From: Poseidonia sp.
Lineage (GTDB): Archaea > Thermoplasmatota > Poseidoniia > Poseidoniales > Poseidoniaceae
Direction: 5' to 3'
Length of the DNA: 64,000 nucleotides
NCBI GenBank assembly: GCA_030827475.1
Contig: JAUREJ010000002.1
Span: 18,027 to 82,026 of the forward strand
In this document: piece after piece, positions 1-64,000 of the stretch
Layout of the letters: each line of letters starts with the position of its first letter
Position numbering within the stretch: position 1 is the stretch's first letter
The notes under the pieces: model-generated
Told to the model about the DNA's origin: nothing
The model's database searches: none
The model's input: only the letters and a program-made list of their open reading frames with translations
Position numbers and translations under genes: made by a program

Positions 1-6
1 GTTCGA

Positions 7-2205
7 GTGCAACACGACGTCACCTCCGGCGAATTTGTTGACGTTTCGGTCACCGTCACGGAGGGCGCGGCCTCCTACTTTGTGCTTAGCGGCTGCGAGG
101 GAACCGTCCCTGCAGGTGTATGGTGTGACATCACGGCCGACCTCTACGACCAGTTCGGCAACCCATTGTCGATCGATGACGCTGGAACGTTGACATGGAC
201 GACCACAAACGGAAACTATTCGGAAATCAACGAGCAATACTTCCCTGACCACGTCGGTCAGTGGTGGCTGAACCTCACTTCTGCATCCGGTGCATCGGAT
301 TCGCTGATGATCCGGGTTGGTCACGGGGCCATCGACCATCTTGAGCTCAATGTCTCGGCTTTGAGCATCACTGCCGACGACCGTATCTACATCAACACCA
401 CCCGAGTTGATGTACGAGGGAACCGTCTTCCCGTCGTCCTCCCATCGGACAACTGGACCAAAATCGCCGACGGTCAACTGACGGCCGGCGCTCCTGCAAT
501 TTGGGACCCTGTGGGCCAAGGCGCAAAGATCATCGAAGCCCGTTACGAAACCACGCTTGCCTCCGTCACCATCACCGTTGACCGGGGTGCCATCCAAACA
601 CTCCGAATCGAAGTTGACGATGTTGAATCAACCTGGGAGAACTTCGAATTAACAGCGGATGAAACGCTTGATGCCGAAGTATTCGCCATTGACCGGAAAG
701 GAAATCAGTGGGCCATCATCGCGAACTGGAGCCTTGATCATCCGAGCATGGGCGACTCGTCGTCCTTCCTTGAGGTGCAGTCCGGCGACGCTACAACGTT
801 CACGCCGTACTTTGCAAGTGACGAACCGTATGTCTTGACCGCTTCGTACAATGACGGGACCACCGTCCATGCCGTTTCCATCAACATGACCGTTGATCAC
901 GGGTTCCTCCACACGGTCAGCATTCGCGGAACGGCCAACAACCCTGATGCGAGTACGGGTGCCGTCATCGAGATGACCTCGGATTATGCCGTAGATTTCC
1001 TCTCCGACCTCTACGATGCCGACAACAATCGCATCGATGCTGGAACCCTCACGTGGGTTGAAGTTGACCTCTCGAACGGTGCTGTTCGCGACATCACGAC
1101 CGAGCTGCTGCTGAACGACATGCGCTGGGAAGCCACCACCGTTGGAGAGTGGACCATCGAGGCCTACAGCATCAGCGGAACCGGATTCAACATCTCGGAC
1201 AGTGTCTCCATCAAGGTGCTTCACGGCGTCGCCGTCAGGGTTTCCGCTGACGCCTCATTGACAAACCCAACAGCGGGCGACCGTGTTGACATTCAAGTGA
1301 CGGGTACCGATGCCGATGGAAACACCTTTGCTCAGAACGTGGAGTGGACCGAAAACGGTGGTTCGGTTGCAACCTTGGACATCAACACCACAACCGACGG
1401 TCGCTATCACTACACCGCCGAAGTCGCAGGTCTCCATACGCTCACCTACGCCGCCGGTGGTGCAACCTCCACGCTTGAAATCACCGTTGAGGCACAGAAG
1501 ATCGTTAACCGTCTTGAGGTCAATTTGAGCACGAAGACGGTCGACCAATTGGGAAGCCTTGACGTGACGATTCGAGCCTTTGACGCCTATGATAACGAAA
1601 TCGCCGTCCCGGGAAGCATCAAGGTTGACGCGACCGGTCGAGCCACGGCAACGATGATCGCCTCCAACTCCTGGACCATCAAGACCCTCGACGACGGACC
1701 TCAAACCATCACCATCAGCGTGGGTGCGGTCCGTGTAAACGAGGAGATCAACGTCGTTGGCAACCTCAACGGCTTCTTCGAAGCTGGCGGCACATTGTAC
1801 TACGTCGGTGCCGGTCTGTTGGCGCTTGTCGCCCTTGTCTTGCTCGTGCTCGGCGTGATGTTTTTGCGCTCAGGGGTCAACGATGATTGGGACGATGAGG
1901 ATGAAGATGACGATGATGCACCTTCCGGTCCAAGCGGCCCAGCGCCCGGTCCAAAGGGTCCTGCCTCGGGTCCAAGCGGCCCAGCGCCCGGTCCAAAGGG
2001 TCCTGCCTCGGGTCCAAGCGGCCCAGCGCCGGGTCCATCCGGCCCACCTGCAGAAGAAGTACCTCCAGAGGAAGATGTTGTTGAAGAGGCTGAACCTGAG
2101 ACCACGGTGGACGAAGACGGGACGGAATGGTACGAGGACGAAGCCGGTGTATGGTGGTACCGCAACGCAGGCGAAGAGGAATGGCACGAATATCACGACG
2201 AGTGA
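7..2205 (+). CDS. Large secreted/membrane-anchored protein with repeated Ig-like (invasin/Big-like) beta-sandwich domains, C-terminal TM helix, acidic Pro/Gly-rich tail; probably 5'-truncated by the window edge
   Basis: Beta-rich Thr/Val/Asp repeats with recurring DxxGN motifs (DQFGN, DVRGN, DRKGN, DADGN, DAYDN). Hydrophobic segment YVGAGLLALVALVLLVLGVMFL is followed by DDDWDDEDEDDDD. The frame is open to the window start and no signal peptide is visible. Confidence 0.75.
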   Translation: MQHDVTSGEFVDVSVTVTEGAASYFVLSGCEGTVPAGVWCDITADLYDQFGNPLSIDDAGTLTWTTTNGNYSEINEQYFPDHVGQWWLNLTSASGASDSLMIRVGHGAIDHLELNVSALSITADDRIYINTTRVDVRGNRLPVVLPSDNWTKIADGQLTAGAPAIWDPVGQGAKIIEARYETTLASVTITVDRGAIQTLRIEVDDVESTWENFELTADETLDAEVFAIDRKGNQWAIIANWSLDHPSMGDSSSFLEVQSGDATTFTPYFASDEPYVLTASYNDGTTVHAVSINMTVDHGFLHTVSIRGTANNPDASTGAVIEMTSDYAVDFLSDLYDADNNRIDAGTLTWVEVDLSNGAVRDITTELLLNDMRWEATTVGEWTIEAYSISGTGFNISDSVSIKVLHGVAVRVSADASLTNPTAGDRVDIQVTGTDADGNTFAQNVEWTENGGSVATLDINTTTDGRYHYTAEVAGLHTLTYAAGGATSTLEITVEAQKIVNRLEVNLSTKTVDQLGSLDVTIRAFDAYDNEIAVPGSIKVDATGRATATMIASNSWTIKTLDDGPQTITISVGAVRVNEEINVVGNLNGFFEAGGTLYYVGAGLLALVALVLLVLGVMFLRSGVNDDWDDEDEDDDDAPSGPSGPAPGPKGPASGPSGPAPGPKGPASGPSGPAPGPSGPPAEEVPPEEDVVEEAEPETTVDEDGTEWYEDEAGVWWYRNAGEEEWHEYHDE
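1927..2040 (+). repeat. 42-bp in-frame tandem repeat (GGTCCAAGCGGCCCAGCGCCCGGTCCAAAGGGTCCTGCCTCG), two exact copies plus a partial third, encoding GPSGPAPGPKGPAS
   Basis: Read directly: copies at 1927-1968 and 1969-2010, partial copy from 2011. Confidence 0.95.
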
Positions 2206-2218
2206 GCGGGGTGACAGC

Positions 2219-4822
2219 GTGTCCAAAGCAAGCATGGCCTTCGCTTTGACCGCCATCACGGTTCTTTGCTTGGTGTTACCCGCATCGACGGTCGTGTTGC
2301 CCGAACCTGCTCAGGTCCATCGCTCTGGAACCCCTGACCGTGTTGTCATCGATTCCCCGCCCGCTTCCATCTCCGCCGATGAAGTTGCAAGTTTCGTGGC
2401 CATCATTTATGACGCCGTCAACAACCCTGTTGAAGGCGAGGTCACCTGGTCTTCAACCAACGGGACCATCACCGATGACGGTGTCTTTTTTCCATGGTCA
2501 TCGGGTTTGATCAAGATCACGGCCGAACACAACGGCTTGCAAGCGAGTTACAACCTCACCGTTACTCCCGGTGTGGCGATTGGGGTTGAGGTCACCTCGC
2601 TCGTGCTGGGTGTGCTTGAGTCCAACACGCTCCAAGCGCAGATCACCGACGGGCGCGGGAACATCATCAATGACGATTCAGGGCTGGTTTGGGACATCGA
2701 TGGCGATTATGTCGGTCACGGTTCACCGATTTGGGTCCCTGAAGATACGGGGAACTACACCGTTCGGGTTCGTCTCAACCAACTCCAAGACCAAACCGTG
2801 CTGACGGTTCGAGCCGGACAACCACATGCCTTTGTGTTTGACGACCATCTTCAGGTGCGAGCCGGATCGTGGACGACCATTGTCCCTCAATTGATTGACA
2901 TCAACGGATACGAAATGCCGCTCTTGGAAGCTGGACCCATCGCATGGTATGCTGAAAACGGTTCGTTCAACGCAGCTGGCGCCTACCACGCTATCAACAC
3001 GGGTGCCTGGATGATCTCTGCCACTGCAGGCAACATCACGGGAAGCACCACCCTCTCGGTCATTCCTGGTGATGCCGTTGCATCGGAATTGATGTTTGCC
3101 CAATCCGTTGATGCGTACATGGCCGGAGAATCCTACGAACTCGTATTTGAGCGAAGAGATGCAAACGGGTACATTGGATTTGTTTCACCTTCCATCGGCT
3201 CGCTCTCCGCCACCTCCGGTGGCCTCTCGGTTGACGATGACGGCCGTGTGTTTTGGAACCCCTCCTCCGTCGGTCCGGTCACCCTATCTGGAACCGACGG
3301 TACGGTCGTCTCCTCGTTGGACGTCAACGTTGAACACGGTCGGGCCGTGGATTTGCGGTTCAAAATGACCCCTTCTCAGCCTTCAGCAGGCGACCAAGTC
3401 GTGGTTGAATTGCTCGCTGAGGACGTCAAAGGGAACCGATGGGTGGTGGAAGGCAACATCAACATGACCATGGGGGACGAAACGGAAATCACCTCTACGG
3501 ATTCCTACGCATTGGTTCAAGCAACCAGCGTTCGTTCCTGGCGTTTCGATGGGAGTTGGTTTGACAACACCACGGGCGTCATGTTTACTGCCGACGGTGA
3601 CTTTGATGTTCGGGCCGGGCGTTTGGCTTTCATCACGCTGGAAGGAGAGGGATCACGTGTCCCTGCCGACGGTGAACTTGACTTGAACCCTCAATTTTTT
3701 GATGCATACGGCAACGAACTGACGGAGATTGCCTTGAATTGGTCCATCAACGGCGAAGACATCACGCTTGAGATGTTGCTCAACGACGGGCGTTGGGTCG
3801 CCACCTCGCTTGGCGGGCATGAATTGCGCGTCAACGCAGACGGGGTCTTTGCCACCATTCGTTTGACCGTTGTGGCGGGCCAGGCCCATGCGCTTCAAAC
3901 CGATGTTGGCGAGGAGGGTTTGGTGGTTTACGCTGGAGAGCCGTACGATATTTTCATCCAAGTCGTCGATGTGAACGGTAATGTGGGCCCGTCGTCAAAC
4001 GTGGTCACGGACCTCAACACGTCTTTTGGGGTGTTGGAGGCCTCACCAAAGGGAATTGGTTTCTGGCAGTTCACGGGGAAGCGGGTTGGCACCTATGACC
4101 TCGTCCTTTCAGAATCGGGTGCAGAACACGTCGTGGCACTCACCATTGAATCCGGTTCACCCGTTCGCATTCAAGCCAGCATGAGTCGCCAAGGTCTTGC
4201 TGAAGGGGATGTGGTTCTCCTCAATGCGTTCGGCACCGATATGTACGGCAACAACTTGACCATTCCTCGAACCAACACCAGCGTCACATGCACGGCCGGC
4301 GATGTCAGTTTCGTGACCAACGGGACCTGGGAAGTGGATCTTGAGAACGGCGGTACCGATCGGTCTTGCACCGTCCGGTGGAACGGACTGCTCGCGCAGA
4401 CGTTCTTTGACGTGGACGAGGTTCTTTTGGGTGGAGCGGTCGGTTCGACCAACACGGCCATGGCCATGGCTGCGTTGTTGTTGGCCTTGATCCTCGCCGT
4501 GCTTGTTGTTCTTGCACGCAAAGCCTCAGAAGTCGAGAAGGATGTCTGGGTCGAGGACGTCTTCGATGAGGACGATGATGACGCTGAAGGGGATGAGGTG
4601 GCCATTGGCGCTCATCTTCCCTCGGACGACACGCCGCTTCACGAGCGTCATGGATTGACCGAGGCCTCCATCAAAGAACTGGCTGCTGAGGCCGGCAAAG
4701 TTGGCGTCATGCAGGCGACCCCGTCCACCGTTCAAGGCCAAACGGGATGGTATGTTGACGTCTCCGAAGAACTTCAGTATTGGGAAGTCACCCCTGAAGG
4801 GGAATGGATTCGTCACGAGTGA
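2219..4822 (+). CDS. Second Ig-like-repeat surface protein (paralog-like architecture to the upstream gene), signal peptide, C-terminal TM and acidic tail
   Basis: GTG at 2219 is preceded by GGGGTGA. Hydrophobic N-terminus MAFALTAITVLCLVLPAS. DxxGN/DxxNN repeats (DAVNN, DGRGN, DINGY, DVKGN, DAYGN, DVNGN, DMYGN). TM AMAMAALLLALILAVLVVLA. The ORF-track start at 1883 overlaps the upstream gene and is spurious. Confidence 0.75.
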   Translation: MSKASMAFALTAITVLCLVLPASTVVLPEPAQVHRSGTPDRVVIDSPPASISADEVASFVAIIYDAVNNPVEGEVTWSSTNGTITDDGVFFPWSSGLIKITAEHNGLQASYNLTVTPGVAIGVEVTSLVLGVLESNTLQAQITDGRGNIINDDSGLVWDIDGDYVGHGSPIWVPEDTGNYTVRVRLNQLQDQTVLTVRAGQPHAFVFDDHLQVRAGSWTTIVPQLIDINGYEMPLLEAGPIAWYAENGSFNAAGAYHAINTGAWMISATAGNITGSTTLSVIPGDAVASELMFAQSVDAYMAGESYELVFERRDANGYIGFVSPSIGSLSATSGGLSVDDDGRVFWNPSSVGPVTLSGTDGTVVSSLDVNVEHGRAVDLRFKMTPSQPSAGDQVVVELLAEDVKGNRWVVEGNINMTMGDETEITSTDSYALVQATSVRSWRFDGSWFDNTTGVMFTADGDFDVRAGRLAFITLEGEGSRVPADGELDLNPQFFDAYGNELTEIALNWSINGEDITLEMLLNDGRWVATSLGGHELRVNADGVFATIRLTVVAGQAHALQTDVGEEGLVVYAGEPYDIFIQVVDVNGNVGPSSNVVTDLNTSFGVLEASPKGIGFWQFTGKRVGTYDLVLSESGAEHVVALTIESGSPVRIQASMSRQGLAEGDVVLLNAFGTDMYGNNLTIPRTNTSVTCTAGDVSFVTNGTWEVDLENGGTDRSCTVRWNGLLAQTFFDVDEVLLGGAVGSTNTAMAMAALLLALILAVLVVLARKASEVEKDVWVEDVFDEDDDDAEGDEVAIGAHLPSDDTPLHERHGLTEASIKELAAEAGKVGVMQATPSTVQGQTGWYVDVSEELQYWEVTPEGEWIRHE

Positions 4823-4824
4823 GG

Positions 4825-6468
4825 TTACTCATCCTCAAGGGACTCGTAACTCTTGAAGAACTCGTCAATGTCGATGACGCCGTCTTCGTTCTCGTCGGCC
4901 TTGTGGAAAATGACCCGTGATTCGTCTCTGGTGAACGTGAAACCAAGGGCTTTGAGTGCGTTCTGGAACTCACGAAGCGTAAGGTGATTCTTGTCCCCGA
5001 AATCGGCAGCGTGAAACGCAGCAAGCCTTCGGTCGTGCTCTGTGGTGCTGGCGATCCCGAAGAGTTGCCGGAAGGTGGTGAAGGGCGTATCTTGGTGAGC
5101 GACGTAGTGCTTCCTACCGTAGAGCGCATAGGTGACGATGCCCGCTACCAGGGCGACGCCTCCGCCGATGTAGGCTTTTGAACCCATAAGTGAGATCAGG
5201 AAGGCCCCTGCAACGATTCCCCAAATGTTGAGGTACGGGTAGAGCGGGCCTTTGTAGGCCGGTTTCCAGTCGTGGACATGACTGGTTTGGCGCAAAACGA
5301 TGACACAGGAATTGATGAGCATGAAGATCATGATTTTGAATCCGGATGCGAGTTTCACCACGTCCTTTAGCGGCACGAAAACGATGGCAAGGCCCATGGC
5401 TAAGCCCGTGATAAGAATCGGAAAGTGAGGGGTTTCAAATCGAGCGTTCACTTCCTCCAACGGCTGTGGCAGGAGGTTGTCTCGTGACATGGCAAACAAG
5501 AATCTGGAAGAGGCGAGGATACCGGCCAAAGCCATGGAGATCATGGTCAACACCGAAATGATGGCGACGAGAACGCCAAACTCAGAGCCTGCGATGTGTT
5601 CTGCGAAGACCGAGATAGGATTTTCAATGACTTTGCCGTCTTTCATCCACCACTCGCCGGGAAGCACAGCCATCATCGCAAAAGCCAGCGCTGAGTAAAC
5701 CACCGTTGCGATGGCGAGGGACACCAAGATGCCTGCGGGCAGGTTCTTTTCGGGGTTTTTGACCTCGTCCCCGATGGCTGCCACTTTGGTGACCCCTGCA
5801 TAAGCAACGAAAACGAAAGCTGCGGTCTCTGCAAGCGTCCACATGTCGGTTGAGAAGGCCCCTTCGATGGGGACAGATGCGTCAAAATCAGCCGAAAACA
5901 ACGCCATGACGCACATGAGTACCAGCAAAGTAACCGTCACGAGCACGATGGGAGTTTGGATGGCTTTGACCTTGGACACGCCAAGAATGTTGACGAACGT
6001 GATGAGAACCAATGCCGATAACGAAAGGGTGTACATGCTCAGTTCGATGTCAAAATACGCCGTCACTACAGCGAAATAGGCCGAGAAACCGATGAGGGCG
6101 AAGGCGGATTTGAGCAGGAAAGACGACCAGAGGCCGAGCCCGCTGATGGTTCCAATCAAGGGGCCGTAGGTTCTTTCCAAGTACACGTACGACCCGCCGC
6201 TCGAGGGCATGCCCGAGGACAATTCAGATTTTGAAACGGCTCCCGGAAGCACCACGGAAGCGGCGAGCAAAAAGGCCAACCAGATTCCGGGTCCCATGAT
6301 TTCAGCGGCAAACGTCGGCGTGACAAAGATGCCGGGTAACATGGCCGAGAGGGAGATAATCACCACGCCTGCGAGTCCGATGGTCCGTGCGAACGTTGTT
6401 TTGAGTTCGGCACCTGCGGATTTGAGATCTCCTTTTGCGACGCTCTTGATGATGTTTTCAACGGCCAT
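4825..6468 (-). CDS. APC-family amino acid permease with C-terminal EF-hand pair
   Basis: About 12 TM helices; APC motifs GIFVTP, ELSSGMPSSGGSYVY, FVAYAG, EVKNPEKNLP, SRFLFAMSRD, TPH. Tail contains a canonical EF loop DENEDGVIDIDE (4861-4896). SD-like GGGGGTGA upstream. Confidence 0.9.
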   Translation of the reverse strand: MAVENIIKSVAKGDLKSAGAELKTTFARTIGLAGVVIISLSAMLPGIFVTPTFAAEIMGPGIWLAFLLAASVVLPGAVSKSELSSGMPSSGGSYVYLERTYGPLIGTISGLGLWSSFLLKSAFALIGFSAYFAVVTAYFDIELSMYTLSLSALVLITFVNILGVSKVKAIQTPIVLVTVTLLVLMCVMALFSADFDASVPIEGAFSTDMWTLAETAAFVFVAYAGVTKVAAIGDEVKNPEKNLPAGILVSLAIATVVYSALAFAMMAVLPGEWWMKDGKVIENPISVFAEHIAGSEFGVLVAIISVLTMISMALAGILASSRFLFAMSRDNLLPQPLEEVNARFETPHFPILITGLAMGLAIVFVPLKDVVKLASGFKIMIFMLINSCVIVLRQTSHVHDWKPAYKGPLYPYLNIWGIVAGAFLISLMGSKAYIGGGVALVAGIVTYALYGRKHYVAHQDTPFTTFRQLFGIASTTEHDRRLAAFHAADFGDKNHLTLREFQNALKALGFTFTRDESRVIFHKADENEDGVIDIDEFFKSYESLEDE

Positions 6469-6577
6469 TCATTCACCCCCGATTTCCGACTAGAAGACCG
6501 ATTGGTAGTGGTGCCAAACCTCCGTGTCATATTAGCCGTTGGTATGGTCGCGTTCGTATAGCGCCGGAATCCGGTAA

Positions 6578-7999
6578 TCATGCTGGCATGTGAACGATAA
6601 CCTTCATTTCCACTGCAATCGGCGTGGGCAACGCATCGATAGCGAGTGTCGTTCGGGTGGGACCCACCTTTCCGAGCGTTTCGGCCCATACTTCGTTGTA
6701 CCCTTGGAAGTCACGTTTCATGTCAACAAGGAACGTTGTGACGTCAACCACCTGCTCCATGGTCGCTCCGGCTTCCTCCACGATGCGTTTGACGTTCTCT
6801 ACAACGGCACGGGTCTGTGCCTTGATGTCGTAAGGCAGGGGTTCTCCGTTTTTGTCATGTATTGGCCCTCCGGGGATGGCGTTTGTTCCAGGTTGTCGCG
6901 GGCCAACGCCAGAGAGAAACAGCATGTCTCCAACTCGGCGAGCGTGAGGGTATGCTCCGACGGGTTTGGGAGCGGTGGTGGTGTTCACGGAACCCTTTGC
7001 TTCCGTTGGTTCCCACAAGTCCGGTCCGTTTGACGTTTCTTCGGTGACTTCGTCGTTTGTTTGACTCTGAACTTGGTCCTCTTCGACGATGTCCAGGACG
7101 TCCCGTTCGCCGTGGTAGTACTCAACGTCGTCTTCATCGTACTCCTTGTCGCCAACTCCGCTGGAGGCAGGGTCAAGATGAACGACGGCTCCACCTGCGC
7201 CGTGAATTGCTTCGTATGCCATCACACGACCCGTCAAGTCGTTCCGGTTTCCGTTCATGGCCGAAAGCCACCACATGGGCTTGAAAGCGACCACCTTCTG
7301 CACCCGAATTTGTTGGTGAATCGTTCGCGAGAGCTGGCCGACATCTTCAAGCCGCCCCTGTTTGAAGAATTCCAGAATTTTCCGGTTCCACTCGTCATCT
7401 TTGAGGGAGTGAATTTTGTCATCTTGAGGCGAGATGAAATCCGTAAACATCCGGTTGGAAAGCGACATGGCGGTGATGGCCACGGCGCGCCGTCCTTGGG
7501 CCTTGATGACGTCGAGACACGACTTTGCAAGAACCGTGGTTTCGCTTCGGTTGGCGTACATGTTTGAAGAAACGATGACAGCGGGGATGCTGTTGTCGGG
7601 GTTCAGCAGTGTCAACGCCACAACCGAACCGACATCGATGGGGAACCCTTTGTAGTTCACACAGCGGCTTTGTAACCCGCGTTTGCGATTCGCTTCGTCC
7701 CATGCATGGGCGAACTCAGCGTCAATGTTGAACGAGTAAGGTATGGAGCCCAAATCGTGAAAGTCATGGTCCACCATCACCCATTCCGGGTTCGGGTCGG
7801 ATTGAATCTGATGGCCGATGATGGACGGCCAGGTCGTCGAGTACACGATGAGCAAATCCGCTTCAAGATCTCGAATCGTTTGGGCCGCTTCATCAAATGC
7901 GTCCCGAAGCCTCTGCCAGCCGGGGTTTTGGTCCGGAGCGAGCACGGTGTGAGGGTGGACGGGCACGACAAACGAGGCCACGACTTCTCCAGAACTCAT
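6578..7999 (-). CDS. amnA-amnD: Fusion: 2-aminophenol 1,6-dioxygenase alpha subunit (LigB class III extradiol family) + acidic linker + RidA-family 2-aminomuconate deaminase
   Basis: The N-part matches the AmnA/CnbCa pattern (LIVYSTTW, VNYKGFPID.GS, SNMY, DDEWNRKILE, FKPMWW, GGAVV). The C-part matches the NbaF/AmnD-like RidA pattern (PKPVGAYPHARRVGDMLFLSGVGPRQ, FLVDMKRDF, PTRTT, IAVEMKV). Confidence 0.85.
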   Translation of the reverse strand: MSSGEVVASFVVPVHPHTVLAPDQNPGWQRLRDAFDEAAQTIRDLEADLLIVYSTTWPSIIGHQIQSDPNPEWVMVDHDFHDLGSIPYSFNIDAEFAHAWDEANRKRGLQSRCVNYKGFPIDVGSVVALTLLNPDNSIPAVIVSSNMYANRSETTVLAKSCLDVIKAQGRRAVAITAMSLSNRMFTDFISPQDDKIHSLKDDEWNRKILEFFKQGRLEDVGQLSRTIHQQIRVQKVVAFKPMWWLSAMNGNRNDLTGRVMAYEAIHGAGGAVVHLDPASSGVGDKEYDEDDVEYYHGERDVLDIVEEDQVQSQTNDEVTEETSNGPDLWEPTEAKGSVNTTTAPKPVGAYPHARRVGDMLFLSGVGPRQPGTNAIPGGPIHDKNGEPLPYDIKAQTRAVVENVKRIVEEAGATMEQVVDVTTFLVDMKRDFQGYNEVWAETLGKVGPTRTTLAIDALPTPIAVEMKVIVHMPA

Positions 8000-8904
8000 G
8001 CTTCGCTCACCTCATGGGCATGGCACGGCCATTCCACCACGGCGTTTCCCGTGCCGATGATGGTGCCGTACCCGTGAAGGATGGCGGGGTAATCCGGGAC
8101 GTCCAAGGTGGACAGAAGCCATGAGAGGCCCCCTCCGTCACTTTCCGCGATGGCCTGTTCGGTAAACTCCGGCATCTCATCGAGGATGCGTTGAGCCTGG
8201 CCGCTTCGCATGTAATCGATGATTCGCATGTCCCAAAGGTGCATGGCATGACTTGTGATGTGTTCTTTGCTCATGTCTTCGGGGACTTCGGATTCGGTGG
8301 TGAAATGCCGGTGGGAAAGGGAATTGCTGGCGAGGACGACCACGCGCTTTCCACTCGCTTCGATCGCCTTGCGCGTGACTTTGCCCAATTCGATCATGAT
8401 TTCCTGCATGACCTCGACCGAGTAGTACGCCGTTGAGCGGTTGCTTGAAATCACGACAAGGGGTTTGTCCCATTTGGGATTGAACAAATGGCCGGTGGTG
8501 ATGGTGCCGTAATCGACACGGAAGTCGGGGTTTTCCATCATCTTCACCGGCAATCCGGCGGCCTCTGCCTCGTCGTGAATCGCCTTTGCGAGTTCAACGT
8601 CCACGTTCATGTTGTAGTGGTAGCGAAACAGATTTGGGAAAATGGGGTCGACGGAGAGCCCTTCGAAGTGTTCCAAGCCCAAAAAATGGGTTCCGACATA
8701 CGTCTGCCAGTGCGGGGAGAGCAAAACGATGGCGTCGTAATCGATGTCGGCGAGTGAAGCACGAAGGCGTTCGTAGCCCCAGCGGAGTTGCTCCCATCCG
8801 CCTTCGGCTACAGGTTCGTTTTGGGGTGGGTTTTCCGCATACACCAGATGCGGTGGGTGAGGGGCGAGGCATCCTGCGACAATTTGCCCTTTGGCCATGC
8901 CCAT
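7996..8904 (-). CDS. amnB: 2-aminophenol 1,6-dioxygenase beta (catalytic) subunit
   Basis: Recognisable AmnB/CnbCb sequence: LAPHPPHLVYAENPPQNEP..GGWE.LRW.YER, SPHW, SVDPIFPN.FRY, DYGTITT.HL, SNSLSH.HF, PEDMSKE, YGTIIGTGNAVVEW. Fe ligands and catalytic His appear retained. ATGA overlap with the alpha gene at 7996-7999. Start may be the ATG two codons later. Confidence 0.9.
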   Translation of the reverse strand: MGMAKGQIVAGCLAPHPPHLVYAENPPQNEPVAEGGWEQLRWGYERLRASLADIDYDAIVLLSPHWQTYVGTHFLGLEHFEGLSVDPIFPNLFRYHYNMNVDVELAKAIHDEAEAAGLPVKMMENPDFRVDYGTITTGHLFNPKWDKPLVVISSNRSTAYYSVEVMQEIMIELGKVTRKAIEASGKRVVVLASNSLSHRHFTTESEVPEDMSKEHITSHAMHLWDMRIIDYMRSGQAQRILDEMPEFTEQAIAESDGGGLSWLLSTLDVPDYPAILHGYGTIIGTGNAVVEWPCHAHEVSEA

Positions 8905-8988
8905 CGCATGCCCCCGAGGTTTAATTCATCATCGCATTGAGGGCTTGCGACCTGCAACACCAAGGCCTAAACAGGGTGTGGTTCTCGC

Positions 8989-9486
8989 TTGGCCATGGAG
9001 GGAGAGGGTGGCGCAGTGGTGCTTCCTCTTGATGCACCGCTGCTTCCTTCTTCAGCAACCTGGAAGGAGACGTGGGACAACGTCGGTTTTCCCGCCTTCT
9101 TCGGCGCAGGTGTCGGAGCTGTGTGGCAGGTGGCGGTCCAACCTCGTCTAACCTACGACCTTCCCAACCCGGTTCAAGGAGCGTTATTGCTCATGTTGCT
9201 GCTCTCTCCTCTGTTTCATCGTTGGCTCACCGACCACGACCCTGCTCGCTGGAAAGAATACCTTGCCGGGGCATCGGTGCTCAGTGTTTTTTTTCTCGGC
9301 GTTTGGATGACGGGCTACGGGGCTTTGATTTGCGGAGGGTACGTGGCCATCGTCGTTTGGATCTGGGTCAGCACCTCGTGGTGGCGATTTCATCTCCCAC
9401 CGTTTCGCTCCGCTCTGTGGCACACCCTCGGAGTCAATGTTGGGGCCTTGGGGGGCTCATTGTTGGCGTACAACCTCTTCGGATGA
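8989..9486 (+). CDS. Hypothetical integral membrane protein (about 5 TM)
   Basis: Hydrophobic ORF filling the gap between amnB and panB; no recognised motif. Confidence 0.65.
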   Translation: MAMEGEGGAVVLPLDAPLLPSSATWKETWDNVGFPAFFGAGVGAVWQVAVQPRLTYDLPNPVQGALLLMLLLSPLFHRWLTDHDPARWKEYLAGASVLSVFFLGVWMTGYGALICGGYVAIVVWIWVSTSWWRFHLPPFRSALWHTLGVNVGALGGSLLAYNLFG

Positions 9487-10308
9487 TCACGACGTGTACG
9501 ATTCCTCGTCGCTGGGGAACGCTCCGGCGCGGACATCATCGCAGTATTGCTTGAGAGCGCCGTCAATCGATTCGGCGAGATTGAGGTAGCGCCGCAAAAA
9601 CCGAGGAGAGAAATCCATCGTGATGCCCAACAGGTCGTGCAGCACCAACACTTGGCCGTCAACGTCCGGGCCAGCACCGATACCGATGGTGGGAATGTTG
9701 AGGGCCTCGGAAACCCGCTTGGCGAGGTCACGGGGGATTTTTTCGAGCACGATGGCAAAACATCCGGCTTCTTCAAGCACCTTTGCATCGGCGATGAGTT
9801 TCTCGGCCTCTTCATCCTCCTTAGCCCGAACGGAATAGGTTCCAAATTTGTAGATGGATTGCGGCGTCAACCCCAAATGACCCATAACGGGGATGCCAGC
9901 GGTCAAAATGCGTTGAACGGACTCGACGATTTCTGCACCGCCCTCCAATTTGACGGCATGACCGCTCGATTCTTTCATGATTCGAATCGCTGACTCCAAT
10001 GCTTGGCGCGAGTTGCCCTGGTAGGTTCCAAAAGGCATGTCCACCACCAAGAGCGCCCGGTCAACAGCACGTTCCACGCACTGGGCGTGGTAGATCATGT
10101 GGTCAAGCGTCATCGGGACGGTCGTGACTTGGCCGGCCATCACGTTGGAAGCGGAATCGCCGACCAGGATGACGTCGACGCCAGCTTGGTCAACGAGTTT
10201 GGCCAACGAGTAATCATAGGCGGTGAGCATCGTGATTTTTTCACCGGCCCGCTTCATCTCCTGGAGGGTGTGCGTTGTGACCTTCCGGGCTGCGCCGTAA
10301 ACGGACAT
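9487..10308 (-). CDS. panB: 3-methyl-2-oxobutanoate hydroxymethyltransferase
   Basis: [46 protein letters not shown] motifs. ATG at 10308 with GGTGGAG upstream. Confidence 0.95.
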
Positions 10309-10350
10309 GGTTTCTCCACCGTCCATGGTGTTTTCAAATCCTCGCCCGAC

Positions 10351-11079
10351 TCAGTCGGTTTTGTCGTACAGGCCTACGAGTTGACTTTGCAGCTCGTTCA
10401 TCGCTTCTTCAGCCGTAGTGCAGGCGAGCAGTTGCTGTCGCCCTTCAAGGTCGTTCAGACAAAGGGCGGCGATGTTGTAAATCGAGGTGCGGGCCTCGCT
10501 GATCTGCTCCTCGCACAAGCGCTCAATCAAGTGGTCAAGCATGCTGCTATCGACGTTCATACCGTCCCCGGCCCGTCGTATGACCTCTGCGGCAAACCCC
10601 TCGAGAACGGTTTGGTCGGCATCGGTCAAGGCCCCCTCCTCCGGCAGGTAACGGACCTTTCCCGAAACGTACAGGCGTTGGTGCGGATGGTTTTCTGGCA
10701 CCCGCTCGAGCAAGGTGTGGACGTCGGGTGCAATGCCCCCTTCAATGAGGTCGGCAAGCGAGGGGTCGTGAAGTGGGGGAAGCGCGGGTTCAATCACCTG
10801 TTCAATGAAGAACCGACGGCCACCCTCAACGGTGATGAAGTGGTTCATGCCCCGGGTTTCATGGCGAACAATCACCGCTTCACAGCCGTGTCGCCGCGGA
10901 CCGTCCCAGCCGTTGGTGGGCTCAAACGGATCGTTGAGCACCAAACCGAAAGGGCGTTCGTCGAGGATGCAGGTGTCCAGCATTTGGCGGTAGCGAGGTT
11001 CGAAGACCCGCAACTCTTGGGTTTCTCCAGGGAAGAGGACCATGGGAAGGACAAACAACGGGAGCGTGTCTTCATCCAT
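10351..11079 (-). CDS. Stand-alone LON peptidase substrate-binding (LON N / PUA-like) domain protein
   Basis: LPLFVLPMVLFPGETQELRVFEPRYRQML..C...RPFGLV, G.RRF motifs. Start chosen at MDEDTLPLF; the ORF-track start overlaps the ALDH gene. Confidence 0.8.
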   Translation of the reverse strand: MDEDTLPLFVLPMVLFPGETQELRVFEPRYRQMLDTCILDERPFGLVLNDPFEPTNGWDGPRRHGCEAVIVRHETRGMNHFITVEGGRRFFIEQVIEPALPPLHDPSLADLIEGGIAPDVHTLLERVPENHPHQRLYVSGKVRYLPEEGALTDADQTVLEGFAAEVIRRAGDGMNVDSSMLDHLIERLCEEQISEARTSIYNIAALCLNDLEGRQQLLACTTAEEAMNELQSQLVGLYDKTD

Positions 11080-11117
11080 GCGCAAAGCAAACATCGGTGG
11101 CCTTTGAAGATGTGTTC

Positions 11118-12566
11118 TCAGGGTTGTTGAATACAGACGTTGGTCATCTCGGAGAAGAAGGCCATCGACCAGTCGCCCCCTTCCCGGCCGACGCCGGACT
11201 GCTTGACGCCACCAAACGGCGTACGCAGGTCTCGGTTCAGCCAAGTGTTTACCCAAACGATGCCCGTTTCCATCCGCTTTGCAAAAGCATGACCTCGCTC
11301 GATATCCGCAGTCCACACCGAGCCCGCCAGCCCGTATTCCGTGAGGTTCGCCATCTCCACCGCTTCGTCCTCGCTGGCGAACGTATGCAAGGTCACGACC
11401 GGGCCGAAAATCTCCTCGGTAGCCGTGCGGCAGGATGCAGGGAGGCCGGCAATCACGGTGGGGCGAAGGAAAGCACCTTCGGAGGAGACGCCGACGACAG
11501 GTGCCTGTTCGCTCAAACCTCCGGTGAGCACGGTGCCGCCTTCTTCGATACCGAGGCGAATGTAGGATTCCACCTTGGCCTTGTGGTCTTGGGAGATGAC
11601 CGTGCCCATTTGGGTCGCCTCGTCCCGGGGGTCTCCCAAGCGAAGTTCCTCCACTTTCTCCACGAATTTTGCGGCGAAGATGTCGTAAATCGTTTCATCC
11701 ACCAAAATGCGGGAGCCGCACAGACAGACCTGCCCTGAATTGGTGAAAGATGCCCGCACCAGGCTCTCCATGATGTCGTCGAGGGGCGCGTCATCAAGCA
11801 CCACCGTGGCGTTTTTGCCGCCCAATTCAAGAGAGAGTTTCTTGAACATGGGCGCAGCGGTCGCCGCAACCAAGCGTCCGGTTGCCGTTCCCCCGGTGAA
11901 CGAGATGCCGCGAATGTCGGGATGTTCGACGATGGCTTGGCCCACCTCCGGGCCGTACCCGTGAACAAGGTTGAACACGCCGGCGGGCAAGCCCAAGCCG
12001 TGAACGGTTTTGGCGAGGAAGTCCGCCGTGAGCGGGGTGAGCTCCGAGGGTTTGGCGACGATGGTGTTGCCCATCAACAAGGCCGGGGCAACTTTCCACG
12101 ACAGCAAATAGAGCGGAAGGTTCCAAGGCGTGATGAGCCCCACAACACCCACCGGTGAGCGATGGACGTGGTTCACGGCTCCGTGATCGGAAAACGTGGG
12201 GTCTTCGTGACCTTTGGCGTGGTGAGCGAAGAACCGAAAGTTAGCGACGGAGCGAGCAGCGTCCACTCGCCGAGCCAGTGAAATCGGTTTGCCGGTGTCG
12301 AGGCTTTCGAGTTGAGCGATGGTTTCCGCCTCCGCCTCCAAGGCGTCAGCAATGCGTTCCAGCCATGCGATGCGCTGCTCCATCGTCGTGCTGCCCCAAG
12401 CCGTCGCTGCTTCTTTGGCCGCCTCCGTGGCTCGTTTGACATCGATGGCCTCTGAACGGGCTACTGCGGTGATGACGGTGTTGGTCGCTGGGTTGATGGT
12501 GTCCAAGGTTTTGCCCGAAGCAGCCTCAACAAAGGCGCCGTTGATGTAGTTGCGGACAGGCTCCAT
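11118..12566 (-). CDS. amnC: 2-aminomuconate 6-semialdehyde dehydrogenase (ALDH8A1/AmnC-like)
   Basis: RSVANFRFFA, PWNLPLYLLSWK, KPSELTP, FTGGTATG, LELGGKN, GQVCLCGSR (catalytic Cys), EEIFGPV, RDLRTPFGG. These match the hydroxy/aminomuconate semialdehyde dehydrogenase subfamily. Confidence 0.85.
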   Translation of the reverse strand: MEPVRNYINGAFVEAASGKTLDTINPATNTVITAVARSEAIDVKRATEAAKEAATAWGSTTMEQRIAWLERIADALEAEAETIAQLESLDTGKPISLARRVDAARSVANFRFFAHHAKGHEDPTFSDHGAVNHVHRSPVGVVGLITPWNLPLYLLSWKVAPALLMGNTIVAKPSELTPLTADFLAKTVHGLGLPAGVFNLVHGYGPEVGQAIVEHPDIRGISFTGGTATGRLVAATAAPMFKKLSLELGGKNATVVLDDAPLDDIMESLVRASFTNSGQVCLCGSRILVDETIYDIFAAKFVEKVEELRLGDPRDEATQMGTVISQDHKAKVESYIRLGIEEGGTVLTGGLSEQAPVVGVSSEGAFLRPTVIAGLPASCRTATEEIFGPVVTLHTFASEDEAVEMANLTEYGLAGSVWTADIERGHAFAKRMETGIVWVNTWLNRDLRTPFGGVKQSGVGREGGDWSMAFFSEMTNVCIQQP

Positions 12567-13684
12567 CAGTTCACCTCTGGGTCAAAATGCCAGCGGTCTC
12601 TGTCGGGGTCCCATTCGTCCCACGTCGGCACGGTTTCCAAGATGTCAAGGTAGGCATCGGGCACGATGCCCGGCACGATGAAGGCTTTTTGCCGGTGCAA
12701 AGGGTAGGGGTTTCGCAGGTTGATGCCCAAGACTCCGAGCAGGGCTCGGGCGACGTACCATGTGGCTTGAGAGTTCCATCCGTGGGCGATCTTGACGACG
12801 ATACCCAGGCCTTTGGGGTAGTCGGGATGTTCAATGGCCATGCCGAGCAAGCCGTCCGCTCCTTCTTTGGCGATGACCCGACCTTCGCCGGCCTTGAGCA
12901 CCGTTGAATCGAGCCGGTTGAACCCTCCAACGAGGTCAGGATGGCGAACCATGGCCTCCCAAATCCAATCGTCGTCCTTGTCACGAACGAGCCCGGCATA
13001 GATTTGCGCAAGTTCGGAAACGGTGTTGGAAACGGTCGGCAAACCGCACCCGTCCTTGGCAATGCGCAACGGCTTCCAATCCTCGCCGAGGTAGGTTCGC
13101 AGTTGCTCCATGTAAGCGTGGAAGACCTCGTGGGTGGGCAGGGTGTAACCGGCGCGGTTCCAACCTTTCTTCCGACAGCCTCGGAGGATGGCGGCGTGCT
13201 CTCCCGAGCAGGTGTGGAACCAACGGCGAGGCCGCCGCACCTGTCGGCCAAACTGAATCAGCGGGACGTCGAGCGGCGTCAGCATCAAGGGCCATTCGGA
13301 TTCGTTCAAGAGCGACTGGGCGGCCGCAACGTGCTCCGTATCTCCGTTGTGCGACGCCACAGCGATGGCTTTCTGTTCCCACGAACAATCGGCGAGTTCT
13401 TCCGTGAAGGCCTTGAGCATGAAGGGCTTCATCATCGAACGACCGTAGCAGAGGACGTTACCTCCAAAGGAGTGGATCACCTCGTCACCGTGTGCCCAAG
13501 CCACGGCGCCGTGAATGGTGGTTTCCGATACGCCGTTTCGTCGGTAATCCACCAGCGGCTCCCAAGCCACTTCTCGCCCCGTGGGAATGCCCTCCACCTG
13601 CTCGCCAAGCGGTGAGGACGGATACATGGCCGAACCGGGTTTTCCGGGTTGAACGGCGGAGTAGGTGTCGTGATGGATGCCCAT
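12566..13684 (-). CDS. Class 3 (Rhizobium etli-type, asparaginase II family) asparaginase-like hydrolase, variant active site
   Basis: RSMMKPF, ASHNGD, TCSGEH (canonical NCSGKH), DGCGLP, AKEGADG (canonical AKLGADG), GIVVKI..G. TGA/ATG one-base overlap with the ALDH at 12566. SD GGGAGG upstream of the ATG at 13684. Confidence 0.85.
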   Translation of the reverse strand: MGIHHDTYSAVQPGKPGSAMYPSSPLGEQVEGIPTGREVAWEPLVDYRRNGVSETTIHGAVAWAHGDEVIHSFGGNVLCYGRSMMKPFMLKAFTEELADCSWEQKAIAVASHNGDTEHVAAAQSLLNESEWPLMLTPLDVPLIQFGRQVRRPRRWFHTCSGEHAAILRGCRKKGWNRAGYTLPTHEVFHAYMEQLRTYLGEDWKPLRIAKDGCGLPTVSNTVSELAQIYAGLVRDKDDDWIWEAMVRHPDLVGGFNRLDSTVLKAGEGRVIAKEGADGLLGMAIEHPDYPKGLGIVVKIAHGWNSQATWYVARALLGVLGINLRNPYPLHRQKAFIVPGIVPDAYLDILETVPTWDEWDPDRDRWHFDPEVN

Positions 13685-13685
13685 C

Positions 13686-14936
13686 TCACGACCTCCCCAA
13701 GAGGGCTTCAACGCGGGGAACGACGCGCTCCATGTAGGCCGTCATGTTTCGACACACGCGCTCGGAATCGTGGTTGAAGAAATCAAACCACGCCATGATG
13801 CGGTCGTCGGCGTGAAAGCGCTCAACCATCTGCCTCGCTACTTCCTCAACGTTGCCGATGAGGGCGTTGTCCGCAGCACGGTTCACTTTGTCGGGGTCGA
13901 TGGTGCCTTCAAGGGCGTTCCAGTACGCACTCAAGGCGCGCTGTGCCTCTTCCTGAGCAGCCTGAGATTGTTGCTCCGGTGTGAGCCCCGCCTCATCGTT
14001 GAGGAAAACAAAACTCGTTCGGGGCATGTCGGACCGTTTCCATTCACCGCCGTCGGCGTGGTACACTTCGGCCATGCGCTCGTGCGTGGCGTCGATGATT
14101 TCGGGCGACGTGATGGAGAGATTGAACACCTTGACGGGAAGAATGCTGTTGACGAAGGTCTGGGCCTTCGGGTCGTGCGTTCCTGCAACCAAGCCGAGCA
14201 GTTCTCTTCGGAAATGGCTTGGCACGATTTTCAGGTCTTCAAACACGTATCGTGAGGGGATGGCGATCGAGTTCGGGCGGTGTTCGAGGGCCTCGAACTC
14301 CACAGCAGCATCCTGCACGGCCAGCCAATCCTCGTCGCGTCGGAAGTTGCCCCGTGTGAGCACGGTGGACCGAATCATCTCGGAATTGATGACATCGCCC
14401 CTCAGCAAACGAAGGAAAATCTCGGCGGCTTCCATGAAAATTTGCCCTCGAAGCGCGGGCCAAGCCGCCTCTTCAACGGCGGTCCTCGGCACGACGCCAT
14501 AGGGGCGCGCCATGAACTCAAACCGGCCTGCGGAAAATCCGACGTGAAGCCGGCGATGTTCACTCGGCTCCAATCCGTGGAGGCTGAGAACGTTGGCGAT
14601 GCGTTCGGCTTGGGCGATCGGTCCACCCGATGCGAGGATGGAGATGACCGCACTGCCGATCTCGATGTTTCTCGTGCGGCGAAACGATTCCAAAGCGAGT
14701 TGGGGGAAATCCGTGCAGAGACCGACTTCACCTTTCCAATGCGGCACAACGGGTTGATGGTTGCTCTTTTGCGTCTCAGTTGAAAGGTGCGCTTGGGCGA
14801 TCCATCCCGTTTTGAACCCGAGTTGGTCTGCGCACACCAGTTGGTGGAAGTAGTTCCGTAGCATGGTGGCTTCGTCGGGAATGACCCCGTTTTCGTCAGG
14901 GGTCTGGGAAATGGAGAAGAAGATGTCATGTTCCAT
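13686..14936 (-). CDS. Luciferase-like (LLM class) flavin-dependent monooxygenase
   Basis: ADQLGFKTGWIAQAH, TRNIEIGSAV, AERIA, RLHVGFSAG..EF, and C-terminal ALIGNVEEVARQM...ERVVPRV; typical bacterial-luciferase TIM barrel. Stop lies 1 nt from the next start. Confidence 0.85.
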   Translation of the reverse strand: MEHDIFFSISQTPDENGVIPDEATMLRNYFHQLVCADQLGFKTGWIAQAHLSTETQKSNHQPVVPHWKGEVGLCTDFPQLALESFRRTRNIEIGSAVISILASGGPIAQAERIANVLSLHGLEPSEHRRLHVGFSAGRFEFMARPYGVVPRTAVEEAAWPALRGQIFMEAAEIFLRLLRGDVINSEMIRSTVLTRGNFRRDEDWLAVQDAAVEFEALEHRPNSIAIPSRYVFEDLKIVPSHFRRELLGLVAGTHDPKAQTFVNSILPVKVFNLSITSPEIIDATHERMAEVYHADGGEWKRSDMPRTSFVFLNDEAGLTPEQQSQAAQEEAQRALSAYWNALEGTIDPDKVNRAADNALIGNVEEVARQMVERFHADDRIMAWFDFFNHDSERVCRNMTAYMERVVPRVEALLGRS

Positions 14937-14989
14937 GCCCACGCACCGATTCCCGCCACGGCGCCATGGCTCATAATGGGTATGGCCCT

Positions 14990-15835
14990 TCAGGCTGAGC
15001 CTTCATCGCCGGGCGTATTTCTCAGTTCGGTCAAATCATGAATCCGCTGGCGAAGCTGCGCAGGTGCCGGAATGTCAACGGCCAGGAATTCATGTAGCGA
15101 ATCGGACAGCACGAGCATGGCGGTTTCGTAGTCCTGTTGGATTTCAGCGATATCGGCTAGACCCCAACGCGCCACGAGTTGACCCGAAAGGCTGCCGAGG
15201 TCTTGGGCTCGCTCAAGGGATTGGTTGAACAGGTCTTGAGCGGCACCAAACTCCCCGATGGTCGCTTGACAGTGAGCCAGGTCGGCGATGGCTTCCATCT
15301 GCCCTTCTTCGTCCTTGAGTTTGGTCAGCAATTCAAGCCGTTCGGTCCCGATGGCGATGGCGGTGTCCTCGTCGTGCTGCCGTTTTGCGATGCTCATCAA
15401 CAAGGCCATTCCGTACGCCATGCCCTGAAAGTCTTCGACCGCCGTCCGCAAACGCAGGGCGCGCTGAGCCGTAGCCCTCGCTTCGTCGAGGTGACCTTCG
15501 GACATTTGGACCAGGGCGACGTAGTGTTGAACGGCAGCGGTGAGCGATTGTACTCCCTCCATGCCCTCGGTTTCTTCGGCGAGCGCCAGAAAACTATCCA
15601 CCTTGGCGTTCATCCGTTTCAAACCTTCAAACCGGGCCCAACCTCGCTCCTCATCGTTCGTTGCCACCGAGGTTGCGTGGTCAAGCAGGCGTTCAACCAA
15701 CTCGGCTTCGCCGACGTCCTCTGCAAGGGGCATCAACCGGAGGGCCAGGGAGGTGTTGATGTGGTCCATGGATCCACCGGAGGTCAACACCTCGAGGATT
15801 TGGCGAGCCCGTTCGGGCGAAACTTCACCGTTCAT
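14990..15835 (-). CDS. TPR-like alpha-helical repeat protein
   Basis: Repeated helix pairs (A..HY..LV....GHLDEA...AQRAL; ADLAHCQA..GEFGAAQDLFNQSLE; WGLADIAE.QQDYETA). SD GAGGTGA; 9 nt downstream of the SDR stop. Confidence 0.75.
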   Translation of the reverse strand: MNGEVSPERARQILEVLTSGGSMDHINTSLALRLMPLAEDVGEAELVERLLDHATSVATNDEERGWARFEGLKRMNAKVDSFLALAEETEGMEGVQSLTAAVQHYVALVQMSEGHLDEARATAQRALRLRTAVEDFQGMAYGMALLMSIAKRQHDEDTAIAIGTERLELLTKLKDEEGQMEAIADLAHCQATIGEFGAAQDLFNQSLERAQDLGSLSGQLVARWGLADIAEIQQDYETAMLVLSDSLHEFLAVDIPAPAQLRQRIHDLTELRNTPGDEGSA

Positions 15836-15844
15836 GCGTTCACC

Positions 15845-16660
15845 TCAAATCGAGCGTAGTCGGCCGCCGTCAACGGCGAGGCTCACGCCACGTATACCGC
15901 CAGAGGCGGGCAGGCATAGGAAAGTGATGGCGCTGGCGGTTTCGAGCGGGTCAATGAGACGACCGATGGGGACTTGGTCCAGCCAACCTTTGCGAACATC
16001 GGTTGCGGATTTCCCCGTTCGCTCTTGGATCGATGCGGAAAGGTTGCCCAAGCGTTCGGTATCGGTAAAGCCCGGCAAGACGTTGTTGATCGTCACGCAG
16101 GGCGGCAATTCGTTGGACAAGGATTTCGCCCAGGACGCCATGGCTCCTCGCAACGTGTTGGAAAGGCCGATGTTCGGTATGGGCTCTTTCACGGAGGTCG
16201 AAATGATTTGGACGATGCGTCCGTATCCTTCGGCTTCCATACCGGGAACTGCGGCCTTCACGAGGGTGTGAGCGGCGTGGAGGTGGCGCTTGAAAGGGGC
16301 CTCAAAGTCGTTGACCTCGTTGCCCAAGAGCGGTCCACCCGGAGGGCCACCTGCGTTGTTGATGAGCACGTGAACCGGTCCGAGAACTTCCGTGGCCGAG
16401 GCAAAGGCGGGTGCGATGCTTTCGGTGTCTTCCAAATCGAGCATCAGGGCTTGATGCGTCCCGTCACCGAGGGTGGAGAGCGTTGCGCACAGTTCGGTAA
16501 GGGCCGCCCCGTTTCGTGCGCAAACGGTGACGTTGGCGCCCGCTTTTGCCAACATTTTGGCCGTCGCTTCACCGATGCCCTTGCTCGCACCGCAGACGAA
16601 GGCGTGTTTGCCTTTGAGCGCTGACGAAGCGTAGGGGAAGTCGTTGCCGAGCAGGTCCAT
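15845..16660 (-). CDS. Atypical SDR oxidoreductase (BKR-like subgroup; the type I recall adjacent to kynurenine-pathway genes)
   Basis: VCGASKGIG Rossmann motif, LINNAGGPPGG, ISTSVKEPI, SNTLR in place of YxxxK, NNVLPG.T.T.RL, DGG. Confidence 0.9.
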   Translation of the reverse strand: MDLLGNDFPYASSALKGKHAFVCGASKGIGEATAKMLAKAGANVTVCARNGAALTELCATLSTLGDGTHQALMLDLEDTESIAPAFASATEVLGPVHVLINNAGGPPGGPLLGNEVNDFEAPFKRHLHAAHTLVKAAVPGMEAEGYGRIVQIISTSVKEPIPNIGLSNTLRGAMASWAKSLSNELPPCVTINNVLPGFTDTERLGNLSASIQERTGKSATDVRKGWLDQVPIGRLIDPLETASAITFLCLPASGGIRGVSLAVDGGRLRSI

Positions 16661-16697
16661 GGTGACGGGATGGCTCCGTAGGTCATAGGCCTTGGCC

Positions 16698-17444
16698 TTA
16701 CAACCAATCGAGCACGGTGTTGAGTTGAACCAACCAATCGTCAGAGGCGACGTCGATGATGTCGTAATGGTCACCGGGCAGCCAAAGCTTCTGGACGTCG
16801 GCACCCTTGGCCTTCATGACCCTCGCATAGGTTTCCGATTGCTCAAGGGGAACGTCGACGTCGTGCTCGCCGTGGAAGAGCAGCACGCTGGTTTGCGGCG
16901 GGTGGTCCACCGGGTTGAGTTGGCGCCAGAGGGTTTCGTTCTCTTCAGGCGAACAACCGATCCACCTTCGGACGGCATCACCATCGTCGGACAGGCGAGC
17001 ACGGTCGGCACCGATGAGGTCCGTCAAGGGTGCTTGAGCAATCGCCAACCAGGGCCGGCGCTCGGCTTTCGCACTCATCAAGAGCGCCAGTTGGCCACCG
17101 GCGGAATGCCCCATGACCATCGAGCGGGTCATGTCGATGCCCGGGAGCAACGCCAACTGTCCCCATGCCCGCAACACGTCGGAGAGGGTGTCCATCCAAA
17201 CCCCTTCTTCGCCTTCCTCCCATCGCTTGAATTCGATGTTCCAAGCGGCGACACCCGCTTCGGCGAGGTCTTCTGCGATGGGTTGCATCAACTCAAGGGT
17301 GTACTTCGTTTTCCAGAAGCCACCGTGAATGAGCATGATGCATGGGATGCCTTCGTCCTTTTGAAACGGCGACGGGTCATCGGGCATGTGGAGGTCAGCG
17401 AACTGCCACGCTTCTGCACCCCACTGCATCCGGTCAACGGCCAT
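16698..17444 (-). CDS. Alpha/beta hydrolase, HGGxW (HSL/arylformamidase-like) family
   Basis: IHGGFW oxyanion motif, GHSAGG nucleophile elbow, D.DVP acid, GDH His. Confidence 0.85.
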   Translation of the reverse strand: MAVDRMQWGAEAWQFADLHMPDDPSPFQKDEGIPCIMLIHGGFWKTKYTLELMQPIAEDLAEAGVAAWNIEFKRWEEGEEGVWMDTLSDVLRAWGQLALLPGIDMTRSMVMGHSAGGQLALLMSAKAERRPWLAIAQAPLTDLIGADRARLSDDGDAVRRWIGCSPEENETLWRQLNPVDHPPQTSVLLFHGEHDVDVPLEQSETYARVMKAKGADVQKLWLPGDHYDIIDVASDDWLVQLNTVLDWL

Positions 17445-17475
17445 GATTCAAACAGGAGAGGTTGGGCTATGATGC

Positions 17476-18207
17476 TTGTGCCGCCTCATGGGAAAGGGCT
17501 TACAAACCCCAAGGCGTAGTGACATTGTGCGTCGTTTTGCGTGGTTGGCTTTTCTCCTTGTTGGCCTGGCCCCCACCGCTTCCATTCTTGCGTCGTTTGG
17601 TACCGGCGAGGGGTTGTTGGGGCAGTTGGTTTGGCTTCTGTCCAAGGCTTGGATGCTTGGGTTGCCGTTGTGGTGGCATCTCAAGGTGGATCGGAAACCA
17701 TGGTCGTGGTCTCCGGTGCGAAGCGGTGGCTACGCCGCTGCGACGGGTCTTGGCCTTGTTTTTTCTGTCGTCATGTTACTGGCGTGGTTTTTCTTCGGCG
17801 AATCACGGGTTGACCGTCAAACATTCCGAGCAACCCTCGAACCCTTTGGACTGACCAACGTCAACACCTACCTCGCCGCTGCGGTGTTCTGGACGGTTGG
17901 AAATTCGGTTTTGGAGGAGTATGTTTTTCGTTGGTTCCTCGTTGAGAAAGGCGAGGTGGTGTTTGGGCCCGGCTGGCCAACCATCTTTGCCTCGGCTTTC
18001 GTTTTCGTGCTCCATCACTTCTTTGCCTTGTGGTTCCTTGGTTTCTCCCAGTTGGCCATCCTCTTCGCCTGCATCGGGTTATTCGTCGGCGGAGCTGCTT
18101 TCAGTTGGCTTTACGTTCGCTATCGGAGTATTTGGATTCCTTACATCACCCACGCGATGTGCGATGTGGTGGTCTTTGGCGTGGGTTATGCTCTGCTCTT
18201 TGGTTGA
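17476..18207 (+). CDS. CPBP (CAAX/Abi) family intramembrane metalloprotease
   Basis: EEYVFR, FVLHH and HAMCD motifs in a multi-TM protein. The true start is probably slightly downstream. Confidence 0.85.
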   Translation: MCRLMGKGLQTPRRSDIVRRFAWLAFLLVGLAPTASILASFGTGEGLLGQLVWLLSKAWMLGLPLWWHLKVDRKPWSWSPVRSGGYAAATGLGLVFSVVMLLAWFFFGESRVDRQTFRATLEPFGLTNVNTYLAAAVFWTVGNSVLEEYVFRWFLVEKGEVVFGPGWPTIFASAFVFVLHHFFALWFLGFSQLAILFACIGLFVGGAAFSWLYVRYRSIWIPYITHAMCDVVVFGVGYALLFG

Positions 18208-18220
18208 GAAGGCCTTGTGC

Positions 18221-19627
18221 TCAAGGGCAATACCGGCGGAGGTCGCGGGGGAACAACACCGTTTCCCGGACGTTTTTTGCACCGGTCAGCTTCATCAAAA
18301 TGCGTTCAACACCGAGTCCCCATCCGGCGTGCGGGGGCACGCCGTGCCGGAATCCTGCCACGTAAAACTCGAATTCATCGGGGTTGAGGTCCATGGTTCG
18401 GAGGTTGTCCACGAGCACGTCGATGCGATGCTCACGTTGGCCACCGGAAGTCATTTCATCTCGGCCGAAGTTGAGGTCAAAGCCCCGGGAAAGTTGCTTC
18501 CCAGTGCTTCCAATCTCGCCTTCGATTTGATGGATGTAAAACGGCTTGAGGGACATCGGCCATCGTGGTAAGAAATAGAACTGCGGGAGATCTTCAGCCA
18601 GCAGGTCGGAGTTTTCGGCATCGATATCGTCGCCCCACTCAATCTTCCCGCCTTTTTCTTTGATGATGCGAATGGCATCGTCGTATTCAACGCGGGGAAA
18701 CGGAAGTTCGGGCACGATCACCTCGACCAATTCCTCGCCCTGTTCAGCCCGGAAGGTGTTGATGGTGGCGATGAGGTCTTGCGACTCCTCCTCTTCAGCC
18801 ACCGACTTCCAAATGTGGTGAAGCATGCGCTCAAGCACACCCATCACGTCGTCGTCGTTGGCCCATGAACACTCGATATCAAAGGAGATGAACTCGGCCA
18901 GATGTCGGTAGGTGTCGCTCTTTTCAGCACGGAATGCCGGCCCGATCTCAAAGACGCGCTCCAACCCTCCGCTCATGCACAACTGCTTGAACAATTGAGG
19001 CGATTGGTTGAGGAAGGCAGGGCGGTCAAAATATTGCATCGGAAACAGGTCGGCGCCTCCTTCGGTGGCGGTAGCGACAATTTTCGGCGTGTGGGTTTCG
19101 ATGAATCCCTCGGAAATAAGGTGCTGTCGCCCAAATTGAAGCACTTTCCCACGCAGCTTGAACATGGCGTTGACGTGCGCGCGGCGCAGATCGAGGAAGC
19201 GGTTGTCGAGTCGAGTGTCCAATTCAGCGTTGACGGTATCGGTGACGCCCAAAGGTAAGGGCGCTTCTGCCCGGGCGATGACGTTCACTGAAGTCGCCAG
19301 CACCTCATACGCAGGAGGTGGGGTAGGTTCACCTTCCTTGACCTTGGGTGGACGCTTGAGGGCCACGGTGCCGGTGAATTGCAAGGTGGATTCTCGGGTC
19401 ATCCGCTGAACAGTGTCGAGGGCTTCTTCGCCGATGATGTCACCCTTGAGGAAAATCTGGGTCTTGCCCGTGCCGTCCCGGAGGTCCACAAAGCAAATGG
19501 CGCCCTTGCCTCGATTGGTTTCCATGAAACCGATAACGGTGACTTCGCTGTTGATCAGGTCGGCCCCGTTGGCTTGGAGTTCGCCAAGGGTGTGCGTTCG
19601 GTAAGCGGTGGGGACCCAAGTGGTCAT
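18221..19627 (-). CDS. aspS: Aspartyl-tRNA synthetase, archaeal/eukaryal type (possibly non-discriminating)
   Basis: OB-fold N-domain (FVDLRDGTG), [54 protein letters not shown]. Confidence 0.95.
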
Positions 19628-19798
19628 GCTCCGTGGGCAGCGGTGAAGAACATGAAGCATTCGCTGAGTTCGCTTGGAGAGGCGAAGAGGTGAGGGACTT
19701 TCCCTGATTGCTGGCTCCCTCCTCTCTGCTGGGGGAAGCATGAGCATTCGGCCGTGGACGGCCCGAAATCTCTTGAAGAGCATCGTCTTGGTTCACCC

Positions 19799-22700
19799 AT
19801 GTCCAGCCAGCGGGCTCGTGCGGTTTCATGCGTTGTGGTTCTGGTGTTGATGAGTCTCGCACCGTTGGCGATGACGGTCGGTGCATCGTCTTCCATCCTG
19901 CTCTCCAGCGATGTCCGTCACGTCGTTCTTGAGCCAGGTCAGTCCACCAACGTCACCTTGACCATTGAAAACAACGGGTCGAGCATCACCTCCTATAACC
20001 TCACCCTCAACAACAGCGGTCTGAGCAGCGTTTGGGACATTGTTCCCGTCGATAGCGTGGTGAGCAACGTCTTTCCCACTTGGTCAAAGAACACCACGAT
20101 CGTGGTTCGTCTGCTCGAGGGTGCCACGGTCGCCGACAGCGGTTCCTTCACGCTCACCGCTACGGACACGTCCACCAATGCCAGCGAATCCCACGAAGTC
20201 CATGTTTCGGTTGCCCCATGGTATCAACCCTCCCTGAGTGCGGCCTCTTCGTCCCGCGTGGACATGGCTGCAGGTGCGAGTGTCAACCTCACCTACACGG
20301 CAACCAACTATGGAACCGTAACGGACACGTTCTTGCTCGATGTTGAAGTTGAACCCGACCTCTCCGGCTGGTGGTCCAATCAAACGAACAACACCTCCGG
20401 GAACACCAGCGGAAACACCACAACATCGCCCTCGATGAACGTCCTCATGTATGGGAACAGCTACACTGCAGGGAACAATCTCGGTTCAGTGGTCGAGTCC
20501 ATCCTCGATGCAGACGGCTACAACGGAAGCGTGACCCCGCTCTCGGGAGGTGGCATGATGCTCGATGACCACTGGCAGAACGTCAACACCACCGGGCATC
20601 AATGGAACACGAGCCTTCGAGGCAACACATGGGACTACGTCGTTTTGCAAGACCAGAGTCAGGTGCCCTCCTTGCCCACCAACGATTCCTCTTGGCAGGC
20701 CAGCAAAAACGCATCAATTCACCTCAGCGGTTTCATTGAGGACGAGGGTGCTGAGGCCGTGCTCTTCATGACATGGGGGCGGCGAAGCGGAGAATCCGGG
20801 GCGCAGTGGCATCAATATGCCAACATCAATCAAAATTTCACCTCGATGCAGGAACGCCTCACGGAAGGTTATGTTCGGTTTGCTGAGAACATCACGTCTG
20901 CCGGCCACACCGTTTGGATTGCGCCCGTTGGGTTGGCCTACAAAACCGTCCATGACGGTGTCGTCGCTGCAGGCGGTGACCCAACCGCTTCAGGCAACCT
21001 GTTCTACGACCTTTACACCTCGGACGGAAGTCACCCCTCCCTTTCGGGCTCGTACTTGGCCGCATGCGTGTTGCATTCGACCGTGACGGGCGAAACATGC
21101 GTTGGGAGCAACGATTCCATCAACCTGTCTGCGAGCGTCAAACTCGAACTCCAACAGGCAGCCGACGACACCGTGTTCAATCAAACCGCAGGCATGTCCT
21201 ACTACCCTTGGGAAGTTGGCGGGACCGCCGCTTTTGGCTTGGGCGCATCCGTGCCGTCAGGCTGGTACCTTCAGTGGGTTGATGACGAAGTGACGAACCT
21301 TGCTGCAGGGGCCTCCCAAATAGCTACCCTCTCCGTGACCGTACCCGCTGATGCAGCCCCAGATTTCTACGGATACAGGCTGACCGTGGGATCGACCAAT
21401 GGGAACATCACGTCTTCAACCGTCCTTGTCATCGAAGTCCTCCCCGACGCTGATGTTGCGCTTGCCTTCCTCGACCAAGATGCTGATTTCCTTCCAGGGC
21501 AGAGCACCCTGACCTCGGTGCAGGTGACCAACACCGGGAACACCCCCCTCGATATCGATTGGACGGTGGAAACCCCCGTTGGCGAGATGTGCAGTGCTGC
21601 ATTGCAAGATGCTCAAACCCTGGACCTTCTGCCCGAAGCGCAATCCACCGTGGCCTTGCAGGTGGACGTGGCTTCCGATGCCTCCAGTGCGGACACCTGC
21701 GAAGTGACCCTCTCCGCTCATGTTCCCGTCGACGACAGCACGCAAATGCTTGAGCAACTCGTCTTCGTCATCAATGTGGACGAGCGGGTCAATTTTTCGC
21801 TTTCCGGACCTGCAACCTCGCTCTCGTTCGAGCCAACCACTGGAGCGACCTATGAGGTGCGCGTTGACAACGACGGAAGCGATGAAGTGACATTTTACCT
21901 GAATGTTGAACCTGCAAGCGGCTTGACAACCGTCCTCGTGACCGCCTCAGGCGTCACGGTGGCCCCCGGGGAGACCGGCATCTGGTCGGTCAACACCAAA
22001 GGCGACGCTGGAACGGCGGGCGCCTTTGCTCAGGCGTTCACCGCAACTCACGCAGGCGTCACCAACGGCGTTTCCGTAGAAGTTCGTCTCCTCGAGGTGC
22101 CCGAGGTCGCGCTGACGGGCCCGGGCGAAGACCGTTTGCTTGTGACCCCCGGCGGTGTTTCGTCGATGAACCTCACCCTCACCAACACCGGTACCGCAAA
22201 CCTCAGCCTCGCCTCGTTGCTCTCGGGCCTTCCTGCTGGCATCACGGCGAGCGTCTCTCCTTCTTCGTTGACCCTCAACACCTCCTCCTCGGTGGTGGTG
22301 GTGCTCGCCGTTGAAGCTGCGGTAAGCGCTGCACCGTCGTCTCATGAGGTGGGCTTGACCTTCAGCGGCGATGGGGTTTCGGCCGTCTTTGGATTTGATC
22401 TGATCATCGTTGAGCGCAGCGATGTTATCGCCAATGGAGTGGGGAGTGTGCTGCTTGCGACGCCAACTCAAACCACCCAATACATGGTGGATGTCACCAA
22501 CCTTGGTACGCAATCTGATGTTTACATCGTGGATTGGTCAACGGAATCGGAAGGTTCATGGTACGAATTTACGGTCAGCCCAACCACATTCCAGCTGAGT
22601 GCCGGGAGCACACAAACCGTTGCTATCAGCGTACGTGAAGTAGGTCAAGGGGCGCCGATTGGTGGCGTGAAACACGTCTTCACGGTCACTTCGACGAGCG

Positions 22701-23773
22701 ATGCAACCAGCACCGATTCACTCGAGATCACGGTTCTGTCCGTGGTGGCAAATGCCAACCTCACCGTGTTTGCTGAACAAGCATCGGCAAAGCCGGGCGA
22801 GACCGTCTACGGTGTGGTTGTCCTCACCAACACCGGGGCCAGTGAAGACACCTTTACGGTCACCACGGTCGGTACGGATTGCGGCCTTGATGCATCGGTC
22901 ACCCTTGCACCTGGACTCTCTTCCTCGGCGCTTGGGTGGTCGTGCGTCGTCCCCAACGATGCCGAAGCGGGTCAGCGAGGGTTGGTGTTCCGTGCCGTCA
23001 GCACGGTGCGCAGCAACATCGCAGTTGAGCACACCACATTCTACACGGTTAAAACGGACTTCCCCAGCAACACGCTCGTCGCCTTGGCCTTTGAGGAGAC
23101 CTCGTTGTCCCTTGGCGTTGACAGTTCTTCCTCTACGGTGCTCAAAGTCCAAAACCTGGCCAACGCTGAGGTTTCGGGTTCCCTCGAGGTTCTTGGTGAA
23201 GAAACGGGTCTTCTGCTCTTCGAGTGGACCCGACTTTCCGACCAAGCCTCCACAAATTCGTTCACGCTGTCACCTGGCTCGACGGTTGAATTCAAATTGA
23301 CGCTCATTTCCAACACCGCCCGCACAGCATCGGCCGAGGTTGTGGTGCGTTCAACAGCGACCGGTGCAGGCGTGACGACCTCCGACCAAGCCCTTCCTCT
23401 CAGCGTCTCCATCGACGGTCCCGCTCTCCCGCCCAACGGTCTTGCCCTCCCTCTGGGGCTCACGGTAAGCCAACCCGTGACGCTTGGTGTCATGGGCCTG
23501 GGGTGGCTCGTCGCCGTCCTTGCGGTGCGACAGCTGCGAGGTCGACAGGACGCTGAAGAAAGTGAGAAACACTTCGAAGAGGAGGTAGAAGATGATGTGG
23601 ATGAGGGCGCCGAAGAGGCTCCCGCCTTGGGTTATAACGAATGCCGATTGGACGGCGAGAGCAAGGTGAACTGTCCGACTTGTGATGCTCGTCTTGGTGT
23701 TCCACGAGGCAGCACGCCTCCGTTCCGATTTACGTGCCCGCAGTGCGAGAACAAGATTCGAGTTGTCGAATGA
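19799..23773 (+). CDS. Large membrane-anchored surface protein: signal peptide, NEW3/CARDB-like Ig repeats, inserted SGNH hydrolase (DUF4886-like), C-terminal TM, cytoplasmic zinc ribbon
   Basis: Signal VSCVVVLVLMSLAPLA. Repeats of the N.G...D.F/Y type. SGNH motifs GNSY, VVLQDQS, FMTWG, APVG.A and DGSHPS..GSYLAAC. TM LGVMGLGWLVAVLAV. Tail CPTC...CPQC. Confidence 0.85.
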   Translation: MSSQRARAVSCVVVLVLMSLAPLAMTVGASSSILLSSDVRHVVLEPGQSTNVTLTIENNGSSITSYNLTLNNSGLSSVWDIVPVDSVVSNVFPTWSKNTTIVVRLLEGATVADSGSFTLTATDTSTNASESHEVHVSVAPWYQPSLSAASSSRVDMAAGASVNLTYTATNYGTVTDTFLLDVEVEPDLSGWWSNQTNNTSGNTSGNTTTSPSMNVLMYGNSYTAGNNLGSVVESILDADGYNGSVTPLSGGGMMLDDHWQNVNTTGHQWNTSLRGNTWDYVVLQDQSQVPSLPTNDSSWQASKNASIHLSGFIEDEGAEAVLFMTWGRRSGESGAQWHQYANINQNFTSMQERLTEGYVRFAENITSAGHTVWIAPVGLAYKTVHDGVVAAGGDPTASGNLFYDLYTSDGSHPSLSGSYLAACVLHSTVTGETCVGSNDSINLSASVKLELQQAADDTVFNQTAGMSYYPWEVGGTAAFGLGASVPSGWYLQWVDDEVTNLAAGASQIATLSVTVPADAAPDFYGYRLTVGSTNGNITSSTVLVIEVLPDADVALAFLDQDADFLPGQSTLTSVQVTNTGNTPLDIDWTVETPVGEMCSAALQDAQTLDLLPEAQSTVALQVDVASDASSADTCEVTLSAHVPVDDSTQMLEQLVFVINVDERVNFSLSGPATSLSFEPTTGATYEVRVDNDGSDEVTFYLNVEPASGLTTVLVTASGVTVAPGETGIWSVNTKGDAGTAGAFAQAFTATHAGVTNGVSVEVRLLEVPEVALTGPGEDRLLVTPGGVSSMNLTLTNTGTANLSLASLLSGLPAGITASVSPSSLTLNTSSSVVVVLAVEAAVSAAPSSHEVGLTFSGDGVSAVFGFDLIIVERSDVIANGVGSVLLATPTQTTQYMVDVTNLGTQSDVYIVDWSTESEGSWYEFTVSPTTFQLSAGSTQTVAISVREVGQGAPIGGVKHVFTVTSTSDATSTDSLEITVLSVVANANLTVFAEQASAKPGETVYGVVVLTNTGASEDTFTVTTVGTDCGLDASVTLAPGLSSSALGWSCVVPNDAEAGQRGLVFRAVSTVRSNIAVEHTTFYTVKTDFPSNTLVALAFEETSLSLGVDSSSSTVLKVQNLANAEVSGSLEVLGEETGLLLFEWTRLSDQASTNSFTLSPGSTVEFKLTLISNTARTASAEVVVRSTATGAGVTTSDQALPLSVSIDGPALPPNGLALPLGLTVSQPVTLGVMGLGWLVAVLAVRQLRGRQDAEESEKHFEEEVEDDVDEGAEEAPALGYNECRLDGESKVNCPTCDARLGVPRGSTPPFRFTCPQCENKIRVVE

Positions 23774-24556
23774 TCAGAGCCGCTGCGCCACGAGCAAAAA
23801 AGCCGTGTGCCCAAACGGGCCGTTGACGGGTCGCATGCCACCCTTCGAAGCACGCCCCCACTCTCTTTCCATCAATTCGCCGGCCCATTCCACGGAAAGA
23901 CCTGCCTCTTCACATGCTTCCCAAGCGCGTTCCAGTTGGGAGCTGACCGGACAGTAGCAGGCAAGACGACCGCCTGAATTGAGGAGGCCGGCCGTGGCAG
24001 CGATGGCGGGGGGGTGGTCGGGCAAGTCCAAAACGATGGCGTCCACTGCCTCAACAAGCTTCTCGATTTCCTCCACCGTTTCTTCGATCAGCCCGGTGAG
24101 GTGGTGGTGGGTCGGGAACGCTGCCCAACATTGCTTCGCCCGTTCAAGGTTTTCAAGCCCAACTTCGGCGTGCTCTTCCCGGGGTTCCACGGTGATGTGC
24201 ACCCCTTTTTCGCCGAGCACCCGAGCGATGTAGAGGGATAAACCCGCACTTCCGATGCCGGCTTCAAGAACGGTATCGCCAGGGCCCAGGCCAAGTCGAG
24301 TGAGGAAGAATCCGGCGTCTTTGCTTCCGATGGTTTGTGCTCTTCGCACCATGCCCCGGGCGAGTTCAGGAACACGTGGGGCGAGCCGCTGCAGTTCCTT
24401 TTGTCCAATCGCCACATGCTGACCGATGTCGATGTTGCGGAGGACTTCGGTCGCATTGAACACACCAAGACCCTTGACCTTTTGCGGCTCATCCACCAGG
24501 GCGACGACGTAGGTTTTCCCGTTGCTTTCGCCCAGAACAGCCCATGCATCGGTCAC
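23774..24556 (-). CDS. trmI: tRNA (adenine-N1)-methyltransferase (TrmI/GCD14 family)
   Basis: AQTIGSKD, VLEAG.GS.GLS, VLDLPD, CYCP...Q, and C-terminal MRP...GHTAFL. Confidence 0.85.
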   Translation of the reverse strand: MTDAWAVLGESNGKTYVVALVDEPQKVKGLGVFNATEVLRNIDIGQHVAIGQKELQRLAPRVPELARGMVRRAQTIGSKDAGFFLTRLGLGPGDTVLEAGIGSAGLSLYIARVLGEKGVHITVEPREEHAEVGLENLERAKQCWAAFPTHHHLTGLIEETVEEIEKLVEAVDAIVLDLPDHPPAIAATAGLLNSGGRLACYCPVSSQLERAWEACEEAGLSVEWAGELMEREWGRASKGGMRPVNGPFGHTAFLLVAQRL

Positions 24557-24685
24557 GCTCCGCCGAAACCGGGCGAGGTGTTAAGGTTCTCTTTTCCCCT
24601 CCACAGGCCAACCCAACGGAGCCCGGACTGGAGGATGACTCGCAAGAGCGAGTGTTTCATATACCCTCCAAAGACTGGTGAAATT

Positions 24686-27600
24686 ATGAAACACGCAGTG
24701 CGTACGCTCTCCCTCGCGATTGTCACCATCTTCCTCGGGAGTTTGATGTCCGGCATGATGATCGAATTGTACCAACCTCCAACGGAGACCCTCGATGACG
24801 AGCCCCTGCTGCAACGTGCATCTTCGGCCACCAGTCCCGGTCACGTCGTGTTCGCACAATACATCTCTTCAGACAACTGCGGCCACTGTTCCAAGACTGG
24901 CGGTGGCTCAGATACCCATCACCTGCTCAAGGGGAACTTCCCAGATGAATATGTGTACGTCACCTACATGTCCTCGTCCTACGGCGACACCGATACGGCA
25001 CGAGCCGGCGCTGTCGCCCCATACAACTGGGCGTGGAGCACCGGTGGCGCACCGGATGCGTATTTTGGTGATCGCACCGACCAGCGTAAATCCGGCGCCT
25101 CGGCCAACTACGATACCTACGACCAACTCTTCTCGAGCGGCGGTGGCATGCACTCCACGGTCAACGACTACGGCATGTCCGCTGCAGTCTCTCAAAACGG
25201 GAACAACTACGACATCTCCATCTCCTACAAATACACGGGCTCCGGCACTCCCGCCTCCAACATGAAGCTCTACGCCGCCCTTGTGGACAAGGATTGCACC
25301 GGATACTCCTACTCCTCTGGCATTCCCCACGGTTACAACTGCTGGATGGCTTGGCTCACCGCCGGTGACACGTACAAATCCAAGAGCGGTGGGTCGGGTT
25401 CAGCCTTCCACAGCGTGACGGTCTCCTCTACCGAAACCAGCCAATACTGGACGTCGGTGCCCACCTCCGTTGTCCCCGGCGGCCTGAACAAGGCCGTTGT
25501 TGTCGCTGCTCTCATGAGCGGGAACCAAGTCTCCGTGGGTGGCTCTTCACCGCACGTCTACCACGCTATTGACTCCACCATGGGTCCCAAGATGGACATC
25601 GGGGTCTCCGGTCTCCAGGTGAGCAATTCCCAAGGGACCTCGTCCTACATGCGAGGCGACACCATCACCCTGCAAGCCGATGTCAAGAACACAGGCGATT
25701 TGGATTACGCCGATGGTGGTCAACTCCAATTTTTCTACAAGAACGGGGCGACCTCAACGGCCATCGATTCGGTCAACATCCCTACCCTCAACGTCGCAGC
25801 AGGATCCACCTACCTCTCCGGCTCGGCAACGTTTGACACGTCCTCCCTCCCAGCCAACGCTTGGTCCACGACCTTCGGGGCTCGTCTCGTCGGCCTTACC
25901 GGCGACATGGCCGCTGGGAACAACGTCGCCGAGACCTTGGTCGACCACGACCGACCTCCGGTCGTCATGTCTCCCGAAGTCCTCGGTTCCATGACCGTTC
26001 AGCGCGGCGAGTATGTGACGCTCCTCGCCAAGGGCGACGCCGACGACAACGTCGACACCATTGATTCGATGACCTTTGACGTGGAAGTTTCGCCGTCTGG
26101 ACAGGGCGCTTGGGACGCTAGCATCGTGTCCGGCGGTGAGAACATCTTGTTCCGTGGCTTGGCTTCAGAGGGACGCGAATACATCCTCACGCCCTCCATG
26201 AGCATGAGCGCTGGCGACTACGATGTGCGAACACGTGCCGTTGATGCCCGCGGCCAAAGCAGTGCTTGGATGGAGTTCTCCGATGCGTTCACCCTCGCCA
26301 ACGGCCGCCCCACAGTGATCGCTGACCCCGTGCCCACCGTGATGTGCGACATCAGCACAAAGGTCAGCATGGCCGGACACATCGTCGACCCTGAAACACC
26401 GCTTACCGAATTGGTCGTTACGTCCACCAGCGACTACTTCGTCGCCTGGCATGCAGCCAACGAAGAAATCGAAGTTCTCTTCCCGTACGAATCGGGTTGC
26501 GACGGTCAGAAAGGCATTGAAGTCAAGGTTGACGACGGTGGCGATTACAGCGAAACCGGGGAATTGCCGTACGGCACCCTCCTGTTCAACATCATCGAGA
26601 ACGGACAGCCCCGCTGGCAAGGTTTGCCCATTCAAACCGTGGAGGAAGGCGGGAGCGGCATTCTCTCGCTCAACACCTTCCTTTCCGACACGGACGACAC
26701 CGGCGAGGCCGTTGATGCCTCCGGATTGACTCTCCAAATCATGGATAACACCAACCCCGAAGCCATCTCGGTGGAACTTCGAGGCTCCACGCTCGGCTTC
26801 GAGACCGTGGACGACGATGTCAACGGCGAAACCACGGTGACCCTGCGGGCCAGCGACGGCGAGCAGTACTCCGACCAAACCGTGACCATTCGCATCACTC
26901 CGGTCAACGACGCCCCGCGCATCGACATGACGGAAATCGAAAGCTTCTCGCTCAAGAGCGGCAAGCAGATGGTCATCAATCTGAAGAACCGCATGACCGA
27001 TGTTGACAACTCCATTGACCAGGCGTTCATCTCGGTGACGCCATCGGAACCCGGTGCAGCCCGCTACAACATCCTCGACGGCAACATGATTCTGTTGTTC
27101 GAAGAGGTTGGCGAACAAACCGTCACGGTTTCGGCCACCGACGGTTTCGCCACGAACACCTACATCATCACCGTTGATGTGTTTGACTCGCTCCCGTTCT
27201 ACATCTCCAAAACCGATGACGGTAGCGGTCACCTTTACGTCGACATGCAGGACACCTACGAGACGCAAACCCCAACGGCTTCGTTCTTCTTTACCGAAAG
27301 CGCCCCCAGTTTCAACATCGTGACCGTGACCTGGTCCTTGTGCAACGATCTTTCCGGAACCTGCGATGGATTCTGGGAATATGACCTTGACCTGTCCCGC
27401 TCGAACATGGGCTGGACCGAGGAGATGAACATCCCCTCCGCATACGGTGACGGCGGATACGCCCGAACCAACGGCATGCGAAACATGGACTACATCTCCC
27501 TGACCGTGAAGGCCGTTGATGCCTCGGGTCAAGAGTACAAGACCCCGGACCAAACCAAGTGGTACACCACCGAAGCCCTCCCGGCGCCCGCTGAGATGGA

Positions 27601-28150
27601 CGACGCCCTCATTGATTGGTATGTCGCTGACCTGCTCGCTGAGATTGAAGAGGTTGAATTGGCGCTCACCGAGAGCGGAGCGGACACGACCAACCTCAAT
27701 GCCCGCTTGAGCGAACTTGAGACAAAACTCGGCCTCGCCTGCGAAGATCCACGTGCTGATTGCCCAACGGAAGAAGTGCAGTCCAGCGGTGGAGACGCAG
27801 AGACCGGTTTGAACACCAACGTGATTCTCATCGTGCTCGGCGTGCTGATTGTCGCTGCCCTGCTTGGCTTGATGTTCATGCGTGGCGGCGGTGGTTCAGA
27901 GGGTGAAGACATGAAGTGGAACGAGGGCTCTTTGCCCTTCCATGACACCGTGGCCAACTCGATGTACGGCGGTGCTCAGGAACTCTTCCAGCAGCCGGTT
28001 GTTCCCATTGCAGCCGTTGCTCCACCCCCCGCTCCTGTGGCGTCTCCAGCAGGCCCCCCCCTTCCCCCTGGCGGTCTGCCAGCGGGCTGGAGCATGGAGC
28101 AGTGGGTCTATTACGGACAACAATACCTTGACCAAATGGGTCAACAGTGA
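24686..28150 (+). CDS. Large surface protein: N-terminal TM/signal, thioredoxin-like Omp28-like domain (CGHC), CARDB-like and cadherin-like repeats, coiled coil, TM, Pro-rich tail with GLPAGWSMEQW..YG motif
   Basis: ATG at 24686 with GGTGA upstream. Motifs SDNCGHCS, NGRPTV/NGQPRW/TPVNDAP (cadherin-like boundaries), TM VILIVLGVLIVAALLGLMFM. Confidence 0.8.
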   Translation: MKHAVRTLSLAIVTIFLGSLMSGMMIELYQPPTETLDDEPLLQRASSATSPGHVVFAQYISSDNCGHCSKTGGGSDTHHLLKGNFPDEYVYVTYMSSSYGDTDTARAGAVAPYNWAWSTGGAPDAYFGDRTDQRKSGASANYDTYDQLFSSGGGMHSTVNDYGMSAAVSQNGNNYDISISYKYTGSGTPASNMKLYAALVDKDCTGYSYSSGIPHGYNCWMAWLTAGDTYKSKSGGSGSAFHSVTVSSTETSQYWTSVPTSVVPGGLNKAVVVAALMSGNQVSVGGSSPHVYHAIDSTMGPKMDIGVSGLQVSNSQGTSSYMRGDTITLQADVKNTGDLDYADGGQLQFFYKNGATSTAIDSVNIPTLNVAAGSTYLSGSATFDTSSLPANAWSTTFGARLVGLTGDMAAGNNVAETLVDHDRPPVVMSPEVLGSMTVQRGEYVTLLAKGDADDNVDTIDSMTFDVEVSPSGQGAWDASIVSGGENILFRGLASEGREYILTPSMSMSAGDYDVRTRAVDARGQSSAWMEFSDAFTLANGRPTVIADPVPTVMCDISTKVSMAGHIVDPETPLTELVVTSTSDYFVAWHAANEEIEVLFPYESGCDGQKGIEVKVDDGGDYSETGELPYGTLLFNIIENGQPRWQGLPIQTVEEGGSGILSLNTFLSDTDDTGEAVDASGLTLQIMDNTNPEAISVELRGSTLGFETVDDDVNGETTVTLRASDGEQYSDQTVTIRITPVNDAPRIDMTEIESFSLKSGKQMVINLKNRMTDVDNSIDQAFISVTPSEPGAARYNILDGNMILLFEEVGEQTVTVSATDGFATNTYIITVDVFDSLPFYISKTDDGSGHLYVDMQDTYETQTPTASFFFTESAPSFNIVTVTWSLCNDLSGTCDGFWEYDLDLSRSNMGWTEEMNIPSAYGDGGYARTNGMRNMDYISLTVKAVDASGQEYKTPDQTKWYTTEALPAPAEMDDALIDWYVADLLAEIEEVELALTESGADTTNLNARLSELETKLGLACEDPRADCPTEEVQSSGGDAETGLNTNVILIVLGVLIVAALLGLMFMRGGGGSEGEDMKWNEGSLPFHDTVANSMYGGAQELFQQPVVPIAAVAPPPAPVASPAGPPLPPGGLPAGWSMEQWVYYGQQYLDQMGQQ

Positions 28151-28226
28151 TTTGAAAACTATATCACCCCTTGGCACGGCTTACTCAAAAGCATAGCCCT
28201 AAAGGGGAGTGAGGAGAGGAAGATTC

Positions 28227-30302
28227 GTGGCCGAAGAATTCGCTGAGCCGACCGAGGTGCCCGATGAGGCCCCGCTCGTTGAAGCGGATGTTGACGCTCT
28301 GCAGACCGGCAACGATGAGACCGTGACGGTGTGGTCACCCGAACCTTCTGGCGCCGACGAGGTTCTTTCCACCTCGGTTGAGGAATGGATCTCAACAGTT
28401 GAGTTTGAAACCACGGCCGACGTTCCCATCCCCGAGCGACTGGTCGACCAAGTGATTGGTCAGGAAGCCGGTTCGGTCGTCATCAAAAAAGCGGCTGAAC
28501 AACGCCGCCACATGTTGATGATCGGCGACCCTGGAACGGGCAAGTCGATGCTCGCAAAATCGATGACCGATTTGCTTCCTAAAGACGCCCTTGAGGACGT
28601 CTTGGTTTACCCAAACGAAGACGACGAAAACGTTCCGAGGGTCCGAACGGTGCCCGCTGGACGCGCAGAACGCATCGTCAAGGTTCAGAAAGAAGCGATT
28701 CGCCAACAGCGGGAAAAATCCCAACGCATGCTGTTCATCGCTTTTGCCGCCATCGGCTTTTTGCTCCTCATCGCAGCCCTCCAATCCGGGGACCTGTTCA
28801 CCCTGCTGTTTGGTGGATTTTTGCTCGCCTTCGGATACATGTTCATCCGAAGCCGGCTCGGTGCTGTCGACGACAGCCGCATTCCGAAAGTGCTCGTCAA
28901 GCACGACCTGAACGAACGCCCCCCGTTTGTGGACGCCACGGCAACCTTGTCAGGTTCCCTGCTTGGCGATGTCCGCCACGATCCGTTCCAGTCTGGGGGT
29001 ATGGAAACGCCCGCTCACGACCGTGTTGAACCCGGCGCCATCCACCGTGCCCACAAAGGGGTGCTCTACATTGACGAGATCAACCTCTTGCGCTTGGAAG
29101 AACAGCAAGCTTTGCTGACGGCCATGCAAGACCGTGCTTTCCCCATTTCAGGCCGCTCGGAGCGCTCCAGCGGTGCGCTGACAAAGACGGAACCCGTCCC
29201 GTGCGACTTCATTCTCATCGCTGCAGGAAACCTCGATGCCATCCAAGGCATGCACCCGGCTCTTCGAAGCAGAATTCGTGGCTACGGCTACGAGGTTTAT
29301 GTGAACTCGGAAATGCCCGATACCTCTCGCAATCGCCGTCGCTTGATTCGTTTCATCGCTCAAGAAGTCCTGCGGGACCAGGATACGGTTCGTGAAATTC
29401 CCCACTTCGACAAGAGTGCCGTGGCCATCATTCTCCGAGAGGCACAGCGCCGGGCGGGTCGCCGAGGAAAACTCTCGCTACGCCTTCGTGAACTCGGCGG
29501 GTTGGTTCGCATCGCCGGCGATCTCGCCGTCGAAGCCGGTGCGCCCTTCACTTCCGCAGAACATGTTCTTGGCGCTCGTCAAATTGCAAAGCCGCTCGAG
29601 CAACAGGTCGCCGACCGGATGATCGAACGCCGTCAAGACTACGCCATGTTGGTCAACAGCGGTGAGCGTGTCGGACGTGTGAACGGCTTGGCCGTTCTCG
29701 GGGCCAACTCGGGTCTTTCCGACTTCAGCGGCATCATGCTCCCCGTGGAAGCCTTGGTGACGCCTTCCCAAGGCGGAGGCGGGAAGATTCACGCCACCGG
29801 TGGTCTCTCGGACCTCGCCAAAGAAAGCGTGACCAACGTCAGTGCCGTCATCAAGAAATTGACCGGAAAGGACATTTCCGACTATGACATCCACATTCAA
29901 TTTGTCGACACGCACGGTGTTGACGGGGACTCAGCCTCCATCACCATCGCCACCGCCATCATCTCTGCGCTTGAGAACATCCCCATCCGGCAAGACCTGG
30001 CCATGACAGGTTCGCTCTCGGTTCGGGGAGAGGTGCTTCCCATCGGTGGTGTGACGGCCAAGATTGAGGCCGCTGCCCGTTCCGGTGTCAAGACCATCGT
30101 TGTTCCTCGGGCCAACATGCAAGATGTTTTGCTCGATGACCGATTTGAGAACATGGTCGAGGTCGTGGCGGTTGATACGCTCGATGAAGTCATGAAGTAC
30201 GCCCTCATCAAGCACGACCAAAAAGCAGGCTTGGTTGAACGGCTGGAAGCCGTCATCGATCGCTTGACACCGGAGATCCAAAGCAAGATTTCGCTCGTGT
30301 GA
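28227..30302 (+). CDS. lonB: Archaeal membrane-anchored ATP-dependent Lon protease (LonB)
   Basis: DQVIGQE, Walker A GDPGTGKS, two TM helices inserted in the AAA+ domain, Walker B LYIDEI, Ser-Lys dyad GDSAS / [10 protein letters not shown]. Confidence 0.95.
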
Positions 30303-30326
30303 ACCGTCCAGCAAGACGACGGTTTT
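30302..30326 (+). terminator. Possible hairpin/T-tract terminator after lonB
   Basis: AACCGTC-N9-GACGGTT inverted repeat running into TTT, directly after the stop codon. Confidence 0.35.
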
Positions 30327-30385
30327 GATGAGTTCATTGTGGTGGGTTAGAAAAGGGGTCGGGCGTTGCCCAACACGGTGAGGGC

Positions 30386-31747
30386 ATGTCTTCGACGGTG
30401 AACGATGCGAGTAAGGGAGCTTTGTTGGTCCTTTTCTTGGTCACCATGATCGACATGATTGGATTTGGAATCATCATCCCCTTTCTCACCTATCTCGTCA
30501 AGGATTTGGCAGACGCTCAAGGCGTGGTCCAAATCGGCCTGTGGGTTGGCTTGTTGATGACTTCGTATTCCGCTGCACAATTCCTCTTTTCTCCGTTTTG
30601 GGGTGCCCTGTCGGACCGCATCGGTCGGCGACCGGTTTTGATGGTGGGCTTGGTCGGCAACACGGTCTTCTTCACAGCCTTTGGCTTTTCGAACACCCTG
30701 CTCTTTGCGCTGGCCATGCGCTTTTTGGCGGGAGTTTTCAACGGCAACATCGCCGTGGCCCGGGCTTACATTGGGGATGTCAGTACGCCAAAACAACTGG
30801 CGACACGGATGGGGCTCATCGGCGCTGCCTTTGGCCTTGGATTCACCATTGGCCCCTTCATTGGCGGGGAATTTTCGAGCCCAGCAGAGCGATGGGGTAT
30901 CTTTGTCGGTACGGTTTTCGACACCTACCCGTACCTCCTCCCCTGTGTAATCGCCAGTGTCCTTTCGGCCGGCTCGCTCGTGCTGGCCTCTTTCAAACTC
31001 CCTGAATCGGTGCAGTTCAAGGAGGACACAGAATCAACCCCTCGTCGTTCGTGGCGATCTCACATGGGGGGCATGGTGAAGAATTCTGCCGCCATGTTGC
31101 GGACATCCAGCATTGGAGCGATGATTTGGGTGTCCATGCTGTTCATCTTTGGCTTCACCGTCATGCATGCCGTGTTCATTCTTTACACCGAGATGAACGT
31201 TGACCTTGGAGGTCTTGGCTTTTCAGAACAAGACAACGGACGCGTGTTTGCCATGATCGGTCTTCTCGGCATTCTCACCCAAGGCGTCCTCATCGGCCCG
31301 TTGACACGAAAATTTGGAACCCGCCGCCTCATTCCCATTTCCATTCTCGTCACCGGTACGGGGCTCACCCTTCTCCCCTATACACAGGCTTCCATGGCCT
31401 GGTTGCAGTTGCTGGTTGTCACCAGTTGCATCGCCGTGGGCAACGGTCTCTTCCAGCCTTCCTCCAGCACCTACCTTACCCGAATTGCCCGAGAGGAAGG
31501 TTACGACCTTGGTGTGGTCATGGGCGCTCAAGAATCCCTCGGGGCGTTTGCGCGCATTCTTGGACCACTCTCGGGCGGTCTCGTATGGGAATTGACATCG
31601 GGCGGCACATACCCTTGGGATTACCACACGGCTTTCCATTTGTGCGGACTGTTGATGGTGGTCTCTGCAATCCTTACCCTCCGATTACCTCCTCTTTCCA
31701 TGATCGTCGAGGATACCGAGGCCCCGAAGACTGAAGAGAAGTCTTGA
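30386..31747 (+). CDS. MFS transporter, DHA1/TetA-like drug:H+ antiporter family
   Basis: DMIGFGIIIP, G.LSDRIGRRPV (motif A), RFLAG, AYIGD, GLIGAAFGLGFTIGP.IGG (antiporter motif C). Confidence 0.9.
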   Translation: MSSTVNDASKGALLVLFLVTMIDMIGFGIIIPFLTYLVKDLADAQGVVQIGLWVGLLMTSYSAAQFLFSPFWGALSDRIGRRPVLMVGLVGNTVFFTAFGFSNTLLFALAMRFLAGVFNGNIAVARAYIGDVSTPKQLATRMGLIGAAFGLGFTIGPFIGGEFSSPAERWGIFVGTVFDTYPYLLPCVIASVLSAGSLVLASFKLPESVQFKEDTESTPRRSWRSHMGGMVKNSAAMLRTSSIGAMIWVSMLFIFGFTVMHAVFILYTEMNVDLGGLGFSEQDNGRVFAMIGLLGILTQGVLIGPLTRKFGTRRLIPISILVTGTGLTLLPYTQASMAWLQLLVVTSCIAVGNGLFQPSSSTYLTRIAREEGYDLGVVMGAQESLGAFARILGPLSGGLVWELTSGGTYPWDYHTAFHLCGLLMVVSAILTLRLPPLSMIVEDTEAPKTEEKS

Positions 31748-31772
31748 AGAAGCCATCGGGCGTGTCACCGCT

Positions 31773-33206
31773 ATGGAAGAGGACGCCATTGCATGGAACG
31801 CTCAGCAGTTCCGTAACCGGTTGACGGTTTTCTCACACGCCGCCATCATCATGACCTTGGTGACGGTTTGGCTGATTCAACTCATCGATGTGCTCCAACC
31901 CTTCTTCATTGCGCTTGGCATGTACTTTGTTCTCAAACCGGGTGCGGACTTCCTCTCAAAGAAGGGTTTTCCGCTCATGCTCTCGTACATCACGATGCTG
32001 TTGCTTGCCATCCTTATCGTGCTCAGCGCCGGTTTCTTCGCCTACCAACAAACCGCTTCCTTCCTCGACGATGACGAGCGCATGAGCGAATATACGGACA
32101 AACTCAACGAACGTTGGGCCGATGTGAAGGGTCTCCCGCTCATCGGAAAAAGCATCCTCGATTCTGGTGCAACCCCCAACGGGACATTGGACGACGATCT
32201 CGCCAGCATGGGTGTGCTCTCAGAAGGATCGGCCCTGACCGATGCGATAGGAAGCCTTCTTTCCAGCGTCGGCCTGTTCTTTGTGACCGGCATCACGGTG
32301 TTGTTCTTTTTGTTGTTCATCATCTTCGAAGCCAGTTTACTTCCCGGTCGCATCGAACGGGCCTATCCGGGCGGTGCGAGCGAACGCGTTCATATGATAC
32401 GAGACCAAATTGAAGCAAGCGTCAACACATACGTGGTCGTGAAAACGGGCGTCGGTTTTGGAACCGGTGTCTGTGCGGGCATCATCATGCTCGCGTTTGG
32501 TATCGATCTCTGGTTTACCTGGGCGCTGCTGACCTTTTTGCTCAATTACGTCCCCTACATCGGTTCGCTCCTGGCGACCATCCCGCCGCTTCTTCTGGGC
32601 TTTATCCTCCTTGACCCTTCGCTGCTCATTTTCCTCACGGTTTTGCTCTTGACGAATCAACAACTGTGGGGGAACGTCATCGAGACTCGCTGGGCCGGTC
32701 GTGCACTCGACATCTCTCCCGTGCTCCTTCTCGTGGTGACGGCCTTTTCGTTCTGGGTCTGGGGCATCATCGGCATGATCCTCTCCATCCCTTTGGTTGT
32801 CATTCTGAAAATCGTTCTGGAAAACATCGATGCAACCCGCCCCCTCGCCATTCTGCTCTCCGAGCGCGCTCCGACCCTCGATGAAGCCTGGCGTGAGGCC
32901 ATCAAGGACGGTCGTATTACGGCGTACGAAGAGCGGATGTTGGACGAGCTGCAGGTCGTGCTTGGGTACAGCGACGTCGAGGTCAAGTTGCTCTCCGCCC
33001 GTATTGCAGCTGAATATGCGCTCCGTCGCGGCCGATTGACCGTCGACCAAATCTCTCTCATACGAATTGGTATCGACGCTATGAGAGTACCCCAAAAATG
33101 GCGAACTCAATTTGAGGACATCGTGACCGAAGGGAAACTCAGCGTCATGGAACGGTTGTTCCTCGGGAAACTCGTCTTTGCTCTTGACCTCTCCGAAGAA
33201 GAGTGA
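31773..33206 (+). CDS. AI-2E (PerM/TqsA) family transporter with C-terminal soluble extension
   Basis: LLNYVPYIGS, Q..GNVIE.R..G..L.ISP, WG..GMILSIPL motifs; about 110-aa helical tail. Confidence 0.9.
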   Translation: MEEDAIAWNAQQFRNRLTVFSHAAIIMTLVTVWLIQLIDVLQPFFIALGMYFVLKPGADFLSKKGFPLMLSYITMLLLAILIVLSAGFFAYQQTASFLDDDERMSEYTDKLNERWADVKGLPLIGKSILDSGATPNGTLDDDLASMGVLSEGSALTDAIGSLLSSVGLFFVTGITVLFFLLFIIFEASLLPGRIERAYPGGASERVHMIRDQIEASVNTYVVVKTGVGFGTGVCAGIIMLAFGIDLWFTWALLTFLLNYVPYIGSLLATIPPLLLGFILLDPSLLIFLTVLLLTNQQLWGNVIETRWAGRALDISPVLLLVVTAFSFWVWGIIGMILSIPLVVILKIVLENIDATRPLAILLSERAPTLDEAWREAIKDGRITAYEERMLDELQVVLGYSDVEVKLLSARIAAEYALRRGRLTVDQISLIRIGIDAMRVPQKWRTQFEDIVTEGKLSVMERLFLGKLVFALDLSEEE

Positions 33207-33214
33207 GGTGTCGT

Positions 33215-33481
33215 TCAAAGAACTTCGGTCAAAATACGTTCAAGTTCGGTGTTGATGGTCAAGATCAATGTACCAAACTCAGGTGGAATGTTGGGGTCTT
33301 CGTAGAGTTCTTCGAGTTTTGATTGGGCCATGGCAATGCGGACGTCCAATTTTTTGCCTTTGTTGAGCAACCACTGGTCGCATGCTTCTTTCGCTTGACG
33401 GCGAATGTTTCGGGGGACTTTAGGGTCGTCAATTTGGTTGATGACGGTAGCAACTTGTTCCAATCGTTCTTCGATATCCAT
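33215..33481 (-). CDS. UPF0147 family archaeal protein
   Basis: I.DP.VPRNIRRQAKE...L and DPNIP motifs; GGTGA upstream of the ATG at 33481. Confidence 0.85.
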   Translation of the reverse strand: MDIEERLEQVATVINQIDDPKVPRNIRRQAKEACDQWLLNKGKKLDVRIAMAQSKLEELYEDPNIPPEFGTLILTINTELERILTEVL

Positions 33482-33555
33482 GTTCTTCACCTACAAGCAC
33501 GCATTTCACCCTAACCGGTGGCCGTCTTTAAGTTCATGGCTGGAGTGGTTTGACC

Positions 33556-34551
33556 ATGGAGGCGACCAACGAGGCCATCTTGGGATGGACCCGTGTGGCT
33601 GTGCTTCTCCTCGGTATGGGATGGGCCGCTTGGATGGACCACAAAGCCCGTCGCGTTCCGAACGAACATTGGGTGGTTTGGGCCAAACCTGCCGTTTTCA
33701 TCTGGGCGTTGGACCTGATGGTCCAAGGTGCCGACTGGACGATTTACCTCACCGCTGCGGGGGTGGTTGCCTATGCGAGCGTCGCCGTCTTTGGTCGACC
33801 CACGGTACGCGACGCCATCGCAGGTTCGTGGATTGACCGAGTGTTCTTGCTATGGTACCTGTTTGCATTCGTCGGCGTCGTCACCGGGGCGTTGCGCTAC
33901 CAATCCACATCTCCCATGGACGTCTTGCTCGGGGAGGGCGACCCCTTGGGTGTGCTTTGGTGGCAGACCTTCGGTGTGTTCTTCATCGTCTTCTTTATCG
34001 ACGCTGCTTGGCGTTTGCGCCTTCTCCACGGCGGAGCCGATGCCAAGGCGTTGATGTGGGTCACGTTGGTCTTCCCCTCGTGGGCCACCGTGCCGCTGCC
34101 CTTCGCTTCAATCGATGCGGCATCGGTGGTTACGCTACCCGTGAGCGTAGCGTTGCTGATCTGGGGAGGTTTGGCTTTCTTGGCGATTCCATTCATCATG
34201 TTGGCTCGCAACGGTCGGCGCGGGTTCATCCGTGGCTTTGGCGATTTAAAACTGGCCTGGCACGCTTCAATGCTGCCCTTGGACGAGGTCGAGCAACGTC
34301 ATGTGTGGCTCCTCTCCGACACGATGGAGATGCCCGACGGGAGCGTGCGCGTGGTCCATCACGCACGGGCACCACGCACCACACCCAGCGGCGATGAACT
34401 CGCTGAACACGTCCACCGTCTGAGGGAACTCGGGGTCGAGCGCGTTTGGGTCAGCTTCAAGATGCCGTTGCTGGTTTTTTTGTTCCCGGCCGTGCTTCCG
34501 CTCGTCCTGTTGGGTGACCCAACCGCCTTGATTTTGGCGTGGTTGATGTAA
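33556..34551 (+). CDS. Archaeal prepilin/preflagellin peptidase (A24, FlaK/PibD-like)
   Basis: D..ARRVPN (first Asp), GGADAK (GxGD-type second Asp), C-terminal VWVS..MP motif; multi-TM. Confidence 0.85.
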   Translation: MEATNEAILGWTRVAVLLLGMGWAAWMDHKARRVPNEHWVVWAKPAVFIWALDLMVQGADWTIYLTAAGVVAYASVAVFGRPTVRDAIAGSWIDRVFLLWYLFAFVGVVTGALRYQSTSPMDVLLGEGDPLGVLWWQTFGVFFIVFFIDAAWRLRLLHGGADAKALMWVTLVFPSWATVPLPFASIDAASVVTLPVSVALLIWGGLAFLAIPFIMLARNGRRGFIRGFGDLKLAWHASMLPLDEVEQRHVWLLSDTMEMPDGSVRVVHHARAPRTTPSGDELAEHVHRLRELGVERVWVSFKMPLLVFLFPAVLPLVLLGDPTALILAWLM

Positions 34552-34556
34552 GCGGA

Positions 34557-34706
34557 TCAGTTGCCCTTCCGCTCGATGTTCTTTGGACGAAGCCCCTTGT
34601 AACTGCACTTTCGGCAGCGAACGGCTCGGACAGCGTTGCGCGCATTGCAACGCATGCAGATTTTGCGGTGAAGCATGCGTGCTTCCGCTTCGGGGAACCG
34701 TGCCAT
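34557..34706 (-). CDS. rpl40e: 50S ribosomal protein L40e (49 aa; absent from the ORF track)
   Basis: Manual translation: [49 protein letters not shown], the classic L40e zinc finger. Confidence 0.97.
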
Positions 34707-34788
34707 GAAGCGTGCGACAAAATCCCCCTATTTAATCGCAACCGCCCCGTTTGACTATCTTCAAGGACGAGGAGTCTCTCGGTCAGCC

Positions 34789-35550
34789 GTGAAGGTGACC
34801 CGACTCCCCGGCATCCACCACGACGGCAACGTCGTTTTGGTTTCAGGGAAGGCCGGTCATGTTCTCATCGATGCGGGGACCTCGTGGTACCAAGCCCTCC
34901 AAGTGGAGCGGGTTGAGGGGTTGCTTAACGGAGCAAGGCTTGACCGCATTCTTCTGACTTCTCGTCGTTTTCCAGTCTCGGGAGGGGCTGCCCATCTTTC
35001 TGAAGCCTTTGACGGGGCGCCGGTTCACATTCATCCCGAGGGGCAGGCCAGCCTTGAGACGGGGGACTTTTTCACGACCTGGGCCAGCCGGTACGACTCG
35101 GACATGCCTCGAACGCCAACATCTCCTGTTTTGCCCGATGAAGTGTTCCCCCTTGGCGACGGTGAAATCCAAGCCTTCCCTCTCCCCGGTCATGCTTCAG
35201 AGGGTTTGGGCTATCATTTGCCACATCTCGGAACGATGGTCGTGGGCGCCCTTCTGCCTCGGGCTGACCGGCCGACTCGATGGGATCTACCGGGCGGTTC
35301 CTTGGTTGATGTCGTCGCCAGTCTTCAAATGCTGAAGGCGTTGAACCTTCGCTCGCTCGTTCCGCTTCAAGGCCCCGCAATCCGGGGGAAATCCCACATT
35401 AGGGACGTGCTCGACCGCCATCTCTCTTTTTTCCAAACCGCCGTTGACAACGACGGAAAAGCACCGACTTCCTGGCACCGACCCGCTCCGACGGCCTTGT
35501 GGCTTACCCCGATCTCGGCATGGCCGCTTGAAGAACACGAACAGGTCTAG
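34789..35550 (+). CDS. Metallo-beta-lactamase-fold protein with degenerate metal site
   Basis: NVVLV, VLIDAG, I.LT...GG, PGH, then GxL motifs follow the MBL order, but HxHxDH is replaced by SRRFPV. Start is uncertain. Confidence 0.75.
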   Translation: MKVTRLPGIHHDGNVVLVSGKAGHVLIDAGTSWYQALQVERVEGLLNGARLDRILLTSRRFPVSGGAAHLSEAFDGAPVHIHPEGQASLETGDFFTTWASRYDSDMPRTPTSPVLPDEVFPLGDGEIQAFPLPGHASEGLGYHLPHLGTMVVGALLPRADRPTRWDLPGGSLVDVVASLQMLKALNLRSLVPLQGPAIRGKSHIRDVLDRHLSFFQTAVDNDGKAPTSWHRPAPTALWLTPISAWPLEEHEQV

Positions 35551-36110
35551 GCCGGATTTGGAAGACCGTAACTCCGGTCGAGCCGCTTGTAACGTTTGAC
35601 ATGAAACGCCTCGGAGGTGTTGATGACGTTGTGGTGACTTCCGTCCCATGAGCGGACGTGGTGCACCCAGCCGCTCCGGACATGCACCAAGTCGCCTTCA
35701 AGATGCAAACTCGAGACGGGCCCGTCGATGCTGAACACCATGCGTGTTCGTTCCGTTGAACGTTCGTCAAGCGACCAGACCGCACCGTGCTGTGTGCCAA
35801 CCAAAAAATGCATGCTGCCCTCAGCGACCAAGCACACGGCCCGGATGCTCCCGGAGGCCAAGGTGTATTTGGCGACGGTTTCCAACCGAGGGATGGTGAG
35901 CACGTGGAGCTCGCCATCTGCGCACCCGATCACGACCGTGTCCACCGGCCCCATGGGCCCGCGGACTGCAAGAAGGACCGTCGGCAAGCCTTCCAATTTG
36001 GCTCGATGGGGTCGTCCGTCAATGGGCTTCCAAGAGACGGTCCCGTCGTTCATGGCGGCGAGGAGCCCGTCTGAAGTTGTCAAACTGCGAACGATACTGC
36101 GTTGGTTCAT
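35547..36110 (-). CDS. Hypothetical WD40/beta-propeller-like protein
   Basis: Repeating blades (LLAAMNDGTVSW, VVIGCADGELHV, FLVGTQHGAVW). Start chosen at MNQRS. Confidence 0.6.
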   Translation of the reverse strand: MNQRSIVRSLTTSDGLLAAMNDGTVSWKPIDGRPHRAKLEGLPTVLLAVRGPMGPVDTVVIGCADGELHVLTIPRLETVAKYTLASGSIRAVCLVAEGSMHFLVGTQHGAVWSLDERSTERTRMVFSIDGPVSSLHLEGDLVHVRSGWVHHVRSWDGSHHNVINTSEAFHVKRYKRLDRSYGLPNPA

Positions 36111-36178
36111 GTGTGGACAGGTGAGCAGGGGGTACAGGGTTGTTTTGCAGACCCTTGGGCTGAAGGTAAAAGTGAACT

Positions 36179-36454
36179 TCAGTACATTTCTTCGTTCTTG
36201 TTTTCCTTCTTCCACTTACGGTAACAGGACTTGCAGACTCGAACCCGGCCTTTACGCGCTTGGTAACCGCTCGATCCCCACACATCAATGGCGTCATCAA
36301 TGGACAACGAGCGCCCTCCAATGGCTTTATCGGCGAAGTTTTCGCATCCGCGAACGCCGCAGGGCTGTTCGCCCTCAAACTTCGTGGCTTTCTTTTCCGA
36401 GTCGTCTTCACCTGCATCGCTGCGGTGCTTGCGGACCTTCGCCTTGAATCCCAT
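36179..36454 (-). CDS. Small conserved archaeal zinc-finger protein
   Basis: C-x4-C ... RSL ... C-x2-C-Y-x-x-WKK pattern; GAGG upstream; directly downstream of tfb. Confidence 0.7.
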   Translation of the reverse strand: MGFKAKVRKHRSDAGEDDSEKKATKFEGEQPCGVRGCENFADKAIGGRSLSIDDAIDVWGSSGYQARKGRVRVCKSCYRKWKKENKNEEMY

Positions 36455-36495
36455 GCCAGTCCCTTTCCTCGGCTTGTTCATCAAGGTTGGGTCGC

Positions 36496-37509
36496 TCACT
36501 GAAGGTTTTGGTAGGTCTGGATTTTCTCAAGCAGGTCGTCGAAGAGCCGAAGCAAGCCTCGCAGCGTCACCTCGGAGACGTTGGCGATGGCACAAACCTC
36601 AGATTGGGTGCGTGGCGAGTCGGTTTCGTTGGAGGCTTTGTAAATCAGAGCTGCGGCGACGCCCATCGGTTTCTTGCCCTGCCAGACGTCGTCGTGAGGC
36701 TTGATGCTGCTCCACAGTGCGTCCAACGGGGTACGGATGCTGGGCTCAAGGCCGAGGTCGGAAATGAACTTGTCAAAGTACTCGTCTGGTCCGGTGATTT
36801 TGTGCATGTTAAGGCGACGTGAGACTTGGCGAATCAATCGGGACAGGTCCTTTTCGGTGATGTCAAACGCCTCAGCGATTTCAGGGATTTGCCGAGGCAG
36901 TTCTTCTTGTCGTGCCACCAAATAGGTACAGGCTGCCGTGACCCCGGCGATGGAGCGGCCGGTGACGAAGCCTTCGCCGGACAACCGGCGGTAGAGACGA
37001 GCGGCCTCTTCCTGCAGCGGCGCTGGAAGGCCGGAGCGGTCGCGGATGAATTGGTTCGCCTTCACGAGGTTACGCTCTCGACTTTTTCGAGTCTTGGAGC
37101 GTTCGTCGATGACCCGTCGCCGCCGCCAATCTCGGCGGGCCTGCGAACTCATGCCGTGACGGGAGGCGATTCCCGTGTTGAGGTCGCGTACGTCAATGGT
37201 GGTGTTCAGGCCCTTGTCGGCCAGGGTGTAGGTCATGGGGCGGCCAACACGAGATCGGTCCTCGCCGTTGTCACGGTTGGTCCATTCTGCACCTGGGTCG
37301 GGAACATTTTCCTCGACCACCAGTCCGCAATCCCCGCAGGTGATTTCGCCTCGAGAGAGATCGAGGTTCCAGTTGACAGCACCGCAATCCTCGCATGGGC
37401 GAGTGTGTCCCTCGAGCGTACGCCGTGAGGGGCGTTCTGCTCCAATACCACGGTGAGCGGTGGTGGGTCCGGGAGCGGCGTTCGTTTTCGATGTGTTCGT
37501 TTGCTTCAT
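36496..37509 (-). CDS. tfb: Transcription initiation factor IIB (TFB) homolog
   Basis: Zn ribbon CEDC...GEITCGDCGLV, EW, RSRVG, DKGL.T.I, two cyclin repeats (GRSI...AAC.Y; GKKP.GVAAA.IY), RTQ.EV...A.VSEVTLR. Confidence 0.9.
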   Translation of the reverse strand: MKQTNTSKTNAAPGPTTAHRGIGAERPSRRTLEGHTRPCEDCGAVNWNLDLSRGEITCGDCGLVVEENVPDPGAEWTNRDNGEDRSRVGRPMTYTLADKGLNTTIDVRDLNTGIASRHGMSSQARRDWRRRRVIDERSKTRKSRERNLVKANQFIRDRSGLPAPLQEEAARLYRRLSGEGFVTGRSIAGVTAACTYLVARQEELPRQIPEIAEAFDITEKDLSRLIRQVSRRLNMHKITGPDEYFDKFISDLGLEPSIRTPLDALWSSIKPHDDVWQGKKPMGVAAALIYKASNETDSPRTQSEVCAIANVSEVTLRGLLRLFDDLLEKIQTYQNLQ

Positions 37510-37540
37510 CTTCTCAACTCCTTGTTTACTAGTGGGTCCT

Positions 37541-37655
37541 TTTACAATTTAAATCTATGGTTTCTCTGCTAACACCAAGTTCTTCTCAAGCCATCGCTTT
37601 TTCGTTTGGTCCCCTCGGCTTGATTTGTCTTGACTTCTCACGAGTCAATATAAAG
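37541..37655. promoter_or_regulatory. AT-rich divergent promoter region between tfb and purA with TATA-like elements
   Basis: TTTACAATTTAAAT at 37541-37554 and AATATAAAG at 37647-37655, within an AT-rich gap in a GC-rich genome. Confidence 0.5.
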
Positions 37656-37764
37656 CGTCGTTCTCCTTCATGCTTGTTTGTTCGGTTTTCCGGACGGTTG
37701 TTTTCAAATCCCTTCAACACAGGGTTCAAGGACGGCCTGCTTCGCCGGATGGTCGGAGAATATC

Positions 37765-39066
37765 ATGCCAGCGACCGTGATTCTCGGGGCTCAATGGGGC
37801 GACGAAGGCAAAGGGAAACTCGTTGACCGTTTGGCCGAGCAAGCCACATGGGTTGCCCGATTTCAAGGGGGAAATAACGCCGGGCACACCGTTGTGTTGG
37901 GCGACCAAGTGCTCAAATTCCATCTCCTTCCCTCCGGGATCACCCGGAAAGAATGCCATCTTGTCCTCGGTGACGGCATGGTCATTGACCCGTGGGTGCT
38001 CGACACCGAACTCACGGGCTGGATGAAATCCTCTGGAGAAGACCCAAGAGGTGAACGCCTCTTCATCAGCGAGCGCGCCCACATCATCCTGCCCTACCAC
38101 CGCTTCATGGACAGTCTGGACACCAAAATCGGGACCACGGGGAGGGGCATCGGCCCAACCTATGCCGACAAAATCAACCGCGTGGGACTTCGGTTTGGTG
38201 ATGTTGCCGAGGTGCTCGGCGATGCGGGATGGGCGGCCTCAACCGCAGCACGCATGAACGCCTCCCTCGAGGCAGCCGGCTCCTCTGAGCGCATCACCGA
38301 GGAAGGGCTGGCAGCGGACATCGCTTGGATTCATGCAACCTACACCACCTCCATCGGCAACACCGGTTTGATGTTGGACAACGCCCTAAAACTGGGCGAA
38401 CACGTCATTCTTGAAGGCGCTCAGGGGTGTTTGCTGGACATCGACCAGGGCACGTTCCCGTTCGTCACCTCTTCGGTGACGTCCAGAGGCAACGCCACCC
38501 ACGGTGCAGGCATCCATCCCGGTCACGTGAACGACGTCATCGGCATCACCAAGGCCTACATCACGCGCGTCGGCAACGGTGCCATGCCGACGGAACTTGA
38601 CGACGAAGCGGGCCAACACATGGGCAAGGTCGGTCACGAATTCGGAACCACCACCGGACGACCGCGTCGTTGCGGCTGGTTTGATGCCGTGGTCATGCGC
38701 CATGCTCAGCGCATCAACGGTTTCACCGGCTTAGCGCTCACGAAATTGGACGTTTTGGGAGGCCTGGACGAGTTGAAAATTTGCGTCGCCTACGAGTTGG
38801 ACGGCAAGGAAATCACCGAATTACCCTCCACGGCTTCTGCTTTGGCCCGTTGCAAACCGATTTACATCTCCATGCCCGGTTTCCCAGCCCTCTCCCTTTC
38901 GGAATGGTTGGCCATGGCGGTTCATGCCAACGAATCGGGGAAGGGCATCTCGGTCCTTCCTACGGCGGCGCAGCACTACATCGCAAAACTCGAAGCCTTG
39001 GTGGGCGTCCCTTGCACGAGCGTTGGGGTTGGACCGGATCGAGACGCCACCATCGACTGCCTCTGA
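37765..39066 (+). CDS. purA: Adenylosuccinate synthetase (long, bacterial-like form, about 433 aa)
   Basis: GAQWGDEGKGK, RFQGGNNAGHT, IGTTGRGIGPTY.DK, EGAQG, FPFVTSS, EFGTTTGRPRRCGW, TKLD. Confidence 0.97.
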   Translation: MPATVILGAQWGDEGKGKLVDRLAEQATWVARFQGGNNAGHTVVLGDQVLKFHLLPSGITRKECHLVLGDGMVIDPWVLDTELTGWMKSSGEDPRGERLFISERAHIILPYHRFMDSLDTKIGTTGRGIGPTYADKINRVGLRFGDVAEVLGDAGWAASTAARMNASLEAAGSSERITEEGLAADIAWIHATYTTSIGNTGLMLDNALKLGEHVILEGAQGCLLDIDQGTFPFVTSSVTSRGNATHGAGIHPGHVNDVIGITKAYITRVGNGAMPTELDDEAGQHMGKVGHEFGTTTGRPRRCGWFDAVVMRHAQRINGFTGLALTKLDVLGGLDELKICVAYELDGKEITELPSTASALARCKPIYISMPGFPALSLSEWLAMAVHANESGKGISVLPTAAQHYIAKLEALVGVPCTSVGVGPDRDATIDCL

Positions 39067-39148
39067 AGTGCAGGCTTCTCGTGGGGTTGGACGGCTGGCC
39101 CGTGGAGGTGAAGGCTCAAAAGGGAGCGGCTCACCGCTCGGTTTACAA

Positions 39149-39221
39149 GGGCGCTTAGCTCAGTTGGAAGAGCGTCTGGTTTGCAACCAGAAGGCCGGGG
39201 GTTCAAATCCCCCAGCGTCCA
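39149..39221 (+). tRNA. tRNA-Ala (UGC), CCA not encoded
   Basis: Cloverleaf GGGCGCT/AGCGTCC-A with G3:U70 Ala identity pair, D arm GCTC/GAGC, anticodon stem TCTGG/CCAGA with loop TTTGCAA, T arm GGGGG-TTCAAAT-CCCCC. Confidence 0.98.
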
Positions 39222-39293
39222 TGTAAAATCGATTGCAGTCCGACGGTTGCTAATCTTAGAGTCCAAACCCCTCAAGGTTCAGACTCACAAGGG

Positions 39294-41816
39294 TCAATCT
39301 TTGTCTTCGGAAATCTCAGCATCAAGCACCAAGTCAACGGCGTATTCTTTGCGTTCCCGAAGAGCGTAGCCGGCTCCGCCAGCCCCCAAAAGAATGAGGA
39401 GCATGAAGAACATCACCGCAAACGGATGGTCGGCGAGCAGGTCGCCCAACGACGTGAAGAATCCGTCGCTGTTGCCGTCGTCGCCCGTTGCCTTGGGTTG
39501 AATCAGTCCGACCACGGTTTGCTGGTCGTAGGCGAGGCGGGTAAAGGTCAGCATGCCGTCCATCGAATCGTCGTAATCATCCGAGGGTGGCGCAGGGTCA
39601 AGGTCCGAGTAGAAGTCCGGCCGTTGCTCAAAGGCGATGTCCACCGGCGAAGCGAGGTCGAGCGTGAGCATCACGTCGACGGTGTAGGGGATGTGCGATT
39701 CAAAGAATTCAGGGTCGTCAAGAATGCCGAACAAGGTTACGGCTTGACCGGTGGTATCGAAATGAGCCCATTTGCCCCATGAGGATTCATCAACGTCGAT
39801 TTCGTAGAACCAAGAATCGGCTACACGGACGCCCTGGCCACTACCGTCGTTGCTGCCGTCATCGCCCAGGTCGATGGAAAGTTGGAGCGTCCCAACTTGA
39901 CCCGTGTCAAGGTCTGCTTCGGTGGCGGTTAGGGTCGCCTGCAGGAGGGTCGTGCCGTTGGGTATCCACACATAATGCGAATCCTCGGTGTAATACAACG
40001 CTCCGGTTTGGCCGTTGTTGAAGTGGTTCCAATCGCCTTTCCAAGCGTGCCGTACTCGGTCCGTGTTGACCGGAATGGTGGTGGTCGTCATCATGTTCTC
40101 GTAGATGTCATATGCATCCCACACGTTGTATTCCGGGTGGTCAACAATGCCGTCGTTGTCCTGGTCCCGCATCAATTGAAGGGTGCGAGCAAGCGCGACT
40201 GCGGCGTCAACATCAGTGAGCCCGTGACCGACTCGCCAATCGTGACAGCCACCGGTTGCGCTTCGATAGCATTCGGCGGGAATGTCGTTGCAGGAATCTT
40301 CGTCGTTGCCGGCTTCGCAGGAATTGTCCATGGCCTCGTAACGAGCGGTGAGTTCCAAAATGAGCTCCACTTCATGTACCCGGCTGAAGTTGGCGGTGTC
40401 CCAATCTTCGAACTGTCCGTAGGCAGCGGTTCCTTCGCCGCCCACAAGGCTGTCCCCGAAATCGTGGTCATCGCGGTGATAGTCTGCTACGCCCAAGGAG
40501 GGGGCGGCATCGAGCAGAAGGCCGGCCATGCCGCCGACGTGCGGCGTGGCCATGGACGTTCCTGAAATGGACATGTAGTACAGGTCACCTTGGGTTCGGG
40601 TTGAAGCGTCAATGGCGGTTCCACGAGGAGCGGTCGCCCAAATGTCCCGGCCGGGTGCGCCGACATCGGGCCATGTGTGCTGCTGGTTCATGCAGCCGCG
40701 GGAGGAAAAGGAGGTGACAGCTGTTCCGTCGTGGGTGAGAGCGGCGACGGAAATGGCCGATGGGGTGTTGGCGTACACGTTCGTGCGCAACCCTCCAGAG
40801 CATTCAGCGCCCGAGCCGCCGCTGTTGGAGGCTGCGAAAATAACGGCTACACCGTTCTCGTAGGTCAGGCGATCGGTGAGTTGGGCGATTACGCCGTTTG
40901 GGTCGTAATCCCCGTCGGTTCCCCACGAGTTGGAGACCACGCGAATGTGGTAGGGGTTTTGGCCAGGTCTCGAATGGGCATAGGTCCACTCCAGTCCCTG
41001 TTCAGCGGCAAAGATTGAGGCGCCATCACCGGTTCCCAACGCCACCAATTGGCCGCCCTTCGCCACCCCTGCACGGCGACCCGAGGAAGCGTCGCCGTTC
41101 CCAGCGATGGTGCCGCCGACGTGCGTACCGTGTCCGGATGAAGTATCGGAGTTGCGGGTTTCGACCCAGCCGGTCGGTCCGAATTTCGCCGAGTACAGGG
41201 TTTTTTCTCCGGTCCAAGGTTCAAGGTAATCGTAGTCGGGGTGTCCAGCATCGACACCGGTGTCCAAATCGACGATGGCGGTACCGTCACCGTCCCATTC
41301 GGTGAACGAGAGGTCGGTTTCGCGTTGGATTTCGCCGTTAGGCTGGACGATGACCCGGGTCCAAGCATCCGTGGCACCGACGATGTGGGTGGTTTCGTGC
41401 ATCATGATACCGGCATTGAACAGGTCGCCACCCCATTCCGAGGGGAGGTAGAAGAAATCCAGCGGCTTGTCAAGTTCAAGGTAAGCTACCCTCTCCCAAG
41501 ACGACAGGTGGCGAACGGCAATCGATGTCCCTTCGACCAAACCGCCGTTCACGAGCGGTGCGTCACCCAAATGGCTCAGGCCCAAGCCGTCCATGTAGGT
41601 GAGGTCGTGGGCGGTGACGGGGGACGTGAGTTGATAGATCACCGGGTGAACATCGTTGTCGTTTGACGAGGCCAACCGTTCAACCAAGTCGGTGTTCATT
41701 CGGCTTTCATCACCGAGCGGATTGACGCCTTCTGCCAAGGGTGAGGCGGTTGCACCAACCATGAGGAGTTGGAGCACAACAGCAGTGAGCAAAAGCGCAC
41801 GACGATGGCTTACCAT
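39294..41816 (-). CDS. Membrane-anchored extracellular subtilase (peptidase S8, AprX-like)
   Basis: Signal peptide and propeptide; catalytic D (DLDTGVD), H (HGTHVGG), oxyanion N (AASNSG), S (GTSMATP); C-terminal TM VMFFMLLILLGAGGAGYAL. Confidence 0.93.
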   Translation of the reverse strand: MVSHRRALLLTAVVLQLLMVGATASPLAEGVNPLGDESRMNTDLVERLASSNDNDVHPVIYQLTSPVTAHDLTYMDGLGLSHLGDAPLVNGGLVEGTSIAVRHLSSWERVAYLELDKPLDFFYLPSEWGGDLFNAGIMMHETTHIVGATDAWTRVIVQPNGEIQRETDLSFTEWDGDGTAIVDLDTGVDAGHPDYDYLEPWTGEKTLYSAKFGPTGWVETRNSDTSSGHGTHVGGTIAGNGDASSGRRAGVAKGGQLVALGTGDGASIFAAEQGLEWTYAHSRPGQNPYHIRVVSNSWGTDGDYDPNGVIAQLTDRLTYENGVAVIFAASNSGGSGAECSGGLRTNVYANTPSAISVAALTHDGTAVTSFSSRGCMNQQHTWPDVGAPGRDIWATAPRGTAIDASTRTQGDLYYMSISGTSMATPHVGGMAGLLLDAAPSLGVADYHRDDHDFGDSLVGGEGTAAYGQFEDWDTANFSRVHEVELILELTARYEAMDNSCEAGNDEDSCNDIPAECYRSATGGCHDWRVGHGLTDVDAAVALARTLQLMRDQDNDGIVDHPEYNVWDAYDIYENMMTTTTIPVNTDRVRHAWKGDWNHFNNGQTGALYYTEDSHYVWIPNGTTLLQATLTATEADLDTGQVGTLQLSIDLGDDGSNDGSGQGVRVADSWFYEIDVDESSWGKWAHFDTTGQAVTLFGILDDPEFFESHIPYTVDVMLTLDLASPVDIAFEQRPDFYSDLDPAPPSDDYDDSMDGMLTFTRLAYDQQTVVGLIQPKATGDDGNSDGFFTSLGDLLADHPFAVMFFMLLILLGAGGAGYALRERKEYAVDLVLDAEISEDKD

Positions 41817-41912
41817 GACCGGTTTCGACGGTCGGACCGCTATAAGAATGATGGTCTTCTGAACCAAACTTGTACAGAGGTACTCAACAAAGATAACAAC
41901 GGTACTCTCAAC

Positions 41913-42203
41913 ATGCGATTGAATCCATCAACGACCCTCTCCATCATGAACGGAGCTCGTGCCTTGTGGAAATGGCTTCGCCGTCCTTCAAGCGAAGAAC
42001 AGGACCGAATGGTTCGGGGCGTTGAACTCGATGTTGAGCGGGAGAGGCTTCGCATCCACCTTGAACACCAGCGGGCGCTGAACCGTCTTCATACTGAAGA
42101 GCGAGAAGAGCGTATGGCGAGCATCATGGGCATGTTTGCGTCGGTTCAAGCCAACAAACAACGACGTTTGGGCCAAGTGGGGGACGCCGAGGGCGAACGT
42201 TGA
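41913..42203 (+). CDS. Small hypothetical helical/coiled-coil protein
   Basis: Protein-like charged heptad sequence filling the gap between the S8 and GST genes. Start could be 41913 or 41946. Confidence 0.5.
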   Translation: MRLNPSTTLSIMNGARALWKWLRRPSSEEQDRMVRGVELDVERERLRIHLEHQRALNRLHTEEREERMASIMGMFASVQANKQRRLGQVGDAEGER

Positions 42204-42208
42204 GAACT

Positions 42209-43153
42209 TCAACCAACATGAGGTCCCTCTGCGGGTCCTGCAGGCACGATGCGGTACGGGTTGAGGCTCTCGTGTGACCAAAAGTAATGCGCTTTGATGT
42301 GGTCCCAGTTGCACGTCTCGCGAACACCGGGAAGAGCGAGCATTCGGTCGATGTAAGCGGTGAGGTTCGGGTAGTCGAGAATGCGTCGCATATTGCATTT
42401 GAAGTGGACAACATACACCAAATCAAACCGAACGAGCGTTGGAAACAGGCAGATATCGGCTTCCGTGAGCACACCGGCTCCCTTTCCAACCAACCAGTCC
42501 CTTCCCTCGAGGTGGGCCTCAAGTTCGTCCAATCGTTGGAAAAGAGCGTTGACGGCGGTGTCGTAGGCCGACTGGGTTCGTGCAAACCCGGACTTGTAAA
42601 CGCCGTTGTTGACCGATTCGTAGTTGGCGTCGATCATTTCGTCGATGTCGTTCTTGAGGTGTTCGGGACACAGGGTTGTCCCGTTTCCTAGACCCGCGTC
42701 CGTCAGCGTCGCGAACATTCGGATGATTTCTCGGCTCTCGTTGTTGACGATGGTGTGCATCTTCTTGTCCCAAAGAACGGGAACGGTTCCCACCTTTCCG
42801 CTCCGTGTCCATCCTTCAAAGGCCCGATTGTAAACACCTTCCAGACTTTGTTCGTCGTGAAGGGATTCGTTGGTCGCTCCAGGTTCGGAGGGATTGAACG
42901 TCCACGAACCGTCCGATTCCATTCGCCAATCCACGACATCGTACGTGATGCAGTCTTCCAATCCCAAGAGGAGCCGTGTGAGAAGGGTCCGATGGGCCCA
43001 TGGGCAAGCGTGGGAGACATAGAGGTGGTAGCGTTCGGCCTCCGCTGAGAACAAGCCGTCGGCCACGATGAAGTCGCGGAATTCACTTTGCTTTCTCACA
43101 AATGCGCCTTCTTTGAACGCCTTGGTCCAAGCGCCTGATTGATCGGTTGTCAT
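42209..43153 (-). CDS. Glutathionyl-hydroquinone reductase (Xi-class GST, YqjG/ECM4 family)
   Basis: RYHLYVS.ACPWAHR, TVPVLWDKK, IVNNES.EI, NNGVYK.GFA, LTEAD..LFPTL.RFD.VY..HFKCN, IK.HY..SH...NP. Confidence 0.93.
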   Translation of the reverse strand: MTTDQSGAWTKAFKEGAFVRKQSEFRDFIVADGLFSAEAERYHLYVSHACPWAHRTLLTRLLLGLEDCITYDVVDWRMESDGSWTFNPSEPGATNESLHDEQSLEGVYNRAFEGWTRSGKVGTVPVLWDKKMHTIVNNESREIIRMFATLTDAGLGNGTTLCPEHLKNDIDEMIDANYESVNNGVYKSGFARTQSAYDTAVNALFQRLDELEAHLEGRDWLVGKGAGVLTEADICLFPTLVRFDLVYVVHFKCNMRRILDYPNLTAYIDRMLALPGVRETCNWDHIKAHYFWSHESLNPYRIVPAGPAEGPHVG

Positions 43154-43274
43154 AGCGCTCCGTTCCTCCAATCGTATATGAGTAGTGGTTAAGGCTCGTC
43201 GCAGCACCTCTCATGATAGATTGGTAATTCAAATACCCAAAAATCGTTTTATGCTGGATGGGGCTGGGAGGGAC

Positions 43275-46200
43275 GTGAAAGCCAAAGCCATCCTTCTTGT
43301 GACTCTTTTCCTCACCAGCTTGGTGCCGCTTGCCCAAAGCAACGCAACGCTGCCGTCCTCGCCTGCACTGTCCTTCTCGCCGATGACTTGCGGCGGACAA
43401 ACCATGTGGGATACCGTAGCCGACGTGAACAACGCCGCGCTCGACATCGTGGGCAACGAAACATACCCTGCGATCTCAACGGCCTCCAATGCGACCAATC
43501 TTTACATCCGGATGCTCCTGGATGAGAGCCCACTTCAAACCTCAACCAACCTGAAATCCTTCTCGTGGGGTTTGGAGTTTGACACTGACGGCAACCTCTC
43601 CACCTACGAGCACCTGATCATCATGAACGGGGCGGGCCAAGACACCCTCTACATCAAAAACAACACCGTGACGACCAGTCCGGACGACCCGACCGACTCC
43701 ACCGAATCAACGTCCGTGACCTTCTCGAACACGGCTTCCTGGTGGAACGTCACGGCGGCTAACTCCGCTTTCGCCGGTTCCACCGATTACTGGCTCACCT
43801 TCATTCTGCCGTGGACGGTGCTTGCCGACCACAACATCACCCGTGAAGCCACGGCGGCGTATTGGTTTGGAACATCAACCCAATCCTCCAACATCAACGG
43901 TGATTTTGTCTGCCATGACGGGCTTTCAAACGACCCTGTGACCCTGCAGGCCCTCGCTTCCGACACGGGTTCGCTCGATCCGACCACTCGGTTGAGTTAC
44001 CCCAATGCGGTCGATACGGCCCTTGGGAAGACGGTATACGCCTCAGTCGTCAACACCTCAACACTCACCATCAATCCCATCGCCGTGCCTCCCTCTGCCA
44101 CCTTCGAGGTCGGGGCCTCCACCAACGGGAACGTCAATGCCACCGTGACGAGTTCCGGTGTTGTGCACCTCACAGGATTGGCCGTTGGCCTTCAAGACGA
44201 GGTGATGGTCTTTGCAAACACAACCTTCGGCACCGACGTTGTGAGCGTCAACACGACCTTCGTCGTCAACGTCACCGAGTACTTAGCCGCAGCTGACCAC
44301 GTTCTAACGGTCGCAGCAGGTTCGCAGTTTGCCAATGTCGTGGGTGTCGGTGCGACTTGGGTGCCGCAAGGCACCACCGTTGAAGCTGAAGGGCTTCCGT
44401 CCAACGTGACCTATGTCCCGCCCCGCTCTGGCATCGTCGAGGTTGCCAACGGCCCACAATCGCTGGTGTGTACCCTGACTGAAAACGGAAGGTTGTTCTG
44501 TCAAGGATATGCCCAGCCCTATTACCAAAGTCCTGATCATGAAAATGCAAATTACTACTACTACTACACCAACAGAGCACCCTCGGAGGTCATGCAGGAA
44601 GGCGGCGAGGCTTGGACGCATGTTGCGGGAACCGCAAACGAAGTGTGCGCCAGCAACGAAGCCAACGAAGTTTGGTGCTGGGGGTCGAACTACGGCTCGG
44701 GCAACATGGGAAGCATCACGCACACCGCTTCGGGCAATCTTACCCAAATGGTCTCTGTCCGCAGCGGGACCTTTTGCGCGCTGTTCGACGAAAGCCTCGA
44801 TTCCGTAACGTGCTGGGGCCGAAACTACGACGGTGTGCTCGGCTCTTCTATCACGAGCGGTTGGACTTCAACCGCCACGACTCACTCGCTGGGTACGGGG
44901 GTCGAGGCCACTGCGCTGTACACCGGAAAGCAAGTCCTCTGTATCGACACGGCCGGAGGCGACCTCTCCTGTATGGGGAGACTCCCCACCTCAACCGGTA
45001 TAACCACCACTTCATCGCCGAGCACGTCCAACACCCTGTCTGACCTCCACGGCCAAAGCGCCATCGTCGACATGGCGAGCGAACCCTACGGCACAACCTG
45101 TGTGGTACTGACCAACGGTAGCGTGGCGTGTTACGGATCCACGGCCAGTTCTTCTTACGTAGCATTCCGGGGCCTCGGCGCCAACGGAACGGCTCCCGTT
45201 GATGCGCACGTCCTGTCCTACGTCGACCTCCCCAACGGAATGAACGCAGAAATGATCGCCGGCCCCGACCTTGAATCAAATGGAGATGCCAACCACTTTT
45301 GCGTTGGGACGGACAGCGCAGAGGCATGGTGCTGGGGCTTCAATCGTACAGCGTACAACTCCTCGCAAGCGGACCCGTACAGTGCACCAGCGCCCACGGC
45401 CTTCTTCAGCGAGGACCTTCCGAGCGGAACGGTAGAGCTCCTCTCCCGAGGTTATAACCACGACGATTCAAACGGTGTCGACCTCGTCCTGACGTCGTCC
45501 AACGAACTCTTGACGCGTTACAATTCGAGCAGTTTGTCGTACTACGACCGCGGAAACACCCAGAACAAATCCGCATCGTATTGGACGGGTAACGATGGTT
45601 CCTACAATTCCTCGGCTCGGTGGCACGGTTGGGATTTGCCGAGCCACGTGTTGAAGGGTGAAGCGCCAGACCAGGAGGGCACGTCGAGAATCGTGCTGCA
45701 TTACAACACGTCAACGACTTCGAGCCGCGTTTTGGTGGACCTTGTGGTAACCGATCCCTTCCGATTCACCGCACCGATTTACGAGTATGAAATAGACACG
45801 CCCGTGAATCAGCCAATCGATATCCGTGACCTCTGCGATAACAGCGTTGCAGGCCAGCGATGCGATGTGTTCTTCGCCCCCGAACAACCCCGTGGGCTCG
45901 ACCTTGTGAACGGGATGAGCAGCAACATTGGGGTCTATTCCTTTGAAGGAACCGCTCAGGCCAACGTGATCAACACCACCTTTTCGATCGTTGCGCAGCA
46001 GTGGGTCGACGCCTACGAAACGGCCACGATACCCGCCTTCAACAGCGGTGCGATGGTTACGACCTTCGAGAACGTGGTCACCATGCGACCGAGCCTTCGC
46101 TCCTACGGAACCTTCCCTGTTGTTGCGAACGGCTTCCCCTTCGACGCCAAACTTGACCGTCTGCTGCCTTTGATGGTGGCGTCGGAATCCTTCTCGTTTG

Positions 46201-49200
46201 AAGGGACCGTTCCCAACTTTAATTTTACCTTGCAGGTCGAAGACCGACGGTTTGAGACACTCGGCGAGGTCAACAACATGTTCTGTGCGGATGGCGACGA
46301 TGGGTTGTCCTGCTGGGGACGTTACTACTCAAACGAGGACTACCCATGGCAGGCCCTCGATAACCAACCCTACGTTTTCCCCAACACAACCACCATTGAC
46401 AACACCTTCAGCCGGCCGGTCCCCGCCCGGTTGAGCGGGGACTTCAATCTTCAGGACTTGGAAGGGGAATGCACGCTCAACAGCACAAGCGTGGTCGTTT
46501 GCCCGCAGCGCGTCGGATTATATTCGCCGAGCATTCAATGGAACACGAAGTTGAACGGCGCAACGGTACAGCACAAGGCGGACAGCGGGAGTTGTGTTGT
46601 TTTGACGAACGGTTCTGTGGGCTGCTGGAGCGATTACAGCCAATATGGTTTGACTCAAAGCAACGGCGTGTACTGGCGTTCCTTGCCTGGCGGGGCGGCG
46701 GCCACCGAAGTGGTTGCGTTTGGCAACAACCTGTGTGCCATCCTGACCAACGGCAGCATTGCTTGCACGTACTACAAAGACATCTACAACTCCGAGTGGA
46801 TTCTCGAATCGCAATTTGACGTCGCTCCCGGCACCTTGCAAAACGGCGACATGGCGCTTCTGGAAATGCCAGCGGGGCGCACCGCTGTTCGAGGAATTGG
46901 GCCATACACTTCCGGCCTCACCTGTTTCCAACTCGACGACGATTCGGTGTACTGCACCGGTCGGTACGTCCCGGACTTGGATGATACAAGCAGCAGTTAC
47001 GACCCGCACAAGACGGTGGCCGGCCTCGGAACGGTGATCAACTCATCGTCCTCAACCGGTTCGTGGCCTACTTGCGTTGTGGATGACAATCACGACCTCT
47101 ATTGCGCTACCTACCCGCATTGGACTGAAACCAGTAGTGAGGGAACGATTCGAAATCTTGCCGGCGCTGCATCAGAACAATTCAGTTCCCAACTCACCAC
47201 ATTCATGCCCGTTGACACGAACGGACCCGTCGTGGACATCGCCATGACGTGGAACACGATTTGCGTGCTGTACGAGAACGGAACGGTGTCGTGTGCGGGC
47301 ATGGATAAGACGATCATGGGTATCGGTGAGAAGGAGATTTACTTCGGCGTCAACCAAAACTGGGTGCCAAACTTCGTGAACTTCACCAAGATTTTGGACA
47401 CGGCAGTCGGTCTCATCGTCCAAACGGCCTCTACGCCCTCGCAGTACGGTCAGAGCCAGGAACTGGACTTGTACGTCAACACCTCCTACGGGGTGAAGGA
47501 CATCTCTTCGGACCCGCCCATCGTTTGGGACGGCGAGTATTCCGTCAACTACCCCTTCCGGTTTGACTACGTTCATGCGGTTGAATTCGATTCCTGGACG
47601 GTAGAAATCGTAAACACGACCTCGTTCACCATCCCGGGGACAACCTACTGTACATGGTGCACGAACTTCACCTTCACGCCGCCGCTGCCCCAGAACTGGC
47701 AATTCAATCCTACGACCGGCGACATCACGGGCTACGCCAGTCAAGAGTTCTCAGCCACGACCTATACCCTCAACGCCTCGGCGTCCAACGGTTCGGACGA
47801 AGTTCAAATCGAAATTGCCGTGGTCAAGGACCTGACCGTTCCGATCATCGTGAAGTCCAACCCGTACTCGCACATCGAGGTCCTGGTGAACCAAAGCATG
47901 ACGGTCATCGACTTTAACGACACCACCGGCAAGGCCACCTCTTGGTCGATTTCCCCCAGCCCGCCAACCGGCGTCTACTTCGAGACGCTAAACGGTACCA
48001 TGTGGGGCACCCCTGCTTTCATTGAATACTTCCCAAGAAATTACACCGTAACGGCCACCACGGCCGCTGGCATGACCTCCACGATGTCCTTCTCGATGCA
48101 AGTGATGTCCACCTTCACGCCCATTGATTCGGACAACGACGGATTGCCCGACGACCGGGACCCTGATGACGACAACGACGGCTACAACGACACGTTGGAC
48201 CCGTTCCCGCTTGACCCGAACGAATGGGAAGACACGGATGCCGACGGCACGGGTGACAACGCCGATGCGGATGATGACAACGACGGCGTTGAGGACACCA
48301 GCGACCTGTGGCCTTACGACGGCACCGAATGGTCGGACAACGACGGTGACGGCACCGGCGACAACGCCGACACGGACGACGACAACGATGGGTTTGCCGA
48401 CACCTTGGAGGAAACATGCGGTTCCAGCTCCACCGACAACGCTTCGTTGCCGACGGACTTTGACAACGATGGCGACGGTGTTTGCGACGCTGTTGATACG
48501 GACGACGACGACGATGGATGGTCCGATGCTGACGAATCAACGTGTGGCACAAACCCCTTGTCGAACCTTTCCGTTCCCGTTGACTTCGACGGCGACAACG
48601 TTTGCGATTTCATGGACGATGATGATGACAACGACGGCGTGGACGATGTGAACGATGAGTTCCCCTACGACGCCAACGAATCGGATGATACTGACGGCGA
48701 CGGCGTTGGTGACAACGCTGACCGCTTCCCCAACGACCCCAATGAATCCGGAGACCAAGACGGCGACGGTGTGGGTGACAACAGCGACCTTTTCCCCGAC
48801 GATGCGAACGAGACCGTCGATACGGACGGCGATGGCGTTGGCGATAACGGCGATGCTTTTCCCTCGGACGCAAACGAATCCGCTGACTCCGATGGCGACG
48901 GCGTTGGTGACAACAGCGACCTCTTCCCCGGCGATGCGAACGAGACCATTGATACGGACGCTGATGGTGTTGGTGACAACGGCGACTTCCTGCCCTTTGA
49001 CCCCTCGCAATCCGCTGATAGCGATGGCGACGGTTGTGGTGACAACGCCACGGGAACCAACGGTGACCAATTCCCCAACGATTCCACGGAATGCCCTGAC
49101 AGCGACGGTGACGGCGTTGGCGACAACGGGGACCTCTTCCCGAACGACGCTAATGAATCAGCAGACAGTGACGGTGACGGGGTTGGCGACAATGCCGATG

Positions 49201-49910
49201 CGTTCCCCAACGATGCTTCTGAATCGGATGACGCAGACGGTGACGGGGTTGGCGACAACGCCGACTTCCTGCCCAACGATGCGACGCAGACCGTTGACAC
49301 CGACGGCGATGGCTGCGGTGACAACCCAGAGGGCACGGTCGGCGACCGTTTCCCCAACGATGCAAGCGAATGCGGCGATGCTGACGGCGACGGAATTGGT
49401 GACAATTCGGATCTGTTCCCCAACGACGCCGGTGAATCCGTGGACAGCGATGGCGATGGTTACGGCGACAACGGGGACTTCTTGCCCAACGATGCATCTC
49501 AATGGCTCGACAGCGATGGCGACGGTTGCGGCGATAACGCCGAGGGCACGAACGGCGATTTGTTCCCGAACGATGCCTACGATTGCACGGATATTGACGG
49601 GGATGGCATTGGTGACAGGGCCGACGACGACGATGACAACGACGGTGTTCGAGACACCGTCGACGCCTTCCCTTACGACGCCAATGAATCCGTCGACACC
49701 GACGGTGATGGCTTGGGCGACAACGCCGATGAAGACGACGACGGGGACGGTGTGGACGACGCCGACGATTACGACAGCTTGAATCCTCTCGTTTGGGATG
49801 AACCGGGCTTCTCGGTCTCCTTTGGCCAATACTTCACCAGCATTGTTGTCGTGCTCTTCTTGCTGGTGTTCCTCACCCGTGAAAAGGATGAAGACGAACC
49901 CGATGCCTGA
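43275..49910 (+). CDS. Giant (about 2200 aa) surface adhesin-like protein: signal peptide, RCC1/BLIP-II-like repeats, putative Ig (He_PIG) domains, thrombospondin type-3 repeats, C-terminal TM
   Basis: GTG at 43275 after GGGAGG. Repeated [F/T]C.l...G.v.CWG units; P.G..F....G.I.G.P Ig repeats; many D.D.DG.GD/D.FP.D units; TM FTSIVVVLFLLVFL. Confidence 0.9.
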   Translation: MKAKAILLVTLFLTSLVPLAQSNATLPSSPALSFSPMTCGGQTMWDTVADVNNAALDIVGNETYPAISTASNATNLYIRMLLDESPLQTSTNLKSFSWGLEFDTDGNLSTYEHLIIMNGAGQDTLYIKNNTVTTSPDDPTDSTESTSVTFSNTASWWNVTAANSAFAGSTDYWLTFILPWTVLADHNITREATAAYWFGTSTQSSNINGDFVCHDGLSNDPVTLQALASDTGSLDPTTRLSYPNAVDTALGKTVYASVVNTSTLTINPIAVPPSATFEVGASTNGNVNATVTSSGVVHLTGLAVGLQDEVMVFANTTFGTDVVSVNTTFVVNVTEYLAAADHVLTVAAGSQFANVVGVGATWVPQGTTVEAEGLPSNVTYVPPRSGIVEVANGPQSLVCTLTENGRLFCQGYAQPYYQSPDHENANYYYYYTNRAPSEVMQEGGEAWTHVAGTANEVCASNEANEVWCWGSNYGSGNMGSITHTASGNLTQMVSVRSGTFCALFDESLDSVTCWGRNYDGVLGSSITSGWTSTATTHSLGTGVEATALYTGKQVLCIDTAGGDLSCMGRLPTSTGITTTSSPSTSNTLSDLHGQSAIVDMASEPYGTTCVVLTNGSVACYGSTASSSYVAFRGLGANGTAPVDAHVLSYVDLPNGMNAEMIAGPDLESNGDANHFCVGTDSAEAWCWGFNRTAYNSSQADPYSAPAPTAFFSEDLPSGTVELLSRGYNHDDSNGVDLVLTSSNELLTRYNSSSLSYYDRGNTQNKSASYWTGNDGSYNSSARWHGWDLPSHVLKGEAPDQEGTSRIVLHYNTSTTSSRVLVDLVVTDPFRFTAPIYEYEIDTPVNQPIDIRDLCDNSVAGQRCDVFFAPEQPRGLDLVNGMSSNIGVYSFEGTAQANVINTTFSIVAQQWVDAYETATIPAFNSGAMVTTFENVVTMRPSLRSYGTFPVVANGFPFDAKLDRLLPLMVASESFSFEGTVPNFNFTLQVEDRRFETLGEVNNMFCADGDDGLSCWGRYYSNEDYPWQALDNQPYVFPNTTTIDNTFSRPVPARLSGDFNLQDLEGECTLNSTSVVVCPQRVGLYSPSIQWNTKLNGATVQHKADSGSCVVLTNGSVGCWSDYSQYGLTQSNGVYWRSLPGGAAATEVVAFGNNLCAILTNGSIACTYYKDIYNSEWILESQFDVAPGTLQNGDMALLEMPAGRTAVRGIGPYTSGLTCFQLDDDSVYCTGRYVPDLDDTSSSYDPHKTVAGLGTVINSSSSTGSWPTCVVDDNHDLYCATYPHWTETSSEGTIRNLAGAASEQFSSQLTTFMPVDTNGPVVDIAMTWNTICVLYENGTVSCAGMDKTIMGIGEKEIYFGVNQNWVPNFVNFTKILDTAVGLIVQTASTPSQYGQSQELDLYVNTSYGVKDISSDPPIVWDGEYSVNYPFRFDYVHAVEFDSWTVEIVNTTSFTIPGTTYCTWCTNFTFTPPLPQNWQFNPTTGDITGYASQEFSATTYTLNASASNGSDEVQIEIAVVKDLTVPIIVKSNPYSHIEVLVNQSMTVIDFNDTTGKATSWSISPSPPTGVYFETLNGTMWGTPAFIEYFPRNYTVTATTAAGMTSTMSFSMQVMSTFTPIDSDNDGLPDDRDPDDDNDGYNDTLDPFPLDPNEWEDTDADGTGDNADADDDNDGVEDTSDLWPYDGTEWSDNDGDGTGDNADTDDDNDGFADTLEETCGSSSTDNASLPTDFDNDGDGVCDAVDTDDDDDGWSDADESTCGTNPLSNLSVPVDFDGDNVCDFMDDDDDNDGVDDVNDEFPYDANESDDTDGDGVGDNADRFPNDPNESGDQDGDGVGDNSDLFPDDANETVDTDGDGVGDNGDAFPSDANESADSDGDGVGDNSDLFPGDANETIDTDADGVGDNGDFLPFDPSQSADSDGDGCGDNATGTNGDQFPNDSTECPDSDGDGVGDNGDLFPNDANESADSDGDGVGDNADAFPNDASESDDADGDGVGDNADFLPNDATQTVDTDGDGCGDNPEGTVGDRFPNDASECGDADGDGIGDNSDLFPNDAGESVDSDGDGYGDNGDFLPNDASQWLDSDGDGCGDNAEGTNGDLFPNDAYDCTDIDGDGIGDRADDDDDNDGVRDTVDAFPYDANESVDTDGDGLGDNADEDDDGDGVDDADDYDSLNPLVWDEPGFSVSFGQYFTSIVVVLFLLVFLTREKDEDEPDA
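48124..49780 (+). repeat. Array of thrombospondin type-3 (DxDxDG) Ca-binding repeats, degenerate tandem units at DNA level
   Basis: Recurrent GACGGCGACGG(T/C)GTTGG(T/C)GACAAC-like units encoding DSDGDGVGDNxDxFPND. Confidence 0.9.
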
Positions 49911-50001
49911 TTCGGACGCTTCTGAAAAACGCCCGAGCACGGCGCGTTTTCGGAGAAACGGCTAAGTGCGTGGCTCCAAGGTGGCATCGAGAGCGGAAGC
50001 A

Positions 50002-50784
50002 ATGAAACTGCGATTGCACCAATTCCTCTCCAAGACGGGGCATTTCACCTCCAAACGTGAGGTCAAAGAAGCGATTTGGTCGGGTGAGGTCACGGTCAAC
50101 GGCTCGGTGGTCAAGGACATCGCTTTTCAATTCAATGCGACGAAAAAAGATGTTGCTTTCAGAGGTGAAACGCTTCGTTTGCCGTCCGTGGAGCGGACGT
50201 TTTTGCTCAACAAACCCCGAGGTGTCGTCTGCTCACGTCTGAATTCACAGGAGGCGGCGTTGGGAAAACGTTCGGTGTTTGAGGTCTTTCGCCCTCACGT
50301 CACCCCCAACGAATTTGAACGCCTGGTTTCGGTCGGTCGCCTCGATGAAGACACGACTGGCCTCTTGCTGGTGACGACCAACGGGGATCTGGTTCATCGT
50401 ATCGCCTCTCCAGAAAAGCAGGTGACGAAACGCTACCGCGTGACGACGGCTGCTCCGCTCAATTCGGCTGACGGTGCACGGTTCGCCGAGGGCATCGGCA
50501 TTGAGTTGGAGGTCAATGGCGACATTGAGAGGTATCTCACCCTTCCGGCAGAACTGGTCGTTGAGTCTCCCAACATCGCTTTGGTCAGCGTGACCGAGGG
50601 GAAAAAGCGGCAGGTGCGTCGCATGTTTGCAGCACTTGGCCATGAGGTTATCGCTCTTGAACGGTTGGCGATTGGGGGCTTGAATTTGGCGGCCTTCAAC
50701 GTCAAAGAAGGTGCCTTCGTTGACCTGAGCGATAGGGATGTTGAGGCGTTTGTGCACCAAGACGAAGCAGACAAAAGACCTTGA
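50002..50784 (+). CDS. RsuA-family (RsuA/RluB/E/F) rRNA pseudouridine synthase with S4 domain
   Basis: S4 (RLHQFLS..G..S.RE...I..G.V.VNG), LLNKPRG, GRLDEDTTGLL (catalytic Asp), KRY.V, EGKKRQVRRMF, L.R..IG. Confidence 0.9.
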   Translation: MKLRLHQFLSKTGHFTSKREVKEAIWSGEVTVNGSVVKDIAFQFNATKKDVAFRGETLRLPSVERTFLLNKPRGVVCSRLNSQEAALGKRSVFEVFRPHVTPNEFERLVSVGRLDEDTTGLLLVTTNGDLVHRIASPEKQVTKRYRVTTAAPLNSADGARFAEGIGIELEVNGDIERYLTLPAELVVESPNIALVSVTEGKKRQVRRMFAALGHEVIALERLAIGGLNLAAFNVKEGAFVDLSDRDVEAFVHQDEADKRP

Positions 50785-50817
50785 ACACCCTTTGCTAAGG
50801 GTGCATGAGGAAGCCCT

Positions 50818-51999
50818 ATGCCCGGTGACATGTCGTGGATGAAAGCGCGTTACGACGAACTCAACGAGATGTCTCTGCTTTGGGAGCCGCCCACGCTTGA
50901 GGGCCCAAATCAACCTCGTTGTCAAATGGATGGAAAACCCACCATCATGCTCTCGGCGAACAATTACCTCAACCTCACCACGCACCCCAAAGTGGTCACT
51001 GCGATGCAACAAGCCACCACCAAGTACGGAGCCGGGAGCGGGTCGGTTCGAGCCATCGCAGGAACGATGGACATTCACTTGGAAGCGGAGAAAAAAGTCG
51101 CCGAATTCAAAGGCGTTGAAGCCTCGCTCATCTATTCGGCAGGTTACACGGTGAACGTTGGCCTCATCCCCTCGTTGGTAGCCGGTCCGCAAGACGTGAT
51201 CATCTCCGATGAACTCAACCACGGCTCCATCATCGACGGCGTCCGCCTGACCAAAGCCTCCAGAGCGGTTTACGCCCACAACGACATGGGCGAATTGGAA
51301 GCCGTGCTCAAGGCGAACGAAGATGCAGATCGGAAACTCATCATTACCGACGGCGTCTTCTCCATGGACGGGGACATCGCACCGCTCGATGAGGTGACCG
51401 CTCTTGCTGAAGAGCACGGAGCGATGGTGTATGTTGACGACTGCCACGGTGAAGGTGTTTTGGGTGACGGAGGTGCCGGTATTGTCGACCACTTCAAGCT
51501 TCAAGGCAAGGTCGACTTCGAGACCGGTTCGTTTTCCAAGGCGCTCGGCGTGCAGGGTGGTATTCTTGCCGGGACGGAAATGACCCGCACCCACGCCCTC
51601 AATCATTCTCGGTCGTGGTTGCTTTCCGGCTCCCAACCCCCTGGCGTTGCTGCAGCCCAAAAAGCAGCGATTGAGGTGTTGATGGAAGAGCCAGAGCACC
51701 ACGCTCGTTTGTGGGAGAACACGAATTATTTCCGCAAGGAACTCCAATCCATGGGTTTCGACACGGGCGATTCGGTCACGCCCATCATTCCCGTGATGTG
51801 CGGCGAATCCAGCACGGCCAAAGCCATGACGCAAGCGCTTGGCCACGAAGGGGTGATGGCAGGCGCCATCGTCTTCCCGATGGTCGCTCGAGACAAAGCC
51901 CGCATCCGAACCCAAATGTCGGCGGGTTTGTCCCGTCAGGACCTTGACGATGTCTTGGCCGTGTTTGAGAAAGTTGGGCCGCAAATCGGCGTGATCTAA
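50818..51999 (+). CDS. kbl: Glycine C-acetyltransferase / AONS-family PLP enzyme
   Basis: SANNYL, GAGSGSVR.I.GT, DELNHGSIIDG, TDGVFSMDGD, DDCHG.G, SFSKALG (PLP Lys), ARIRTQ. Confidence 0.85.
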   Translation: MPGDMSWMKARYDELNEMSLLWEPPTLEGPNQPRCQMDGKPTIMLSANNYLNLTTHPKVVTAMQQATTKYGAGSGSVRAIAGTMDIHLEAEKKVAEFKGVEASLIYSAGYTVNVGLIPSLVAGPQDVIISDELNHGSIIDGVRLTKASRAVYAHNDMGELEAVLKANEDADRKLIITDGVFSMDGDIAPLDEVTALAEEHGAMVYVDDCHGEGVLGDGGAGIVDHFKLQGKVDFETGSFSKALGVQGGILAGTEMTRTHALNHSRSWLLSGSQPPGVAAAQKAAIEVLMEEPEHHARLWENTNYFRKELQSMGFDTGDSVTPIIPVMCGESSTAKAMTQALGHEGVMAGAIVFPMVARDKARIRTQMSAGLSRQDLDDVLAVFEKVGPQIGVI

Positions 52000-52002
52000 C
52001 CT

Positions 52003-52614
52003 TCACTCCGCTTCAAAGGCGTCCACGACTTCGAGCATTTCGGCGTCCTCGCCGACCATATCTTCAGCGTCCCCGGTGCCCTCGTTTTTGGCTTCCAAAC
52101 CAACAAAGGGGTCGTTGCCGTCTTCGACCATGCAAAGCAATCGCCATCGGGGCGCCCAGGATAGGTGGACGTAGACCGGTCCAGGAAGCAAGAGCAGGGT
52201 CCAAACCAAGAGCGCCGGCATGCCGAGCAAACCGGTTCGGTCAACGGTCAGCAGTGCCAAGCCCAGGAAGGGCATCGGGTAGAGGAACGCACGCGGCGGG
52301 GTGACGGGGTGCCGCTTGGAAAAGGCGACAAGGACCAAGGAAATGAAGCCCAGGAAGGCACAAGCAACGAGCAGGAGCGAGGTGTGATAGAGCCACTGGA
52401 CGGCCCAGACTTCGTTGCCCTCCTCGCCAAATGCATAGGGGAGAAGAAGCGCCAACGCCACGAGCATACCGTAGAAGGCGCCGATGTTGGCAGGATGATT
52501 CAACCAAAGCGGAAGGCGTGCAAAACGCCTGGAGAGCGACGTGCCGAGCAAGGTTTCCTGCTCACTGGAAGCCAATTGCTCAACCTTTGACATCCAAGTT
52601 TCGTTGGTAGGCAC
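52003..52614 (-). CDS. Hypothetical membrane protein (about 4 TM)
   Basis: Hydrophobic helices with acidic tail; closely packed between neighbours. Confidence 0.65.
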   Translation of the reverse strand: MPTNETWMSKVEQLASSEQETLLGTSLSRRFARLPLWLNHPANIGAFYGMLVALALLLPYAFGEEGNEVWAVQWLYHTSLLLVACAFLGFISLVLVAFSKRHPVTPPRAFLYPMPFLGLALLTVDRTGLLGMPALLVWTLLLLPGPVYVHLSWAPRWRLLCMVEDGNDPFVGLEAKNEGTGDAEDMVGEDAEMLEVVDAFEAE

Positions 52615-52671
52615 GGACCCTCGTCGGGCGAACGGGTTTTCAAGGTAAGGGCTGAAATCAGGCGGAAACCT

Positions 52672-53352
52672 TCATTCTTTCTTCCTAAAAAACGACACCA
52701 GCGGGCTTTCAACCTCCACGCTCTCCTCTTCTTCCAACCAAGAACGCTCGAGCAAACCGGTGTCCATCGCTTCGCGTTCCCGGGCGGCCTCGATGGGGTC
52801 GGGGACATCGTTCACGGCGTCGCGCAGGGCGATGGCTTGGTTGATCAAGGTCAGGTGGCGGGTGAGGGTTGGCGTGCGCTCCTTGGCTTCGCTGAAGTGG
52901 CCGAGAACGGGGAAATCAAATGTGTCATGAGCGAGGTTGAACCCTCCAATCAGTTCGTCGGGGACAAGACGAACCCGGTGTGCACCGGGGTCTCGCCAGG
53001 TTCCGTCGGCAAAGCGAACGAGCAAGGCGGCCTCGCCAAGCGGCTCACCGTCCATGAACGGGTGATTCATGTTCACGGCAAGCGGCGTGGTCACATGTCC
53101 TCGGTAACGAAGCAGCACCACGGTCACGTTCATTCCGGCCACTGCGGCGGCGACGAGGCCGGCGATAGGGGCCGAGAACGCAAACAGGGAAAGCAGAGCA
53201 AAAAGCACGACGGCAAGCCCAGCACTCGCTCCGAGTCCCGCATTGCGCCCGTTGATGAACGGTTGAGCCACCGAGGTTTGGATGAACGGGAGCATGTCAG
53301 GTGGCAGCGCTGAAGATGCTCCACCCATGGTCCCGAGAGGGGAAGCGTCCAC
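52672..53352 (-). CDS. Hypothetical membrane protein (2 TM + soluble acidic C-domain)
   Basis: TM pair LAVVLFALLSLF / LVAAAVAGMNVTVV. Start moved to the GTG just after the DUF309 stop; uncertain. Confidence 0.6.
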   Translation of the reverse strand: MDASPLGTMGGASSALPPDMLPFIQTSVAQPFINGRNAGLGASAGLAVVLFALLSLFAFSAPIAGLVAAAVAGMNVTVVLLRYRGHVTTPLAVNMNHPFMDGEPLGEAALLVRFADGTWRDPGAHRVRLVPDELIGGFNLAHDTFDFPVLGHFSEAKERTPTLTRHLTLINQAIALRDAVNDVPDPIEAAREREAMDTGLLERSWLEEEESVEVESPLVSFFRKKE

Positions 53353-53353
53353 T

Positions 53354-53746
53354 TCAATCCCTCGTTCGAGGGAATTGGTGTTCGGCTGCGACGAGCTTCC
53401 AACTGCCGTTATCTTCTGCATAGTTGGCGATGGTCTCGAGATGAAGGGCGACATCAAGGCCCCATGCAGTGGACCAACCTTCAAGTTTGGAGTGGACCTT
53501 CGTCCACTGTTTCTCGACGCCTGCTTGGTTTCGTCGTTGGTGATGGAGTAACAAGGCTGCAGTTTGAATGAAGCCTTGGACGAGGAGAATCTCCTCGGGC
53601 GGAGCCTGCCGTTGCTTCAGTCGGTTCCACAACGCCTCCCAAGCCTCGTGTGCATGCCAAAATCGGCCTTCGTCAAACAGTGCCAAGCCGTCGTGCAGCT
53701 CCTTTTCTTCGTCACCGTCGAGCGGCCCGGCGCTGAACGGTTCCAT
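53354..53746 (-). CDS. DUF309 family protein
   Basis: G..LF..G.FW.AHE.WE..W and QG.IQ.A...H motifs. The ORF-track N-terminal extension is antisense to the next gene. Confidence 0.85.
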   Translation of the reverse strand: MEPFSAGPLDGDEEKELHDGLALFDEGRFWHAHEAWEALWNRLKQRQAPPEEILLVQGFIQTAALLLHHQRRNQAGVEKQWTKVHSKLEGWSTAWGLDVALHLETIANYAEDNGSWKLVAAEHQFPRTRD

Positions 53747-53823
53747 GGTGGTAAGAGAGCGATGAGGTTTGAAAGCCTTCGTCTTCAAGAAATCAGCATC
53801 GATATTCGCCTTTCCAAGCAGAG

Positions 53824-55893
53824 GTGGCGAGGTCGGCAGCGCCGAAGAGCATCCCAAACCAAGGACGAACGGAATCCGGACGCCGCACTCTTCAAGAGGG
53901 GGTTTGGCGAAGAGGGCGTGTAGGGTGCGGACGCGTGGTTGAGTTTGAGCACGGTGATTTGCTGGAGGAACGCCGAGGAGGCGTTGATGTCCTGCGGGTT
54001 TTGGTTCGGAACTTAGCGGTCCACGAACAATCGGGTGCTGTCGAAATCCGAGCATCTGCGGGTGAAGGAGGACGACAAGGGTGGCTCCTGTTTCGGCTTG
54101 GTCATCCCGTCATGGCGTTTCACAACGGTGACGTGGCCTCGGTGGGTCTCAATGCACTCATGGCCATCGAGGACGATGCTCTGAACGTTGACAACGATGT
54201 ACGGTTGTACGAACTCACCATGAACGCTCTGCGAACCACGATGTCCAACCACCCCGAAAGCGTCCTGCATCTCGAGCATCAACCCTCCGAAGGGGATGGG
54301 GATTCATGGTGGTCCTCGGTGCAACTACCAGCGGCCTCCTGGCGAAGAGCTGCCAGGTTGGAGGACATTGAAGAAATCGCACTCTCCTCAGAACATCGCC
54401 GTCGGTCGTCCACAGGCACGACGGACAAGCAGGCGCTTTCCCCCGGAGGCGTGTATCTCCTCGACACCCCAGACCCGCACCCGATGATTCACCTCGCCGT
54501 AGAACTGGCGGAACGAGGGATTCCGGTGTTGGGGTTGTTCGGGCTACCGCATGCATCCACAGAAGTGACCCAACGTTTGCCACGCCCCCAATGCTATGCA
54601 CTTCTCTCTCCACACGGGGGGTATGAGGTGGTGGAGGACCGAGCCTCCCTGCTCGCAACGGTGAACGGATTTCAATGGGGCAACGAACGCAGCGTCCTCG
54701 TCATCGATGGGTTGGATCGGCTTGGGAACGCCTTTGGTGACGATGTGATGCTCAACCTCTTCCGCTCTCTGTGCGACGGAGCACGCTTCAACGACCATGC
54801 CGTGTTGTGCTCAACCGACCTGGAGATGTTTGACACCTCGATTCGCCATGGCCTGCTCAGCGAGTCAACCGAACTCTCTCGTGGCGTTTTGGATGCTTGG
54901 CTTGACGAGCCCGATTTGCTTTGGGATGAACCCTTTTTGCTTGCTCCTGACGAGGAGGAAGAGCAGTGGTTGGCCGCTCAAATTCAACACCAAGGCGCAA
55001 AATTGGGAGCCGGTTCATCGTCGGTTGAGCCCGTCCTTGAAGGCGGGAGTTCTCACGTCGGTGACGAGGCTAGGGCCGAGGCCACCGCAGCCCTCAGCGA
55101 CGTCGTTGAGGGCTGGCAGAACCCCGGCCAACCTCCTGCCTCAGCACGACTTCTCAGCGATGAACTCCAGCCTCCAACGACCATTGGTGCCACGACATGG
55201 CGCCCCCAAACCGAAGCCTCATTCAACGAAGGTCGGTACATCACCGAATCACCTCGCTTCAAAGCAGGTGAGAAAGATGCGGTTCAACCGACCCGGCGCC
55301 GCTCCACACCATCATTAAAGGCACCCACTCCAGCAAGCATTCCCAAAATGCGGAAAGCGCAGCGGCTCCCAAGTCGGAAAAAAAATCCGGGTTTGCCTCA
55401 ACCTGAAGTCAGCGGCCATCAGCGACAGACCGCTGCGCTTGCGCACACGAGTGCATCGCTTCCCCCCTGGCCAGAAAAGCCCCGTCCAACCGATGCCTTC
55501 AGAAAAGAAAACATGGATGCCTTTACCCTTCGTCAAACCGAAGCGGTTGAACGGCAAGGTTCTCGTCATTTGGCGGGGCCTTCGCCCGAACTTCGTGATG
55601 TTGTGGCGGCGTCGCCGAATGTCGATTCGGGAGGTTTTCCCGGCCCCACTTCGTTCCAAACCGTGACCTTGCCGGCGAGCAACAACGGGCAACCGCTCTC
55701 AAGCAGTCTGATGCCCGTTCACCGTGACGAGGCAAAACCTGCACGGGAAACCGCAAGTTACGAGCAAAAAACGCTTGACATGGAGGAGGTTTACCGTGAA
55801 TGGACCACCTACGACGAGAAGGACATGGAGTCAAGTGCTCTTTACAACGAGAAGGGCGAGGCCCTCAAGCGCTACCAAGGTGATGCGTCTTGA
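53824..55893 (+). CDS. Multidomain hypothetical: N-terminal DUF2226/PATAN-like domain, central DUF835 (inactive RecA/KaiC-like) domain, long disordered C-terminus
   Basis: GWLLFRLGHPVMAF (PATAN/DUF4388-like). GVYLL...LVIDGLDRL..AFG.D..L.LFRSL.D......LCSTD matches the DUF835 pattern. Pro/Ser/Arg-rich tail. Confidence 0.6.
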   Translation: MARSAAPKSIPNQGRTESGRRTLQEGVWRRGRVGCGRVVEFEHGDLLEERRGGVDVLRVLVRNLAVHEQSGAVEIRASAGEGGRQGWLLFRLGHPVMAFHNGDVASVGLNALMAIEDDALNVDNDVRLYELTMNALRTTMSNHPESVLHLEHQPSEGDGDSWWSSVQLPAASWRRAARLEDIEEIALSSEHRRRSSTGTTDKQALSPGGVYLLDTPDPHPMIHLAVELAERGIPVLGLFGLPHASTEVTQRLPRPQCYALLSPHGGYEVVEDRASLLATVNGFQWGNERSVLVIDGLDRLGNAFGDDVMLNLFRSLCDGARFNDHAVLCSTDLEMFDTSIRHGLLSESTELSRGVLDAWLDEPDLLWDEPFLLAPDEEEEQWLAAQIQHQGAKLGAGSSSVEPVLEGGSSHVGDEARAEATAALSDVVEGWQNPGQPPASARLLSDELQPPTTIGATTWRPQTEASFNEGRYITESPRFKAGEKDAVQPTRRRSTPSLKAPTPASIPKMRKAQRLPSRKKNPGLPQPEVSGHQRQTAALAHTSASLPPWPEKPRPTDAFRKENMDAFTLRQTEAVERQGSRHLAGPSPELRDVVAASPNVDSGGFPGPTSFQTVTLPASNNGQPLSSSLMPVHRDEAKPARETASYEQKTLDMEEVYREWTTYDEKDMESSALYNEKGEALKRYQGDAS

Positions 55894-57977
55894 GCACGCC
55901 GACGAAACTGCGCTCGGTGCTCGACGACGCCAAGCGACACCTCGGTGATCATGGAGTTTCTCCTGCCCCTTCAGCGGGCGTATCGCCGCACCACAGCGAG
56001 GGAACGAACCATGAACCTGCTCGGTCGAAGTTGAACACCCTTCGTGGCGTCACATCGGTTGAACAGCGCCCTCTCTCGGTGTTTCAGCGCGTCGGGGTCC
56101 CTCAACGACCAACGTATGACCTCATCGCCGAACGTGTCCTCGGACCGAATGTCCCCCAACACCGGAATTTTCTCGAGGAGGGGTCAACCTATGCCGACCA
56201 CGTCGCTCAGCGTTTACGTCAATTGCAACAGCGACTCAATTCACAACCTGTTGACGAAAACGACCACGGGGTCCCATCCGCTTACATCGGGGTTGAAGAT
56301 GACGGGCGGCCCGTTTGGAGCCAAGTTTTGGAACAACAACGCGGTCGAGCATCGTACGCCCTGCATGGCCTCAGCGACACCGAGGATTCATCTCCATCGG
56401 CCCACGTCTCGGCCCTTAAGCGCGGTCCGATTCCCGATTTTCCTTCTCGCTTAGCGTGGTCCAACGAACGGACCTTCAAACGGTGGTTCGTCGCTGAAGA
56501 GAATTTCGATGCCACGCGCCTGTGCGAAGCGGTTGTGGATGCGCCCGGTCAACGATTCAACCCGCTTTTCCTTCAGGGCGATGCCTCGTCCGGAATCTCG
56601 CTCCTGCTCCATGCCACCGGTCAAGCACTGTTGCGTCGCAACGAAGGCCATGTTCTCGCTGTCTCGGCAGCCGACCTTCACGGTGTGGACCCGACGGGTG
56701 CACACTGGCAGGAAGCCTTGCCGGGAGCAACAGCGCTGATGGTTGATGACCTTCATCTGTTTGCAACCGAGGAACATTGGAAACATCAGATGGGCGTGCT
56801 GATTGACAGAGCATTGAATCTTGGAGTTCACGTGGTGGTGGGCTGTCGCTTACCCCTTGATGCCCTTCCTTCCTCCCGCTTGAAGGAGGTCTTGCTTCAA
56901 GCCACCGTTGCCTCCCTGTTGCCTCCTTCTGTTGGAACGATGATGGCGTACGCACGGTGGCGCTGTGCGCAAAAGAATCTGCTCCTTGCAGACCCTCATC
57001 TCGCCCAAATCGCAAGGGAGTACCCGGCCGGGTGGGCAGCTGTCGACGGTCGCCTCGAGCGGGTCGCCCTCGCTTTGGAAAACGGCGGTGTTCTGCTGGA
57101 GCAAGACGATTTGACAACCTTCCTCCAAGGAGGTCCATCAACGACCTCGAACGCTCTTGAAAGCAAGCGGATTGAAGACGTCGCCGCCTCTATGGTCGGT
57201 GAAGTGCTCGACAGCGTCTACTCAAGCGTTCAACCCGGCGGAATTGACCTGCGTGCGAACGTGGAGCCGTGGGAGGACGACGATTACCTTCCTCCTTCGT
57301 TTGATGAGGACCTCACTGCGGCGGCCCACACGGCGAGGTTTGAGCAAAATGTGCGCGAGACCATCGAACACATCACCCCCGGTCGACCATCGGTGCTGGA
57401 CGTTCACGAGCGAGAGAAGTATTTGATCTCCAACCGGGAACCCTTGAATTTCGAAGACGTCGAACGTGCGGTTGATGTGCTGATCGATCTCGATGAAGAG
57501 ATAGAGTCCCGTCTGGTGCGGACCGAGCAATCCGCCGCTGCGACATCCAACGAACTGAACCGTCTGGAAGACCAGATGGTGATGCTGGGACAACGGGCCT
57601 TGGAAGCGGACATCGATGAACTCATCACCATCGCAGATGAGTTGCGAAGCATCGAAGAACGTCTCGTTGAACTCGACCCTGAACGAGGACCTCTGCCGCC
57701 GTTTGAAGCCCTTGAACCGGCCAACGCCCGACGGAAGGTTGGCCGACGTCGCTCCCCCCTACGCAATCTTGACGCTGAGCTGGCCTCGGAAACGGAAGTT
57801 GGAACAGCATCCAACCCTGCCTCTTCGTTTGATTCCTACGAACCCGAAGGCGAATGGAACGTTGACGAGGTTGGTATTTCTGCGACCGACCTTCTCAACG
57901 AAGAGGATAAGCCTCGCTCCCCGGTACGTCTCTCCAGAATCACTCCACGAACCGTCTTGGTTGGTGAAGAGGAATGA
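55890..57977 (+). CDS. DnaA/Hda-like AAA+ domain protein with degenerate Walker A, acidic coiled-coil C-terminus, no DnaA domain IV
   Basis: TF..W.V...N, FNPLFLQGDASSGISLLLHA.G, LMVDDLH, then LLPP, following the bacterial DnaA domain III order. TTG start overlaps the upstream TGA; AAGGTGA SD. Confidence 0.75.
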   Translation: MSTPTKLRSVLDDAKRHLGDHGVSPAPSAGVSPHHSEGTNHEPARSKLNTLRGVTSVEQRPLSVFQRVGVPQRPTYDLIAERVLGPNVPQHRNFLEEGSTYADHVAQRLRQLQQRLNSQPVDENDHGVPSAYIGVEDDGRPVWSQVLEQQRGRASYALHGLSDTEDSSPSAHVSALKRGPIPDFPSRLAWSNERTFKRWFVAEENFDATRLCEAVVDAPGQRFNPLFLQGDASSGISLLLHATGQALLRRNEGHVLAVSAADLHGVDPTGAHWQEALPGATALMVDDLHLFATEEHWKHQMGVLIDRALNLGVHVVVGCRLPLDALPSSRLKEVLLQATVASLLPPSVGTMMAYARWRCAQKNLLLADPHLAQIAREYPAGWAAVDGRLERVALALENGGVLLEQDDLTTFLQGGPSTTSNALESKRIEDVAASMVGEVLDSVYSSVQPGGIDLRANVEPWEDDDYLPPSFDEDLTAAAHTARFEQNVRETIEHITPGRPSVLDVHEREKYLISNREPLNFEDVERAVDVLIDLDEEIESRLVRTEQSAAATSNELNRLEDQMVMLGQRALEADIDELITIADELRSIEERLVELDPERGPLPPFEALEPANARRKVGRRRSPLRNLDAELASETEVGTASNPASSFDSYEPEGEWNVDEVGISATDLLNEEDKPRSPVRLSRITPRTVLVGEEE

Positions 57978-58438
57978 GGGCACCGTGGTGGATGGAGGGC
58001 GTTGCTTTCCAATGCCAGCCAAATTGTGGACGATGCTGCGACCAACCAGGCGGTATCGTTTACCTCTCACCCGATGATGCTGAGCGACTCGCCGAGCATG
58101 CCGGCCTAGACGTTGGTTCGTGGTTGGAACGTGACACTCGGAAAACCTTTGACGGCCGTTACGTGCTCAAAAGTCGCGAGGAGGATGGGGTTTGCATTCA
58201 TTTGAACGAACACAAGCAATGCTCAATCTACGACGTTCGACCCCAACAATGCAAGGCCTTCCCGTGGTGGGGGGAGAACCTCGTAACACCCGCGGCATGG
58301 GACAAAACCAAGGCCGCATGTCCGGGGATCGATGCTGAAAACGCCATCGTGGTGGACGGGCAAACCATCCGTCTCCATGTGTTCGCCGACCGAACCTCAA
58401 CCAAAGGCTTCAGAACGTGGCCGGTTGAAAAAAGATGA
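57974..58438 (+). CDS. YkgJ-family (CxxCxxCC) cysteine-cluster protein
   Basis: CQPNCGRCC, CIHL, CSIY..RP.QC..FPWW, CPG; ATGA overlap with the upstream gene. Confidence 0.9.
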   Translation: MRAPWWMEGVAFQCQPNCGRCCDQPGGIVYLSPDDAERLAEHAGLDVGSWLERDTRKTFDGRYVLKSREEDGVCIHLNEHKQCSIYDVRPQQCKAFPWWGENLVTPAAWDKTKAACPGIDAENAIVVDGQTIRLHVFADRTSTKGFRTWPVEKR

Positions 58439-58508
58439 TTCAACCGATAGCCTGCGGCGGTGTTGTTAGGCACACCGTTTGAACCGGGCGATTTTTGCAT
58501 GAGCCGCC

Positions 58509-58516
58509 TTTATACG
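58509..58516 (+). promoter_or_regulatory. TATA-box-like element upstream of citrate synthase
   Basis: TTTATACG about 35-40 nt upstream of the ATG at 58551, consistent with archaeal promoter spacing. Confidence 0.5.
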
Positions 58517-58550
58517 AAACATGGCTGTCGGCCCTTTTGGAGGGCGAGGG

Positions 58551-59717
58551 ATGACTGGAGATGAACCGATGTTCACCGTCAACCGCTCCCATCTCAACAC
58601 TGGACTTCGGGGGATTCCCGTCGGCACCTGCCGCACATCGTTTGTGACGCCCACCGAGGGTGTTCACTACTGCGGGTACCCCATCGCGGAACTCGCCCAT
58701 TTCTCCCCGGAAGACATCGTCTACCTGCTGTTCAACAAGGAACTCCCAACCCCTGCGCAAGCTGAGGCCTTTCGTACCGATTTGGGGTCTCGGGGCGCCG
58801 TTCCAAACAGCGTCGCCGCCGTCTTCCACACCCTTCCTCGAGACGGTCACCCCATGGACTGGCTGAGCATCGGCATTCACACCCTCGGAATGCTGGACAC
58901 CACGGGGGATTGGCGGGAGGACGCTCTCAACCTCATCGCTCGTATGCCTCGGATGATGGCGCTTCTCTTCCGCATTCGTGAAGGTCGGGGCGAGAACATC
59001 CCAGAAGACGATCTTTCGGCTTCTATGGTTCAGCGGTTCGTACACACCCTCGACCTTGACGGGGTCGACCGAGACTTGATGGAACGCATTCTTGCCACTT
59101 ATCTCGTCCTTCACATGGACCACGGCGGCGGAAACCTCTCCACCTTTACTGGGAAAGCCGTCGCTTCCGGCCACGCCACGGTTTACGCCTCCATCGCAGG
59201 AGCGATGAACGCTCTTTCCGGCCCACTTCACGGACGAGCGAACCAATCTTGCCTTGAGTTTGTCCTCCGCATCGGAACGAGCGATCCCGACGAAGTGGAA
59301 GCCTTCGTTCGCGGTGAACTCGCTGCGAAACGCCCGGTGTTTGGTTTCGGCCATGCTGTTCTTCGAGCGGAGGACCCGAGGGCAACCGTTCAATTTGCCC
59401 TTGGGGAGGAACTTTGCCCGGACGATGAGAATTTCAAAATCATTCGCACGCTTCGCGAAGTCGCGCCGCGGGTGCTGTCCGAGAATCCAAAAATCTCGAA
59501 TCCAAACGCCAACGTTGACATCGCAAGCGGGGCGCTGCTCCACCACATCGGTTTCACCGACCCCACCTACTACACGACCTTCTTTGGTTGGGCTCGCGTC
59601 GCCGGCATCGGTGCACAAATCCTTGACGAACGCACCGTCATGCGAGGTGGAAAAGGTACGCCCATTTACCGGCCAAAATACATCGCCGAAGAACAGTCTC
59701 TGCGTCACCTTGAGTGA
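58551..59717 (+). CDS. gltA: Citrate synthase (or 2-methylcitrate synthase)
   Basis: GLRG, LHMDHGGGN.STF, ALSGPLHGRANQ, GFGHAVLR.EDPR, NVD, R..G. Confidence 0.9.
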   Translation: MTGDEPMFTVNRSHLNTGLRGIPVGTCRTSFVTPTEGVHYCGYPIAELAHFSPEDIVYLLFNKELPTPAQAEAFRTDLGSRGAVPNSVAAVFHTLPRDGHPMDWLSIGIHTLGMLDTTGDWREDALNLIARMPRMMALLFRIREGRGENIPEDDLSASMVQRFVHTLDLDGVDRDLMERILATYLVLHMDHGGGNLSTFTGKAVASGHATVYASIAGAMNALSGPLHGRANQSCLEFVLRIGTSDPDEVEAFVRGELAAKRPVFGFGHAVLRAEDPRATVQFALGEELCPDDENFKIIRTLREVAPRVLSENPKISNPNANVDIASGALLHHIGFTDPTYYTTFFGWARVAGIGAQILDERTVMRGGKGTPIYRPKYIAEEQSLRHLE

Positions 59718-60880
59718 GGGTGCAGGACCGGCCGTGATGTCTTGCCGCTTCCACGGTGACCGATGAGTCGGGGTGCAGACCACGGCGGTGTTGTTCCGTT
59801 GGCGGAAGCCAAAACCGATTCAAGGCTGCCCGACCATGACCAAGCCGACCTCCATTCTTCCACAAGTTGCCTTCGGCGCGCCACGTCGGCCTCGGCCCAC
59901 GTCGGGGTCTCGTTTTGCAGCTCTGCAAGAATGGTTTGATGGTCGTCATGTTCGGCCGATGCAAGCCGGTTCCATTGCTCATCGTCCAGGGGACGTGTTC
60001 CCGGTTGGTTCCATCTCGGATGTCCTGAGGGAAGCCATGTCAACGTTGGATCTGCATGGTCCGTCAATCCCGTCAATCCCGCTCGAAGCAGGTCGTGTTC
60101 AATCTGAGGTCGTGTCGGCCAAACATAGGTCGCCATGCCGTTGCGGTGACGGTCCAAACGTTGCCTTCCACCATCCCGGAGGCCAACCGCCCGTCCGAGC
60201 GATAGATGGCGGGTCCGTGAATGGAAATATTCCACGGCACACGGGAGCATTGAACTCCCCTGTTGTTCATGACGTCGAACGAGTCGCCGAAACGGCGTGG
60301 TCAGGTATTGCGGGAAGGCTTGCAACCGCTGTGTCGTGCGATTCCCGTAGGGCGGGATGTACGGTATCAACGCCGCCCACGGGCGTGAGGTTCCGGCCAG
60401 TGCAGCGGATTCGGGCATGCCTTTGTGAAAAGCATAGAACACCGTGTTTTCAACGGGTATGGCCCGTTGTTCCAACGCGTCTTCAGCGAGTCGCATGGCC
60501 AGAGCGATGTGTTCGTTGTGGCGTTGACGGCCAAAATAGCCTCCTCCTGGGGTGGCTTTGGGATGGGGTCGCTTGATTTCGATGCACCCCATCTTCCCCT
60601 TTTCCACCCATTGGCGTTGAACTTCAGCATCGTCAAGCAGGTCGTCGAAGGCAAGGAAGCCGAGGCCAACGAGGTCATCCAACGTCCATTCCTCCACCCA
60701 AGGCGATTTGTCGCTCAAATGAACCTTGGGAACCGAAACATCTCGATCGTGGTGGACGACGAGTTGGCGGTCCGCCGTCACCCGGATGTCAAACTCGATG
60801 CCGTCGAAGTGGACGATTCCATGCCGGAGGCTATTAAGCGTGTTTTCGGGGGCCTGGACCCACGCTTCAACCTCCTCCAT
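59705..60880 (-). CDS. Glycerophosphodiester phosphodiesterase (GDPD), circularly permuted
   Basis: N-terminus APENTL...DGIEFD.R.T.D..LVVHHD, IEIK, G..TD; the beta1 motif LIGHRG lies at the extreme C-terminus. Confidence 0.85.
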   Translation of the reverse strand: MEEVEAWVQAPENTLNSLRHGIVHFDGIEFDIRVTADRQLVVHHDRDVSVPKVHLSDKSPWVEEWTLDDLVGLGFLAFDDLLDDAEVQRQWVEKGKMGCIEIKRPHPKATPGGGYFGRQRHNEHIALAMRLAEDALEQRAIPVENTVFYAFHKGMPESAALAGTSRPWAALIPYIPPYGNRTTQRLQAFPQYLTTPFRRLVRRHEQQGSSMLPCAVEYFHSRTRHLSLGRAVGLRDGGRQRLDRHRNGMATYVWPTRPQIEHDLLRAGLTGLTDHADPTLTWLPSGHPRWNQPGTRPLDDEQWNRLASAEHDDHQTILAELQNETPTWAEADVARRRQLVEEWRSAWSWSGSLESVLASANGTTPPWSAPRLIGHRGSGKTSRPVLHPHSR

Positions 60881-60998
60881 GCGTTTGCATCCCGGCCTGC
60901 TTTCTCAAGGTTTGCTAGCGGCCGAGGGTGACGGAATCGGCCCGTGGCCAAACGCTCTTGCCCGAACGCATAAAACCGACATGTCCCGCCTCATCGCC

Positions 60999-62453
60999 AT
61001 GGACCCCTATGAAATCATGATGGGGATGATTTTGGTCCTCACGCCGGTTATTTGCTGGTATTTCACCCGCCATCAACCCGGCGAACGCATTCCATGGCGG
61101 GCTTGGGCGCAGGAATTTCATGACAAGCGCTACTACCTCCATGCCATGGGTTACATCGTTATTATTCGGTGGAAATCCATCACCGACAAACTGAACGAGC
61201 CCATGAAAACACGTACGGGACATTGGACCTCGTGGGTGTATGGCCTTGAAGGAGAATTCACGAAATGGGTTCAAGATGCCTTCGCCAATGACACCCTAAC
61301 GGAGTTCCTGAATTTTCATTACCTCTTTGTCTATCTTTTCCTGATCTATGTCACCACGGTCTATTTTGCGTTCACGGGCGACCGGGACATGACCGACAAA
61401 GTCACGTTGAACTATTTGCTCATTTATGCGCTCGCCGTCCCCTATTACCTGTTTTTCAACGTCGAGGTGACGTCTTCGTGGATTCCAGGCATGGACGCCT
61501 TGCTCTACCAAGAGGGCTGGTACACCGTCTTCTACGCCCTGCATGACCCGTTGGACAACGCCGTTCCGAGTTTGCACGTGGCCATCCCCTTCGGGATTCT
61601 TATGCTCAATTACCTCCATGTCAAAGAATCCGGGGAAACCCTGCGCACCTGGCGTCATTGGCCCTACCATCTCTTCGTTTTGCTCAATACGGCGTTGTTC
61701 ATGTTCACCATTCTCTATCTTGGAATTCACTGGGTCGTTGATATCCCCCTCGGCATCCTCATCGGTGCCATCGGAGCCTTGTTCATTCACCATCTTCAAC
61801 CGCGCCTTCGAAACGACTACGGTTCCTTCATCAAGGGATTCACGAAGGAAAAGATTCGTCGCCACATCTTTGTCGAAGGTGTGGTCATGTTGCTGTTGTT
61901 GACCACGATGCTGATGGCGGTCAACTATCAAGAGGAAACCGTTGACGACCGTGTTTCGTTCCGGCTCGGTTCTGGAGACAGCACGTTTGAAATCATCCAA
62001 AAGTTCGAGCCTGGTGACTTCGTCGTTTCAAACATCACCAATTTGAACGAGGGCGGGTTGCTTGAGGTCGTCGTCGTGATGGTTGAAACCAGCGTGCCTG
62101 CCATGGAAACCGGGAGCATCGATTGGGAGGTGATGCGGTCGTTGGGAGAACACCATACCGTCGCACCCCAAACCACCTTGAGTTTGAACATCACCTCGCC
62201 GAAAATCTACCACTTCATCGTGATGCACTACGAGGCGAACGAAGACCAAGACTCGGTGATGGAGGTCCGAATCATGAACGATTATGGCGATGATCGGATG
62301 TGGCAGGCGATGTTGCTGAGCCTTCCTTCCCTATGGATGACCGGCTTTGTTGTGTATCGCCTCTATCGCTTGAAGAAAGAAGGGCGAAGTTTCATTGATT
62401 CTACGCCTTCATATGTGTGGGCATCTCCCCCTTCCTTGGGAGAAGAGGCGTAA
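60999..62453 (+). CDS. PAP2 superfamily membrane enzyme (PAP2_3 / Aur1-IPC-synthase-like) with extra C-terminal domain
   Basis: NAVPSLH (C2) and YLGIHWVVD (C3) motifs; multi-TM; soluble beta domain flanked by TMs. Start could be 60981. Confidence 0.8.
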   Translation: MDPYEIMMGMILVLTPVICWYFTRHQPGERIPWRAWAQEFHDKRYYLHAMGYIVIIRWKSITDKLNEPMKTRTGHWTSWVYGLEGEFTKWVQDAFANDTLTEFLNFHYLFVYLFLIYVTTVYFAFTGDRDMTDKVTLNYLLIYALAVPYYLFFNVEVTSSWIPGMDALLYQEGWYTVFYALHDPLDNAVPSLHVAIPFGILMLNYLHVKESGETLRTWRHWPYHLFVLLNTALFMFTILYLGIHWVVDIPLGILIGAIGALFIHHLQPRLRNDYGSFIKGFTKEKIRRHIFVEGVVMLLLLTTMLMAVNYQEETVDDRVSFRLGSGDSTFEIIQKFEPGDFVVSNITNLNEGGLLEVVVVMVETSVPAMETGSIDWEVMRSLGEHHTVAPQTTLSLNITSPKIYHFIVMHYEANEDQDSVMEVRIMNDYGDDRMWQAMLLSLPSLWMTGFVVYRLYRLKKEGRSFIDSTPSYVWASPPSLGEEA

Positions 62454-62457
62454 ACGT

Positions 62458-63255
62458 ATGACCTACGATGCCATTGAGGACACCGTACAACGGTTGACGG
62501 ATTCATCCGGTGGCCAAATTCTGCTTGCGCTAAAGGACGGTCTTCAACGCTCACTCCCCGTGTACCTCGGCTTCTTTGTGCTTGGGTTTGTGAGCGCTTT
62601 TCCTGCCTCAAGTCGCCTCATTGCGTGGTTGATCGATGCAGACCGCCTTCCCTCCGACGTTGACATCATCGTGGTTTCCCCGGTGGAGTTCCTGTTCCTG
62701 CAACTTCGAATTGCGGGTTCCTTTGGTCTGATGCTGGTGGTGATGTTCATGGTGACGCAGGTGGCGCGGCACGGCGCACGCCATCAGGCCATCCAAACTC
62801 GCCTTCAGGAACTGGATGTCCGGTTGCCTCGACCCGGGCCTACAGTCATCTTGGCCGTGGTGGCGGCAAGCACCTTGATGCTCATGGGACTGCTTTACGC
62901 TTGGTACGCCCTCATCCCGATGTTGCTTGACTACTTGACCAACGATGCCCAACAAGCGGGCCTCTCAACCGAATGGCGGCTTTCAAGCTACGCCGGATTC
63001 ATCGTCAATCTGCTCGCAGCCTCAGCCGTTGGATTTCAAGCGCCCCTTGTCACCACAGTGGTGCTTCGTTCGGGCCTTGTCAGCCGAGGACAACTCGCTC
63101 AATCTCGACGAGGGATTTGGTTTGGTGCCTTTGTTCTTGGTGCTTTGATGTCACCACCTGACCCGCTCTCCTTGTTTTTGGTGGCGGTCCCCGTCATCGT
63201 GCTGTTTGAAGCGGCGATGCTTGCTGACCGATTTACTCGGGCCGAAGGGGCTTGA
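62458..63255 (+). CDS. tatC: Twin-arginine translocase subunit TatC (divergent)
   Basis: SP.EF...LRIA, GFQ.PLV, R...W...FV.GA..SPPDP.S....VP...LFE. Confidence 0.8.
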   Translation: MTYDAIEDTVQRLTDSSGGQILLALKDGLQRSLPVYLGFFVLGFVSAFPASSRLIAWLIDADRLPSDVDIIVVSPVEFLFLQLRIAGSFGLMLVVMFMVTQVARHGARHQAIQTRLQELDVRLPRPGPTVILAVVAASTLMLMGLLYAWYALIPMLLDYLTNDAQQAGLSTEWRLSSYAGFIVNLLAASAVGFQAPLVTTVVLRSGLVSRGQLAQSRRGIWFGAFVLGALMSPPDPLSLFLVAVPVIVLFEAAMLADRFTRAEGA

Positions 63256-64000
63256 GAAGACGGTCGTTGGGCACCGGCATATGGCCCGGTCTCGGCTGAT
63301 AATCCAAGCCGTGGAAATCCGATCCGACGGTGACGCCCAACCCGCGTTCGTGTGCTCCTTCCATCAGAGCCTGGCGATAGGCATCGTCGTGACTTCGGTG
63401 GACCGCTTCCACGCTGTCCACCTGATGTTCAACAAGGGCGTCCAAGAGGACTTCGGTGGGAACGCCGTAGTACAACGGATGGGCAAGCGATGTCAAGCCT
63501 CCTGCGTCATGAACGGCCTGTACCGCTTCCGAAATGGTCGGCTTGATGTGGGCCACAAAGCCCGGCAAACCGTCGCCAATCCAAGTCTCAAAGGCTTCGG
63601 ATTTTGAGGAAACATATCCGAGGTGCACCATTTCTTCGGCGAGGTGGGGCCGCCCTACGGAACCGGTGGCCCGTTTCATGACGGCATCCACATCAACGGG
63701 CATGCCAAGTTCGGTGAGACGAGCACACATGGCTCGCATCCTCGGCCCTCTCCCGTCTTGCTTTGGAGCGAGCCACGCCTTGAACGCCTCCATGCGGACA
63801 TCATGCTGGGTGGGGTCGTGGTCGGGAAAGAGAGCCAACAGATGCCATGAGGAGGAAGCCCGTTCTCTCCCCTGTTTCGCCATGTGTGCGGCGTTGGGCA
63901 TCAGCGCTGGCTCGCAGGTGATTTCAACACCTGGAACAAAGCGGATGCCGTTTTTGAAAGCCTCCTTCTTGGCCTCCTTCCAGCCGTCGGTGGTGTCATG
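63233..64000 (-). CDS. PHP domain phosphoesterase (TrpH/YciV-like), 5' end beyond the window
   Basis: The frame stays open to 64000 (HDTTDG...PGVEIT); WHLLA, GRPH.A, LAHP, VEA.H, GSDFHG motifs. Confidence 0.9.
   Translation of the reverse strand, partial: HDTTDGWKEAKKEAFKNGIRFVPGVEITCEPALMPNAAHMAKQGRERASSSWHLLALFPDHDPTQHDVRMEAFKAWLAPKQDGRGPRMRAMCARLTELGMPVDVDAVMKRATGSVGRPHLAEEMVHLGYVSSKSEAFETWIGDGLPGFVAHIKPTISEAVQAVHDAGGLTSLAHPLYYGVPTEVLLDALVEHQVDSVEAVHRSHDDAYRQALMEGAHERGLGVTVGSDFHGLDYQPRPGHMPVPNDRLLKPLRPE

Follow-up and report, generated by a model that had tools for sequence, protein, structure and literature searches.

The conversion of an aryl ketone into a phenol by way of an aryl ester has a precedent in the 4-hydroxyacetophenone pathway, where a Baeyer-Villiger monooxygenase (BVMO) is followed by an esterase. 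To our knowledge, the substrates of characterized type II BVMOs are cyclic ketones or aldehydes rather than aryl ketones, which weighs against the proposal made below. The amn genes of 2-aminophenol ring cleavage, for their part, come classically from degraders of nitrobenzene and 2-aminophenol (PMC3790839). The locus considered here, in a window of 64,000 nucleotides from Poseidonia sp., places genes of this second kind beside a divergent luciferase-fold protein (LLM) and a class-3 asparaginase homologue (AsnII), and it is rather probable that it represents, in its MGIIa form, a widespread catabolism of tryptophan that does without kynureninase. Most likely, the conserved set splits tryptophan-derived kynurenine into aspartate and 2-aminophenol, then opens the ring. 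This interpretation, put forward in a sequence-only reading of the window, is supported by the present analysis. No description of such a route was found in the literature searched; it would use two unstudied enzymes, and its gene set is shared by almost all archaea of Marine Group II/III and by several bacterial groups.

The minus strand of positions 6578-17444 carries an HGGxW alpha/beta hydrolase, an SDR, LLM, AsnII, AmnC, AmnB and an AmnA::AmnD fusion (Table 1). Every gene named in the sequence-only reading was found on that strand, at the positions it had given, while its list had missed the TPR, Lon-N-like and panB genes. The junctions that it had described between LLM, the asparaginase and the aldehyde dehydrogenase are also seen in the sequence: a single nucleotide separates the LLM stop from the AsnII ATG, with GGAGG upstream, and the AsnII stop overlaps the AmnC start as TGATG, an arrangement that shows translational coupling at both places. 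Where the neighbourhood has been rearranged (L046-L048, L057), LLM-AsnII-AmnC travels as a single block.

Table 1. Features of the locus (positions in the window)
Feature	Coordinates	Strand	Basis or remark
Amino-acid permease with C-terminal EF-hand pair	4825-6468	-	Pfam AA_permease_2 7e-37, EF-hand_7
AmnA (dioxygenase alpha subunit) fused to AmnD-like RidA 2-aminomuconate deaminase	6578-7999	-	PDB matches
AmnB, 2-aminophenol 1,6-dioxygenase beta (catalytic) subunit	7996-8904	-	PDB matches
panB (ketopantoate hydroxymethyltransferase)	9487-10326	-	Pfam 4e-115; NCBIfam over cut-off
LON_substr_bdg (Lon-N-like) protein	10351-11316	-	Pfam; between ALDH and amnB
AmnC-like ALDH, 2-aminomuconate-6-semialdehyde dehydrogenase	11118-12566	-	PDB relatives, NCBIfam
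Asparaginase_II PF06089 (AsnII)	12566-13711, ATG at 13684 (12566..13684)	-	Pfam 6.5e-49
LLM-like protein	13686-14942, real ATG at 14936 (13686..14936)	-	Proposed FMN-dependent (N-formyl)kynurenine Baeyer-Villiger monooxygenase
TPR-repeat protein	14990-15835	-	Pfam TPR_12, sub-threshold; between SDR and LLM
Atypical SDR	15845-16804, likely start near 16621	-	Pfam adh_short
Alpha/beta hydrolase, BD-FAE/Abhydrolase_3 type	16698-17444	-	HGGFW, GHSAG motifs; Pfam BD-FAE/Peptidase_S9

The ring-cleavage proteins have close relatives of known structure. The top seven PDB matches of the ALDH are all AMSDH (E 2.8e-146 to 1e-134), and its best NCBIfam match is OH_muco_semi_DH, with 555 bits. AmnB aligns over its full length, without indels, to 8ihg_A (E 2.2e-110) and 3vsg_B (E 1e-104), and in the fused protein residues 6-274 match alpha subunits (E 7e-40) while residues 344-472 match the 2-aminomuconate deaminase 6izh (E 6e-27). 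This fusion is found again in marine Myxococcota (L219, L220), whereas in MGIII AmnA and RidA are separate genes. Genes of the AmnE/F type (FAH) are absent from the archaeal clusters, a point against the pathway reading.

The two proteins at the centre of the proposal are more distant from what is described. LLM scores 18.8 bits against Pfam Bac_luciferase, under the cut-off of 27.9, and finds no match among PDB sequences; its AlphaFold (AF2) model, with a pLDDT of 91.5 and a pTM of 0.90, has LLMs, LuxA, RslO1 and 3,6-diketocamphane monooxygenase as top Foldseek matches. This high-confidence model has the luciferase TIM-barrel fold, matching type II BVMOs among others, and the matches fit BVMO and other LLM chemistries alike. 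It is a small family, with 307 representatives at the 50% identity level. F420 biosynthesis is absent, CofD passing its cut-off in none of the 21 Poseidoniales genomes, and LLM is therefore likely to be a flavin monooxygenase with flavin as its cofactor; a Flavin_Reduct gene is present in 17 of those genomes and lies inside the cluster at one MGIIb locus (L191). AsnII resembles ReAV/ReAIV (E about 1e-16); it retains its Ser-Lys catalytic motifs, with SxxK, ASH, Cys...Cys and K-x-GAD all in place, and has Glu instead of the Lys of the Zn site. We propose it as the hydrolase that frees L-aspartate and 2-aminophenol (or 2-formamidophenol).

The core is near-universal in Poseidoniales, LLM being carried by 118, AsnII by 120 and AmnB by 116 of 121 genomes, in all 21 genera. 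The expectation had been that TDO would be present while kynureninase and 3-HAO would be missing, and this is what the 21 genomes hold: every one has TDO (PF03301) above the cut-off, the source genome too, where the gene sits on another contig (C47:13060-14187) without pathway neighbours, and kynureninase, 3-HAO and the cyclase-type KynB are over theirs in none. The suggestion that LLM, asparaginase and amn genes would co-occur elsewhere was borne out as well, the LLM-AsnII pair recurring in MGIII, Bdellovibrionota/Oligoflexales, Myxococcota and Actinomycetota, and LLM being linked to AsnII, TDO, KynB and amn genes across four lineages. Among 198 loci, which come from archaea and from three phyla of bacteria, AsnII lies directly downstream of LLM in 184 (78/78, 40/44, 62/64 and 4/12 in the four query groups); there are also stand-alone LLM homologues (L086, L088) and homologues with no AsnII nearby (L143, L144).

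Stronger links than these two comparisons come from the operons themselves. At 17 MGIII loci the order TDO-SDR-LLM-AsnII-AmnC-(hydrolase)-AmnB-AmnA-RidA forms one co-directional operon; in MGIII a Formyl_trans_N protein closes it. Bdellovibrionota and Myxococcota show amnB-amnA-amnD-amnC-FAH-FAH-LLM, followed further on by AsnII fused to the kynurenine formamidase KynB, then TDO, the fusion being a single ORF in 16 of 17 bacterial loci. In actinomycetes TDO adjoins LLM, and AsnII or an Abhydrolase_1 protein comes after. The LLM-AsnII pair is in these three ways tied to tryptophan.

The route may then be drawn as follows. TDO, encoded elsewhere in the genome, would by homology produce N-formylkynurenine, the formyl group of which would be removed by the HGGxW hydrolase in MGIIa, the Formyl_trans_N protein in MGIIb and MGIII, and KynB in bacteria. 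With reduced FMN, LLM would act on kynurenine or N-formylkynurenine in a Baeyer-Villiger reaction with aryl migration, placing an oxygen atom between the ketone carbon and the aryl ring. The product would be the beta-aspartyl ester of 2-aminophenol or, if an O-to-N acyl shift follows, N4-(2-hydroxyphenyl)asparagine. AsnII, an asparaginase-fold serine hydrolase, would cleave this product into L-aspartate and 2-aminophenol; these three steps, deformylation, oxygenation and hydrolysis, are the inferred ones. Homology and gene linkage assign the remaining steps: AmnBA would cleave the ring of 2-aminophenol, giving 2-aminomuconate semialdehyde, which AmnC would oxidize to 2-aminomuconate, and the AmnD domain would deaminate the latter to 4-oxalocrotonate.

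The place of deformylation in this scheme deserves some thought. The MGIIa candidate for an N-formylkynurenine formamidase, the HGGxW hydrolase (BD-FAE, 1.9e-16), is suggested by its weak match to the Drosophila kynurenine formamidase 4e11 (E 5.8e-4), by its position and by a complementary phyletic pattern: it is present in 57 of 60 MGIIa genomes versus 1 of 61 from MGIIb, and MGIIb and MGIII clusters have the Formyl_trans_N protein in its stead. There is a modest chance that the order is reversed, LLM oxygenating N-formylkynurenine, AsnII yielding aspartate and 2-formamidophenol, and a formamidase (KynB, the alpha/beta hydrolase or the Formyl_trans_N protein) acting last. In favour of this order, two hydrolytic steps in succession are suggested by the fusion of AsnII with KynB, the Formyl_trans_N gene has the terminal place in the MGIII operon, and on chemical grounds an N-formyl group would prevent the O-to-N acyl shift and weaken the push-pull deactivation of the ketone. 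Against it, the gene right after TDO in Actinokineospora (L218) encodes a BD-FAE hydrolase, and this is where a formamidase acting first is classically found. The data fit the two orders alike.

We hold it unlikely that hydroxylation comes first, LLM being a KMO analogue acting at C3 of kynurenine, an AmnBA-type dioxygenase cleaving 3-hydroxykynurenine, and an AsnII-type hydrolase cutting the acyl C-C bond of the enaminone that ring opening produces, with release of aspartate and 2-aminomuconate semialdehyde for AmnC and AmnD. The gene set and end products would be identical, so that linkage fits equally, and the hydrolase after LLM in Actinokineospora is an Abhydrolase_1, a family that includes meta-cleavage-product C-C hydrolases. 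However, LLM and AsnII make the tightest pair, adjacent in most loci and in many cases coupled, with KynB either fused or neighbouring, which argues for consecutive steps, while this scheme puts the dioxygenase between them. Moreover, Oligoflexales and actinomycete loci have the LLM-hydrolase module with TDO and no amn genes nearby, AmnB is collinear over its full length with plain 2-aminophenol enzymes (E 2.2e-110), and neither C-C hydrolysis by a beta-lactamase/glutaminase-like fold nor hydroxylation of aromatic rings by LLMs of this type has a precedent known to us. Finally, the amn genes might serve exogenous aminophenols or nitroaromatics, in keeping with their classical hosts, LLM and AsnII having unrelated jobs (as, for instance, an oxidoreductase dependent on F420 or FMN and a true asparaginase) and lying close together in MGII through inherited synteny. 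The whole region is indeed syntenic in Poseidoniaceae, so that adjacency within this family alone proves little, and housekeeping genes are interspersed in the cluster. This reading, already disfavoured, becomes very improbable when set against the LLM-AsnII pair in unrelated neighbourhoods of three bacterial phyla and MGIII, the co-operonic TDO of MGIII, the fusion of AsnII to a kynurenine formamidase, the absence of F420 biosynthesis, and the near-universality of the genes in one order of oligotrophic marine archaea.

The SDR is atypical, its alignment showing invariant Ser and Arg at the positions where Tyr and Lys are canonical; it lies directly upstream of LLM, translationally coupled, in MGIII, MGIIb and marine Myxococcota, and is a candidate flavin reductase partner or downstream reductase. 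The TPR gene, conserved between SDR and LLM in Poseidoniaceae loci and absent there in MGIII and MGIIb, is an insertion of MGIIa only. The Lon-N-like gene, absent from MGIII and bacterial clusters, is probably another MGIIa insertion, outside the pathway, and panB is a housekeeping gene placed between amnC and amnB in MGIIa; the interruptions made by these three genes count against the pathway reading, as do the isolated TDO of the source genome and the LLM homologues that stand alone or have no AsnII nearby. Directly downstream of amnA::amnD, the permease gene is syntenic in most Poseidoniaceae loci and makes a candidate substrate importer.

We propose, with slightly better than even confidence, that there exists a third exit from kynurenine, besides kynureninase and KMO, in which a Baeyer-Villiger monooxygenase of the luciferase fold would act on kynurenine or N-formylkynurenine, and the class-3 asparaginase homologue AsnII would then release L-aspartate and 2-aminophenol. 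In Marine Group II and III archaea (MGII and MGIII) this route would be part of the core metabolism, and the genes were apparently exchanged with marine Myxococcota. The sequence-only reading had interpreted the locus through this same pair of reactions, and comparative genomics backs its interpretation, the chemistry itself being what we infer. All the genes that it named are found on the minus strand, together with those for a TPR protein, a Lon-N-like protein and PanB, which it omitted. As it described, a single nucleotide separates the stop codon of LLM, a divergent luciferase-fold protein, from the ATG of AsnII, with GGAGG just upstream, and AsnII overlaps the ALDH gene in TGATG. A fusion of AsnII with the ALDH, hinted at by open frames of about 830 aa, was rejected: one locus out of 78 is stop-less, and its AsnII is truncated. 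The source genome is a 1.82-Mb MAG, 87% complete, whose proteins in the window have their nearest public relatives throughout in Poseidonia/Poseidoniaceae, the archaea of Marine Group IIa (MGIIa).

Features of the locus and of its surroundings in the window (contig C25 of the source genome)
Feature	Position	Strand	Remarks
Alpha/beta hydrolase (HGGxW hydrolase)	16698-17444	-	HGGFW and GHSAG motifs; BD-FAE/Peptidase_S9
SDR	15845-16804	-	Atypical catalytic residues (alignment A2)
TPR protein	14990-15835	-	
LLM	13686-14936	-	416 aa; sub-threshold Bac_luciferase, 18.8 bits
AsnII	12566-13684	-	Asparaginase_II, PF06089
ALDH (AmnC)	11118-12566	-	AMSDH relatives
LON_substr_bdg (Lon-N-like) protein and PanB	within 9487-11316	-	Between amnC and amnB
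AmnB	7996-8904	-	LigB-type; beta subunits of 2-aminophenol 1,6-dioxygenase
AmnA::AmnD	6578-7999	-	LigB-type with C-terminal RidA; alpha subunits and 2-aminomuconate deaminase
Amino-acid permease	4825-6468	-	C-terminal EF-hand pair; directly downstream of amnA::amnD
Very large ORF	19754-23773	+	1339 aa
Very large ORF	24335-28150	+	1271 aa
Very large ORF	43185-49910	+	2241 aa

AmnB aligns with beta subunits of solved structure over residues 3-294 with no indels (E 2.2e-110 for 8ihg_A, 1e-104 for 3vsg_B), and its motifs APHPPH, SPHW, LSH.HF and GTGNAVVEW are the same as theirs or nearly so; a full-length close relative of the characterised AmnB and CnbCb, it is predicted to be the beta subunit of a 2-aminophenol 1,6-dioxygenase. 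The adjoining amnA gene, which overlaps amnB by 4 nt, matches alpha subunits at E 7e-40, and the best match of the RidA domain of its fused product (residues 344-472) among RidA structures is 6izh, a 2-aminomuconate deaminase (E 6e-27). The seven best PDB matches of the ALDH are all 2-aminomuconate-6-semialdehyde dehydrogenases (AMSDH; E 2.8e-146 and weaker), and its score of 555 bits against the NCBIfam model OH_muco_semi_DH is under the equivalog cut-off of 693. Only in MGIIa are panB and the Lon-N-terminal-domain gene inserted between amnC and amnB; as listed, the Lon-N-like ORF shares about 200 nt with the 3' end of the ALDH gene, which makes a start further downstream probable.

Across Poseidoniales, in all 21 genera, LLM is present in 118 of 121 genomes, AsnII in 120 and AmnB in 116. 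Synteny among close relatives alone proves little. In several Poseidoniaceae (neighbourhoods L046-L048 and L057), LLM-AsnII-AmnC is inverted as a block with respect to panB-amnBA and to TPR-SDR-hydrolase. Recurrence of the LLM-AsnII pair in other archaea and in bacteria, as the earlier proposal would have it, was found in MGIII, Bdellovibrionota, Myxococcota and Actinomycetota, and, all groups taken together, AsnII lies directly downstream of LLM in 184 of the 198 loci with enough flanking sequence. In 17 MGIII loci, the genes make up one co-directional, overlapping operon, TDO-SDR-LLM-AsnII-AmnC-(alpha/beta hydrolase)-AmnB-AmnA-RidA-Formyl_trans_N, which begins with tryptophan 2,3-dioxygenase (TDO). 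The LLM of Bdellovibrionota, Oligoflexales and Myxococcota is 35% identical, and AsnII comes directly after it in 40 of 44 loci; a domain of KynB, the cyclase-type kynurenine formamidase, follows AsnII in 17 loci, within a single ORF in 16 of these, and TDO stands beside in 14. Directly upstream of LLM, four bacterial neighbourhoods (L128, L129, L132 and L139) carry amnB-amnA-amnD-amnC and two FAH-family genes. As counter-examples, two LLM homologues are isolated, and two Myxococcota loci read LLM-AmnC-KynB without AsnII. An M48 peptidase gene sits at the cluster edge both in Bdellovibrionaceae (L139:3188-3967) and in MGIII (L157:17746-18579), which may be a coincidence.

In marine Myxococcota the order is SDR-LLM-AsnII-AmnC-...-AmnB-AmnA::RidA-KynB; these bacteria (L219, L220, L145-L148) share the AmnA::RidA fusion with the archaea, and the proteins of their cluster show 58-74% identity to the archaeal counterparts (72-74% for AsnII). 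Comparison of the sequences suggests that the cluster was transferred between these bacteria and MGII/MGIII archaea, recently and whole. In Actinomycetota, where the LLM module is present in cultured strains as well, TDO adjoins LLM; cultivable carriers are Lentzea sp., Actinokineospora guangxiensis CGMCC 4.7154 and Paractinoplanes pyxinae. A Lentzea sp. (L214) has OMT-TDO-OMT-LLM-AsnII, and Actinokineospora guangxiensis (L218) has TDO-BD-FAE hydrolase-transporter-LLM-Abhydrolase_1, with Abhydrolase_1 in place of AsnII; a further LLM homologue (P0122, in L090) has PrnB and trpAB as neighbours, with TDO and microcompartment (BMC) shell genes no more than about 8 kb away. In these three actinomycete versions the module may serve biosynthesis, or may be connected with ARO microcompartments.

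TDO (PF03301) scores over cut-off in 21 of 21 Poseidoniales, as predicted; in the source genome (G000:C47:13060-14187, with the PF03301 match of 209 bits at 13108-14112) it stands apart from pathway neighbours, in a PurP-like, CtaA/CtaB region. Kynureninase and 3-HAO, the absence of which had likewise been foreseen, are over cut-off in none of the 21, no control genome being positive for the 3-HAO family; the same holds for cyclase-type KynB, for which six controls are positive. TDO being present and these three enzymes absent, N-formylkynurenine can therefore be made, while the known onward routes that run through the three are missing. A role in NAD synthesis was rejected, as kynureninase and 3-HAO are absent and AmnC and AmnD direct the flux to catabolism.

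The nature of LLM emerges from structural modelling. It misses the gathering threshold of Pfam PF00296 (18.8 bits, for a cut-off of 27.9), its matches in Pfam and NCBIfam are sub-threshold only, and none of the PDB sequences matches it at E <= 10. The AlphaFold (AF2) model built on the 32-sequence alignment A1 is a confident one (pLDDT 91.5, pTM 0.90), and with it Foldseek finds 113 PDB matches at E <= 0.001, with TM up to 0.78 and 12-16% identity. The best 50 of the 113 are all LLM or F420-LLM proteins, and the matches listed include bacterial luciferase, RslO1, SsuD, RutA, F420-dependent members and 3,6-diketocamphane monooxygenase. LLM is thus recognisable by its modelled fold only, not by sequence searches of PDB, Pfam and NCBIfam, and on this model the TIM-barrel luciferase fold may be considered as established; as for its chemistry, we infer an oxygenation of kynurenine or N-formylkynurenine. 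The family is tiny, with 307 representatives, mostly fragments, among 1.84 billion, and all that a first homology search turned up were near-identical proteins of MGII.

An F420-dependent role for LLM was rejected because CofD, of F420 biosynthesis, is missing: it is over cut-off in none of the 21 Poseidoniales, with methanogen and haloarchaeal controls positive. A Flavin_Reduct gene is present in 17 of the 21 genomes, that of the source included, and one MGIIb neighbourhood, L191, ordered Flavin_Reduct-Formyl_trans_N-SDR-LLM-AsnII-AmnC, holds the one in-cluster copy (PF01613, L191:7717-8379, E 1e-8). The TIM-barrel fold is common to LLM, to the type II Baeyer-Villiger monooxygenases (the 2,5- and 3,6-diketocamphane monooxygenases) and to bacterial luciferase (4uwm, 1luc, 3fgc; Foldseek probability 1.0); these are two-component FMN enzymes, to which the flavin reductase gene of the MGIIb cluster offers a parallel. 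LLM differs from such templates in that the identity is only the 12-16% already noted and the Pfam model is missed, in being some 70-90 residues longer than their 320-360 residues, and in its substrate, for which, unlike in their case, an amino acid bearing an aryl ketone is proposed.

AsnII matches PF06089 over threshold (167 bits) and the class-3 asparaginases of Rhizobium etli at E ~1e-16, with about 25-30% identity. Like ReAV and ReAIV of that organism (PDB 7os3, 8cly), it belongs to this family and has its fold, with both Ser-Lys tandems and the cysteines of the Zn site conserved; unlike them, it is fused to KynB in bacteria. Aligned with ReAV, it keeps the SxxK (S-M-M-K), A-S-H and K-E-G-A-D motifs and both Cys. 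The zinc site of ReAV is reported to be Cys-Lys-Cys; the archaeal protein reads CSGEH for CSGKH, Glu replacing the Lys of the site, which the Bdellovibrionaceae homologue keeps. The genomic context (LLM upstream, the KynB fusion, the amn genes) argues for an N4-aryl or O-aryl beta-aspartyl compound as the substrate of AsnII, rather than asparagine.

Deformylation seems to be managed differently according to lineage. The HGGxW hydrolase, whose motifs are read in its translation, resembles Drosophila kynurenine formamidase (4e11) weakly, at E 5.8e-4, and carboxylesterases match it better; it is present in 57 of 60 MGIIa genomes but in 1 of 61 MGIIb genomes. A Formyl_trans_N protein occurs in 31 MGIIb and MGIII cluster loci (for example L191:8434-9183 and L157:16995-17711, the MGIIb and MGIII copies being 53% identical) but is lacking from all MGIIa loci and from the source genome; wherever the MGIIa-type hydrolase is missing, this protein is present in the cluster. 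Such a complementary pattern would fit the replacement of one formamidase by a non-orthologous one, and the Formyl_trans_N protein may remove the formyl group of N-formylkynurenine or transfer it to folate. In Actinokineospora, a BD-FAE hydrolase follows TDO. The fusion AsnII::KynB hints that the oxygenase may act on N-formylkynurenine, deformylation coming last. In the SDR, an invariant Ser takes the place of the canonical catalytic Tyr and an invariant Arg that of the Lys. Its gene is tightly coupled to the LLM gene in MGIIb, in marine Myxococcota and in MGIII, where the two overlap by 1 nt in locus L157; the enzyme may serve as a flavin reductase, or act on 4-oxalocrotonate.

Because of gene linkage, we place LLM and AsnII between TDO and the formamidase on one side and AmnBA on the other. 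LLM would insert oxygen between the ketone carbon of kynurenine and the aryl ring, by aryl migration, giving a beta-aspartyl aryl ester or, after an O-to-N shift, an anilide, that is, an N4-substituted asparagine; hydrolysis of this product by AsnII would yield L-aspartate together with 2-aminophenol, the substrate of AmnBA. As far as we can see, this is the sole chemically economical path by which a flavin oxygenase, working with an amidase or esterase of the serine type, could lead from kynurenine to that substrate. One might instead let hydroxylation come first, LLM being an analogue of KMO, AmnBA cleaving 3-hydroxykynurenine and AsnII acting as a C-C hydrolase. The products would be the same, but this sequence of events leaves unexplained why LLM and AsnII are inseparable, and why the pair is found with TDO where amn genes are lacking. 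That the two proteins have unrelated functions is a view we disfavour, against which both the AsnII::KynB fusion and the MGIII operon speak. We found no description of a route from kynurenine to 2-aminophenol of this kind in the full-text literature searched.

The proposed ester or anilide route may be set beside known systems. Its lower part is that of 2-aminophenol meta-cleavage (amn of Pseudomonas sp. AP-3 and Burkholderia xenovorans LB400, cnbCaCb of Comamonas CNB-1), the AmnB, AmnA, AmnC and AmnD homologues being strongly similar to the enzymes of solved structure; in bacterial loci, moreover, the AmnE/F position is taken by the two genes of the FAH family, like in classical amn clusters. 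In the latter, however, the substrate comes from nitrobenzene or is added as 2-aminophenol, whereas here they are found linked with TDO, a formamidase, LLM and AsnII; furthermore, AmnA and AmnD are fused in the window, unlike in classical clusters, and AmnE, AmnF, AmnG and AmnH are not in the archaeal clusters. Queries with bacterial FAH proteins of the AmnE/F type gave no match in the source genome, whose sole FAA_hydrolase-family gene (G000:C17:25799-26371) lies far from the cluster and looks unrelated. With the canonical kynurenine pathways, of which one leads through TDO, KynB and kynureninase to anthranilate and another through KMO, kynureninase, 3HAO and ACMSD to 2-aminomuconate semialdehyde, the proposal has in common the start, by TDO and deformylation, and the point of convergence: 2-aminomuconate semialdehyde, the AMSDH step and 2-aminomuconate. 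By contrast, aspartate and not alanine would be released from the side chain, with no need for a PLP enzyme or a decarboxylase. In the 4-hydroxyacetophenone pathway of Pseudomonas fluorescens ACB, a Baeyer-Villiger monooxygenase, HAPMO, which is a single-component type I enzyme using FAD and NADPH, is followed by an arylesterase. Its logic matches the one proposed here, an aryl ketone becoming an aryl ester by aryl migration, then a phenol, then undergoing ring cleavage, with the difference that the oxygenase proposed here is of the luciferase fold, and the hydrolase of the asparaginase-II fold.

If the proposal is true, tryptophan would be the natural origin, long looked for, of the 2-aminophenol that enters amn-type meta-cleavage, and one of the best-studied amino-acid pathways would gain a new branch. 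The ARO bacterial microcompartment loci of Actinobacteria contain 2-aminophenol meta-cleavage genes, the natural precursor of 2-aminophenol being called unknown (Doron et al., 2023, PMC10470539); the archaeal locus differs from them in having no shell genes, and the tie to LLM is seen in L090 only. The proposal would also explain why 2-aminophenol dioxygenase genes are common in organisms never exposed to nitroaromatics, and would assign a first function to each of two enzyme families, the tiny divergent LLM clade and context-specific homologues of class-3 asparaginases. As core metabolism of MGII and MGIII, which rank with the most abundant archaea of the plankton, the route would reveal by what means such abundant marine protein degraders regain the carbon and nitrogen of tryptophan, as aspartate, ammonia and formate.

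As to the surroundings of the locus, the EF-hand amino-acid permease is syntenic in most Poseidoniaceae loci, and is a possible importer of tryptophan or kynurenine. Two of the three very large ORFs of the plus strand were scanned against Pfam, with only sub-threshold matches to Ig-like domains in the 1339-aa product and no match in the 1271-aa one; all three are probably surface proteins.

Follow-up and report, generated by a model that had tools for sequence, protein, structure and literature searches.

A conserved AmnAB/CnbC-type aminophenol dioxygenase of Poseidoniales and its probable place in tryptophan catabolism

Aminophenol dioxygenases are textbook xenobiotic enzymes, familiar from nitrobenzene and chloronitrobenzene pathways. 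The two closest described systems are AmnBA of Pseudomonas sp. AP-3 (PDB 8ihg), a 2-aminophenol 1,6-dioxygenase, and CnbCaCb of Comamonas testosteroni CNB-1 (3vsg to 3vsj), a 2-amino-5-chlorophenol 1,6-dioxygenase; in each, alpha and beta share the LigB fold and the beta gene precedes the alpha gene. A third AmnAB-type enzyme, the 2-aminophenol dioxygenase of the ARO microcompartment of Micromonospora rosaria (7txy), belongs to organisms from unpolluted habitats, and its authors infer an unknown upper pathway that feeds it 2-aminophenol (PMC10470539). According to the same study, alpha and beta depend on each other for folding. In contrast to the textbook setting, the enzyme described here is encoded by a conserved core gene of one of the surface ocean's most abundant groups of archaea.

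The window, a 64,000-nucleotide stretch of DNA from a Poseidonia sp. assembly (GCA_030827475.1, contig JAUREJ010000002.1, positions 18,027 to 82,026), encodes a beta and an alpha subunit in the same order and with the same fold. The beta-then-alpha arrangement is common to pCNB1, Ensifer, P. veronii, and the window, where the amnB stop and the amnA start overlap in a 4-nt ATGA, in line with co-transcription of the adjacent genes. The features are as follows.

7996..8904, minus strand: amnB, 302 aa, the catalytic (beta) subunit of an aminophenol extradiol dioxygenase with LigB fold (LigB, PDB, and residue matches)
6578-7999, minus strand: amnA::ridA, whole ORF, 473 aa
7160..7999, minus strand: amnA domain spanning residues 1-280 of the product, the noncatalytic alpha subunit (PDB 3vsg_A, 8ihg_B)
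6992..7159, minus strand: acidic linker from the alpha domain to the RidA domain, residues 276-338 (Asp/Glu at 21 of 63 positions)
6578..6991, minus strand: RidA/YjgF domain of the AmnE (2-aminomuconate deaminase) type, residues 337-473 (Pfam, 6izh)

The beta subunit matches Pfam LigB (PF02900) at 3e-23, and phmmer searches against the PDB returned AmnB (8ihg_A) at 2.2e-110 (372 bits), CnbCb (3vsg_B) at 1e-104, and 7txy_B at 9e-93. Identity to bacterial homologues is 54 to 57%. Translation may begin at 8898 rather than 8904, as orthologues mostly align from Met3. The initial annotation had read the motifs HPPH, SPHW, and SH.H and a late Glu in this protein, and all four are there, with HPPH at 16, SPHW at 63, SHRH at 197, and Glu254. 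Alignment places H16, H65, E254, and H198 at CnbCb positions H13, H62, E251, and H195, which are reportedly (Li et al. 2013) the Fe(II) ligands of a 2-His-1-carboxylate site plus the catalytic His. The four residues were invariant in a nine-sequence alignment spanning both clades of the AmnB tree (H14, H63, E252, and H196 in L113 numbering).

The alpha domain matches CnbCa (3vsg_A) at 7e-40 and 8ihg_B at 1e-36, and PF02900 is found in it as well as in beta. At the four catalytic positions of beta, alpha carries V14, T56, N182, and V233, where CnbCa has G11, Q52, G179, and D231. The sequence YSTTW, in which the missing middle His had been read as expected for a noncatalytic subunit, is there at 53, and alpha lacks the metal ligands and is metal-free. 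For both subunits, the E-values against AmnAB/CnbC are far beyond chance, and with both ORFs in place and matching in Pfam and the PDB, the proposal of an intact AmnAB/CnbC-type pair in an MGII archaeon is borne out.

Could beta instead belong to another LigB subfamily (HpaD, DODA, or MhpB) and act on a catecholic substrate? Weak NCBIfam matches point that way, HpaD_Fe at 5.9e-25 and MhpB. Their scores, however, fall far under the curated cut-offs (88.3 bits against 315.95 and 25.3 bits against 291), compared with 372 bits for AmnB, and in the tree beta groups with AmnB and CnbCb, separated from the alpha subunits with 100/100 support. The enzyme's build from two subunits, of which alpha is metal-free, and its amino-specific downstream enzymes also argue against this assignment, which we reject as barely conceivable. 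Beta and alpha together are best classed as a two-subunit LigB dioxygenase of AmnAB/CnbC type, a separate subfamily within the family.

The alpha ORF is longer than the roughly 270 aa of its first description, because a RidA/L-PSP domain at C-terminal residues 337-472 extends it to 473 aa. This domain matches Pfam Ribonuc_L-PSP at 2e-24 (residues 337-472), and its best PDB match is a 2-aminomuconate deaminase (6izh, 6e-28), ahead of the best generic RidA (1e-21). The alignment continues across the long Lp2 loop, and the cleft residues S-G, Arg, and Lys are retained. This long loop is specific to the AmnE type and missing in generic RidA proteins (PMC6742747). In eight of 10 MGIIb loci the alpha::RidA gene is split at the linker into two overlapping ORFs.

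AmnB was detected in 193 of 201 Poseidoniales genomes, covering all 24 of 24 genera, and in the AmnB tree MGIIa and MGIIb are reciprocally monophyletic. Among 80 Poseidoniaceae loci, amnB is 84 to 98% identical; the locus nearest to the window is 98% identical, and the source organism is on that ground assigned to Poseidonia sp. (MGIIa). By this pattern, amnB behaves as a core, vertically inherited gene of the order and not as a stray xenobiotic gene. Near-universal, vertical inheritance in turn implies a natural substrate, as had been suggested from the sequence.

The phylogeny placed beta with AmnB and CnbCb as anticipated, but not in the same clade. The window falls in a 43-row clade (SH-aLRT 95) that holds every MGII sequence, and AP-3 AmnB and CnbCb lie in the other, 57-row clade, so the window protein is not their strict orthologue. 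Since all characterized enzymes in the tree are in that sister clade, their substrate is extrapolated to the window across about 45% sequence divergence. The two clades also differ in context: of the 38 context-informative rows in the 43-row clade, 37 are linked to a luciferase-like flavin monooxygenase (LLM), an asparaginase (Asnase)-like gene, KynB, or a downstream RidA, and the clade of AP-3 AmnB and CnbCb is without that context. The usual companions of the window's clade are an LLM, an asparaginase-II-like hydrolase, a dehydrogenase, and a RidA domain, frequently joined by a kynurenine formamidase. The clade is distinct, widespread, and environmental, and its alpha subunit is either fused or coupled to the 2-aminomuconate deaminase. 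Metagenome AmnB loci were collected with an alignment-based scan; a scan with a single bacterial AmnB gave no match. A representative-library search returned mostly fragments, and the AmnB family collapses there into very few 50% clusters. Many proteins of this kind carry the RefSeq label [quoted passage not shown]

The same companions surround the dioxygenase genes in the window.

4825..6468, minus strand: amino acid permease of the APC family that ends in a pair of EF-hands (Pfam AA_permease_2, 7e-37; EF-hand_7, 1.7e-10)
[quoted passage not shown]
12566..13711, minus strand: Asparaginase-II (class 3)-like hydrolase (Pfam PF06089, 6.5e-49; PDB 7os3, 1.4e-16)
13686..14942, minus strand: divergent LLM (Pfam match of an orthologue; AlphaFold and Foldseek)
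15845..16804, minus strand: SDR oxidoreductase (Pfam adh_short, 2e-35)
16698..17444, minus strand: alpha/beta hydrolase (Pfam BD-FAE, 1.9e-16; weak PDB match to kynurenine formamidase 4e11, 5.8e-4)

The ALDH, about 2 kb from amnB-amnA::ridA, matches 4u3w at 2.8e-146 and 4i1w at 3.8e-136. It retains E247 and C281, and its R105 and R445 correspond to Arg120 and Arg464, a pair that is peculiar to the family of 2-aminomuconate/2-hydroxymuconate semialdehyde dehydrogenases. The ALDH gene of MGIIa is separated from amnB by panB and a gene with a LON domain. The LLM had no match in the PDB by sequence, even at an E-value of 10, and the window copy had none in Pfam. Its MGIIb orthologue matches PF00296 at 1.2e-9, and a Foldseek search with an AlphaFold model (pLDDT 82.8) returned luciferase-like monooxygenases as top matches, among them 4uwm, a Baeyer-Villiger enzyme of type II. 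The predicted luciferase-like monooxygenase fold is thus confirmed through orthologue and model; a flavin reductase to partner it was not identified. The SDR gene adjoins the LLM gene on its upstream side in MGIIb and metagenome clusters, and its product possibly acts in a downstream reduction. For the kynurenine formamidase step, the alpha/beta hydrolase is a weak candidate, and no KynB-type homologue was found elsewhere in the genome. Open frames of 813 to 858 aa near the Asnase-like gene had suggested fusions, but no in-frame LLM::Asnase fusion was present in the loci; one dubious Asnase::ALDH ORF was seen among those checked.

Gene order is retained well beyond the window. Eighty MGIIa loci keep the order LLM-Asnase-ALDH...amnB-amnA::ridA-permease, and in one MGIIb locus (L097) the genes form a contiguous same-strand array, SDR-LLM-Asnase-ALDH-amnB-amnA::ridA-permease. 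The permease, a candidate substrate importer, lies directly downstream of amnA::ridA, and its synteny holds in loci of both MGIIa and MGIIb. The gene directly following amnA::ridA in other lineages encodes a TIGR03035 arylformamidase (8e-61). The Asnase-like gene was found in all but one of 101 Poseidoniales genomes (100, at 69 to 99% identity), and it stands upstream of amnB in nine of 15 informative metagenome loci, all of the same AmnB clade, compared with none of 22 in the classical clade. Tryptophan 2,3-dioxygenase (TDO) is encoded by 99 of 101 Poseidoniales genomes; in the source genome its gene lies outside the cluster, on contig C47. A tblastn search of 80 metagenome loci with an MGII TDO query found none.

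These patterns bear on whether the module simply scavenges aminophenols or catechols of algal, photochemical, or pollutant origin from seawater, unconnected to tryptophan. Characterized relatives break down 2-aminophenol of outside origin and act on catechol as well (PMC10470539), and TDO is unlinked in the source genome. Against scavenging, amnB, TDO, and the Asnase-like gene are found together almost without exception across an order of small genomes, an amino acid permease adjoins the cluster, other lineages show physical linkage to a kynurenine formamidase, and classical lower meta-pathway genes were not found. Within the window there were no genes for 4-oxalocrotonate decarboxylase, 2-oxopent-4-enoate hydratase, aldolase, or acetaldehyde dehydrogenase, and the genome's single gene of the FAA_hydrolase family is small and YcgM-like. 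The dehydrogenase and deaminase partners of an amn-type modified meta-cleavage pathway are present, with no trace in the window of the genes for its lower part. We regard scavenging as quite unlikely.

A link to tryptophan had been drawn differently in the initial annotation, which offered, as an alternative to a Baeyer-Villiger model, that the LigB-fold enzyme replaces the cupin 3-hydroxyanthranilate dioxygenase (HAO), converting 3-hydroxyanthranilate to ACMS and feeding the classical kynurenine pathway. The regiochemistry would be the same, TDO is present, and an AMSDH-type ALDH and a 2-aminomuconate deaminase also form the lower part of the classical pathway. A Pfam search found no cupin 3-HAO, although the control genomes were equally silent. 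The remaining gene content speaks against replacement. The source genome, a metagenome-assembled genome (MAG) 87% complete, contains no kynureninase above the cut-off, no Amidohydro_2/ACMSD protein, and no canonical kynurenine 3-monooxygenase (KMO) candidate, its sole long FAD_binding_3 match being a geranylgeranyl reductase. Across the order, kynureninase was found in two of 101 genomes and ACMSD-type (Amidohydro_2) proteins in the same two, where the searches were able to detect both. Because kynureninase, KMO, and ACMSD are missing, 3-hydroxyanthranilate can be neither made from kynurenine nor processed through decarboxylation of ACMS. The JS45 enzyme reportedly does not accept 3-hydroxyanthranilate, which we also count against the idea. 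Replacement of HAO is rejected as very unlikely, and the Baeyer-Villiger model fits the gene content better.

With TDO in 99 of the 101 genomes, the Asnase-like gene in 100, and kynureninase in two, removal of the cluster would leave TDO without an outlet. We propose that AmnBA is probably a functional, heteromeric Fe(II) extradiol dioxygenase that opens the ring of an ortho-aminophenol and serves tryptophan catabolism by way of kynurenine-derived 2-aminophenol. TDO and a formamidase would convert tryptophan to kynurenine. Following the Baeyer-Villiger model, we infer that the LLM, a candidate kynurenine oxygenase, and the Asnase-like hydrolase, a candidate for the release of aspartate and 2-aminophenol, would together convert kynurenine to these two products. 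AmnBA would open 2-aminophenol to 2-aminomuconate semialdehyde, a compound that cyclizes spontaneously to picolinate, the nearby ALDH would oxidize this to 2-aminomuconate, and the fused RidA domain would yield 4-oxalocrotonate and ammonia. Both 2-aminophenol as the substrate and its origin from kynurenine are suggested by the enzyme family and the gene context. No biochemical precedent for the step from kynurenine to 2-aminophenol was found in the literature, and a literature search on MGII or Poseidoniales with aminophenol dioxygenase, TDO, kynurenine, or aminomuconate returned nothing relevant.

The same genes could act in a different order, with the LLM as a kynurenine 3-hydroxylase, the dioxygenase cleaving 3-hydroxykynurenine, and the Asnase-like enzyme splitting the beta-aspartyl-carbonyl bond of the ring-opened product to give aspartate and 2-aminomuconate semialdehyde. 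Gene set and end products would be identical, 3-hydroxykynurenine is itself an ortho-aminophenol, and gene context is silent on the order of steps. This sequence would, however, call for two reactions unprecedented in their families (aromatic hydroxylation by an LLM and C-C hydrolysis by an asparaginase fold) and, on chemical grounds, would have beta, 54 to 57% identical to 2-aminophenol enzymes, take a substrate of far greater bulk. We consider it unlikely.

The enzyme is tied to TDO by co-occurrence and gene order in genomes without kynureninase. In its widest form, for which we see about even grounds for and against, the proposal is that AmnBA::RidA opens the ring in a third aerobic route of tryptophan degradation, independent of kynureninase, core in all MGII, and shared with many uncultured bacteria, in which kynurenine is split into aspartate and 2-aminophenol by a luciferase-like Baeyer-Villiger oxygenase and an Asnase-fold hydrolase, and that this route is the natural upper pathway so far lacking for the 2-aminophenol dioxygenases of unpolluted habitats. 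If so, marine heterotrophs would have a new fate for tryptophan that releases aspartate and ammonia, two enzyme families (LLM and asparaginase-like) would gain functions, and the aminophenol dioxygenase family would have an origin before industrial nitroaromatics. The RefSeq tRNA U-34 naming hides such a pathway from metabolic reconstructions.

Compared with AmnBA and CnbCaCb, the locus shares the His, His, Glu, and His kept in beta and missing in alpha, an accompanying ALDH of the same kind, and a RidA-type deaminase. It differs in that its beta lies in a sister clade and its alpha is about 30% identical and fused to the deaminase, whereas the bacterial ridA is separate and upstream of beta. 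The cluster is without the 4-oxalocrotonate decarboxylase, hydratase, and aldolase genes of those systems, it is preceded upstream by an LLM and an asparaginase-like hydrolase instead of a nitroreductase and a mutase, and it lies on the chromosome as part of the core gene set of an archaeal order, whereas theirs are on plasmids or transposons. The ARO enzyme is likewise of AmnAB type (9e-93 to the window beta) but sits inside a bacterial microcompartment, has a beta subunit extended at its N terminus, and lacks the RidA fusion, with no LLM or asparaginase partners reported (PMC10470539). Cupin HAO/NbaC also performs an extradiol-type cleavage beside the hydroxyl of an ortho-aminophenol and delivers a product to an AMSDH-type dehydrogenase, but its fold is unrelated to LigB and it depends on the kynureninase, KMO, and ACMSD that the window genome is without. 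AmnE of Pseudomonas sp. AP-3 (6izh; PMC6742747) has the same extended Lp2 loop and cleft Ser-Gly, Arg, and Lys as the window domain; the MGIIa version differs in being fused to AmnA, and most MGIIb versions differ in being a translationally coupled ORF with an acidic N-terminal extension of about 90 residues.

The initial annotation had read two ORFs as the beta and alpha subunits of an AmnAB-type 2-aminophenol 1,6-dioxygenase, and both were found at exactly the coordinates it claimed, overlapping on the minus strand, with the amnA start codon sharing bases with the amnB stop (ATGA). The genes concerned are as follows.

7996 to 8904, minus strand: amnB, catalytic beta subunit (302 amino acids, LigB family)
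6578 to 7999, minus strand: amnA::ridA, alpha subunit plus RidA domain (473 amino acids)
11118 to 12566, minus strand: aldehyde dehydrogenase (ALDH), 2-aminomuconate-6-semialdehyde dehydrogenase type
12566 to 13711, minus strand: asparaginase-II-like protein (Asnase), no NCBIfam match
13686 to 14942, minus strand: LLM (418 amino acids), luciferase-like by ortholog and model

Structure matches, profile cutoffs, and phylogeny uphold the AmnAB-type identity. The solved structures closest to the beta subunit are 2-aminophenol 1,6-dioxygenase beta subunits (8ihg_A, 2.2e-110; 3vsg_B, 1e-104; 7txy_B, 9e-93), and tblastn found 54 to 57% identity to homologs of Comamonas CNB-1 (cnbCb), Burkholderia, Pseudomonas veronii, and Ensifer. 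The catalytic motifs noted initially are present, with H16, H65, E254, and H198 aligned to CnbCb H13, H62, E251, and H195. Profile searches for another LigB subfamily, fixed beforehand as the refuting test, were negative for HpaD_Fe (88 bits versus a cutoff of 316) and MhpB (25 bits versus 291). Rooting the tree on alpha subunits places all beta sequences in a single clade (100/100 support), in which the Marine Group II (MGII) lineages MGIIa and MGIIb form two monophyletic sister groups (100/99). In a larger tree including 80 metagenome loci, the window's beta subunit falls within a 43-row clade (SH-aLRT, 95), while AmnB of strain AP-3, CnbCb, and other proteobacterial sequences occupy another clade of 57 rows. 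By sequence, the enzyme is a member of the AmnAB/CnbC family, but of a subfamily separate from the assayed enzymes. IMG already annotates these proteins as 2-aminophenol dioxygenase subunits; RefSeq often names the homologs [quoted passage not shown] (loci L087 and L109; proteins P0043 and P0083), a systematic misnomer that conceals the pathway.

Alpha residues 1 to 280 match CnbCa (7e-40) and AmnA (1e-36). As the initial annotation held for the middle His, the catalytic residues are lacking: V14, T56, N182, and V233 align with the beta subunit's four catalytic positions, leaving alpha unable to bind metal, as is CnbCa. Beyond that annotation, an acidic linker (21 Asp/Glu per 63 residues) leads to a C-terminal RidA domain (Pfam, 2e-24) closest to the 2-aminomuconate deaminase AmnE (6izh, 6e-28; best generic RidA, 1e-21). 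The domain aligns with AmnE through the long Lp2 loop, where generic RidA has a 12-residue gap, and in this alignment retains the cleft residues (Ser-Gly, Arg, and Lys) reported for AmnE (PMC6742747). The fusion is intact in 75 loci. Eight of 10 MGIIb loci (L092 to L101; e.g., L092:10700-12318) have separate amnA and ridA ORFs with a 4-nt overlap, the RidA ORF having an N-terminal extension of ~90 residues, and the other two, L094 and L097, share the fused form of MGIIa. Being fused in some lineages and split in others is a classic signature of cooperating proteins. A tblastn search with the RidA domain found no second homolog in the organism's own 1.82-Mb assembly, and the fused domain may be its sole RidA-family protein.

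The seven best PDB matches of the ALDH are all 2-aminomuconate-6-semialdehyde dehydrogenases (2.8e-146 to 1e-133). Its R105 and R445 are counterparts of Arg120 and Arg464, strictly conserved in this family and absent from other ALDHs (PMC4286809), and the catalytic Glu and Cys are also kept. Because the RidA domain is AmnE-like and the ALDH is of this type, the expected dioxygenase product is a 2-aminomuconate semialdehyde, which would be oxidized by the ALDH and then deaminated by the RidA domain. By homology, both neighbors fit an aminophenol pathway. Classical lower meta-pathway genes are absent from the window, and the genome has a single FAA-hydrolase-family gene, of the small YcgM-like type; the cotraveling oxidoreductase (SDR) is a candidate to act on 4-oxalocrotonate.

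AmnB is encoded by 193 of 201 Poseidoniales genomes, 60 of 61 high-quality genomes, and 24 of 24 genera, with 84 to 99% identity to the window's protein in most MGIIa and 62 to 65% in MGIIb; the claim of a natural substrate is upheld. Conservation of the asparaginase-II-like protein across the order matches or exceeds that of AmnB (85 to 99% in MGIIa, 69 to 77% in MGIIb). Gene order is kept in 80 Poseidoniaceae loci as LLM, asparaginase-like, ALDH, (LON domain), panB, orf165, amnB, amnA::ridA, permease, with the LLM-Asnase-ALDH block inverted as one unit in some. Some MGIIb genomes have an uninterrupted same-strand array, SDR-LLM-Asnase-ALDH-amnB-amnA::ridA-permease-panB (L097). Four low-GC metagenome contigs (0.34 to 0.36; L169, L171, L183, and L184) carry a complete same-strand SDR-LLM-Asnase-ALDH-amnB-amnA-ridA-permease array; their AmnB shares 72 to 74% identity with the window's protein and branches in the tree as the sister group of MGIIa. 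In the window, a LON substrate-binding-domain protein (10351 to 11316, minus strand) and panB split the cluster between ALDH and amnB, and orf165 (8989 to 9486, plus strand), divergent from amnB and without a family match, keeps its place in MGIIa at 39 to 94% identity. Directly downstream of amnA::ridA lies an amino acid permease of the APC family that ends in a pair of EF-hands (4825 to 6468, minus strand); because this place is kept in MGIIa and MGIIb, it may import the pathway substrate under calcium control.

The initial annotation also proposed that the enzyme could replace cupin 3-hydroxyanthranilate 3,4-dioxygenase (HAO), which none of the hypotheses expects to be present. Two enzymes, kynurenine 3-monooxygenase (KMO) and kynureninase, convert kynurenine to 3-hydroxyanthranilate, whose cleavage product requires ACMSD before an AMSDH-type dehydrogenase can act. 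This genome (87% complete) has no Amidohydro_2 protein, and so none of the ACMSD homologs sought, no kynureninase above the cutoff (sole match, 26 bits), and no canonical KMO candidate, its only long FAD_binding_3 match being a geranylgeranyl reductase. To guard against genes missing from one MAG, searches were repeated on 101 Poseidoniales genomes, each at least 85% complete. Tryptophan 2,3-dioxygenase (TDO) was found in 99 and the asparaginase-like gene in 100; kynureninase over the cutoff and ACMSD-type Amidohydro_2 were found in only 2, the same 2, which serve as an internal positive control. These genomes (G035 and G095, MGIIb genus g19) alone combine a true kynureninase (E value of 1e-122 or better), an ACMSD-type amidohydrolase, and AmnB, and may have laterally acquired the classical kynurenine branch. 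The order therefore makes kynurenine without the means to form 3-hydroxyanthranilate or use its cleavage product, and on gene content HAO replacement is unsupported.

The genes that accompany AmnB in this clade indicate kynurenine itself as a probable source. The 80 metagenome loci were divided by AmnB identity to the window's, and loci with enough flanking sequence were judged. At identities of at least 59% versus <59%, a RidA domain followed amnA in 16/17 versus 1/28, ALDH lay immediately upstream in 13/19 versus 2/32, an asparaginase-like gene lay upstream in 9/15 versus 0/22, and a PF04199 cyclase-family gene lay downstream in 5/14 versus 0/25. Loci below 59% had the classical order ridA-amnB-amnA-ALDH instead. 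Along their whole length, these cyclase-family proteins match the model TIGR03035 (8e-61 and 2e-59) for arylformamidase, another name for kynurenine formamidase. TDO is unlinked to the cluster in MGII, and this genome has no KynB homolog; a clustered alpha/beta hydrolase is a weak formamidase candidate. One MGIIb cluster has a gene for a protein with a Formyl_trans_N domain (L097:3026-3781, plus strand; 1e-12) immediately upstream of its SDR-LLM-Asnase-ALDH-amnBA array; this protein could handle the formyl group of N-formylkynurenine.

LLM has no PDB sequence match, and no flavin reductase partner was identified, but its MGIIb ortholog passes the Pfam luciferase-like model, and its AlphaFold model (pLDDT, 82.8) matches luciferase-like monooxygenases (probability, 1.0), including the type II Baeyer-Villiger enzyme 3,6-diketocamphane monooxygenase. 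Baeyer-Villiger oxygenation of the kynurenine aryl ketone would yield the beta-aspartyl ester of 2-aminophenol, which could shift to an N-aryl asparagine; an asparaginase-fold hydrolase would be the natural catalyst freeing aspartate and 2-aminophenol from either form. Each enzyme would thereby keep to its family's known chemistry, and TDO would gain an outlet. Hydroxylation to 3-hydroxykynurenine, followed by ring cleavage and then C-C hydrolysis, also fits the genomic data but is an improbable order, requiring two reactions unprecedented in their families.

We found no publication tying MGII to an aminophenol dioxygenase or to the Baeyer-Villiger route proposed here. Of the initial interpretation, AmnAB identity and a natural substrate stand and HAO replacement does not; the main interest is the tryptophan route of this enzyme, probably undescribed. 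New here, relative to the known AmnAB and CnbC enzymes, are the separate clade, the deaminase fusion, the status as a core archaeal gene, and the new upstream partners.

Follow-up and report, generated by a model that had tools for sequence, protein, structure and literature searches.

ASNL, a class 3 asparaginase-fold protein encoded in the window (the 64,000-nucleotide stretch of DNA that was analysed, from a Marine Group II archaeon), is best explained as a beta-aspartyl-recognising serine hydrolase recruited, through the product of an adjacent luciferase-like monooxygenase (LLM), to a kynureninase-independent tryptophan catabolism, a reading to which we assign a probability of roughly 0.6. 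Most likely, ASNL splits oxidised kynurenine into aspartate and 2-aminophenol. We give somewhat better than an even chance to the wider proposal that this is an undescribed third exit from kynurenine, in which Baeyer-Villiger oxidation by LLM is followed by release of L-aspartate and 2-aminophenol by ASNL, that it is a core trait of the Marine Group II (MGII) archaea present also in several bacterial phyla, and that ASNL is the first enzyme of the class 3 asparaginase fold whose physiological substrate is something other than asparagine and whose metal anchor is Cys-Glu-Cys. The chemical steps of LLM and ASNL are those that we infer from the fold, residues, synteny and phyletic pattern observed here. 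A literature search on kynurenine Baeyer-Villiger oxidation, PF06089 in tryptophan catabolism and MGII kynurenine metabolism found nothing.

LLM, ASNL and ALDH are translationally coupled (Table 1). All three lie on the minus strand, a point that the first-pass annotation had not stated for ASNL. The LLM stop codon (TGA, 13688-13686) lies 1 nt before the ASNL ATG (13684-13682), and the ASNL stop codon (TGA, 12568-12566) overlaps the ALDH ATG (12566-12564) by 1 nt, the A being common to both. A GGAGG stands 7 nt upstream of the ASNL ATG; the TTG that lies in frame at 13711 is improbable as an alternative start.

Table 1. Positions in the window of ASNL, its zinc-site codon and the neighbouring genes.
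Feature	Positions	Strand	Basis
ASNL, class 3 asparaginase-fold (PF06089) hydrolase, 372 aa	12566..13684	minus	ORF, profile, fold
GAG codon, Glu162 at the position of the ReAV Zn-ligand Lys138	13199..13201	minus	sequence and alignment
LLM (luciferase-like monooxygenase), 418 aa; candidate kynurenine Baeyer-Villiger monooxygenase	13686..14942	minus	PF00296 weak
ALDH (aldehyde dehydrogenase), 482 aa; candidate 2-aminomuconate-6-semialdehyde dehydrogenase (AmnC-like)	11118..12566	minus	PF00171 at 4e-165
Alpha/beta hydrolase (HGGFW, GHSAGG), 248 aa; candidate N-formylkynurenine formamidase	16698..17444	minus	Pfam BD-FAE/Peptidase_S9/Abhydrolase_3
SDR (short-chain dehydrogenase); probably starts downstream of 16804	15845..16804	minus	
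TPR protein, 281 aa; conserved only in the MGII cluster	14990..15835	minus	
LigB-family dioxygenase subunit (AmnB-like)	7996..8904	minus	PF02900
LigB subunit fused to RidA domain (AmnA-like + AmnD-like)	6578..7999	minus	PF02900 + PF01042
APC amino-acid permease with a pair of EF-hands at the C-terminus; might import the substrate	4825..6468	minus	

The assignment of ASNL to the class 3 asparaginases, made by the first-pass annotation, held: the Pfam profile PF06089 (Asparaginase_II) matched residues 45-323 with 167.2 bits (E=6e-49; curated cut-off 25). The best solved relatives in a phmmer search were ReAV and ReAIV of Rhizobium etli (1e-16), and a Foldseek search with the AF2 model of ASNL (pLDDT 86.9) returned these two enzymes (PDB 7os3, 8cly, 9g66) as all of its top 41 matches (TM 0.66-0.71, 23-25% identity, E to 1e-19). 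In the phylogenetic tree ASNL falls on a deep branch apart from the characterised NCSGKH enzymes (99% SH-aLRT), and it differs from ReAV further in clade-specific N- and C-terminal extensions and in an Asp at the position of Cys249.

Alignment with ReAV placed the catalytic residues of ASNL in five motifs: RSMMKP (S83/K86, equivalent to S48/K51), ASH (S111, equivalent to S80), TCSGEH (C159, E162 and H163, equivalent to C135, K138 and H139), DGC (D211 and C213, equivalent to D187 and C189) and AKEGAD (K273, equivalent to K263). Both Ser-Lys pairs and both zinc cysteines are present, as had been claimed, and the two Ser-Lys tandems (S83-K86 and S111-K273) are invariant across the alignment, together with R82, D211 and Y180 (R47, D187 and Y156 of ReAV). 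R12, E17, R47, S48, K51, S80, C135, H139, Y156, D187, C189, K263, A266 and D267 of ReAV are all conserved, as are its oxyanion-hole positions, and Lys138, replaced by Glu162, is the one exception among the catalytic and substrate-anchoring residues. The nucleophile of ReAV is S48, and the substrate is gripped at its alpha-carboxylate and alpha-amine by R47 together with the metal (PMC12292245, PMC12951835); because the equivalents of the anchor and the nucleophile are all conserved, the aspartyl-recognising half of the ASNL site is intact. ASNL probably uses the ReAV-type double displacement through a beta-aspartyl-enzyme, with chelation of the alpha-amino acid end. Comparison of the LLM-linked clade with the rest of the family yielded Y47, Y80, K105, D239, W240, W242 and H301 as weak specificity candidates, among which the clade-specific Y47, Y80, K105, W240, W242 and H301 are candidates for a pocket that would receive an aryl leaving group.

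The zinc-site motif was read in the sequence as first described, with GAG at the Lys138 position and Thr in place of the Asn that precedes CSG in ReAV. TCSGEH, KDGCG and AKEGAD were present in all 80 Poseidoniales species loci and CSGEH in all 121 archaeal and bacterial homologues of at least 75% identity, and the conservation of TCSGEH far exceeds chance. The Cys-Lys-Cys zinc site of class 3 asparaginases is thus altered to C159, Glu162 and C213. The accompanying change from AKLG to AKEG, although real, is no peculiarity of ASNL, since AKEGAD predominates in the family (40 of 58 full-length representatives in a 50%-identity set), and it was rejected as a special trait.

The view that the altered motif itself points to a new function had to be abandoned, and CSGEH was rejected as a marker of the job of ASNL, because the same genomic context surrounds relatives with other motifs. 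A Lys-type relative, P0127 (PCSGKH; locus L090), also lies among TDO (tryptophan 2,3-dioxygenase), LLM and formamidase genes, and an LLM/formamidase context was found both for P0124 (NSSGNH; L093), which has lost both zinc cysteines, and for the more basal Glu-type P0157 (L096). No LLM was present on the short contigs of the Glu-type P0155 and the Lys-types P0138 and P0137, which, like the contig of P0221, are too short or uninformative for context. Among the 17 representatives of the LLM-linked clade on the tree, the position of ReAV Lys138 is occupied by Glu in 12, His in 2, Asn in 1 and Lys in 2, and the Glu state requires 1-4 origins. In the published ReAV structures the metal fixes the substrate by its alpha-amino acid end and not by the leaving group (PMC12292245, PMC12951835), so the changed ligand carries no direct information on a new leaving group; and since ReAV K138A retains about 1.5% of kcat/KM (PMC11024299), asparaginase activity could survive the loss of the Lys. 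Cys159, Glu162 and Cys213 probably still hold a metal ion by which the substrate is chelated at its alpha-amino acid end, and the exchange of Lys for Glu would be a tuning of this anchor and not a specificity switch. The proposal of a neofunctionalised beta-aspartyl-aryl amidase/esterase tied to amn-type catabolism nevertheless stands as the best-supported reading, but only through genomic context and phyletic pattern and not through the motif.

The gene context of ASNL is conserved across two domains of life. Across the 80 Poseidoniales loci, LLM, ASNL and ALDH stood side by side wherever the contig permitted, even after rearrangement, and in Myxococcota and other bacteria ASNL was found with TDO, SDR, LLM, ALDH, two LigB genes and RidA. 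An LLM of 43-59% identity adjoins ASNL in L002, L087, L089, L090, L093 and L096; in L004 and L005 it lies about 5 kb from ASNL, in an LLM-ALDH pair. The minimal operons that house ASNL relatives at 42-50% identity have the orders TDO-LLM-ASNL-cyclase (L087), LLM-ASNL-cyclase..TDO (L089), TDO-x-SDR-LLM-ASNL (L090), cyclase-LLM<>ASNL (L093) and LLM-ASNL..cyclase (L096). Of all the proteins in the cluster ASNL is the best conserved: its archaeal and bacterial versions are 76-80% identical, compared with 50-69% for the neighbouring proteins. Speaking against the proposed reading, a PanB and a Lon-N-domain gene interrupt the MGII cluster. In the bacterial loci the formamidase slot holds a PF04199 cyclase-type formamidase; this cyclase is absent from the genome of the window, which makes the alpha/beta hydrolase the formamidase candidate there. 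That two unrelated families fill the same slot pins the pathway to N-formylkynurenine/kynurenine.

We investigated the distribution of ASNL, TDO and kynureninase. ASNL was present in 100 of 101 Poseidoniales genomes and TDO in 99 of the 101; in MGII, TDO is unlinked to the cluster, and in the genome of the window it is located elsewhere (G000:C47). No kynureninase scored over the cut-off in any of 41 Poseidoniaceae genomes, including that of the window, which has TDO and the formamidase candidate, or in any of three bacterial ASNL carriers. Among 151 Myxococcota genomes, 21 carried ASNL and 28 kynureninase, with no overlap, and TDO was found in 20 of the former and 27 of the latter. Within the 64 TDO-positive Myxococcota genomes the mutual exclusion gave a Fisher p of 1e-6, not corrected for phylogeny, and 17 of these genomes had neither gene. 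HAAO was likewise over the cut-off in none of the 41 Poseidoniaceae genomes, a weak negative, as no control genome matched either. Kynureninase (PLP-dependent, TIGR01814) takes the side chain off the kynurenine ring, the same metabolic place as that proposed for ASNL, and its phyletic pattern is complementary to that of ASNL; its fold, cofactor and chemistry are different, and its products are anthranilate and alanine, as opposed to the proposed 2-aminophenol and aspartate.

The downstream genes resemble those of 2-aminophenol degradation. By sequence, the LigB, LigB-RidA and ALDH genes of the cluster appear to be ring-cleavage genes of the AmnBA, AmnC and AmnD types, and 2-aminophenol is the exact substrate of such genes. 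The roles of the LigB alpha/beta pair, the semialdehyde dehydrogenase and the RidA-type deaminase match those of amnBACD in Pseudomonas sp. AP-3 and P. pseudoalcaligenes JS45 and of the related cnb/nbz genes. In the known amn pathways, 2-aminophenol comes from reduction of nitrobenzene or chloronitrobenzene, whereas here kynurenine would be its source, by way of LLM and ASNL. The present cluster further differs in the fusion of the alpha subunit to RidA, found also in L002 (L004 and L005 have separate genes), and AmnE-H genes were not seen in the window. The unfused LigB subunit is 64-69% identical to the bacterial copies beside ASNL. The best NCBIfam match of ALDH was 2-hydroxymuconic semialdehyde dehydrogenase, below its cut-off.

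PF00296 matched LLM of the window weakly and 9 of 12 LLM orthologues, and phmmer with LLM as the query found no PDB sequence at E<=1. The Foldseek matches of its AF2 model (pLDDT 85) were LLM TIM barrels, including the type II Baeyer-Villiger monooxygenase (BVMO) 4uwm, luciferases and 6ket; with identities of 12-17% and BVMOs no closer than other LLMs, the fold search cannot tell BVMO chemistry from that of other LLMs. The LLM fold is also that of the diketocamphane type II BVMOs. No flavin reductase partner of LLM was identified; SDR, which co-occurs in MGII loci and in L002 and L090, is a candidate for this partner or for a reduction after ring opening.

We propose the following route. TDO, encoded elsewhere in the genome, and the formamidase would produce L-kynurenine, and LLM would carry out a Baeyer-Villiger insertion of oxygen into the bond that joins the ketone carbon to the aryl ring, yielding O-(beta-L-aspartyl)-2-aminophenol. 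In Baeyer-Villiger reactions aryl groups migrate preferentially. The ester could rearrange spontaneously to N4-(2-hydroxyphenyl)-L-asparagine; such an acyl shift from O to N is made possible by the ortho-amine, and the anilide may thus be what ASNL really acts on. Ser83 would then attack the beta-carbonyl, activated by Lys86 and assisted by Ser111/Lys273, and 2-aminophenol would be released before L-aspartate, where ReAV releases ammonia as the leaving group. The AmnBA-like LigB pair, ALDH and the RidA domain would process 2-aminophenol through 2-aminomuconate semialdehyde, 2-aminomuconate and 4-oxalocrotonate. Ketones are commonly catabolised by a BVMO and an esterase, and 4-hydroxyacetophenone monooxygenase and 4-hydroxyphenyl acetate esterase of Pseudomonas fluorescens ACB convert aryl ketone to aryl ester and then to phenol and acid, as proposed here. 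What sets the proposal apart from known BVMO routes is that it starts from an amino acid, kynurenine, and that its hydrolase has an asparaginase/beta-lactamase-like Ser-Lys fold instead of the alpha/beta hydrolase fold of the known partner esterase.

Should the proposal be correct, this tryptophan route is in no textbook or database: the side chain would leave as aspartate and not alanine, and the ring as 2-aminophenol. It would be universal in MGII (100 of 101 genomes sampled), a group that ranks with the most abundant archaea of the plankton, and would take the place of kynureninase in a considerable fraction of Myxococcota and in other bacteria. 'Asparaginase' annotations in thousands of marine genomes would have to be reread, which would also matter for models of how dissolved organic nitrogen is turned over in the surface ocean. 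ASNL would also be the first natural case of altered leaving-group specificity in the medically studied class 3 asparaginase fold, and a natural Lys-to-Glu variant of its unusual zinc site.

The context fixes the pathway and the pairing of LLM with ASNL but not the exact substrate, and a different substrate or step order within the same tryptophan/kynurenine pathway is the alternative that we take most seriously, though we consider it unlikely. LLM might oxidise N-formylkynurenine, with ASNL cleaving a beta-aspartyl 2-formamidophenyl ester and the formamidase acting last; the formamidase gene does follow ASNL in the minimal operons L087, L089 and L096, and this order would be a variant of the preferred reading. 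The opposite Baeyer-Villiger insertion would give O-anthraniloyl-L-serine, which ASNL would split into anthranilate and serine, yet the conserved partners are of the 2-aminophenol type, neither anthranilate dioxygenase nor CoA ligase was seen in the clusters, and the carbonyl would lie one atom further from the fully conserved alpha-amino acid anchor. Finally, LLM might hydroxylate the ring and ASNL act as a PLP-independent kynureninase, but hydrolysis of a C-C bond is foreign to the Ser-Lys fold, and the ACMS decarboxylase that this version needs was not seen in the clusters; the weak HAAO negative in Poseidoniaceae points the same way.

The cluster might also degrade another aminoaromatic compound or N-heterocycle, with LLM opening the ring and ASNL hydrolysing an amide intermediate in the manner of RutA and RutB. 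The Rut pyrimidine pathway follows the same logic of LLM, amidase and semialdehyde dehydrogenase, and the unlinked position of TDO in MGII would fit. We regard this as very improbable, since TDO and one of the two non-homologous formamidase types are linked to LLM-ASNL in many bacterial loci, TDO accompanies ASNL in nearly all Poseidoniales and Myxococcota carriers, and the complementarity with kynureninase is specific to kynurenine.

Least credible is an ordinary L-asparaginase (Asn to Asp and ammonia) in a neighbourhood of general amino-acid and nitrogen scavenging: the complete catalytic apparatus and alpha-amino acid anchor, the residual activity of ReAV K138A and the amino-acid permease at the end of the MGII cluster speak for it, but the adjacency and coupling to LLM across two domains of life down to 42% identity, the TDO and kynureninase distribution in Myxococcota and the deep branch speak against it, as does the finding of aspartase in no locus and of no ansP-type partner, where the R. 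etli asparaginase belongs to an asparagine-utilisation operon with a permease and aspartase. The APC permease occupies its cluster position in 48 of the 80 Poseidoniales loci.

ASNL, the class 3 asparaginase-fold hydrolase gene under study, is a real gene at the position assigned by the first-pass annotation. A luciferase-like monooxygenase (LLM) gene lies upstream and ends one base before the ASNL ATG, which has GGAGG 7 nt ahead of it; downstream, an aldehyde dehydrogenase (ALDH) gene begins with an ATG that overlaps the ASNL stop by one base. The protein matched Pfam PF06089 (Asparaginase_II) at 167 bits (cut-off 25), and no NCBIfam model claimed it. The only solved relatives found by sequence were ReAV and ReAIV of Rhizobium etli (E ~1e-16), which also made up all of the top 41 structural matches to the AlphaFold2 model (pLDDT 86.9; TM 0.66-0.71, 23-25% identity), with glutaminases and beta-lactamases next, far behind. 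The motifs RSMMKP, ASH, TCSGEH, DGC and AKEGAD were all present, and the codon at the ReAV K138 position was read as GAG (Glu). Alignment to ReAV (author numbering) paired R49 with R12, E54 with E17, R82 with R47, S83 with S48, K86 with K51, S111 with S80, C159 with C135, E162 with K138, H163 with H139, Y180 with Y156, D211 with D187, C213 with C189, D259 with C249, K273 with K263, A276 with A266 and D277 with D267. In ReAV, S48 is the nucleophile and K51 the base, S80 and K263 also take part, S48/A266 form the oxyanion hole and R47 holds the alpha-carboxylate (PMC12292245, PMC12951835, PMC11024299). All catalytic and substrate-anchoring residues of ReAV, as defined by mutagenesis and L-Asn complexes, are retained in ASNL except the third metal ligand. 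ASNL is a PF06089 member by fold and catalytic residues. The earlier observation of a class 3 asparaginase with an altered motif is confirmed. The N- and C-terminal extensions of ASNL, modeled with low confidence, are kept in its close clade in archaea and bacteria and are lacking in relatives of 300-330 aa; they may be interaction surfaces.

Coordinates of the features discussed (window positions unless a locus is named)
Feature	Position	Strand	Details
ASNL ORF	12566-13684	minus	ATG 13684-13682, TGA 12568-12566; 372 aa (P0001)
ASNL codon for E162	13199-13201	minus	GAG
ASNL N-terminal extension	13565-13684	minus	residues 1-40
ASNL C-terminal extension	12566-12710	minus	residues ~325-372
Alpha/beta hydrolase	16698-17444	minus	eukaryote-like; HGGFW/GHSAGG
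Lon-N-terminal-domain gene and panB	9487-11316	minus	between ALDH and LigB genes
APC amino-acid permease	4825-6468	minus	C-terminal EF-hand pair
PF04199 cyclase-type formamidase	L004:7354-8004; L087:7927-8565
NMO/FabD_helical_ins gene	L002:1-1497; L004:12082-13905; L005:12818-14638		~600 aa
P0124 (ASNL homologue)	L093:7001-7972

On the minus strand of the window, the cluster comprises, in order, alpha/beta hydrolase, SDR, TPR protein, LLM, ASNL, ALDH, the Lon-N-domain gene, panB, a LigB subunit, a LigB-RidA fusion and the permease. This order is kept across 80 Poseidoniales loci, and rearranged cases keep the LLM-ASNL-ALDH triplet whole. Orthologues of the cluster genes recur in bacterial loci (L002, L004 and L005 among them), which add tryptophan 2,3-dioxygenase (TDO) and a kynurenine formamidase that belongs to the alpha/beta hydrolases in some loci and to the PF04199 cyclase type in others. 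Relatives at only 42-50% identity lie in minimal operons: TDO-LLM-ASNL-cyclase (L087), LLM-ASNL-cyclase..TDO (L089), TDO-x-SDR-LLM-ASNL (L090), cyclase-LLM<>ASNL (L093) and LLM-ASNL..cyclase (L096). The formamidase slot is thus a case of non-orthologous displacement, and its occupation by two unrelated formamidase families is strong evidence for a pathway via N-formylkynurenine and kynurenine. Bacterial clusters lack the Lon-N-domain gene and panB, which interrupt the cluster only in Marine Group II (MGII) archaea and seem to be insertions with no part in the pathway. The permease, a candidate tryptophan or kynurenine importer, closes the cluster in 48 of the 80 loci. In 3/3 bacterial loci examined, the vicinity of the cluster includes a gene that combines an NMO (PF03060) with a FabD_helical_ins domain and could encode a flavin-dependent reductase of the pathway.

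ASNL was found in 100 and TDO in 99 of 101 sampled Poseidoniales genomes; the TDO of the window's genome lies on another contig. Kynureninase (TIGR01814) scored above cut-off in 0/41 genomes of Poseidoniaceae and in 0/3 bacterial ASNL carriers searched. Of 151 evenly sampled Myxococcota genomes (G125-G275), 21 contained the ASNL clade, 28 kynureninase and none both, with TDO in 20/21 and 27/28 of them, respectively. Among the 64 TDO-positive genomes this exclusion gave Fisher p=1e-6, uncorrected for shared ancestry. ASNL and its LLM therefore behave as an alternative to kynureninase. Kynureninase and the ASNL clade were both missing from 17 of the 64, which either use a further route from kynurenine or are incomplete assemblies. 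When archaeal copies are compared with those of Myxococcota or other bacteria (window versus L002, L004 and L005), ASNL is 76-80% identical, by far the best-conserved cluster protein (50-69% for LLM, ALDH, LigB, LigB-RidA, SDR and TDO), a pattern that points to uncommonly tight constraint on this gene or to its more recent transfer. One locus labeled 'Verrucomicrobiales bacterium' (L027, NZEQ01000011.1) carries the MGII cluster in full, its ASNL sharing 94% identity with that of the window, and is probably a mis-binned archaeal contig.

Kynurenine is asparagine with a C-linked 2-aminophenyl group in place of the amide nitrogen. The LLM fold is common to type II Baeyer-Villiger monooxygenases (BVMOs), and structural neighbours of the LLM model included type II BVMOs and luciferases. 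We infer that LLM would insert oxygen on the aryl side of the kynurenine ketone, giving aspartate esterified at its beta-carboxyl with 2-aminophenol; this ester could rearrange to the anilide N4-(2-hydroxyphenyl)-asparagine. Ester and anilide are both beta-aspartyl derivatives, and either could be cleaved to aspartate and 2-aminophenol at the asparaginase-type site of ASNL, whose acyl-recognition half is intact. 2-Aminophenol would then serve as substrate for enzymes of the AmnBA/AmnC/AmnD type, which complete the cluster, so that every conserved cluster gene except SDR and the TPR protein would gain a role. We place the probability of this LLM-ASNL conversion of kynurenine at about 0.6; part of the remainder goes to variants within the same tryptophan/kynurenine pathway, which are less likely. 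ASNL would take the metabolic place of kynureninase and would work as the esterase does in ketone pathways that pair a BVMO with an esterase. Unlike characterised class 3 asparaginases, it has neither their Cys-Lys-Cys site nor their gene context. A full-text literature search found no description of such a kynurenine route, and ASNL would represent a known fold put to a new function within a probably undescribed pathway.

The beta-aspartyl-aryl hydrolase function first proposed from the motif and the coupling to an aromatic-catabolism ALDH is probably right, for reasons other than the motif, namely gene context and phyletic pattern; the motif reasoning fails. The altered zinc-site motif is not noise, because TCSGEH occurred in 80/80 Poseidoniales species loci and CSGEH in 121/121 homologues of at least 75% identity. 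AKEG in place of AKLG is no peculiarity, since more of the family's representatives at 50% identity carry AKEGAD than any other variant. Maximum-likelihood phylogeny set the characterised NCSGKH enzymes apart on a deep branch of their own (99% SH-aLRT), and the 17 representatives of the LLM-linked clade were mixed at the ReAV-138 position (12 Glu, 2 His, 1 Asn, 2 Lys). The expected tracking of CSGEH with LLM neighbours did not hold: TDO, SDR and LLM adjoin the Lys-type P0127, and LLM and cyclase adjoin both the more basal Glu-type P0157 and P0124, which has lost both cysteines. No LLM was seen within the short contigs of the Glu-type P0155 and the Lys-types P0137 and P0138. Since the ReAV metal has no part in catalysis, the new ligand concerns the amino-acid anchor, which is common to L-Asn and beta-aspartyl-aryl compounds. 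The putative Cys-Glu-Cys site of ASNL presumably still binds metal and may be better suited to neutral pH than one with a lysine ligand. A sister lineage comprising P0124, P0149 and P0164 carries NSSG[NH]H without the DGC cysteine, and hence no ReAV-type metal site, and still adjoins LLM and cyclase formamidase.

What the first reader, a model, noticed from the sequence alone, without database searches (positions are those of the whole stretch)
15845..16660. Atypical SDR as candidate for the unassigned 2-aminomuconate/4-oxalocrotonate -> 2-oxoadipate reduction
The window has no 4-oxalocrotonate tautomerase, decarboxylase or hydratase to continue after AmnD. It does have an SDR with SNTLR instead of YxxxK, of the type I recall next to nbaC/ALDH/RidA in bacterial kynurenine clusters. 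Reducing oxalocrotonate to 2-oxoadipate would finish the pathway as in the animal glutaryl-CoA route, whose reductase is poorly defined.
Basis: inference. Interest (0 to 1): 0.55.

Follow-up and report, generated by a model that had tools for sequence, protein, structure and literature searches.

The report
Tyrosine-less reductase of tryptophan breakdown
This marine archaeal gene encodes an unusual reductase that travels with the last steps of tryptophan breakdown in five prokaryotic phyla where the usual finishing enzymes are missing, so it is a strong but untested candidate for the step that makes 2-oxoadipate.

Summary
Confirmed: a 271-aa SDR (15845-16660, minus strand) of a Marine Group II archaeon, with S167-N-T-L-R171 where YxxxK normally sits. 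That motif is subfamily-wide and not diagnostic. A narrower clade (SH-aLRT 98; H126, T155, G165, W177) is linked: 65 of 97 bacterial members sit beside tryptophan/kynurenine genes, against 0 of 36 sister proteins. The clade accompanies two different upper routes: canonical HAAO/ACMSD and this window's LLM-asparaginase-AmnBA route. Its commonest neighbours are aminomuconate-semialdehyde dehydrogenase (AMSDH) and RidA. Among HAAO-positive Bacteroidota it tracks AMSDH (35/36 against 2/19). No 4-oxalocrotonate decarboxylase was found in 68 SDR-carrying genomes or in 81 Poseidoniales. The nearest solved relatives I know to be characterised, AerF and YwfH, are NADPH ene-reductases. Best reading (about 0.6): NADPH conjugate reduction of 4-oxalocrotonate to 2-oxoadipate. 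No assay exists. Two caveats: nine Bacteroidota keep the SDR without AMSDH, and this genome lacks a SucA/DHTKD1-type dehydrogenase. The animal analogy is outdated, since a June 2026 preprint assigns animal 2-aminomuconate reduction to ASPDH. This scan reported the same candidate earlier on bacterial DNA; the archaeal, alternative-route context is what this window adds.

The parts
15845..16660 (-). Atypical (Tyr-less) SDR, 271 aa; member of the kynurenine-linked clade; candidate NADPH 2-oxohex-3-enedioate (4-oxalocrotonate) ene-reductase
16148..16162 (-). SNTLR (residues 167-171) in place of YxxxK; S/N/R shared with the unlinked sister group
16514..16591 (-). Rossmann glycine motif GASKGIG (24-30) and invariant R49 after strand 2, suggesting NADP(H) preference (inferred; close PDB relatives were solved with NADP(H))
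16698..17444 (-). alpha/beta hydrolase (BD-FAE/S9), 37 nt upstream of the SDR; possible kynurenine formamidase (inferred; planctomycete clusters carry KynB instead)
14990..15835 (-). TPR protein, 9 nt downstream of the SDR; lineage-specific insert, absent in several Poseidoniales and in planctomycete loci where the SDR abuts the LLM gene
13686..14936 (-). Luciferase-like monooxygenase of the alternative upper route
12566..13684 (-). Asparaginase II-family hydrolase of the alternative upper route
11118..12566 (-). 2-aminomuconate/2-hydroxymuconate semialdehyde dehydrogenase-like ALDH (AMSDH); best NCBIfam TIGR03216, below cut-off
7996..8904 (-). LigB-family ring-opening dioxygenase subunit (AmnB-like)
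6578..7999 (-). LigB-family subunit (AmnA-like) fused to a RidA/AmnD-like deaminase domain, the presumed supplier of the SDR's substrate

Best explanation
The SDR is the NADPH-dependent C=C (ene) reductase that takes over after 2-aminomuconate deaminase in prokaryotes without the 4-oxalocrotonate decarboxylase route. AMSDH makes 2-aminomuconate, and the RidA/AmnD domain deaminates it to 2-oxohex-3-enedioate. The SDR adds hydride at C4 of this alpha,beta-unsaturated 2-oxo acid, and the resulting enol ketonises to 2-oxoadipate. That goes on to glutaryl-CoA and glutaryl-CoA dehydrogenase. Shown here: fold, motif, clade, linkage, co-occurrence with AMSDH, exclusion of DmpH, and presence of GCDH. 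Inferred: substrate, cofactor, hydride position, roles of R171, R203 and the clade-specific H126, and the enzyme that decarboxylates 2-oxoadipate.
For: (1) Linkage. In Poseidoniales, AMSDH follows within a few kb in all 31 loci long enough to show it. In bacteria, 65 of 97 clade members lie within about 8.5 kb of tryptophan-pathway genes, against 0 of 36 sister-group proteins. AMSDH is the commonest direct neighbour (33 loci). (2) The clade is kept with two non-overlapping upper routes: 9 loci with LLM-AsnII and 40 with KynU/KMO/HAAO/ACMSD, none with both. Its job therefore most likely lies in the shared lower part. (3) In 251 Bacteroidota, 35 of 36 AMSDH-positive genomes have the clade SDR; among HAAO-positive genomes lacking AMSDH only 2 of 19 do. 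In 300 Gammaproteobacteria (unpublished G294 left out), all 6 SDR-positive genomes have the matching ACMSD. (4) DmpH was found in 0 of 68 SDR-positive genomes. The four gamma genomes with the divergent ACMSD type have DmpH and no clade SDR. Three Bacteroidota with an AMSDH-type or weaker ALDH hit but no clade SDR (G612, G670, G639) carry DmpH/DmpE-like genes, below the TIGR03218 cut-off. (5) The clade profile ranks AerF (6jh7, E 1e-63) and YwfH (3u49, E 8e-54) above FabG (1e-46). Both are in the top structural group (Z 35.2-35.5, rmsd 1.4-1.6 A). [quoted passage not shown] (6) GCDH is in this genome (E 4e-106 to human GCDH) and in 63 of the 74 genomes searched, 73 of them SDR-positive. It lies within about 13 kb of the SDR in 6 of them.
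Against: No enzyme assay exists. Nine Bacteroidota, some in one contig, keep a clade SDR without AMSDH, four of them beside KynU or HAAO. Three Gemmatimonadota have it beside KynU/KynB/TDO with no AMSDH ortholog. Some AMSDH/ACMSD/RidA genomes have neither the SDR nor DmpH (G342, G675). No SucA/DHTKD1 was found in this genome; only a KorA-type oxidoreductase and E1 alpha/beta enzymes could handle 2-oxoadipate. GCDH is common and also serves lysine. Identity to AerF and YwfH is only 27-28%, and Z-scores do not separate them from ordinary ketoreductases. Co-occurrence P values overstate because kin are not independent.
Confidence: 0.6

Rival explanations
1. It reduces 2-aminomuconate (or its imine tautomer) before deamination. 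The product is either an enamine that RidA hydrolyses to 2-oxoadipate, or 2-aminohex-3-enedioate as human ASPDH makes.
For: All linkage and co-occurrence data fit equally well. An NAD(P)H 2-aminomuconate reductase exists in animals. RidA proteins hydrolyse enamines and imines in general (own knowledge).
Against: The clusters carry an AMD-like RidA (33 loci with both AMSDH and RidA), and characterised AMDs act rapidly on 2-aminomuconate itself. In eukaryotes AMD and the reductase are mutually exclusive, so a reductase kept with an AMD should act after it. AerF and YwfH act on 2-oxo acids (own knowledge).
Confidence: 0.14
2. It is a carbonyl or dienol reductase in the same segment, giving a 2-hydroxy acid (2-hydroxyhex-3-enedioate or 2-hydroxyadipate), or acting on the semialdehyde.
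For: It has the SDR fold, and ketoreductases score about as well structurally (sorbose reductase Z 35.8). The genome has no dedicated 2-oxoadipate dehydrogenase.
Against: The catalytic Tyr needed for classical carbonyl reduction is absent. No recurrent gene for hydroxy-acid disposal was seen in the clusters.
Confidence: 0.1
3. It acts upstream, as a detoxifying ene-reductase of a kynurenine-derived enone (deaminated kynurenine or 3-hydroxykynurenine), independent of ring cleavage.
For: It is retained beside KynU, HAAO or TDO in genomes without AMSDH. The same ene-reductase chemistry would apply.
Against: 17 of 19 HAAO-positive, AMSDH-negative Bacteroidota lack it. It does not co-occur with DmpH, which only makes sense for a lower-route role.
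Confidence: 0.1
4. It is a general-purpose or non-catalytic NADP-binding SDR that is only carried along with the cluster.
For: About a third of clade members are not physically linked. The subfamily is widespread and often annotated as FabG.
Against: Linkage holds across five phyla, many gene orders and two upper routes. Most unlinked members tested still have AMSDH elsewhere. Clade-specific residues are 98-100% conserved.
Confidence: 0.06

Closest known systems
AerF of Microcystis aeruginosa (PDB 6jh7/6jha/6jhb) and YwfH/BacG of Bacillus subtilis (PDB 3u49/3u4c)
   Same: SDR fold; solved with NADPH; AerF also has Ser at the Tyr position; top profile and structure matches. Both are described as NADPH C=C reductases, YwfH from own knowledge.
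   Different: 27-28% identity; AerF has Asn where this protein has R171; they are biosynthetic (aeruginosin, bacilysin) and act on cyclic substrates, whereas this protein is catabolic with a proposed acyclic dicarboxylate substrate.
BKR-like atypical SDRs with S-N-x-x-R (Burkholderia 5va8/5vps/5idx, Thermotoga 1o5i, 2z1n; PRK08339-like)
   Same: Closest solved sequences (E 3e-37, about 34% identity), same SNxxR motif and GGPP loop.
   Different: I know of no function for them. They lack the clade residue H126 and most differ at T155, G165 and W177. The sister-group proteins sampled here are never beside tryptophan genes.
Human ASPDH / 2-aminomuconate reductase (bioRxiv 10.64898/2026.06.05.730449)
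   Same: NAD(P)H reductase acting at the end of the kynurenine pathway.
   Different: Unrelated family (aspartate dehydrogenase); acts on 2-aminomuconate with hydride at C2 and gives L-2-aminohex-3-enedioate; mutually exclusive with AMD, whereas this SDR is found together with an AMD-like RidA.
amn/nba/Burkholderia tryptophan clusters with the DmpH-type lower route
   Same: AMSDH and RidA-type 2-aminomuconate deaminase; AmnBA-like dioxygenase in this window.
   Different: No 4-OT, decarboxylase or aldolase in this genome, and no hydratase-type match; the SDR takes their place.

Membership tests
SDR superfamily | Rossmann fold with GxxxGxG and NNAG | tested here: met
   Pfam over cut-off; model pLDDT 96, Z about 35 to SDRs
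Classical SDR ketoreductase (FabG) | Catalytic YxxxK | tested here: not met
   S167 and R171 at these positions; FabG models far below cut-off
BKR-like atypical SDR subfamily | S-N-x-x-R in place of YxxxK; nearest solved sequences of this type | tested here: met
   (the CDD model itself was not available)
PRK08339 equivalog (NF006212) | Score over the curated cut-off of 339 | tested here: not met
   156.5 bits
Kynurenine-linked SDR clade (defined here) | Falls in the 98-row clade; H126, T155, G165, T169, A175, W177, R267 | tested here: met
   quick IQ-TREE, SH-aLRT 98; residues
AerF/YwfH-type ene-reductases | No catalytic Tyr, NADP(H)-type site, close profile and structure match | tested here: met
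AerF/YwfH-type ene-reductases | Orthology, same active-site residues | tested here: inconclusive
   27-28% identity; AerF has N at the R171 position; neither protein was in the tree
AerF/YwfH-type ene-reductases | NADPH-dependent conjugate reduction of an unsaturated 2-oxo acid | not testable with these tools
   needs an enzyme assay
ASPDH-type 2-aminomuconate reductase | Aspartate dehydrogenase family | tested here: not met
   the protein is an SDR by Pfam, profile and fold

The most novel reading that the evidence does not exclude
A single uncharacterised SDR clade is the prokaryotic oxalocrotonate reductase. It would complete a tryptophan-to-2-oxoadipate/glutaryl-CoA route in Bacteroidota, Planctomycetota, Gammaproteobacteria and Marine Group II archaea, used behind two independent upper pathways as a reductive alternative to the textbook decarboxylase route.
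Probability: 0.6. Interest if true: 0.7.

Novelty: new variant of a known kind. Interest (0 to 1): 0.56.

Why it matters
Reduction of oxalocrotonate to 2-oxoadipate still appears in pathway maps ('oxalocrotonate reductase', PMC12899273). I found no gene assigned to it in the searchable literature. The 2026 ASPDH preprint settles the animal branch differently and does not mention SDRs. That leaves open what organisms with a 2-aminomuconate deaminase but no decarboxylase do next. This SDR is a directly assayable candidate present in many aerobic Bacteroidota, planctomycetes and marine archaea. If correct, it would also give a function to a Tyr-less SDR clade that is often annotated as FabG.

Tried and rejected
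Searches found no paper assigning an SDR to this step; the library lacks most subscription papers. The primary YwfH, Q9HYA2, AmnD and Burkholderia papers were not held, so statements on them are own knowledge. Using SNTLR as the marker of the kynurenine type was rejected, because the motif is invariant in the unlinked sister group. C69 acyl-CoA dehydrogenase as GCDH and the 867-aa E1 as SucA/DHTKD1 were rejected; the GCDH is on C4. The promoter and terminator scan gave counts at chance level. The structure search does not separate ene- from keto-reductases. The ESM Atlas gave only generic SDR names. The careful tree did not finish, so the quick tree is quoted. No recurrent extra enzyme, such as a 2-oxoadipate dehydrogenase, was found in 65 linked neighbourhoods. 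No complex prediction was run, since no binding claim is made.

Full report
Source and observation. The window comes from an 87%-complete, 1.8-Mb genome whose closest relatives of this gene are Poseidonia/Poseidoniales, that is Marine Group II archaea. The ORF 15845-16660 (-) encodes a 271-aa SDR. It has GASKGIG, NNAG, ISTS and S167-N-T-L-R171 where classical SDRs have YxxxK. An AlphaFold model is a confident Rossmann fold (pLDDT 96). The 4-oxalocrotonate decarboxylase model matched none of 81 Poseidoniales genomes, 53 of them at least 90% complete.

Surroundings. On the same strand lie an alpha/beta hydrolase, the SDR, a TPR protein, a luciferase-like monooxygenase (LLM), an asparaginase II-like protein and an AMSDH-like ALDH. 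After a LON-domain gene, panB and one opposite-strand ORF come an AmnB-like subunit and an AmnA-like subunit fused to RidA. TDO is elsewhere in the genome; tblastn found no KynU, KMO, HAAO or ACMSD. The order is conserved in Poseidoniales, and AMSDH follows in all 31 loci long enough to show it. In some loci the TPR gene is missing and the SDR abuts the LLM gene. A planctomycete carries the compact form TDO-SDR-LLM-AsnII-ALDH-LigB-LigA-RidA-KynB, which ties the module to tryptophan.

Which homologs are linked. I sampled Planctomycetota, Gammaproteobacteria, Bacteroidota, Gemmatimonadota and a Myxococcota-like group, and read 133 neighbourhoods of about 18 kb. A quick maximum-likelihood tree splits them into a clade of 97 bacterial proteins plus this one (SH-aLRT 98) and a sister group of 36. 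Sixty-five of the 97 lie beside tryptophan-pathway genes and none of the 36 does. H126, T155, G165, T169, A175, W177 and R267 distinguish the clade, and all are present here. The archaeal protein's nearest rows are planctomycete proteins, sister to the one with the same cluster (support 88). This suggests transfer, but direction was not tested.

Where in the pathway. Three tests point to the segment after AMSDH. First, the clade accompanies two upper routes that never occur together in a locus: LLM-AsnII (9 loci) and KynU/KMO/HAAO/ACMSD (40 loci). AMSDH (42 loci) and RidA (33) are the shared partners, and AMSDH is the commonest direct neighbour. Second, in the same 251 Bacteroidota, 35 of 36 genomes with an AMSDH ortholog have the clade SDR. 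Only 2 of 19 genomes with HAAO but no AMSDH, which presumably use the pathway for NAD, have it (nominal Fisher P 4e-11, inflated by kinship). Third, the SDR and the decarboxylase route did not co-occur. None of 68 SDR-positive genomes matched TIGR03218, while the four gamma genomes with divergent ACMSD did. Three Bacteroidota with an AMSDH-type or weaker ALDH hit and no clade SDR carry DmpH/DmpE-like genes below the family cut-off, two of them beside HAAO or the ALDH. Many unlinked clade members still have AMSDH elsewhere.

Chemistry. A profile of the clade ranks AerF (E 1e-63) and YwfH/BacG (8e-54) above FabG (1e-46), and AerF has Ser at the Tyr position. Both are in the top structural group, although ordinary ketoreductases are tied with them. 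[quoted passage not shown] That YwfH adds hydride in conjugate fashion to a dienyl 2-oxo acid is own knowledge. 2-Oxohex-3-enedioate, the product of 2-aminomuconate deaminase, is an alpha,beta-unsaturated 2-oxo acid, and its conjugate reduction gives 2-oxoadipate. I therefore infer NADPH hydride to C4, the substrate carboxylates held by R171 and R203, and ketonisation of the enol, possibly helped by H126. None of this is tested. Downstream, the genome has a clear glutaryl-CoA dehydrogenase (the gene contains a 98-N gap). GCDH was found in 63 of the 74 genomes searched, 73 of them SDR-positive. In one Bacteroidota locus the order is SDR-ALDH-RidA-KynU-KMO-(one gene)-GCDH, all on one strand.

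Against. There is no assay. No SucA/DHTKD1 was found here, so 2-oxoadipate would need the KorA-type ferredoxin oxidoreductase or an E1 alpha/beta complex, which is unproven. Nine Bacteroidota and three Gemmatimonadota keep the SDR without an AMSDH ortholog, several beside KynU, HAAO or TDO. These may be relics or may point to an upstream role. G342 and G675 have ACMSD, AMSDH and RidA with neither the clade SDR nor DmpH, so missing sequence or a third solution is possible.

Literature. bioRxiv 10.64898/2026.06.05.730449 shows that human ASPDH reduces 2-aminomuconate to L-2-aminohex-3-enedioate, while fungi use a bacterial-type deaminase, and it does not mention SDRs. Because deaminase and reductase are mutually exclusive there, a reductase kept together with a deaminase more likely acts after it. 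No paper found assigns a gene to oxalocrotonate reduction.

Earlier notes. This scan reported the same candidate on bacterial DNA at least eight times. I saw those notes after my own tests and do not count them as support. This window adds the archaeal member, the second upper route, the conditional HAAO/AMSDH test and the ASPDH correction.

Verdict. This is a new functional variant of Tyr-less SDR: about 0.6 for oxalocrotonate ene-reductase and about 0.85 for some role just downstream of AMSDH. Interest 0.56.

Noticed in passing
window 11118-14936 and 6578-8904; L036:9102-17383: The LLM plus asparaginase II-like pair and the AmnBA-like dioxygenase form an alternative upper tryptophan route. 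It is complete with TDO and KynB in planctomycetes and is never in the same locus as KynU/KMO/HAAO/ACMSD.
   Followed up: partly
L237:2561-3628 (G000:C4): The glutaryl-CoA dehydrogenase gene contains a 98-N gap and is shorter than relatives (355 against about 394 aa); this looks like an assembly or masking artefact.
   Followed up: yes
L043:11044-13647 and L244:5133-8038: The genome has no SucA-type E1. It has an 867-aa fused E1 alpha-beta protein and a KorA-type 2-oxoacid:ferredoxin oxidoreductase followed by a beta-like ORF; the 2-oxoadipate-oxidising enzyme is unassigned.
   Followed up: partly
L226 (G342) and L241 (G675): Full KMO-KynU-ACMSD-HAAO-RidA-ALDH clusters in genomes with neither the clade SDR nor DmpH: missing sequence or a third lower route.
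   Followed up: partly
L119, L206, L207 (Gemmatimonadota); L176, L179, L186, L187 (Bacteroidota): The clade SDR is kept next to KynU, KynB, TDO or HAAO in genomes with no AMSDH ortholog.
   Followed up: partly
L014 and L022: Records titled Verrucomicrobiales and Salinimicrobium carry Poseidoniales-type synteny and 68-86% identical SDRs; they are probably mislabelled or mis-binned.
   Followed up: no
window 4825-6468: APC amino-acid permease with a C-terminal EF-hand pair directly downstream of the amnA-ridA fusion, conserved in Poseidoniales loci; possibly the uptake system.
   Followed up: no
PMC7842363 Fig. 5 legend: Some Aspergillus 3-hydroxyanthranilate clusters have a syntenic SDR; whether it belongs to this clade was not checked.
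   Followed up: no
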